DNA from: Candidatus Moraniibacteriota bacterium
GTDB lineage: Bacteria > Patescibacteriota > Minisyncoccia > Moranbacterales > UBA2206
Direction: 5' to 3'
DNA length: 36,781 bases
Assembly (NCBI GenBank): GCA_023261605.1
Contig: JAHFOP010000003.1
Location: 1-36,781 of the forward strand
The notes beneath the pieces are model-generated. The model had not been told where the DNA came from, did no database searches, and saw nothing but the letters and a program-made list of their open reading frames with translations. Below, one piece after another: positions 1-36,781 of this stretch. Each line of letters starts with the position of its first letter. Position 1 is the first letter of the stretch. The position numbers and the translations under genes were made by a program.

Positions 1-9700: not shown

Positions 9701-12700
9701 TCATACTGGCCGTGATTGTCCCCCCATCCAGCGAACCGAGGTTTATTCCATTGACGATGATGGCACCGTTTGAGCCAACGCTTCCTGTCCCAGTGACTGT
9801 GCTTGTTGCGGAATTGATATCGTCTATGGAATAGCTGACGCTGGCGTTGGCCTCCCCCGTCCCGGTGATTGTCACTTGGCTTTTATTGGAGTCTGTGATT
9901 GGATCAAGAAGTGTAATACTCGGAGCGAGAGGTGCCGTTGTGTCGATCACGATATCGCTGCTCTCTGCAAGATTGCTGGACAGCGTGAAATTGGTCATTT
10001 GGTTTTGAGCCAGATCCTTGATTATTCCGGAGACATTAGAAACGTTGAGATCAGTACTGTTTTCTCCGGCTTGGACCAAGTAGCTGCAGCTGGTTCTGTC
10101 AGAACTAGAAACAGTGAAAGCGCAGCTTCCGCCGCTGTTAAAAGTCACAGCCGCATATCCTGTGGTATTGACCGGCTCGGAAAAAGTGAAATCAACATTG
10201 ATTGATTCTCCCGCCTTAAAGCTTCCATTGGGGTGGCTCGAAGTGACGTTGGCGATAGTAGGCTTGCCGGTGGGAGTCGTGTCGATCACAATGGCTTTGT
10301 TCGCCGCCAGATTGGTAGCGGGAGTGAAATTGGTCAGAGTGTTTTGGGCTTGGTCTTTGATTGTTCCGGAAATACTGAAGGCGTCGAGATCAATGCTGTT
10401 TTCTCCGCTTTGCACGATATAATCGCAGGTGCCGAAATTGGAATTGCTGATAGGAAATGTGCAGCTTCCTCCACTGTCAAGCGTCACCGTTACGAGATTC
10501 GAAGTGACCGGCTCAGAAAAAGTCACATCAATGTCGATCAATTCCGGATCAGAAAATGTTCCATCAGCATGATTGGAGCTGACACCATTGATCACTGGCG
10601 CCGTCGTATCAATCACAATAGCTTTGTTCGCCGCCAGATTGGTCGCGGGAACAAAATTTGTCATCGGATTCAGCGCTTGATCATTGATTGTCCCGGTAAT
10701 CGCTTGCACATTAAGATCTGAGGATGTGTCTCCGGCTTGCACGACATAGTCGCAAGTTCCAAAATTAGAATTATTCACCGGGAATGAGCATGATTGATCG
10801 GTTGTTCCGGTTTCCAAAGTAACCGTAACATCTCCGGTGGAAGTGACGTTTTCGGAAAAAGTCACATCGATGTCAATGGTTTCTCCGGCTTTGAAACTTC
10901 CGTCGGCGTGGTTGGAAGAAATATTGGAAACGGTTGGACTGCTATTATCCTTAATAACACCTGTCTGGCTATTTGTCCCAGCATTTAAAGCCGGGTCAAT
11001 ATCTCTAAGATAAAGATTGAAAGCTCCATCACCCAGCGCATCCCATCCCGTTAAAGAACTAAGCGCGGTACTTCCGCTGGAGCAGCTTACCCAATTTAAA
11101 TTATCAATAGAACATTCCGGATTAACTATCTCGTCATCTGAAAATGTAATTTTAGCGCCATCACCCGCTCTCACCCCCGCAGTCGGATAAGTGATATTAA
11201 CCGTCGGCGCCGTCGTGTCAATTACGATATTTTTATTTTGGTTTAAGTTAGTCGCGGGAACAAAATTTGTCATCGGATTCAGCGCTTGATCATTGATTGT
11301 CCCGGTAATCGCTTGCACATTAAGATCTGAGGATGTGTCTCCGGCTTGCACGACATAGTCGCAAGTTCCAAAATTAGAATTATTCACCGGGAATGAGCAT
11401 GATTGATCGGTTGTTCCGGTTTCCAAAGTAACCGTAACATCTCCGGTGGAAGTGACGTTTTCGGAAAAAGTCACATCGATGTCAATGGTTTCTCCGGCTT
11501 TGAAACTTCCGTCGGCGTGGTTGGAAGAAATATTGGAAACGGTTGGCGTGGCATTATCCACGTTAAGTTGCCCAACATTTACATAAGCAACATTGTTCGC
11601 ATTGTCAGTCGCCGCAACGCAAAGATAATCCGAGTGGTCACCGGTAATATTGAAATTGATGCCGCTGGAAAAAGAATTATTTATCGTATCGTTTTCATCA
11701 CAAATATTATTCAAACTAAAACCGTAAAATTGCGAAGCCACTCCTGTTCCTCCAACGTCACTCACGGTCAAGTTTATCGTGTCTGTTTTAGCAGACGATC
11801 CAGACACCCCATCATTTATGACAAAGGTCGGGATGACCGTGTCAATAATGAAAGTGTCTACGTTATTATTATCATCCATTGTGTTTCCGGCTAAATCTTT
11901 TGCTCCGCTTATTTTGAGAGTTGCCGTTCCATTGGCATCCCCAGACACAACATTGATTGTTCCTGACCAATGCGTTGAATCAGTATAACCCCCTGTTACG
12001 GGGAGATTGTTCGTGTCATTTTTTTCAATAGTCGCCGTTAAAGAAACGGACTGATCCATTGGATTATCAAAAGTTAGAGAAACATTGACTACTCCCGCCT
12101 TAGCATTATCCGGACTTACTAGCCCACTGATTATCACTGGCTTAATTGTATCGGTGTAGGCCGCCCTGGACGCTTCATCAGTTGGATTGACGTCAGTCGA
12201 AGTGTTACTAAGAACATCCGTTCCGGTAAGTTTAATGTTTTCCAGCGAAGTCCCCGAGGCACTGGCATCATAAATGATATCTCTCGAATATCTATAATCG
12301 TTATTACTAATCAGAGTAGTTGGTAATGATACTACATCATTACCAGTTCCTTCCGCATCAATGCTGATTGTTGGAGCACCATTCAATGCTTCGTTGGCGC
12401 TGATTTTTAAATAGTAAGTTCCGGCTTTAAGTTCCGGATTATCGCCCAGTGAATTCAATAAATCAAAATCGGAATAATATTGAACGGAAAAAGTCGGGCC
12501 GGTCGTATCTTTACTGACGGTATCATTTCCGCTAACACTCACATTCTGCGCTATATCCACCAGTGTTACTGTGGCCGTCAGTGTTCCATCATCCAATCCT
12601 GCGACACTTATCCCCGTAATGTCAGTTGAGCCATCCGGCTCTATGATATCTGAATTTCCCGCAACCGGATTGGTAAAAGTATTTCCTACATCATCGATAG

Positions 12701-14534
12701 AATAATGAATGGTCGCCCCCACCTCTCCACTAACACGAAGTGTAACATTGTTTTTATTCGCATTATTTATTGGATCAGTCATAAATTGCACCACACTAGG
12801 CTGATCCGGAGCAATAGTGTCAATTATAATCGCAGAACCATCGGAAATGTTGGTGACCGGCAGAGATGTCCCCAACTGTTCATTTCCCGCCATATCAATC
12901 GCGCTTTGATTTCCAATTGTCGCCACTCTCAAATCAGAACTGTTTTCTCCGGAACCTGTCGCGCCCACGACATAGCTGCCGCTAAGTTTATTGCCGGAAA
13001 CAATGGCAGAAAGAGTCATTTCTTTTCCCGAATCAAGCGTTACTGTAATGTTTGATCCATCAGCTAAATCTTCACTGGCGCCATAAGTCGCAGTAATGTT
13101 TATCGCGCTTCCTGGCCCATAAATATTGTCCGGCGAAGTGGAGGTGAAAGAAACTAATTGTGGAGCAGAAGTATCAAAAGTAACACCCGTTCTATCTATC
13201 TGATTAGCAGTGTTACCTGAAATATCCGCCCCACTGAAACTAAACGTATAGACCGTCCCGTCAACCAAGGAAACTTCTCCGCCTTGACAATTAGTGGTAT
13301 CGAAATTATTATGCGCTCCACTATTCAGAGCTGTTCCAATCAATACGCAGGTATGAGAAGGAGTCGGATCAGCAGCGCCGCCAGTCCTAGTTATAACAAT
13401 CGAGGCGCTATTCAACGTTTCAGAAAGCGTATAGGAAATATCTGAGTTTGCAGAAAGACTGTTCATGAATGATGATACTCCCGGCGAAACACCAGAAAAA
13501 ATCGGTGCCACTGTGTCCACTAAAATATCAGAAACCAGATGGATGTTACCGCTTGGCATAGTAATTCCCGTATGACAATAATTATTGGAGTCACAAACGT
13601 TTTGTGAAATCAACGAAGAAACTCTCAAGTCAACGGAATTTTCTCCGGAACCGGTTGCGCCAACTGTGTATGTTCCGGATAAAGTATTTGTGCCGACCGT
13701 GTTCAAAACAACTTCCACGCCTGTATCCAAAAGTACTGTCGCTGTTGAGGAGGCGCCTAGATTATTAGAGGCGCTGTCAACGTAGTTGGCTGTAATGTTT
13801 ATTTCATCCCCCGGACCATACGAGCCACTGGGACTAGATGAAGAAAAAGAAACCAAATAGGGCGCGCCAGTAGTGAAAGTCGAGTCGATTCCATAAAATG
13901 TAAAATTGCCGTAAATATCTTTCACCCTTGGCATATAATGTTTAACTGTTCCAGCGGAAAGACCGGCGATGGTCATGCTATGACTGGTGGTTGGAGTCTC
14001 CTCATCTCCAATTAATTGTCCATAATCGCTGGTTGATCCATAGGCCACATAAGAGTAGGACGCAATATCTGTTTCCCAAGTAATTGTCGCGTAAGTATTT
14101 GTAACTTCCGCCAGTCTAACATTGCTAATGACCGGCGCAGCCGCTGTTGTGAAGGAAAAACCTATCCCTCCATTATCATCAATTGTTTGATCGCCATTGG
14201 AATCAGTCGATCTTACTCTAAATTTGTAAGAAATATTGGGGTCCAGGTTGTTAATTGTAATACTGTGTCCTTTGACATATGAACTGGCGTTGCCACGCGT
14301 ATTGTCATAATTAGTCGTAAGTCCATAATCAACAAAGGAATTGGCGTCAATATCCGTTGTCCAAGTAATAGTCGCACTGATGGTTGTGATAGCGGAACTC
14401 CCCGTAGCAGAAATAACCGGAAAAGCCGCTTGCGCTTTTTGCGGAAAAACAAAAACAACTAAAAACATAAGCCCCGTCGCAATCCACGCAAGCTTATTTT
14501 CTTTAATTTTAAATTGAATTATTTTATTTTTCAT
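6795..14534 (-). CDS. Giant (2,579 aa) secreted FN3 / Ig-like repeat adhesin-like surface protein
   Basis: Track ORF with signal peptide MKNKIIQFKIKENKLAWIATGLMFLVVFVFPQKAQA|A. There are 2 N-terminal and about 6 C-terminal FN3 (purple-acid-phosphatase-N-like) modules (ITWTTD...YGLTTNYD...HSITINNLDPNISYKFRVRS). There are about 8 Ig/cadherin-like ~100-aa repeats (SNHADGSFKAGETIDIDVTFSE..., SYGPGxxINITANY). I recognised no LPXTG motif or C-terminal TM anchor. Confidence 0.9.
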   Translation of the reverse strand: MKNKIIQFKIKENKLAWIATGLMFLVVFVFPQKAQAAFPVISATGSSAITTISATITWTTDIDANSFVDYGLTTNYDNTRGNASSYVKGHSITINNLDPNISYKFRVRSTDSNGDQTIDDNGGIGFSFTTAAAPVISNVRLAEVTNTYATITWETDIASYSYVAYGSTSDYGQLIGDEETPTTSHSMTIAGLSAGTVKHYMPRVKDIYGNFTFYGIDSTFTTGAPYLVSFSSSSPSGSYGPGDEINITANYVDSASNNLGASSTATVLLDTGVEVVLNTVGTNTLSGTYTVGATGSGENSVDLRVSSLISQNVCDSNNYCHTGITMPSGNIHLVSDILVDTVAPIFSGVSPGVSSFMNSLSANSDISYTLSETLNSASIVITRTGGAADPTPSHTCVLIGTALNSGAHNNFDTTNCQGGEVSLVDGTVYTFSFSGADISGNTANQIDRTGVTFDTSAPQLVSFTSTSPDNIYGPGSAINITATYGASEDLADGSNITVTLDSGKEMTLSAIVSGNKLSGSYVVGATGSGENSSDLRVATIGNQSAIDMAGNEQLGTSLPVTNISDGSAIIIDTIAPDQPSVVQFMTDPINNANKNNVTLRVSGEVGATIHYSIDDVGNTFTNPVAGNSDIIEPDGSTDITGISVAGLDDGTLTATVTLVDIAQNVSVSGNDTVSKDTTGPTFSVQYYSDFDLLNSLGDNPELKAGTYYLKISANEALNGAPTISIDAEGTGNDVVSLPTTLISNNDYRYSRDIIYDASASGTSLENIKLTGTDVLSNTSTDVNPTDEASRAAYTDTIKPVIISGLVSPDNAKAGVVNVSLTFDNPMDQSVSLTATIEKNDTNNLPVTGGYTDSTHWSGTINVVSGDANGTATLKISGAKDLAGNTMDDNNNVDTFIIDTVIPTFVINDGVSGSSAKTDTINLTVSDVGGTGVASQFYGFSLNNICDENDTINNSFSSGINFNITGDHSDYLCVAATDNANNVAYVNVGQLNVDNATPTVSNISSNHADGSFKAGETIDIDVTFSENVTSTGDVTVTLETGTTDQSCSFPVNNSNFGTCDYVVQAGDTSSDLNVQAITGTINDQALNPMTNFVPATNLNQNKNIVIDTTAPTVNITYPTAGVRAGDGAKITFSDDEIVNPECSIDNLNWVSCSSGSTALSSLTGWDALGDGAFNLYLRDIDPALNAGTNSQTGVIKDNSSPTVSNISSNHADGSFKAGETIDIDVTFSENVTSTGDVTVTLETGTTDQSCSFPVNNSNFGTCDYVVQAGDTSSDLNVQAITGTINDQALNPMTNFVPATNLAANKAIVIDTTAPVINGVSSNHADGTFSDPELIDIDVTFSEPVTSNLVTVTLDSGGSCTFPISNSNFGTCDYIVQSGENSIDLDAFSISGTIKDQAQNTLTNFTPATNLAANKAIVIDTTPTGKPTIANVTSSHPNGSFKAGESINVDFTFSEPVNTTGYAAVTFNSGGSCAFTVSSSDRTSCSYLVQAGENSTDLNVSNVSGIIKDLAQNQMTNFTLSSNLAESSDIVIDTTAPLAPSITLLDPITDSNKSQVTITGTGEANASVSYSIDDINSATSTVTGTGSVGSNGAIIVNGINLGSLDGGTITASMTLTDLAGNESATGEDMATSQIVKPTITNVTSDHADGTFHAREVINVELTFSELVTSTGDVSVTFDSGGSCTFSVTDSDTASCEYTVQTGENSFDLNVSNISGTIRDQAGNAMINFVPTLNLANNKDIVVDTTAVILNSFTSTTSDNIYGPGSKINITANYSENVVNGSITIILNTGTEITLDTITGGKTITGTYTVGATGSNENTSDLAISSISSQTVCDINTKCVTDTLLPNTNISSTSDIVVDTVAPDFFDILPANSSNIQSVTTNSNISFSLSENISSGSITITRTAWLADPGSPHVCILQGAALLQGEHIVFDTADCQGGAIDLVPGAVYKFLFQGEDLYGNASKEDEITGVSFGIDNSAPVISGVATSNSTSSSIVITWTTSELSNSLVDFGTDTTYGKTLGNSNESKMEHSVTIDNLEPGTEYKFRVRSADSENNSSIDDNGGAGYDFVTPFLATISNMNVGEITSSSATVTWNSDSAAYSYIYYGTTEDYGMIIGKEETLTENHSITIAGLSPNTKYYFRARTKDLNGNFSLGTESEFTTLDGTASDALDTTPPTISGAKVSKGLNSSMLVSWKTNKICNGMVRYGLDKNYGQSMAEDATIYSTGKFSSNHEVALDNLLSNTTYYYSIVSYDSSGNIAVSSDKTFKTDALSTVSSVKVTDVTLNSATIVWETGDPTTSEVEFGLTTEYGQQKANVQKTNMHKIELIGLAASKTYHFRVRGENKDNNSVFSDDYIFATNDKPEIRDKSIGEVTDSRVTLKWTTNVETDSQVEYLNKNDPTDKGTQGLPDLAVEHNLTIEGLNQGSEYEIKIKGTDANKISFESEVFSVTTLIDKTAPEISQINSQASFISNKDEKVQSIISWKTDEAATSQVVFDTKKDSNNGDTLQKSMEDENLSTNHVVVLTNLKSAAVYYFRVISKDKNSNTSESEEFSLLTPRKQKSVIQLIISNFEDTFGWMQKMKL
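10642..11546. repeat. Perfect 296-bp direct repeat inside the adhesin gene (10642-10937 and 11251-11546, 609 bp apart)
   Basis: Base-by-base comparison of the two stretches, from GTCGCGGGAACAAAATTTGTCATCGG to GAAACGGTTGG. They encode an identical ~98-aa Ig-like module (PTVSNISSNHADGSFKAGETIDIDVTFSENVTSTGDVTVTLETGTTDQSC...PATNL). The offset is 609 = 3 x 203, so it is in frame. Confidence 0.9.
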
Positions 14535-14550
14535 TATGAAAAAATTTCTT

Positions 14551-15804
14551 TTATTTTTGCTTTAGCGCCACTAACGGATTCAGTTTTGAGGCACGCAGTG
14601 AAGGATAAATTCCGGTAATAAGCCCAATGAACGTGGAAAAAATCATGATAAAAACAATAAACCAAACTGGCGTGAAAAACATTTGCACTGACTGACCACC
14701 TAACGCTTTGGCTAAAAAATTAAATCCATAATTAGCTAAATTCGTTCCCAAAAAACCCAGTACAATTCCACCCACTCCACCTAAGAACCCGATAAGAACC
14801 GACTCGGTCAGAAATAAAAATAAAATTTCTCTTCTAGAGGCACCAATCGATCGCATTATTCCGATTTCATTGGTTCTTTCGAGCAAAGAAATAGTCATTG
14901 TGTTGAACATCCCAATGGCAGAAACGGTCAGAGATATAATGCCAAATAGCGCCAGAACTATCTGGATGATGGAAAAAATCTTATTAGTTTCATCCACTGT
15001 ATCAGTCAGCGCCATAACGGAAAAACCTTGACTCGTAACTTCGTTCCTAATCGCTTCCAAATTCGATTGGCTTTCTATCTTTATTTTTACTTCATCAAAA
15101 TAGTCCGGAGCAATTTCCCGCGTCCATCCACTTGGAATGAATCCGGAGCTTTCCGAGGGATCATCCAGGATTCCACAAATCACAAATTTCATATCCAAAT
15201 TGACCATTTCATTTTCGAATAGAAGATCTTGCTTTTCTTTTTTCCCCGGACTTTCTTTGGGAATAACGAGTGTAATTTCCACTTCTTTGCCAAGGGCACT
15301 ATTAAAATCTTCGAATCCCAAAGAAGTTAAAGTACCGGTAGATAAAATGATTTTTGCTTCCTTATCCCCCACATACCTTTCGCCGCCAGAAAGTTCAATT
15401 CCACCAAGACGAAGAAAATTCCCATCCACCGAAGAAAGTTTGGCACTACTGGTAACGCTTTCAAATTTTAATTGAGCGGAAACAATTTGTTGCGGACTCA
15501 CCTCTAAAACATTTTTCATTTGAGAAAATTTTTCCACCATTTGTTTGTCTATCTTAATTATTTGAGGGTTAGATGAAGTCACGTCAATTGTCAAAAGAGC
15601 GTCTGATTTCGCAATTTTATCTAAAAGTATTTTTTGTAAACCATAACCCAAAGAAACCAGGAACAAGGTCGTGCCGATTCCCACGCTTATTCCAAGTACG
15701 GTTAAAAATGTTCGAAGTTTTCTTGTCTTAAAATTTCTAACTGCCAGTTTCACATTGTCCGTTGCAAACATATTTTTCTTTTTTTTGAAAAAGTTACCTG
15801 CCAA
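14551..15804 (-). CDS. ABC transporter permease, MacB/FtsX family (4 TM with large extracytoplasmic domain)
   Basis: Track ORF of 417 aa. TM1 is RTFLTVLGISVGIGTTLFLV, followed by a ~230-aa loop. The C-terminal FtsX-type 3-TM bundle carries ERTNEIGIMRSIGASRREI. It overlaps the upstream ATPase gene by 11 nt. Confidence 0.85.
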   Translation of the reverse strand: MAGNFFKKKKNMFATDNVKLAVRNFKTRKLRTFLTVLGISVGIGTTLFLVSLGYGLQKILLDKIAKSDALLTIDVTSSNPQIIKIDKQMVEKFSQMKNVLEVSPQQIVSAQLKFESVTSSAKLSSVDGNFLRLGGIELSGGERYVGDKEAKIILSTGTLTSLGFEDFNSALGKEVEITLVIPKESPGKKEKQDLLFENEMVNLDMKFVICGILDDPSESSGFIPSGWTREIAPDYFDEVKIKIESQSNLEAIRNEVTSQGFSVMALTDTVDETNKIFSIIQIVLALFGIISLTVSAIGMFNTMTISLLERTNEIGIMRSIGASRREILFLFLTESVLIGFLGGVGGIVLGFLGTNLANYGFNFLAKALGGQSVQMFFTPVWFIVFIMIFSTFIGLITGIYPSLRASKLNPLVALKQK

Positions 15805-17221
15805 ATTTAAGAAGCATCATCACTTCAAACTTTCGGGAAATGTTTCTCGCGCTTCTTTTGTTCATTCCCACTCCTCCGTTTTCAAAAGGACGATCCAGAT
15901 ATTCTTGAAATTCGTTCTTGCCTATTTTTGAAAGTAACCGATATTCAATTCCCTTATTCAAAGCCGCTACCTGACTCAAGGATAATTCTCCATTATATTC
16001 TTCCAAGAGAGATTTTCTCACTTCATCGATTGTTCTTTCAAATGAGCTCTTTTTATTTTCTCTAACACCATACGCTTCTTCCTGAATAAAATCAGCCTTA
16101 ACAGCCACCTCCTCAACAAGCGCGGAAAATTTAAGCGCCGTGTTTTTATTCAATCCCACTCCGCCACTTTCAATTGAAGAATCAAATATTTCAAAAAGCT
16201 CTTCTTGGCTGATCGTTTTCAACAAGCGCCTAGTAACCGCCGCCTCCATTATTTCAATCTCCCTGTAATCAAAGTTACTTAGAAGATAAGCCACCAACAT
16301 CTTAGCCTTAAAAGGAGCCATCATCACTTGCAGTTGCATAGAAGACAAATCCGGATAGGCTTGCAACAAAAGATCCAGCTCGGTTCTCTCCTTTTTTATC
16401 CCGCCATACTCATTTTCTCCGCGGATTATCTTTCTCTGTTCATTAATTTCTATTTTTATTATTTTTCCGTCTTTCATATAAACTATGCGATCGGCATAAA
16501 ACAACTGCTCGGGATTATGAGTTACCGCTACCACAGTTTTTTTCTCATGCAGATTAAGCGAATTGAAAATTTCCAAAACATTTTGCGCCGCCTCGCTGTC
16601 CAAATTACCCGTCGCTTCATCAGAAAGCAAAATTGGCGGATCATTTATAAGCGCTCTAGCAATTCCCACCCTTTGCTGTTGTCCGCCGGAAAGATCTTGC
16701 GGCAATCTATTTTCAAAAGAATCCACATTAAATTTTTTCAAAAGAATCCGACCATTTTTTTTTCTTTCCTGCGACCGAACCCTTTTGAAAATTTGTGGCA
16801 AGATAACATTATCCAATACACTTAGAGACGGAATAAGATTATACGTCTGAAAAACCATCCCGGTTTTTTTACGATGAAAGTTATTCAGATCGTTCGAAGA
16901 AAGATGCGCCAAATTTTGTCCGTCAACAAAAATTTTTCCCACGGTTGGAATTTCGAGCCCCGCGATAATGTTCAGAAGCGTTGACTTCCCCGACCCGGAT
17001 GGCCCAAAAAAAATAATATATTCTCCGGAATATATCTCGAGATTGATTCCATCCAACGCACGGGACTCATTGTTTTTTCCGGCAAAATAGATGACACTCA
17101 AATCTTTTATTCTGATGATCGGTTTTTCTTCAATTTCATTTTGGTCATCAGGAAGATCGACAGGAGGAGTTCCTGTATTTTTCAAATCAATTGTTGTGAG
17201 AAAAGGCGAATTCATAAGCAA
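15794..17221 (-). CDS. ABC transporter ATP-binding protein (MacB/LolD/FtsE-like) with ~215-aa duplicated C-terminal extension
   Basis: Track ORF of 475 aa. It has Walker A (GPSGSGKST), signature (LSGGQQQRVGIARAL) and Walker B (ILLSDEATGNLD). Residues ~260-475 are extra and contain two related ~50-aa units centred on GGVGLNKNTA and GGVGMNKRSA, 96 aa apart. Confidence 0.85.
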   Translation of the reverse strand: MLMNSPFLTTIDLKNTGTPPVDLPDDQNEIEEKPIIRIKDLSVIYFAGKNNESRALDGINLEIYSGEYIIFFGPSGSGKSTLLNIIAGLEIPTVGKIFVDGQNLAHLSSNDLNNFHRKKTGMVFQTYNLIPSLSVLDNVILPQIFKRVRSQERKKNGRILLKKFNVDSFENRLPQDLSGGQQQRVGIARALINDPPILLSDEATGNLDSEAAQNVLEIFNSLNLHEKKTVVAVTHNPEQLFYADRIVYMKDGKIIKIEINEQRKIIRGENEYGGIKKERTELDLLLQAYPDLSSMQLQVMMAPFKAKMLVAYLLSNFDYREIEIMEAAVTRRLLKTISQEELFEIFDSSIESGGVGLNKNTALKFSALVEEVAVKADFIQEEAYGVRENKKSSFERTIDEVRKSLLEEYNGELSLSQVAALNKGIEYRLLSKIGKNEFQEYLDRPFENGGVGMNKRSARNISRKFEVMMLLKFGR

Positions 17222-17313
17222 GATTTTTTCTTTTATTTTTGTTAAATATGGCCAAAAAAGACCTTCTCAATCAGCCGTTTATTTAAAGCTCAATATTAAT
17301 TTTTTCCTCACCT

Positions 17314-17326
17314 ATATTTTACCACA
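17314..17326 (-). promoter_or_regulatory. Putative extended -10 promoter TGTGGTAAAATAT upstream of the ABC/adhesin operon
   Basis: The minus strand reads TGTGGTAAAATAT, which fits TGn + TAAAAT. The identical 13-mer recurs at 27157-27169 in front of another operon. It lies just downstream of the terminator at 17362-17396. Confidence 0.4.
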
Positions 17327-17361
17327 AATCGACCGCAAAAAAAAGGCGAAGAACTCCCGAA

Positions 17362-17396
17362 TAAAAAGCGGCTTTCCTTTCGAAAAAGCCGCTTTT
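17362..17396 (-). terminator. Rho-independent terminator after the DUF916-like gene
   Basis: The minus-strand RNA reads AAAAGCGGCUUU-(9 nt loop)-AAAGCCGCUUUU followed by UAUU. The stem is perfect, and it sits 17 nt after the stop at 17414. Confidence 0.6.
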
Positions 17397-17413
17397 AATT
17401 CTATTTTTTCGTC

Positions 17414-19123
17414 TTATTTTTTTGGCTCTTCCACAAAAAAGTAGGTGCCTATTGGGGAAAGATTATAGATGACAATATCATCTCCCAAATCACTTTTTTC
17501 TTGCATTGCGATATCTTCCTTAGCGCCCAAGTCATTTTTGAGCATTTCCGCCTCTTCTTTTTTTCCAGTCTTGTATTCTATTGTTGTCGCGGCGTGTTCT
17601 TGATTGAAAATCTTATCAGAAAATTCAACTGGATAACCGATGAGCTCTAACTTCTTTTTCAACTGCTCACTTGATTTTTGATCTGCTCCTTCAGGGGTAA
17701 CAATAGACACATGCACGCTCGATTTTTTAAATACTCCCGATTTAGTTTTCTCCGCTGTTTCCTTAGGTGGCGTTTCTTCATTCTTAGGCACGGCTATCTC
17801 TTGGTGAATGACACTACCTCGCCTGAATCTTATTCCCCAAGCCGCCCCAGCGCCCACCAAAATGAAAATGAGAACAATCAGGAAAACTCTCATTTTTTTC
17901 AGTCCTGATTTTTTTGAGCGCTCCATAATCGAAGGGATCAATTCGTCCACTTCTCTCGCCTGTCTTATAATTTCAATGTTTTTCTTATTGATTGGAATGA
18001 ATAATTTTTCTCCCTCTTTTATTTCGAAGGGCTCTCCAATATAATTCAATTTGGCTATTTTTCTCCAAGGAACAAAAAATCTCTGGCCCAAATCAGCCAG
18101 GTTATCGCCTAGTTTCACCTTATAAATTGGCATTTTCTCTTTAGCCGATTCCCTGAAATATAAAGCAATTAATCTCGCTAAAATAAACAGAACCGCTAAA
18201 ATAATCAGCAAAAATATAACTCGATAAGGCACCACCCAAATGACTAAATCTCTTTGGGCATGCCCCACTCCCTCCTCAAAAAAATCAACATTAGCATGTA
18301 CCGTATACCTTCCAAAAAAAGGCATTTTTTCCCAAATAATCGTCCCTTCGTTTATCTCTTCGCGAGGAAAAATGTTTCCCATTTGCCGATTAGGCAGATG
18401 CGCCACTGTCATACCGAAAATATTTTTTATATCCAACGTGACATTGGGGGAAATTCTAACATTCCCCTTGTTTTTTATTCCGGTAAAAAAAACTGTTCGC
18501 TTGTTTATATCCAAAAGATCTTTAATGAAACTCTTATTTCCAGATGGTTCTAATCGCCAATCGAAACGAGTGACCTCAAAATCTTTTTTCACTTCGCCGG
18601 GAACCGTTTCATAGATTCTCACGCCCACTCTTGTGATAATTTTAACACCCATTCCGGTCGATGCGCCCGCGGCATTGTCCATTTCTTGCACTACGATTCC
18701 ACCCATGTGATCCCCCACATCGGCATTATCCGGAATTTTTATGATAAAAGGCACTCTCTTTTCTGATTTGGGTGGAATTTCCAATTCATTGGCCGACAAC
18801 TCAACCCAGCTCCCCACATCTCCCTTCTTATCATCTTCGCTCAAAAGAGCAAAGCTTCCATCCGCTGTCGTCGTTGCATCAACTGCGTACAGCTTGACTA
18901 TCACGGTTTCATCCTTATTGTTCAACACTCTAACGGCATCAATCTTATCACGACCTAAATCCAATTTATACATAAACCAAGAGTCGGAAAATTCGACATT
19001 GGCATCGGCATTCCCCGGCAAAAGCCCCACCGATTCTGTATTAACCGCTCCAGCAGAATAAGGAAAGAATAAACAGGCCAAAAAAATCAACAGGCCCACT
19101 TGGGAATTTTTCAATCTAACCAT
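17414..19123 (-). CDS. CscA / WxL-interacting-protein-like surface protein (DUF916-like + DUF3324-like) fused to LysM and LytR_C-like modules
   Basis: The track ORF is 17414-19159. Met at 19123 gives the signal peptide MVRLKNSQVGLLIFLACLFFPYSAGA. The DUF916-like part reads WFMYKLDLGRDKIDAVRVLNNKDETVIVKLYAVDATTTADGSF...VPFIIKIPDNADVGDHMGGIVVQE, followed by a second beta-rich domain. Next come a TM helix (VIFLLIILAVLFILARLIALYF), a LysM-like segment (YKVKLGDNLADLGQRFFVPWRKIAKLNYIG...GEKLFIP) and a second TM helix. The C-terminus is LytR_C-like (VHVSIVTPEGADQKSSEQLKKKLELIGYPV...). Confidence 0.6.
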   Translation of the reverse strand: MVRLKNSQVGLLIFLACLFFPYSAGAVNTESVGLLPGNADANVEFSDSWFMYKLDLGRDKIDAVRVLNNKDETVIVKLYAVDATTTADGSFALLSEDDKKGDVGSWVELSANELEIPPKSEKRVPFIIKIPDNADVGDHMGGIVVQEMDNAAGASTGMGVKIITRVGVRIYETVPGEVKKDFEVTRFDWRLEPSGNKSFIKDLLDINKRTVFFTGIKNKGNVRISPNVTLDIKNIFGMTVAHLPNRQMGNIFPREEINEGTIIWEKMPFFGRYTVHANVDFFEEGVGHAQRDLVIWVVPYRVIFLLIILAVLFILARLIALYFRESAKEKMPIYKVKLGDNLADLGQRFFVPWRKIAKLNYIGEPFEIKEGEKLFIPINKKNIEIIRQAREVDELIPSIMERSKKSGLKKMRVFLIVLIFILVGAGAAWGIRFRRGSVIHQEIAVPKNEETPPKETAEKTKSGVFKKSSVHVSIVTPEGADQKSSEQLKKKLELIGYPVEFSDKIFNQEHAATTIEYKTGKKEEAEMLKNDLGAKEDIAMQEKSDLGDDIVIYNLSPIGTYFFVEEPKK

Positions 19124-19230
19124 TTTTTTAAATAAATAATTAAAGAAAAAACAAAACATGCGAACTTCTTTTCGCTAATTCAATTATACATCGGCTTTTT
19201 TCGTCTGTCCAATTTAAAAATCCCCTTGGC

Positions 19231-20751
19231 CTATTGGTTATCCGGACGAACAAAAATACAAGCCAATTCATCGCTATAAACCTCTCTCCAACCTAGATTT
19301 AAAAATACATATTTATTAGGAGGATTGTTGTAGACCAAAGCAAACCCTATGTCATATTTTTTTAGAATATCTTGCCAACCATCGTTAAACATTAAAACCT
19401 TATTGAAATCTTCAAATATTTTTTGATCCCCCATTTTCCAACTGGGCATTCTACCATCGATAAAAACTTTTTTCTCCGGATATTGCCAAATCAGAAAACC
19501 TCCCCAATTATATTCATTGAACATCCGACCATCAATCGGGTTACCTTTCAGATAGCGGGTAGCCGCGAGAGGATACTGTCCGTCCACGGCCAATTTTTCC
19601 AACGAAAAAGAAAGAGGGATTTCGCGTCCCAATCTTTGCTTCCCAACAAAAAATATAGCTAGTATTAGAAAAATTAAAAATGTCTTCTTTTGCACGATTA
19701 CGCTCAATTCCCTGCCAACCAAAGATTCTACGATGGAAATCCAAAGCGGAGTGCTAATAACCAAAAATAGAGGCATATGCCGCCAACTACTGAAACCCAG
19801 ATACAAAAAAACTACGCAGATTAACAAATAAGTATAATCAACGCGCCGAAAACTGAAAATCAAAAGTATCGACAAAAGCAAAAGATAAATTATGAATTGA
19901 TAACTCATGGGATTAGTCATCACCACTGGCATCCATTCATTAATGTTCGTTTTGGCATAACTATCAAAAATGGTATTAAAAATTTCGATATATGTCCTCC
20001 AGCCGTAAGGGTTGAAAAGTGTTGCCAGCGAGGAAATTAAAAAAACAGAAATCAATGGAATGATTTTATTTCCAGAAATGGAATTTTCCCTTAACCATTT
20101 TTCTGCTTTTAAAACCCGGCCATTCTTAAAAAACTTCTTCAAAATGATAGCCAGTGTCAATTTGAAAATTTCCAATCCGATAAAAACTCCCAAAAGGAAA
20201 AGCCCGACTGCAAAACCTCCATGCATATTAACCCAAACAAGAAAAATTAAAGGCAGGACATAAATTATTTTTGATTGATTATTTTTTCGAAATTTGAGAA
20301 TGATAAAAACAACCAAGGCGAGACCTAAAAGATTGAGCATTTGGGGCCGCACTCCCAAAACAGGAATACTGGCAATGACTCCCAAAATAGAGGAGATTAT
20401 TTTATACTCAATTTTTGCTTCCACTCCCCAAGAAACCAAAAGAAAAGCACCGGTGACTATCAGTGCGAAAATGACCGAAAGCATAAATAGATTGGTTTTT
20501 TGATATATCTCCGCCATTAGCACGTCCGTTACCCACTCATGCATAATGAGCGGAAAATTCGGCATCGTATAAGAAAACATATCTTTTTTGGCAACATGCA
20601 AATCATTCTCCAAAAGATATTGCCCGTCGCGAATATGCCAACCCATATCCGGATCAGTCGGGGGACGAAGCGCGATAAAGAAAATCAATAACACTCCCAA
20701 AAAAATAAAGATTGTTCGCGCATTTGTAAGTTTTTTTAAAAAATTTTTCAT
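19231..20751 (-). CDS. Polytopic membrane protein, GT-C-fold (ArnT/PMT-like) glycosyltransferase candidate
   Basis: Track ORF of 506 aa with more than 10 predicted TM helices. An acidic first-loop motif follows TM1 (PPTDPDMGWHIRDGQYLL...FSYT...HEW). The ~130-aa C-terminal domain is soluble. The functional call is tentative. Confidence 0.45.
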   Translation of the reverse strand: MKNFLKKLTNARTIFIFLGVLLIFFIALRPPTDPDMGWHIRDGQYLLENDLHVAKKDMFSYTMPNFPLIMHEWVTDVLMAEIYQKTNLFMLSVIFALIVTGAFLLVSWGVEAKIEYKIISSILGVIASIPVLGVRPQMLNLLGLALVVFIILKFRKNNQSKIIYVLPLIFLVWVNMHGGFAVGLFLLGVFIGLEIFKLTLAIILKKFFKNGRVLKAEKWLRENSISGNKIIPLISVFLISSLATLFNPYGWRTYIEIFNTIFDSYAKTNINEWMPVVMTNPMSYQFIIYLLLLSILLIFSFRRVDYTYLLICVVFLYLGFSSWRHMPLFLVISTPLWISIVESLVGRELSVIVQKKTFLIFLILAIFFVGKQRLGREIPLSFSLEKLAVDGQYPLAATRYLKGNPIDGRMFNEYNWGGFLIWQYPEKKVFIDGRMPSWKMGDQKIFEDFNKVLMFNDGWQDILKKYDIGFALVYNNPPNKYVFLNLGWREVYSDELACIFVRPDNQ

Positions 20752-20760
20752 AAATAAGTC

Positions 20761-21648
20761 CTACTTTTTCTTTTGATAGATAGCCAGAAATTCTCCCGTC
20801 AAAGGGTTGTTAAAGCAAACGTTTTTTATACTTGCGGAAAGATAAGGAAAAATAAATTTCAAAACAGTGCCAATCCCAAAAAACGAATACTTTTGAAAAT
20901 AAGCCGCGTAATAATTCAGGGAAAACTTTTTGCTATTATTTTTAAACACTGTTTCACTGAAATTCAATGGTCGCAACAGCCGACCAAGTGATTTTCGATT
21001 ATAATAAAAAATGTGTTCATATTTGTATTGAAACCAGTTTTTCCCCAAAATCTTGCGTGTCCAAGAATCACTATTGGGAGAAATGATGAAAAGGTGCCCA
21101 CCCGGCTTCAGAATGCGGGCAACTTCCTTCAACTCTTTTTTCGGATAAGGCAGATGTTCCAGCACATCCGTTAAGAAAATAATATCAAAAAAATCATCAG
21201 AAAAAGTTGCCTCGCAAATCCCCCCAGTCCTAATTCGACTGGGAAATTTTTGTTCTAGAATCTCGGCGGAAAAATTAGAAATTTCCGTTCCATAGCATTC
21301 GCATCCTTTTTCATTAAGACATTCCAAAAGATAACCGCCCCCGGCGCCGATATCCAAAACGAGACTTCCTTTCGGTTGGCATATCTTGGGAAAAATATTC
21401 CCCAATTGAGCCAAAAAAGCTTTCTTTTTAGCTTCGGAAATATATTCGAGATTTATCTTCTTTTTTGCCGTGTTCCAGGCCGCATAATCGTTACCATAAA
21501 TAAACGTCCGATCAGTTTCAAAATCTTCGGAAAAAATAACCCCACAAGCGAAACACTTTTCCAATTTCATCTTTCGACTCTCCTTCTCTTCACGCGTAGT
21601 TATATCAAATTGCCTAAGTTCGTTAGAATCGCAAATTGGACATTTCAT
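20761..21648 (-). CDS. Class I SAM-dependent methyltransferase with N-terminal zinc-ribbon
   Basis: Track ORF of 295 aa. It has CPICDS...CFACG cysteine pairs, SAM motif I (VLDIGAGGGYLLECL), and DIIFLTDVLEHLPYP...LKPGGHLFI. Its ATG overlaps the upstream stop (ATGA at 21645-21648). Confidence 0.8.
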   Translation of the reverse strand: MKCPICDSNELRQFDITTREEKESRKMKLEKCFACGVIFSEDFETDRTFIYGNDYAAWNTAKKKINLEYISEAKKKAFLAQLGNIFPKICQPKGSLVLDIGAGGGYLLECLNEKGCECYGTEISNFSAEILEQKFPSRIRTGGICEATFSDDFFDIIFLTDVLEHLPYPKKELKEVARILKPGGHLFIISPNSDSWTRKILGKNWFQYKYEHIFYYNRKSLGRLLRPLNFSETVFKNNSKKFSLNYYAAYFQKYSFFGIGTVLKFIFPYLSASIKNVCFNNPLTGEFLAIYQKKK

Positions 21649-23126
21649 ATTTTTTTTATGCGTTTAAAAACCAAGTATTCTCCATCATCAAAAATTTTTT
21701 TGAAGGCCGGATCATTTTCCAATGTCTCTATATCATTCTTCCATGTTCCAAAATCCATCTGTAAAGCGTAGTCAAAATCGAAAATCCTGCTACTAGACCC
21801 GGTATATGGATCAAAGCGATCCAAAATAATCCAGTCGGCTGTATCTTTTTTCAAGGGAAAACGATAAATTTCCCGCCGCTCGGAAAAATGCGGACCCAAA
21901 TTATGTTGCACCGAAATAGAGGCATCCGCGGGAACGATTTTCTCAATTTCCACGATTTTTTCGGCATGTCCACTAGGAACAAAATCTTCCCAGTAAGAAT
22001 TTCTCCCTAATGGGGAAACACTACTCAAATAGAAAACGCCGAAAGAAAAAATCAAAATAAATATAGCGAACATTCTTTCCAAAAAAACATCACCGGAAAA
22101 AAATCTTTTAAAAGTGATGATAGCGGAGAAAAAAACGAACGGAATAAAAATAGCGCTGTAATAAAAATAAACACTATAAGTCATTGAATAACTACTTAAA
22201 AGATTGATAAGCAAGAGTGGCAAGATAAGAACAATGGGCCAAGAATAAATCGCCAAAGAAAGAACCGGAGTGATTAGAAAGACCATATACCGCACACGAT
22301 CACCAACAAAAAGAACTCCTGCGATTTTATCCGGATAGATGAAAATATTTTTAGCTATCTCAAAAAAATTTCCACCCAGCCAACTGTAACGCGACGGGTA
22401 CAGCATGCTTCCACTCACAAGTGCTGCCACTCCGGTTGAAGAAAAAAATGGCATAGCAATCAGAATTACGCCCACAAAATAAGCGCCGGAACATGCGCTA
22501 ACCCAAAAACCCAACCAGCGCTTCTTTTTAATAAACATTAAATATATTCCCAGCATAAAAACCAAAAGTGCCAAATGCTCTTGAGAAATTACCAAAAGGA
22601 AAGAAAAGGAAAGAAAAGTTTTCCATTTTTCTTTTTCTAAAAAATAGAAAGCACCGGAGGCAAAAAAGACCGCCAACACCACCTCGTGAAAATCATATAG
22701 GATTCCGTTTTGCAAAAATGGATTAAGCAAAAACGCCAGTAAAAAAATTATTGCTAAGAAATTTTTCTTAAGTTTTTCTTTGGCAAAAAAATAAATGAAA
22801 AGTCCACTTGCTCCCGCCGCCGCCGCTTGGAAAAAAAGCAACCATTTCGGCGTAGCAAAAACAGCATAAAAAGGAACGAAAAAAAGCAAGATAGGGCTAA
22901 AATGAGCCCCTAAATAGTTTCTTTGATCAAGCATATTGGAGGAATTGTCAAAAAAATTTCCGTGAACCGTGTTCCAAATTACTTGATCATATGTCCCCAA
23001 ATCATTCAAATATGATTTCAACGCGTCGTGGCGCCCGAAAGAAAGCCCGGAAAAAATAATTACAAAAAAAACCACCAGCGCGACAGCGCAAAAATCAAGA
23101 TTAATTTTTTTGATTATTTTCAACAT
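21645..23126 (-). CDS. DUF2079-like polytopic membrane protein (putative GT-C-type glycosyltransferase)
   Basis: Track ORF of 493 aa. The N-terminal signature FGRHDALKSYLNDLGTYDQVIWNTVHGNFF...LGAHFSPILLFFVPFY resembles the DUF2079 family. It has about 11 TM helices and a C-terminal soluble domain. Confidence 0.6.
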   Translation of the reverse strand: MLKIIKKINLDFCAVALVVFFVIIFSGLSFGRHDALKSYLNDLGTYDQVIWNTVHGNFFDNSSNMLDQRNYLGAHFSPILLFFVPFYAVFATPKWLLFFQAAAAGASGLFIYFFAKEKLKKNFLAIIFLLAFLLNPFLQNGILYDFHEVVLAVFFASGAFYFLEKEKWKTFLSFSFLLVISQEHLALLVFMLGIYLMFIKKKRWLGFWVSACSGAYFVGVILIAMPFFSSTGVAALVSGSMLYPSRYSWLGGNFFEIAKNIFIYPDKIAGVLFVGDRVRYMVFLITPVLSLAIYSWPIVLILPLLLINLLSSYSMTYSVYFYYSAIFIPFVFFSAIITFKRFFSGDVFLERMFAIFILIFSFGVFYLSSVSPLGRNSYWEDFVPSGHAEKIVEIEKIVPADASISVQHNLGPHFSERREIYRFPLKKDTADWIILDRFDPYTGSSSRIFDFDYALQMDFGTWKNDIETLENDPAFKKIFDDGEYLVFKRIKKI

Positions 23127-23129
23127 AAA

Positions 23130-23849
23130 TTATTTTTTTCTGCTCTTTTTATCCGCAAACCGCAGCTTCAAAACCTTCCAAAAACTTTCCCCCACTATCG
23201 CCAAACTGAATTTGGATTTCCCCAAGGTTCGTTCGGTGAACACGATAGGAATCTCCTCGACTCTAAACCCGCGCTTTACCGCGTGATAAGTCGTTTCTAT
23301 CTGAAAAACATAACCAACGGCATCAATTTCCTTTCCTAATAAATATTCTACCACTTCGCGCCGATAGCATTTATATCCGGTTGTCAAATCATTAATAGCC
23401 ATTTTCAGAATAAATCGTGCGTATAGATTTCCGAAACTACTAACAAAGCGACGGCTGGCATTCCAATTGCTAATTTTTCCATTCGCTATATAACGCGACC
23501 CAATCACTAGATCGCACTGATTGACACGTGAAAGGAAAAGACTGATATCTTTCGGGTCATGGGAGAAATCCGCGTCTATTTCGAAAAAATAATCCGCGCC
23601 CTTTTCCAGTGCGTAGCGAAATCCTTCCAGATAGGCTGTCCCCAATCCCAACTTTCCTTTCCGGCGAATAAGATGGAGACTGGAATTGACCGTTTGGCAT
23701 TTTTCAACAATATCCGCAGTTCCATCGGGCGAATTATCATCCACCACCACAATCTCCAAATCAATTATTTTCAAATCAAAAATATGCTGAATTATTTTTT
23801 CAACATTTTCCTTTTCATTATACGTTGGCAAAATTACGGCTGTTTTCAC
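23130..23849 (-). CDS. Polyprenyl/dolichyl-phosphate sugar synthase, GT2 family (Dpm1/Ppm1-like)
   Basis: Track ORF of 239 aa with a GTG start. Diagnostic stretches are AVILPTYNEKENV, VVVDDNSPDGTADIV, GKLGLGTAYLEGF and FEIDADFSHDP. Confidence 0.85.
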   Translation of the reverse strand: MKTAVILPTYNEKENVEKIIQHIFDLKIIDLEIVVVDDNSPDGTADIVEKCQTVNSSLHLIRRKGKLGLGTAYLEGFRYALEKGADYFFEIDADFSHDPKDISLFLSRVNQCDLVIGSRYIANGKISNWNASRRFVSSFGNLYARFILKMAINDLTTGYKCYRREVVEYLLGKEIDAVGYVFQIETTYHAVKRGFRVEEIPIVFTERTLGKSKFSLAIVGESFWKVLKLRFADKKSRKK

Positions 23850-23871
23850 AAATAAAAAATACTACCCCTAA

Positions 23872-23901
23872 TCATTATACCTCATTATACCTCATTATAC
23901 C
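23872..23901 (-). promoter_or_regulatory. Three exact tandem 10-bp units (minus strand GGTATAATGA x3), i.e. three phased TATAAT hexamers, 24-44 nt upstream of the GT2 start
   Basis: Read directly as TCATTATACC x3 on the plus strand. The TATAAT hexamers are at 23874-79, 23884-89 and 23894-99. An SD-like GGGG lies at 23865-68. Confidence 0.55.
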
Positions 23902-23902
23902 G

Positions 23903-23935
23903 ATAAAAAACAAATGAAGCGCCTGAAAGCGCTTC
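23903..23935 (-). terminator. Rho-independent terminator after the WxL-like gene pair
   Basis: The minus-strand RNA reads GAAGCGC-UUUCAG-GCGCUUC followed by AUUUGUUUUUU. It sits 25 nt after the stop at 23961. Confidence 0.65.
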
Positions 23936-23960
23936 AAAAAAAAGTCTTTTAGAAAAATCA

Positions 23961-24533
23961 CTACTGTATCGTCATCGTCATTGTATTTTGATAAGTCCCG
24001 GCCACAAAGTTCGGATTTCCATTAAACACGACATTTACAGTAGTATTGGTTATTTTGTAATTGCCCATACCATTATTCGTTGAGGTATTGAAGAGAGTTC
24101 TCAAGGTGCTAAAATATCCAGCCGTTCCAACTGCTGTCCCAGTGTTAGATCCATTATCCGCGAAAGCTGCTCCCGGCGCCCAAGCGATGGCGGCGTTACT
24201 GATATTGTTCACGCCCGCTCCGCCAGTAGTCAAGTTATTCATTGAGGCGGTTACCGTCCAAGCCACTCCGGTTCCACGAAAGTCTCGGGCATTGACCACA
24301 TCCATGTTCGCCAAAGAGTTCGCCGCTACACCCAAAGTTTGGTTATTGAAAGCCAACGTAGCTGGAGCTTCCATTGACAGCGCGCCGGCAATCAGATTCT
24401 GAATCAAAGTGGTGTTAGTTCCAATCGCACTCGTGAAATCGACACTGACTGAACCGAACACCATAACGAACATAAACAAAACCACAAGTGTCGCCACTAT
24501 TTTTTGCTTTATTTTTTGTTTTTGTATTTGCAT
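23961..24533 (-). CDS. Secreted WxL-domain-like surface protein
   Basis: Track ORF of 190 aa with signal/anchor IVATLVVLFMFVMVFGSVSV. Its motifs are collinear with the Firmicute WxL domain: AGALSMEAPATLAFNNQTLG, VVNARDFRGTGVAWTVTA, GMGNY and the C-terminal AGTYQNTMTMTIQ. Confidence 0.6.
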   Translation of the reverse strand: MQIQKQKIKQKIVATLVVLFMFVMVFGSVSVDFTSAIGTNTTLIQNLIAGALSMEAPATLAFNNQTLGVAANSLANMDVVNARDFRGTGVAWTVTASMNNLTTGGAGVNNISNAAIAWAPGAAFADNGSNTGTAVGTAGYFSTLRTLFNTSTNNGMGNYKITNTTVNVVFNGNPNFVAGTYQNTMTMTIQ

Positions 24534-24649
24534 ATTTAATCGAAATCACATTCCTCTTTTAAGGAATATTTTACTATTTACGCCCTCTAAAAAAATCCCG
24601 CGCCCGTTAATACTATTATAAGCCAAATTCACATTCACACAATAGCCAA

Positions 24650-24664
24650 AGTTATCCACAGCCC
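24650..24664. promoter_or_regulatory. Second copy of AGTTATCCACARCCC (perfect DnaA-box 9-mer at 24652-24660), upstream of the 190-aa WxL-like gene
   Basis: Read directly; 14 of 15 positions match 6004-6018. In the minus sense it lies 31 nt upstream of a TATAAT (rc of ATTATA at 24615-24620). Confidence 0.4.
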
Positions 24665-24666
24665 TT

Positions 24667-25341
24667 TTATTGAATAGTGATTGTTACTGTTCCGGTAATA
24701 TTCTCATTAAAAAGAGAATTGAGATTGGTAAGCTTGACTGTGGGGCGGTTATTGTATATTCCCGCAGCTGTAACGTCACCACTGATAATACTTCTTGGCG
24801 TATTCAATGAATAATCCGAAGAAGCTGATTCAGAAATCCCAGTAGTGGGAGAAGTTATGGTATCTCCGCTAGCAACCGCGCCATCAGTTACTAAGAATAC
24901 ATTATTGTTAGCCAGATTGTTTTTAGTACTGGTCATATCGGTTGATTGCATTGTAAGAGTCCAGGGAACACTAGAGTTGTCGACGACCACGCATTCCTGA
25001 GAAGTGGAAAAAATATATTTACTATAATTATTAGCATTCCCCAAAGTATAATCTACCATATACACATTTGCCGCTTCGCAATTCAAGCCCAGTTGCGCTC
25101 CGCCGGAAACCATATGCCAAAAGGCGGTGTTGCTTTTATAGTTCGCACTTGTTTCAACGCCCACAGCCGACTCTCCCAATGAATCTCCCAAATTATAGCT
25201 ACTCGAACCGCTCAAATTTCCGCCCGAGTTAATCGTGTCGGCATTGATTTTATATGTCTCGCTACTCATCGCCCAAGAACAGGCCGGCAAAAACAGAAAC
25301 AGAAAAATCAGCACTTTTATTTTTCCAAAAAATTTCTTCAT
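24667..25341 (-). CDS. Secreted WxL-domain-like surface protein (second paralog)
   Basis: The track ORF is 24667-25395. Met at 25341 gives the signal peptide MKKFFGKIKVLIFLFLFLPACSWA and removes the overlap with the upstream gene. Motifs are VVVDNSSVPWTLTMQSTD, AAGIYNN and the C-terminal ITGTVTITIQ. Confidence 0.55.
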   Translation of the reverse strand: MKKFFGKIKVLIFLFLFLPACSWAMSSETYKINADTINSGGNLSGSSSYNLGDSLGESAVGVETSANYKSNTAFWHMVSGGAQLGLNCEAANVYMVDYTLGNANNYSKYIFSTSQECVVVDNSSVPWTLTMQSTDMTSTKNNLANNNVFLVTDGAVASGDTITSPTTGISESASSDYSLNTPRSIISGDVTAAGIYNNRPTVKLTNLNSLFNENITGTVTITIQ

Positions 25342-25354
25342 AAAATTGCAAAAA

Positions 25355-25693
25355 TTAAACATCCCCTTGATTCTCGAAAGATTGCTTTTCTCCATCCATT
25401 TTTCGAATTAAGTCCCTAGCGGTAAAAATTCCGGCTAAAAATAAAACAGAGAAAAACAGCTTTAAAAATAAACCGACTATCACAAAAACGGGTTTCTCTG
25501 CCAGACTGAAAAAATTTAAAAATTCCTCAAGGGTAAAAACAATAATCGCACCCAAGAAAAATTTATAAGAAATATCCAATTCTTTCTCTGTGCGCCACAC
25601 CACACCAAAAGAGAATACTATCGACAAGATGGACACCGCAATAACTAAGCTGTTTATAATTAAACTAAAATTAATTGTTTCAAAAATCATCAT
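25355..25693 (-). CDS. Small 3-TM membrane protein, unknown function
   Basis: Track ORF of 112 aa with three hydrophobic helices. It is tightly packed between neighbouring genes, with 11-13 nt gaps. Confidence 0.5.
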   Translation of the reverse strand: MMIFETINFSLIINSLVIAVSILSIVFSFGVVWRTEKELDISYKFFLGAIIVFTLEEFLNFFSLAEKPVFVIVGLFLKLFFSVLFLAGIFTARDLIRKMDGEKQSFENQGDV

Positions 25694-25704
25694 AGTTTTA
25701 AATT

Positions 25705-27135
25705 TTAACTGATAAATTTTTTATCCCGGAACATTTCTTCTGTTACTTGAATTATAGCATAACGGCTAGTTCGGTATTCATTCCCCAAAAGAATGAGAAA
25801 AATAATAAGTAAAAGCAAGAGCCAAAGAATCACCCAAAGTAAATTATCCATAACTTGTCCGACAGTGATGACAACGCCTCCGCCCAAATTGAACAGAGGA
25901 ATTTCTTCCAAAAGAAAGCTGTTATCAGCGGACAAAAACGCCCCCTTATAGGTAGTTTCCACCAATATTTTATATTTTCCGGCTTTGAAAGCACTAGGGA
26001 TCGAGAGAGTTTTTTTAATCGGAATTCCTTCAAAAAAACTAACGTCATCATAAGTTTCAAGAGCTATCTTCCCGTCTTCATCAATGAGAAGATAGGTTAA
26101 TTTCGCTTTAATAAATTTTTCATCAAAATTTTTCATCTTAGTTTCCAAGGACAGTGTTTTCCCAGTATAGGCGATATTGCCCCAATTTTTCACTTCAACC
26201 GAAAGATTGGGCCAGGATATCCCCGGCACCGGCAAAGAAGCCCCTGGTACAGTTGCGCCACTAGGCAAATTTTCTTTTTTCTTTTTTTCCTCTTTTTTGT
26301 TTTCACCTCCCGCCTCATCCCTGCTTATTCCAAATTTCAAGCTGGCGGTTTTGTTTCTCAATCCGTTCTCTGGATCAACGGCCGTGACCCAAAAAGTGTG
26401 GTCTCCATAGTTGAATCTTATTTCTGGTCGCCATTCCCAATATCCGTTTTCGTTAGCCTGCGTTTCAACAATCATATCCGTTTTCCCCAAAACGATAATT
26501 TCGATTTTGGCATGCGGCATATTGGTCGTCCCATAAAAAGTCGGCTGTCTTTCTTTGGTGCTAAGTTCTCCGGAAAAATCGAATAAATTTGTTTTGTGAA
26601 ATCGAGTGATAACACAAGTTGGATCAATTGGCTTGGGTGGCAATTCACAACCTAAAACAGTGCCGCTAGCTTCATCGGAAGCGGTTTGCCCCAATGAATT
26701 GAAGGCGGTGACTTTATATGAATGCGTTTCCGAAGTCAAAACCGCTTCGTCATGATATATGTTTTCCACTATTCCAGAAACTAAAGGGCTTCCGTCTCTT
26801 TCAATGTCAAAATAATCCATTTGGTCATCACTGGTCCAAGAAAGCGCCAAGTAGGGAGAATTGTTTTGGCAAAGAGGAAAAACTGAAAGAATCGGCTTAT
26901 TAGGTGGGCCCAAAATTTGCATAATTAGTGTGGTGGCGCCGGCCACCCGGCCATATTTTTTTTGCAAATCGTTTTTCAAAAATCCATTGCCCAAAGATAT
27001 TCCGACTGTAACATACAAAACAACTAACACGCCGGTTGCAATACCCAAATATTTCACTATTCGTCTAAATAGAAAAAATCGTCCTACTTTTTGCGGACTA
27101 AAAAAATGCTTGGCCATTTTTACAGTTTTTTTCAT
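25705..27135 (-). CDS. Bitopic (N- and C-terminal TM) surface protein with FN3-like and Ig-like domains
   Basis: The track ORF is 25705-27168 with a GTG start. That GTG lies inside the TGTGGTAAAATAT promoter motif, so ATG at 27135 (MKKTVKMAKHFF...) is more likely. It has an FN3-like segment (YLALSWTSDD...YKVTAFNSLGQ) and an Ig-like segment (PTFYGTTNMPHAKIEIIV...HTFWVTAVD). A K/E-rich linker, a beta-sandwich-like domain and a C-terminal TM helix (LLWVILWLLLLLIIFLILL) follow. Confidence 0.6.
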   Translation of the reverse strand: MKKTVKMAKHFFSPQKVGRFFLFRRIVKYLGIATGVLVVLYVTVGISLGNGFLKNDLQKKYGRVAGATTLIMQILGPPNKPILSVFPLCQNNSPYLALSWTSDDQMDYFDIERDGSPLVSGIVENIYHDEAVLTSETHSYKVTAFNSLGQTASDEASGTVLGCELPPKPIDPTCVITRFHKTNLFDFSGELSTKERQPTFYGTTNMPHAKIEIIVLGKTDMIVETQANENGYWEWRPEIRFNYGDHTFWVTAVDPENGLRNKTASLKFGISRDEAGGENKKEEKKKKENLPSGATVPGASLPVPGISWPNLSVEVKNWGNIAYTGKTLSLETKMKNFDEKFIKAKLTYLLIDEDGKIALETYDDVSFFEGIPIKKTLSIPSAFKAGKYKILVETTYKGAFLSADNSFLLEEIPLFNLGGGVVITVGQVMDNLLWVILWLLLLLIIFLILLGNEYRTSRYAIIQVTEEMFRDKKFIS

Positions 27136-27156
27136 AGCCCTAGGTCTTAAGTAGCC

Positions 27157-27169
27157 ATATTTTACCACA
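27157..27169 (-). promoter_or_regulatory. Putative extended -10 promoter TGTGGTAAAATAT for the surface-protein operon
   Basis: The 13-mer is identical to 17314-17326. It lies downstream of the gyrB terminator and about 22 nt upstream of ATG 27135. Confidence 0.4.
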
Positions 27170-27213
27170 TTTCTTCTTTTAGATAAAATTTCGCGCGAAG
27201 AATGGGCTTATAA

Positions 27214-27238
27214 GAAGTATCTTTCAAAAAGATACTTC
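27214..27238. other. Perfect 11-bp stem / 3-nt loop hairpin (GAAGTATCTTT-CAA-AAAGATACTTC) between gyrB terminator and next promoter
   Basis: Read directly. There is no convincing U-tract on either strand, so the function is unknown. Confidence 0.4.
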
Positions 27239-27267
27239 ACAAAAAAAACTCCGAGAATTTCTCGAAG
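27239..27267 (-). terminator. Rho-independent terminator of gyrB
   Basis: The minus-strand RNA reads CUUCGAGA-AAU-UCUCGGAG (8 bp including one G-U pair) followed by U8. It sits 24 nt after the gyrB stop. Confidence 0.65.
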
Positions 27268-27291
27268 TTTTTCATTAACAATGCGAATTTT

Positions 27292-29370
<2,079 letters not shown>

Positions 29371-29401
29371 TTAGACTTTAGTCTTTTTAATGTTTTAAAA
29401 A

Positions 29402-29773
29402 TCATTCCCTACTTAAAAAATATAACTCAACCAAAAACACTCCCCCTACCACCAGCATGGCATCCCACCAGACCAACACGCGAAAGCTTTGTAAAATCAA
29501 AACTCCCACAACTATACCTGAAAGCAACACACCTTGTCGAAAACTCAGTCCCACACTGTCCGCGGCCGCTTCTTCACCTAGCAGTTTCTTGCGCAGAAAC
29601 AGGAGTAGTAAATTAAACATTCCACTGGCCGAGAAAAAAGTTGCCAAATAGAAAAGAGTAAGTCCAACCCAAGCTGAATTTTGGGGATCAATATAAACGA
29701 CAATAGCACTAAGAGCAACCAGTGAAAGCAAAGTGACGGCGCGTATTCCCCAAATATAAGCTCGGAGTGTCAT
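29402..29773 (-). CDS. Small 4-TM membrane protein, unknown function
   Basis: Track ORF of 123 aa with four hydrophobic helices. It ends 40 nt upstream of the gyrB start. Confidence 0.55.
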   Translation of the reverse strand: MTLRAYIWGIRAVTLLSLVALSAIVVYIDPQNSAWVGLTLFYLATFFSASGMFNLLLLFLRKKLLGEEAAADSVGLSFRQGVLLSGIVVGVLILQSFRVLVWWDAMLVVGGVFLVELYFLSRE

Positions 29774-29941
29774 ATTCGACTTTAAATAGGCTTAAAATAT
29801 AGCCCGTTTAACGAGGCTCTACTTGAATAATTATAGCTCTTTCGCCCTAAATTTGCAAGAGTTAATGAGATGTTAACCTCTAAATAAAAAACCGCCAAAG
29901 AAATAGTCTCCCTTTTAAAAATATACTCCGAGGCTTGTCGT

Positions 29942-29970
29942 TTGACAATAAGCAATATTTTACATAGAAT
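29942..29970 (+). promoter_or_regulatory. Sigma-70-type promoter for the tRNA cluster (TTGACA - 17 nt - TAGAAT)
   Basis: TTGACA lies at 29942-29947 and TAGAAT at 29965-29970, with an exact 17-nt spacer. It is about 37 nt upstream of the first tRNA. Confidence 0.55.
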
Positions 29971-30006
29971 AGAGAACAGTTGCTTATTATCAAGCGACAA
30001 TACTAT

Positions 30007-30080
30007 AGCGGGGTAGAGCAGTCTGGTAGCTCGGGTGGCTCATAACCACCAGGTCGTCGGTTCGAATCCGACCCCCGCAA
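30007..30080 (+). tRNA. tRNA-Met (CAU), initiator-like
   Basis: Cloverleaf folded by hand: acceptor AGCGGGG/CCCCGCA with an unpaired A1-A72, D arm GAGC-AGTCTGGTA-GCTC, anticodon loop CTCATAA and T arm GTCGG-TTCGAAT-CCGAC. It is nearly collinear with E. coli tRNA-fMet (CGCGGGG...GCTCATAACC...GGTCGTCGGTTC.AATCCG.CCCCCGCAA). No CCA is encoded. Confidence 0.85.
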
Positions 30081-30090
30081 CAAAATGAAT

Positions 30091-30164
30091 GCCAGGGTAG
30101 CTCAGTTGGTTAGAGCACAGCACTCATAACGCTGAGGTCGAGGGTTCGAATCTCTCCCCTGGTA
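30091..30164 (+). tRNA. tRNA with CAU anticodon (elongator Met, or Ile2 if lysidine-modified)
   Basis: Acceptor GCCAGGG/CCCTGGT, D arm GCTC-AGTTGGTTA-GAGC, anticodon arm CAGCA-CTCATAA-CGCTG and T arm GAGGG-TTCGAAT-CTCTC. It resembles E. coli elongator tRNA-Met. No CCA is encoded. Confidence 0.85.
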
Positions 30165-30188
30165 CGGCATAATTTTGAATGATGAGTT

Positions 30189-30262
30189 GGGGGCGTAGCT
30201 CAGTTGGTTAGAGCGACTGCCTGTCACGCAGTAGGTCACCGGTTCGAGTCCGGCCGTCCCCG
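30189..30262 (+). tRNA. tRNA-Asp (GUC)
   Basis: Acceptor GGGGGCG/CGTCCCC, D arm GCTC-AGTTGGTTA-GAGC, anticodon loop CTGTCAC, T arm ACCGG-TTCGAGT-CCGGC and discriminator G73. No CCA is encoded. Confidence 0.9.
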
Positions 30263-30287
30263 CACTAGAAAATAAATCCTGTCCAAA

Positions 30288-30320
30288 ATAAAAAGCCTTT
30301 CCGGGCTTTTTTTGTTTTTT
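30288..30320. terminator. Bidirectional rho-independent terminator between tRNA-Asp (+) and the 174-aa gene (-)
   Basis: Stem AAAGCC-TTTCCG-GGCTTT is followed by TTTTGTTTTTT on the plus strand. The minus-strand reading is followed by TTATTTT. Confidence 0.6.
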
Positions 30321-30327
30321 AGCTACA

Positions 30328-30852
30328 CTACTCCAACACCTCAAAATACCGCAAAAAGTTTTCATAATAACCGATAATTTCTTCAGCTTGTTTTTTGTCC
30401 AACTTGAAATCTTCTTCGTGGATAATCCGGTTTCGGAGGGCGTGTGCCGTGCGCAATTCTTCGATGTTGTCGATTTGCCCCGGATTGATCCCATCCAACC
30501 GTTCACTCATATTTTCTCCCGGATATTTCATGCGCGCAATCAAATCATCAATGATGTTGTCCGCTTCAATAATGGAAACTTTCCACCGCGACTCGTTGTC
30601 ACTCTGAATGCCAGTCGTAATTTTGTCCCATTTTTTGAGTAGTTTTGATTTTTTATTAATCATCTCCGGCGGAACATCCATACCAAGTTTTGTGTCTCGC
30701 ATGTCCCCGCTTACTCCACGTTGGATGAGCATAAGAATCACATCAGCCAGAAGAACCACTGAATAAATCCCCAAAATAAATTTGACCACCGCGAAAAAAG
30801 CAGAGTCATAAATCGCCCATAGCACAGTGACAATATTATTTGCAGTATCCAT
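30328..30852 (-). CDS. Membrane-anchored protein with C-terminal Rx4H (HEPN/DUF4145-like) helical domain
   Basis: Track ORF of 174 aa. It has two N-terminal TM helices (IVTVLWAIYDSAFFAVVKFILGIYSVVLLADVILMLI) and a cytoplasmic helical domain ending ELRTAHALRNRIIHEED. The family call is tentative. Confidence 0.5.
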   Translation of the reverse strand: MDTANNIVTVLWAIYDSAFFAVVKFILGIYSVVLLADVILMLIQRGVSGDMRDTKLGMDVPPEMINKKSKLLKKWDKITTGIQSDNESRWKVSIIEADNIIDDLIARMKYPGENMSERLDGINPGQIDNIEELRTAHALRNRIIHEEDFKLDKKQAEEIIGYYENFLRYFEVLE

Positions 30853-30899
30853 AATTTAGTTTTTTCCGCCAAAGGCGGATCAGCCCTTGGCTGAAGTTT

Positions 30900-32362
30900 T
30901 TAGCCGTTACTTTTACCTTTTTCATAAGCATCCGCCGCCCTGAGCAAATTTTCTTCATCAAACCATTCCCCCATCAATTGAAACCCCACTGGCAACTGCT
31001 TGCCTTCGACTTCAATCATCCCCGCCGGCACGCTTATGGCTGGCACGCCAGCAATGTTGGCTGTCACCGTAAAAATATCTTCCAAATACATGTCTACTGG
31101 ATTATTCATTTTTTCTCCGAACTTGAAAGCCGGAGTCGGCGTGATTGGAGTCAGAATTAAATCAACTTTTTTATAAGCTTCTTCAAAATCTTTTTTAATA
31201 AGCGTGCGAACTTTTTGCGCGCGCAAATAATAAGCTTCATAATATCCGGAAGAAAGAGCATATGTTCCCAGCATTATTCTTCTTTTTGCTTCTGTTCCTA
31301 ATTCATACTTTCTCGTATCCAAATAAGTTTCCAAAAGCGTCTTCGGCAATCCATCTGGATCCGTCACGTCAGTTTCCTTCTTATCATCTACACGCATACC
31401 ATATTTTATGCCGTCGTAACGAGCTAGGTTTGAGCTGATCTCGCAAGGATTAATAATATAGAAAACTGGCAAAGAGTATCTCGCGTGAGGCAATTCAATT
31501 TCTTGAATTTCCGCACCCAGTTTCTTGAATTTAGCTATCACATCTTCTATTGTTTTTTTCATTTGATCTCCCAAATTATCCAGATATTCTTTAACTATAC
31601 CTATTTTCATTCCTTTGATTTCTCCCGTCAGATAATCTTCATACCTCTTCCCGAAGCTTTGCGCGGTTGTTGCATCCATCCTGTCCTGACCGGAGATCTC
31701 ACTCAAAATAATAGCCGCGTCCTCAACGGTTTTCGACAAAACTCCTACCTGCTCCAAGCTGGAAGCGGCGGCCATAACACCATAACGGGAAACACGTCCG
31801 TAAGTAGGCTTCAAACCGACCGTTCCACAAAAAGCTGCTGGCTGACGAGTCGATCCGCCCGTATCAGTTCCCAGTGCCCAAACAGCCATATCTGCGGCTA
31901 CAGCCGCCGCCGATCCGCTGGAAGTTCCGCCAGGCACACGCGCCGTGTCATGTGGGTTTTTGGTCGGGCCATAGGCGCTTTTTTCGCCAGATGACCCCAT
32001 GGCAAATTCATCGCAATTGGTCTTGCCTAAAAAAATTGCGCCGGCTTGTTTCAGATTTTTCACAACAGTCGCATCATTTGGCGCGATATAATTATCCAAA
32101 ATTTTTGATCCGCCCGTCGCACGCACGCCCTCCAATAAAATCAAATCTTTTATACCCCCAGGAATTCCCTCCAGAAGTCCTATCTCTTCGCCCTTGGCAA
32201 TTTTTTCATCCACTTTCTCAGCTTGTTCCAAGGCTAATTCTTTCGTCAAAGTCAGATAAGCATTCAGACCCTTATCTTTTTTTTCAATCACAGCGAAATA
32301 TTGTTCGGTAAGTTCAACCGCCGTGATTTTTCTCGCTAATAATTTTTCATGCAGTTCTCTAA

Positions 32363-32366
<4 letters not shown>
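30900..32366 (-). CDS. gatA: Asp-tRNA(Asn)/Glu-tRNA(Gln) amidotransferase subunit A
   Basis: Track ORF of 488 aa with the amidase signature (GGSSGGSAAAVAA-like GGTSSGSAAAVAADMA, GTDTGGSTRQPAAFCG). It is start/stop-coupled to gatC (ATGA at 32363-32366). Confidence 0.95.
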
Positions 32367-34860
<2,494 letters not shown>

Positions 34861-34884
34861 CTAAACGTCTTGTTTGCAAAAAAA

Positions 34885-35967
34885 TTAGGTTTTGATGCAT
34901 CGAACAGAGAAACCATCAGCTTTTGAGTCCTCCATTCGGTATACGCCATTGTAACCATCTATCATCCAGCGCGCATAAGATGTAAACATACCCCCACTGT
35001 TATGTTCAGTTGACGATTGAAGAGTTGCATAAGAATTAATCCCAAAATATGAACTACTAAAGCTAAAATTCATCCCACCATTAAGCAATGAAAAATCAGA
35101 AGCGGATACAATTTTCATGTTTGTGTCAGCTCCAATGCAATCAAGAGTATAACTGCTCCGATTGGGATCACACGTTGCACCTGTTTTTAAAAAGTTTTCC
35201 AGAGTAAATAATTCAGTGTCCGATGGAATGTGCCAACCGGCCGGACAGATTCCTTGATTGGGAGCAGAAACAGCGCAAGATGTATAAAACTGGCTACAAC
35301 TATTAGGAAGACCGTTAGCCTCCGCCCACGTGTAAAGCCCACCGTATTTATTAGTATTGCAATTAGCCACCGAATCACCATAGCACCATTTGGAAACAGT
35401 ATTTGGGCTATTAAGAGTTGGTGCCGTATTATCGGGGGTAGTTGTAACATTGGGTAGCATATTTCCCACATTTAAATTTTGCCGAAACCAACATTGCGTG
35501 CCGATTTGGACAGTATCATAGTCTTGACCGCCATAGTTAACAACTTCGCCACAACCGCTCCTCGGCACCGCCGCTTCGATTGCCCGACTTTGCCCCAAAT
35601 CCGTCCCGGTTGATTTCAACTGAGTAATATTATAAATAGGCTCAGTCTGTGAAGTACAATCAATCTTAGCACCACTGGAATTATACAACTGAACATCATA
35701 GTTGCTGTTATGGATGACTCCATCTGATACTTGACAATGACTCAGCTGCTTGACAAACGTACGATTACCATTCACTATCTCATTCATTACAAACTCAATT
35801 CCAGAATCAGCCGCCTGGAAAGCCTTAGAAGAATTGGCTTCCCCCGCAACACTCTTTTGTTCTCTAATTGAAACTAAAGAAGCTGAGAGGGCGATAACGA
35901 CGATTATCGAAAGCACCATAATGGAAACTACCAACACAGAGGCTTTTGGCCTTTTGTCTGTTTTCAT
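34885..35967 (-). CDS. PilX-N-like pilus-associated protein with C-terminal Fibrobacter succinogenes major paralogous (FISUMP) domain
   Basis: Track ORF of 360 aa. The N-terminus (KASVLVVSIMVLSIIVVIALSASLVSI) resembles the PilX N-terminal domain. The C-terminal ~220 aa carry DYDTVQIGTQCWFRQNLNVG, YGGLYTWAEA, CPAGWHIPSDTELFTLENFL and GFSVRCIK. Confidence 0.7.
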   Translation of the reverse strand: MKTDKRPKASVLVVSIMVLSIIVVIALSASLVSIREQKSVAGEANSSKAFQAADSGIEFVMNEIVNGNRTFVKQLSHCQVSDGVIHNSNYDVQLYNSSGAKIDCTSQTEPIYNITQLKSTGTDLGQSRAIEAAVPRSGCGEVVNYGGQDYDTVQIGTQCWFRQNLNVGNMLPNVTTTPDNTAPTLNSPNTVSKWCYGDSVANCNTNKYGGLYTWAEANGLPNSCSQFYTSCAVSAPNQGICPAGWHIPSDTELFTLENFLKTGATCDPNRSSYTLDCIGADTNMKIVSASDFSLLNGGMNFSFSSSYFGINSYATLQSSTEHNSGGMFTSYARWMIDGYNGVYRMEDSKADGFSVRCIKT

Positions 35968-35994
35968 TTTTTTATATTCTTAGATTCAATAAAT

Positions 35995-36555
35995 TTAATT
36001 AATTATTCCGATGTAGTCAAAAAAAGAAACGGTGGTTTGCAAACTATCTTTTCCATCAATTACCATATTTATCGTTCCTCTGCCAATGACTTTTGACGGA
36101 CCAACGCTGTTAGTCGGTGTTATCAGAAATGATCCGTCCACGCTCACATCAGGGTCTAGCATCGCAATATAATTATACGTGACGGAAACAGTAGAACAAT
36201 CAACGTTAGCCGGTCCGCCGGGTGCGGCCGTATCACTAAACAGCGAACCATTAGAAAAAAGATAGCTCACGCACAGTCCGCGGGCAGAATTGAAAAAATA
36301 TATCGACTTGTTGTTTCCGGCAGTCACATAATTCAGCTGACTGCTTACCCGCATATTTTTAGCCATAGTCTGAATGACATCTCTGCCGGCGCTGATATTG
36401 TTCAAATTTTTCATGGAATTTTTACGCGCCAAAATAACGTTCGCGAAAACCGAAACAGACGCCAGCATAATAACCGAGAGGATGAATATCGCCACAATCA
36501 ATTCCACAAAAGAGAACCCCCTATAATTTTTATTTTTCCTTTTTACTTTTTTCAT
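35995..36555 (-). CDS. Type IV pilin-like / pseudopilin with prepilin N-terminal cleavage-methylation motif
   Basis: Track ORF of 186 aa. It begins KNYRG|FSFVELIVAIFILSVIMLASVSV (G-F-x-x-x-E class III signal). The PilW/GspJ-like body assignment is tentative. Confidence 0.8.
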   Translation of the reverse strand: MKKVKRKNKNYRGFSFVELIVAIFILSVIMLASVSVFANVILARKNSMKNLNNISAGRDVIQTMAKNMRVSSQLNYVTAGNNKSIYFFNSARGLCVSYLFSNGSLFSDTAAPGGPANVDCSTVSVTYNYIAMLDPDVSVDGSFLITPTNSVGPSKVIGRGTINMVIDGKDSLQTTVSFFDYIGIIN

Positions 36556-36583
36556 AGCTTTATCCTTACTTTATTCGCCTCAT

Positions 36584-36781
36584 TTATTTTTCGCCCCATT
36601 TATTTATAGTGGCCTTAGTAAAAGCACACTGGGTTAACTGATTGCAAGTGCTGTCATCAATTGGCGCTGGGAAAACATTTCCACCCGACCAAATCACCAC
36701 GCTGACTACATTAGCAAGGGTGGCAGTAGTTTTATCATTAGTGTTATAACTAATCATAAGTTTCCTTTTAAATCTAGAATT
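36584..36781 (-). CDS. Partial ORF (C-terminal >=65 codons; N-terminus may lie beyond window end), possible further pilus-associated protein
   Basis: The minus frame is open from the window edge to TAA at 36584-36586. An internal ATG at 36757, preceded by AAGGAAA, would give 57 aa, which is below the track cutoff. It reads ...MISYNTNDKTTATLANVVSVVIWSGGNVFPAPIDDSTCNQLTQCAFTKATINKWGEK. I recognised no domain. Confidence 0.35.
   Translation of the reverse strand, partial: NSRFKRKLMISYNTNDKTTATLANVVSVVIWSGGNVFPAPIDDSTCNQLTQCAFTKATINKWGEK

What the first reader, a model, noticed from the sequence alone, without database searches (positions are those of the whole stretch)
17414..27169. csc/WxL-type cell-surface-complex locus interleaved with a lipid-linked glycosylation operon in a CPR-like genome
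Two consecutive small secreted proteins (23961-24533 and 24667-25341) are collinear by eye with the Firmicute WxL domain over its whole length. The matching motifs are GALSMEAPATLAFNNQTLG, VVNARDFRGTGVAWTVTA / VVVDNSSVPWTLTMQ (the D-x-RG...GW-x-L/V core) and GMGNY. A C-terminal AGTYQNTMTMTIQ / ITGTVTITIQ sits where the second WxL motif normally lies, with the Trp replaced. About 5 kb away, 17414-19123 has the signal peptide + DUF916-like + DUF3324-like + TM layout of CscA / WxL-interacting proteins.

In Lactobacillales, Listeria and Enterococcus these families co-occur as csc clusters that build non-covalently wall-bound surface complexes. I am not aware of them being described outside Firmicutes. 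Here the set is split by four tightly packed glycosylation genes (junctions from a 4-nt overlap to a 9-nt gap). It is preceded by a bitopic FN3/Ig protein and a 3-TM protein. The result is a ~9.8-kb two-operon block bounded by a TGTGGTAAAATAT promoter and two terminators. This points to a glycosylated, wall-associated surface complex that could matter for host attachment in an epibiont.
Basis: partly seen in the sequence, partly recalled or inferred. Interest (0 to 1): 0.75.

Follow-up and report, generated by a model that had tools for sequence, protein, structure and literature searches.

The report
WxL/Pam-like glycosylated surface-fibre locus
An ultrasmall candidate-phyla-radiation bacterium (Moranbacteria) has its own version of the WxL surface-protein cluster of Gram-positive gut bacteria, with a sugar-attachment operon built into it, and the locus suggests that this cluster and the recently described CPR "Pam" pilus belong to one family.

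Summary
A (17414-19123) is a genuine WxL-interacting protein. Pfam DUF916 scores above threshold. Its predicted two-domain ectodomain best matches the crystal structures of Enterococcus faecium WxLIP, and next the chaperones of chaperone-usher pili. F (23961-24533) belongs to a divergent WxL family: 18 of 33 members hit Pfam WxL, all weakly, and the window protein is below threshold. Its model most resembles donor-strand-exchange pilins. G is a chimera of the N-terminal module of the CPR pilus protein PamT and a WxL-like C-terminal domain. In orthologous loci that domain ends 1,700-2,800-aa proteins, the "large WxL" layout. The order G/F – GT2 – sugar genes – methyltransferase – DUF2079 – 506-aa membrane protein – A recurs in seven related loci. 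A Pam-type operon elsewhere encodes a chaperone-like protein of A's family. My reading is a chaperone-assisted, strand-complementation surface fibre or complex, probably glycosylated, related to both WxL clusters and Pam pili. Polymerisation and the glycosylation target are inferred. It is a new variant of a known kind. Related clusters are widespread in CPR, and databases already annotate DUF916 there.

The parts
27156..27168 (-). Extended -10-like promoter motif TGTGGTAAAATAT upstream of gene I. It lies inside the longest possible ORF of I, so I probably starts at the ATG at 27135.
   Evidence: Sequence read. The motif recurs before two other transcription units (6 hits against 1.4 expected).
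25705..27168 (-). I: bitopic surface protein with an N-terminal signal/anchor, FN3-like and Big_13 Ig-like domains and a C-terminal TM helix. Possible anchor or terminator, comparable in layout to PamR.
   Evidence: Pfam Big_13 E=1.3e-6. No NCBIfam hit. Orthologues sit directly upstream of H-G in L004/L005 and L009. The PamR comparison rests on architecture only.
25355..25693 (-). H: 112-aa protein with three hydrophobic segments, function unknown, conserved between I and G.
   Evidence: Translation. Orthologues in L004/L005 and L009 (E 1e-24 to 1e-37). Only a weak DUF6077 hit.
24667..25362 (-). G: secreted 231-aa subunit. It has a PamT-type N-terminal module (about residues 30-85), then a WxL-like C-terminal beta domain with an invariant Cys pair, a VVDNSSVPWTLT motif and a C-terminal strand TGTVTITIQ. 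Candidate tip or adaptor subunit.
   Evidence: NCBIfam PamT E=2.8e-7; 20 of 25 family members hit PamT. hhalign against the PamT-like family gives E=2.5e-30. The C-domain occurs at the C-terminus of 673-2199-aa proteins. Relatives of that domain hit Pfam WxL at 1e-4 and 4e-3 and the F HMM at 1e-7. hhalign F against G gives E=5e-4, collinear to the last residue.
24566..24576 (-). Promoter-like motif TAGTAAAATAT about 30 nt upstream of the F start codon.
23961..24533 (-). F: secreted 190-aa divergent WxL-domain protein. It keeps the GxLSxxAP first-strand motif, the D-x-RG...W-x-V first WxL motif and GMGNY. The C-terminal strand is AGTYQNTMTMTIQ with the second Trp lost. The mature protein is 5% charged and 31% Asn+Thr. 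Candidate major subunit.
   Evidence: Pfam WxL E=1.3e-3 for the window protein; 18 of 33 family members at E<=0.01, best 5.3e-6. AlphaFold2 model pLDDT 86. The Foldseek PDB top 50 is dominated by donor-strand pilins (CupE, Csu, CfaB, PapE, FimA/F/G, the PapGII pilin domain, archaeal cannulae and bundling pili), with E 4e-3 to 5e-2 and TM 0.35-0.5. One to three tandem paralogues occur in related loci. It aligns collinearly with the small WxL-like proteins of other CPR clusters.
23915..23936 (-). Intrinsic terminator hairpin (9-bp stem, T-run) immediately after F.
   Evidence: sequence.
23872..23901 (-). Three perfect tandem copies of GGTATAATGA (three -10 boxes) between the F terminator and gene E. 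Presumed promoter region of the glycosylation operon.
   Evidence: period 10, 3.0 copies, 100% matches.
23130..23849 (-). E: GT2 glycosyltransferase of the polyprenyl-phosphate-sugar synthase type (Dpm1/GtrB/PpgS/AglJ-like).
   Evidence: Pfam Glycos_transf_2 E=4e-30. Best NCBIfam matches are PpgS 2.5e-19 and AglJ 8e-19, both below the equivalog cut-offs. It is fused to DUF2079 in L006.
21645..23126 (-). D: DUF2079 polytopic membrane protein, presumed extracytoplasmic glycosyltransferase that uses the lipid-linked sugar.
   Evidence: Pfam DUF2079 E=3e-66. Weak NCBIfam hit to 'cell surface glycopolymer formation protein'. Fused to the GT2 in L006. The glycosyltransferase role is inferred.
20761..21648 (-). 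C: SAM-dependent methyltransferase with an N-terminal Cys4 zinc-ribbon-like motif.
   Evidence: Methyltransf_23 E=2e-26. Conserved next to D in the related loci.
19231..20751 (-). B: 506-aa polytopic membrane protein matching no known family, always between D and A. Possibly a second membrane glycosyltransferase or polymerase.
   Evidence: No Pfam, NCBIfam or PDB sequence hit. Orthologues at E 1e-143 to 1e-196 in all seven related loci that reach that far. The role is inferred from position only.
19183..19211 (-). Promoter-like site TGGACA-17-TATAAT (11 of 12 matches) upstream of A.
   Evidence: The total count of such sites in the region is not above chance.
17414..19123 (-). A: WxL-interacting-protein homologue. 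It has a signal peptide, a DUF916 beta-sandwich, a second beta-sandwich and a TM helix. A lineage-specific extension follows: LysM, a second TM segment and a C-terminal alpha/beta domain. Proposed membrane-anchored chaperone or anchor that donates a strand to F and G.
   Evidence: Pfam WxLIP_PGBD 45.9 bits, above the gathering score, and LysM. All 62 homologues hit WxLIP_PGBD. The family profile hits the EfmWxLIP1 sequence at E=6e-6. The model has pLDDT 92.4, with two sandwiches plus a TM helix and a low-confidence loop before the family's most conserved strand TRVGVRIYETVPGE. Foldseek gives 9i25_C and 9i1y at E 1e-13 to 2e-14, then the CfaA, CsuC, CupB2, DraB, Caf1M, PapD and FimC chaperones and RbmA.
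17363..17396 (-). Terminator after A: an 11-bp perfect stem AAAGCGGCTTT/AAAGCCGCTTT, a 9-nt loop and a T-run. It is followed by the next TGGTAAAATAT promoter motif (17314-17324).
   Evidence: Read directly. The automatic scan missed it because the loop exceeds 8 nt.

Best explanation
This is the Moranbacteria version of a chaperone-assisted, strand-complementation surface-assembly system. The same system appears as csc/WxL-WxLIP clusters in Firmicutes and, in another CPR branch, as the Pam pilus.

Proposed mechanism:
1. F (major subunit, with its own promoter and terminator) and G (PamT-like N-module plus WxL-like domain, candidate tip or adaptor) are exported by Sec as incomplete beta-sandwiches.
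2. The membrane-anchored two-domain protein A captures them by inserting a beta-hairpin strand into the open sandwich. This was predicted for enterococcal WxLIP-WxL, and a WxLIP-long-WxL complex entry is now in the PDB.
3. The subunits are either passed on to one another to build a thin fibre, or held as a surface complex. Tethering would be by A (TM helices, LysM) and/or the bitopic FN3/Ig protein I.
4. The embedded operon makes a polyprenyl-phosphate sugar in the cytoplasm (E) and transfers it outside the membrane (D, perhaps B). A methyltransferase (C) modifies it.
5. The most likely target is the Asn/Thr/Ser-rich subunits themselves.

Shown: homology of A to WxLIP; the WxL-like nature of F; the chimeric nature of G; conserved synteny with the sugar genes; and the presence of an A-family protein in a Pam-type operon.

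Inferred: strand donation by A, polymerisation, the roles of I, H and B, the glycosylation target, and any role in host attachment.
For: A and WxLIP.
- Pfam DUF916 above threshold.
- The profile hits the EfmWxLIP1 sequence.
- The Foldseek top hits are the WxLIP crystal structures over about 280 columns, followed by chaperone-usher chaperones.

F.
- Recurrent Pfam WxL hits in the family.
- Collinear motifs with the small WxL-like proteins of other CPR clusters.
- The fold search returns mostly donor-strand pilins.

G.
- N-module homologous to the PamT family, E=2.5e-30; 20 of 25 members hit NCBIfam PamT.
- The C-domain ends giant proteins in L002 and L006 and in P0183, P0185 and P0186.
- The C-domain is bridged to F and to Pfam WxL.

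Link to Pam.
- In L011, a protein passing the NCBIfam Pam_pilin_C cut-off (137.9 bits against 55) is followed by a 363-aa pilin-like gene.
- Next comes a 322-aa signal-peptide/two-domain/TM protein that matches A's family at 113 bits; hhalign E=3.7e-25, probability 99.7.
- An FN3+TM protein follows that.

Literature.
- Hassan et al. 2023 (PMC10599100) predicted that a WxLIP hairpin strand completes the WxL sandwich.
- Troman et al. 2026 showed donor-strand-exchange Pam pili with TM-anchored PapD-like chaperones and an unexplained modification on PamA Ser356.

Synteny with the sugar genes.
- Seen in seven related loci.
- GT2 and DUF2079 are fused in L006, and GtrA-like genes occur in L004 and L009.

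Expression architecture of F: own promoter motif and a strong terminator.
Against: - F itself is below the Pfam WxL gathering score, and G has no WxL hit.
- The second W-x-L motif lacks its Trp.
- Neither F nor G hits the NCBIfam Pam_pilin_C model.
- Direct profile-profile comparison of the WxL-like and PamT-like C-domains is weak: E about 1e-3, probability 15-20%, against controls of 0.26-0.37.
- Foldseek E-values for F are marginal (>=1e-3, TM<=0.5). The WxL chain of 9i25 was not among the top 50.
- CPR WxL-like profiles find no WxL chain in PDB sequences.
- No two-domain PamA/B-type pilin is present in the window.
- Nothing here shows polymerisation, strand donation or glycosylation of the subunits.
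- The sugar pathway could instead decorate a wall polymer.
- The LysM of A sits between two TM segments, so it is predicted to be cytoplasmic. That is awkward for a wall-binding role.
Confidence: 0.6

Rival explanations
1. A static, non-polymeric wall-associated complex, as the reader proposed and as usually pictured for Firmicute csc/WxL clusters. F and G bind the wall non-covalently and are held one-to-one by A. No fibre is formed.
For: All WxL literature to date describes wall-bound complexes rather than pili. The PDB entry 9i25 is a WxLIP-long-WxL complex. A carries a LysM domain. F is single-domain and lacks the NTD-linker-CTD layout of PamA/B.
Against: The nearest folds to F are polymerising donor-strand pilins. 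G carries the PamT module, and an A-family gene sits in a Pam-type operon. F has the monocistronic promoter/terminator layout and the tandem paralogues typical of major structural subunits. The conserved mature N-terminus of F (TNTTLIQN) is modelled as coil with low to moderate confidence, as donor extensions often are.
Confidence: 0.3
2. The glycosylation genes build or decorate a cell-wall or membrane glycopolymer rather than the subunits. The WxL-like/WxLIP proteins are linked to them because they bind that polymer. This is not exclusive of either assembly model.
For: GT2 + GtrA + GT-C-type three-component systems classically modify teichoic acids, LPS or arabinogalactan (established knowledge). 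D's only NCBIfam hit is a 'cell surface glycopolymer formation' family. A has LysM and, faintly in homologues, LytR_C-like parts. The sugar-nucleotide gene content varies between loci, like O-antigen loci.
Against: The sugar genes are always sandwiched between the subunit genes and A. The subunits are rich in Asn/Thr/Ser; F has 7 N-x-S/T sites, 3 of them conserved in at least 60% of the family. PamA carries an unexplained modification.
Confidence: 0.3
3. The resemblances are chance. F and G are unrelated secreted beta-rich proteins, and the locus is not a functional unit.
For: The individual HMM and Foldseek scores for F and G are sub-threshold.
Against: There are repeated hits to the same Pfam model region in 18 of 33 family members. 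A has an above-threshold DUF916 hit and a top structural match to WxLIP. Gene order is conserved in seven related loci at 48-80% identity. The same small-WxL-like/WxLIP/large-WxL-like triad occurs in unrelated CPR loci L014-L016.
Confidence: 0.03

Closest known systems
csc / WxL-WxLIP clusters of Lactobacillales, Listeria and Enterococcus (Siezen 2006; Brinster 2007; Hassan & Williamson 2022/2023; PDB 9i1y, 9i25)
   Same: - A signal-peptide/DUF916/second Ig-like domain/TM protein (A), with sequence and fold matches to EfmWxLIP1.
- Small secreted proteins consisting only of a WxL-like domain (F).
- The WxL-like domain at the extreme C-terminus of larger proteins (G here; giant proteins in orthologous loci).
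- All components lie within four genes of each other.
- The first WxL motif context D-x-RG..GW-x-[LV] and the GxLxL..P first strand are kept.
   Different: - The second W-x-L motif has lost its Trp.
- Pfam WxL scores are below threshold, and the DUF3324 HMM is silent.
- A has a roughly 240-aa extension (LysM, second TM segment, C-terminal domain).
- Four glycosylation genes sit inside the cluster.
- No LPXTG partner was seen.
- G carries a PamT-type N-terminal module.
- The host is a CPR bacterium.
Pam pilus of Candidatus Mycosynbacter amalyticus and other CPR (Troman et al., bioRxiv 10.64898/2026.03.03.709456)
   Same: - CPR host, Sec-exported subunits and no usher.
- A membrane-anchored two-domain PapD-like chaperone with a C-terminal TM helix. 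A protein of A's family sits in a Pam_pilin_C-positive operon, L011.
- A PamT-type N-terminal module in G.
- An FN3/Ig protein with a C-terminal TM (I against PamR).
- A conserved Cys pair in G.
- A likely post-translational modification of the subunits.
   Different: - No two-domain PamA/B-type pilin in the window.
- F and G do not hit the NCBIfam Pam_pilin_C model, and G scores 30 bits against the 240-bit PamT cut-off.
- There are no ATP-synthase, CorB or MFS neighbours. Instead the flanks are gyrB on one side and a MacB-type ABC transporter on the other.
- The glycosylation operon is embedded.
- Pam pilins were reported mainly in Saccharimonadia and Microgenomatia, not Moranbacteria.
Chaperone-usher pili of Gram-negative bacteria (Pap, Fim, Csu, CFA/I, Caf1)
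   Same: Fold-level resemblance of A to the periplasmic chaperones and of F to the pilin subunits. The presumed principle is the same: completing an incomplete Ig-like fold with a donated strand.
   Different: There is no usher and no outer membrane. The chaperone is membrane-anchored. There is no detectable sequence similarity: the SafA hit at E=0.011 disappeared when the family profile was used.
Three-component lipid-linked extracytoplasmic glycosylation (GtrA/GtrB/GtrC, CsbB/YfhO/GtcA, Ppm1/Pmt)
   Same: A Dpm1/GtrB-like GT2 (E) next to a large polytopic membrane protein (D, DUF2079). The two are fused in L006. GtrA-family genes occur in L004 and L009.
   Different: No GtrA in this window. 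There is an extra unknown 506-aa membrane protein (B) and a methyltransferase (C). The acceptor is unknown.

Membership tests
WxL-interacting protein (WxLIP / CscA; DUF916+DUF3324+TM) | DUF916 (WxLIP_PGBD) domain after a signal peptide | tested here: met
   Pfam PF06030 E=6.9e-12, 45.9 bits against a gathering score of 27.3. All 62 homologues hit it. The family profile hits the EfmWxLIP1 chain at E=6e-6.
WxL-interacting protein (WxLIP / CscA; DUF916+DUF3324+TM) | Second Ig-like domain (DUF3324 / WxLIP_HBD) directly after DUF916 | tested here: inconclusive
   No PF11797 hit in A or in any of 62 homologues. The model does have a second beta-sandwich. Foldseek aligns 277-282 columns to the 251-267-residue WxLIP crystal chains, so both domains are covered (TMt 0.62-0.68).
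WxL-interacting protein (WxLIP / CscA; DUF916+DUF3324+TM) | C-terminal transmembrane helix after the two domains | tested here: met
   The model has a helix at construct residues 300-327, the hydrophobic stretch VIFLLIILAVLFILARLIALYF. Here it is followed by an extra LysM-TM-domain extension not seen in Firmicutes.
WxL domain (PF13731) | Match to the Pfam WxL model at or above the gathering score | tested here: not met
   F scores 19.2 bits against 25 (E=1.3e-3). G has no hit. At family level, 18 of 33 F homologues hit at E<=0.01, best 5.3e-6. Relatives of the G C-domain hit at 1e-4 and 4e-3. So these are WxL-like and divergent, not certified members.
WxL domain (PF13731) | Two Trp-x-Leu motifs, the second near the C-terminus | tested here: not met
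   The first motif is present as W-T-V in F (nearly invariant W92) and W-T-L in G (invariant W). The second is replaced by T-M-T-I-Q in F and T-I-T-I-Q in G.
WxL domain (PF13731) | Domain located at the extreme C-terminus; exists in small (domain-only) and large (multi-domain) proteins | tested here: met
   F is domain-only. The G C-domain ends the protein. The same domain ends 673-, 1723-, 1909-, 2199- and about 2769-aa proteins.
WxL domain (PF13731) | Fold equivalent to a solved WxL domain (9i25) | tested here: inconclusive
   The WxL chain of 9i25 is not in the Foldseek top 50 for the F model. It is not found by sequence profiles either. No direct superposition was possible with these tools.
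WxL cluster (Hassan & Williamson definition: at least 1 WxLIP and at least 2 WxL proteins, neighbours no more than 4 genes apart) | Gene-cluster composition and spacing | tested here: met
   G and F are adjacent, and exactly four genes (E, D, C, B) separate F from A. This holds if the WxL-like domains are accepted. The definition is read.
Pam pilus system (NCBIfam NF058579 PamT, NF058581 Pam_pilin_C; Troman et al. 2026) | Pilin with a Pam_pilin_C domain | tested here: not met
   No NF058581 hit for F or G at E<=1. Isolated C-domain profile comparisons reach only E about 1e-3.
Pam pilus system (NCBIfam NF058579 PamT, NF058581 Pam_pilin_C; Troman et al. 2026) | PamT (tip pilin) equivalog | tested here: not met
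   G scores 30 bits against the 240-bit cut-off, over the N-terminal module only. The N-module plus the first strands are clearly homologous to the PamT-like family (hhalign E=2.5e-30).
Pam pilus system (NCBIfam NF058579 PamT, NF058581 Pam_pilin_C; Troman et al. 2026) | Membrane-anchored PapD/FimC-like chaperone (PamC/D) | tested here: inconclusive
   A has that architecture and that fold neighbourhood. A member of A's family sits in the Pam_pilin_C-positive operon L011. The M. amalyticus PamC/D sequences themselves could not be obtained for comparison.
Pam pilus system (NCBIfam NF058579 PamT, NF058581 Pam_pilin_C; Troman et al. 2026) | Donor-strand-exchange polymerisation into filaments | not testable with these tools
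   This needs multimer prediction or microscopy. Only single-chain predictions were available.
Three-component lipid-linked glycosylation | Polyprenyl-phosphate sugar synthase (GT2) plus a polytopic extracytoplasmic transferase plus a GtrA-type flippase | tested here: inconclusive
   GT2 and DUF2079 are present and are fused in L006. GtrA is absent from the window but present in L004 and L009. Enzyme activities and the acceptor were not tested.

The most novel reading that the evidence does not exclude
The WxL/WxLIP clusters of Firmicutes and the Pam pili of CPR are one ancient, usher-less chaperone/donor-strand assembly superfamily of single-membrane bacteria. WxLIP would equal the Pam chaperone, and the WxL domain would equal the pilin acceptor domain. 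This Moranbacteria locus would then be a third branch, in which a single-domain WxL-like subunit polymerises into a glycosylated fibre whose dedicated glycosylation machinery is encoded inside the operon. It would follow that enterococcal, listerial and lactobacillar WxL proteins may also form strand-exchanged polymers.
Probability: 0.35. Interest if true: 0.8.

Novelty: new variant of a known kind. Interest (0 to 1): 0.62.

Why it matters
CPR bacteria live attached to other cells, and their surface structures are mostly unannotated.

- **Annotation.** The analysis gives a family assignment to a conserved nine-gene surface locus of Moranbacteria. A profile of G finds 1,562 related proteins, mostly through its PamT-like N-module. 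Compact WxL-like/WxLIP clusters turn up in several other CPR loci.
- **Two literatures joined.** It connects WxL clusters, known as virulence and adhesion factors of Enterococcus, Listeria and Lactobacillus, with the newly solved Pam pilus of CPR. If the link holds, the crystal structures of WxLIP-WxL and the cryo-EM structures of Pam filaments explain each other. The question "do WxL proteins polymerise?" then becomes directly testable.
- **Glycosylation.** The embedded glycosylation operon offers a candidate machinery for pilin modification. An unexplained modification was seen on PamA.

Tried and rejected
**PDB sequence searches**
- F alone gave a weak SafA pilin hit (E=0.011). It vanished with the family profile, so I treat it as chance.
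- G's family profile gave only chance-level phage sheath hits.
- A broader CPR WxL-like profile (A6) found no WxL chain in the PDB.
- B has no PDB, Pfam or NCBIfam relative.

**Family models**
- NCBIfam on A's 62 homologues found no Pam chaperone model, only LysM-driven hits.
- Pfam sees no DUF916 in the L011 chaperone-like protein even at E<=10. The link rests on my CPR-specific profile.

**Profile comparisons and collection scans**
- Isolated C-domain profile comparisons (WxL-like against PamT-like) stayed weak.
- The genome-contig scan with the F profile returned only three loci, all Moranbacteria MAGs, so it could not give a broad taxonomic survey.
- Look-ups of P0213 and P0301 landed on contigs of about 1.6 kb. 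L012 was uninformative. L013 showed only an adjacent A-family gene.

**Other checks**
- The sigma-70 consensus scan is not enriched over shuffles (23 against 24.1), so only the recurrent TGGTAAAATAT motif is used as promoter evidence.
- Rfam found only the three tRNAs.
- I considered that the ORF-poor first 5 kb might be non-coding. It is a giant ORF that runs off the window edge.
- LytR_C in A was not confirmed for the window protein. It is faint or 0.003 in two homologues only.

Full report
**What is there**

The region 17.4-27.2 kb carries nine co-directional minus-strand genes:
- I: bitopic FN3/Big_13 protein.
- H: 112 aa with three hydrophobic segments.
- G: 231-242 aa, secreted.
- F: 190 aa, secreted.
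- E: GT2 glycosyltransferase.
- D: DUF2079.
- C: SAM methyltransferase.
- B: 506-aa polytopic membrane protein with no known family.
- A: 569-581 aa.

All the quoted peptide motifs are in the translations. The window comes from a Candidatus Moranbacteria-like genome. The only species-representative genomes with F relatives are three MAGs: two titled Moranbacteria or Moraniibacteriota and one "uncultured bacterium". One A homologue is named Moranbacteria by NCBI.

**Protein A is a WxL-interacting protein**

- Pfam WxLIP_PGBD (DUF916) scores 45.9 bits (E=6.9e-12, gathering score 27.3), and LysM is significant.
- All 62 aligned homologues hit DUF916. None hits DUF3324.
- A profile of the family finds the sequence of EfmWxLIP1 in the PDB at E=6e-6.
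- The AlphaFold2 model of the ectodomain is confident (pLDDT 92.4). It shows two beta-sandwiches followed by a TM helix.
- Its best PDB matches are "WxLIP from Enterococcus faecium locus A bound to long WxL" (9i25_C, E=2e-14, TM 0.68 on the target) and free WxLIP (9i1y, E=1e-13). Both align over about 280 columns.
- Next come RbmA and a long series of chaperone-usher chaperones: CfaA, CsuC, CupB2, DraB, Caf1M, PapD and FimC, at E 1e-9 to 1e-6.
The second domain is recognisable only by fold.
- The one low-confidence loop (construct residues about 150-160) precedes the family's most conserved strand, TRVGVRIYETVPGE. That is where Hassan et al. predicted the WxLIP hairpin that completes the WxL sandwich (PMC10599100).
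- Beyond the first TM helix, A carries a lineage-specific LysM, a second hydrophobic segment and a C-terminal domain. LytR_C is at most faint, and only in homologues.

**Protein F is a divergent WxL-domain protein with a pilin-like fold**

- F alone is sub-threshold for Pfam WxL (19.2 bits, E=1.3e-3). However, 18 of 33 family members hit the same model, best 5.3e-6.
- F aligns collinearly with the small WxL-like proteins found next to DUF916 genes in other CPR loci. Invariant positions include G-x-L in the first strand, D-x-R, a nearly invariant Trp, G-x-G and the C-terminal G-x-Y.
- The Trp of the second W-x-L motif is missing, so F is WxL-like rather than a certified member.
- Its model (pLDDT 86) has no significant PDB match at E<=1e-3. 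The top 50 is dominated by donor-strand-exchange subunits: CupE, Csu, CfaB, PapE, PapA, FimA/F/G/I, the PapGII pilin domain, and the archaeal cannulae and bundling pili. These score E 4e-3 to 5e-2 and TM 0.35-0.5.
- The WxL chain of 9i25 did not appear in that list, and sequence profiles do not reach it. I record this as a negative result.

**Protein G is a chimera that bridges two literatures**

- NCBIfam's "CPR-type pilus protein PamT" hits G's N-terminal part at E=2.8e-7, far below the equivalog cut-off. Twenty of 25 G homologues hit it too.
- An exhaustive profile search found 1,562 relatives and showed that G has two modules.
- The N-module (MSSxxYxIxxDxxNxGG..SxSxNY..D.xGE..G...SxNY...GF) heads most of the listed hits, many of them proteins of about 250 aa. 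All 53 that I sampled hit PamT, and 11 hit the certified Pam_pilin_C domain model. hhalign of G's family against them gives E=2.5e-30. The alignment runs through the N-module into the first strands of the C-domain, including the W/Y-x-L position.
- The C-module instead recurs at the extreme C-terminus of proteins of 673, 1723, 1909 and 2199 aa. That is exactly the "large WxL protein" layout.
- Relatives of this C-module hit Pfam WxL at 1e-4 and 4e-3 and the F-family HMM at 1e-7 to 1e-5. P0301 combines the N-module with an F-type domain (3e-10).
- F and G C-domains align collinearly to their last residue (hhalign E=5e-4).
- Direct comparison of the WxL-like and PamT-like C-domains alone is only suggestive. 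E is about 1e-3, against 0.26-0.37 for a reversed control and an unrelated control.

**The locus is conserved, sugar genes included**

- Seven related loci were examined with precomputed Pfam tables and my own HMM/phmmer annotation: L001/L004/L005 (one gene set), L002, L003, L006, L008, L009 and L010.
- They keep the order [I-H-] G, F (one to three tandem copies), GT2, a variable set of sugar-nucleotide genes, methyltransferase, DUF2079, B and A.
- The variable sugar-nucleotide genes include epimerase, aminotransferase, ATP-grasp, radical SAM and GtrA.
- In L002 and L006 the small G is replaced by a protein of about 2,769 or 1,727 aa ending in the G C-domain.
- In L006 the GT2 and DUF2079 are fused into one protein. 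This is a Rosetta-stone argument that E and D act in one pathway.
- Exactly four genes separate F from A, so the published operational definition of a WxL cluster is met if the WxL-like domains are accepted.

**Transcription signals**

- The TGGTAAAATAT motif precedes I, and a one-mismatch copy precedes F. It also precedes the next operon downstream of A (6 hits against 1.4 expected).
- F is followed by a strong terminator.
- Three perfect tandem GGTATAATGA copies precede E.
- An 11-of-12 sigma-70-like site precedes A, and a hairpin terminator follows A.
- I count about four transcription units rather than two. F is monocistronic, as major structural subunits often are.

**Relation to known systems**

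- In other CPR contigs the minimal canonical layout appears next to rnpA-yidC-dnaA. It is small WxL-like (about 195 aa), WxLIP_PGBD (340-350 aa), then small proteins or a protein of about 500 aa with a C-terminal WxL-like domain. Weak Pfam WxL hits are on record there.
- The family is therefore widespread in CPR. NCBI already names [quoted passage not shown].
- I found no paper in the searchable library that links WxL or DUF916 to CPR, or WxL to chaperone-usher or donor-strand systems.
- A 2026 preprint solved the Pam pili of Ca. Mycosynbacter amalyticus. They are donor-strand-exchange filaments with PapD/FimC-like chaperones that carry a C-terminal TM helix, a tip protein PamT and an FnIII+TM protein PamR. 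It never mentions WxL, DUF916 or glycosylation.
- On contig L011, a PamT-like protein passes the Pam_pilin_C cut-off (137.9 bits against 55). It is followed by a 363-aa pilin-like gene.
- After that comes a 322-aa signal-peptide/two-domain/TM protein that matches A's family at 113 bits (hhalign E=3.7e-25, probability 99.7). Pfam itself detects nothing in it. An FN3+TM protein follows.
- This is the strongest evidence that Pam-type chaperones and WxLIPs are one family. It rests on one locus. The M. amalyticus sequences themselves could not be retrieved.

**Mechanism (best estimate)**

- F and G are exported by Sec as incomplete sandwiches. A, anchored in the membrane, donates a hairpin strand to stabilise them.
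- They are then either handed from one to another to build a thin fibre (G distal, F as the repeating unit, I and/or A at the base) or kept as a surface complex.
- E makes a polyprenyl-phosphate sugar. D, and perhaps B, transfers it outside the membrane, and C methylates it.
- The subunits are plausible acceptors. Mature F is 31% Asn+Thr and about 5% charged, with 7 N-x-S/T sites, three of them conserved. A wall polymer cannot be excluded as the acceptor.
- Shown: the homologies and the synteny.
- Inferred: strand donation, polymerisation, the acceptor, and any role in host attachment.
- One oddity: the LysM of A lies between two hydrophobic segments and is therefore predicted to be cytoplasmic.

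**Verdict**

- Its interpretation is supported, with two refinements. G is PamT-like at its N-terminus, and the system is as likely a Pam-like fibre as a static complex.
- It is a new variant of a known kind: a CPR WxL/WxLIP-type cluster with an embedded, conserved glycosylation operon and an extended WxLIP.
- Its main interest is that it links the Firmicute WxL clusters to the CPR Pam pilus.

Noticed in passing
window 3-5468 (-) and 5485-5955 (-): The ORF-poor first 5 kb is a single ORF of at least 1,822 aa that runs off the window edge. Its N-terminus (AAITKQINYQGKLTD...) resembles the last gene of the Pam-type contig L011, which hits NCBIfam 'mosaic adhesive trimer' fibre (Bdello_MAT_N). 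The 156-aa gene upstream (MAEAAKISPYEQGYLSLLARRG...) resembles the L011 141-aa gene. This two-gene fibre module may be the 'tail fibre-like protein' that the Pam preprint reports near pam operons.
   Followed up: partly
window 23872-23901: Three perfect tandem copies of GGTATAATGA, each holding a consensus -10 box. They lie between the F terminator and the first glycosylation gene. Possibly a phase-variable or copy-number-tunable promoter.
   Followed up: no
window 27157-27167, 24566-24576, 17314-17324 (all -): A recurrent extended -10-like motif T[GA]GTAAAATAT sits before three transcription units: I, F and the downstream ABC operon. It is probably the promoter consensus of this genome.
   Followed up: partly
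window 17414-18200 (-), residues about 313-581 of A: The LysM domain of A lies between two hydrophobic segments (about 313-335 and 425-447), with basic residues on both flanks. It is therefore predicted to be cytoplasmic, which is odd for a peptidoglycan-binding module. The arrangement is conserved in most Moranbacteria homologues.
   Followed up: no
window 6795-17221 (-): Directly downstream of A are a MacB-type ABC transporter (ATPase with a long C-terminal extension, then an FtsX/MacB_PCD permease) and a 2,579-aa secreted protein made of FN3/Pur_ac_phosph_N-type repeats. A TPR protein follows. Together with the finding, this makes the window one large cell-surface island.
   Followed up: partly
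window 34885-36555 (-): Two type IV pilin-like genes: PilX_N + Fib_succ_major, and an N_methyl prepilin motif. The genome therefore also encodes type IV pilus components near this locus.
   Followed up: no
L006 10693-12855: GT2 and DUF2079 are fused into one 720-aa protein in a related Moranbacteria genome. This supports a direct functional link between the lipid-sugar synthase and DUF2079.
   Followed up: partly
L014, L015, L016 (about 7300-10700 in each): Compact small-WxL-like / WxLIP_PGBD / small- or large-WxL-like clusters lie next to rnpA-yidC and dnaA in other Patescibacteria contigs, a conserved origin-proximal position.
   Followed up: partly
window 30007-30263 (+): Two tRNA-Met genes and one tRNA-Asp gene lie on the strand opposite to all the surrounding protein genes.
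   Followed up: no
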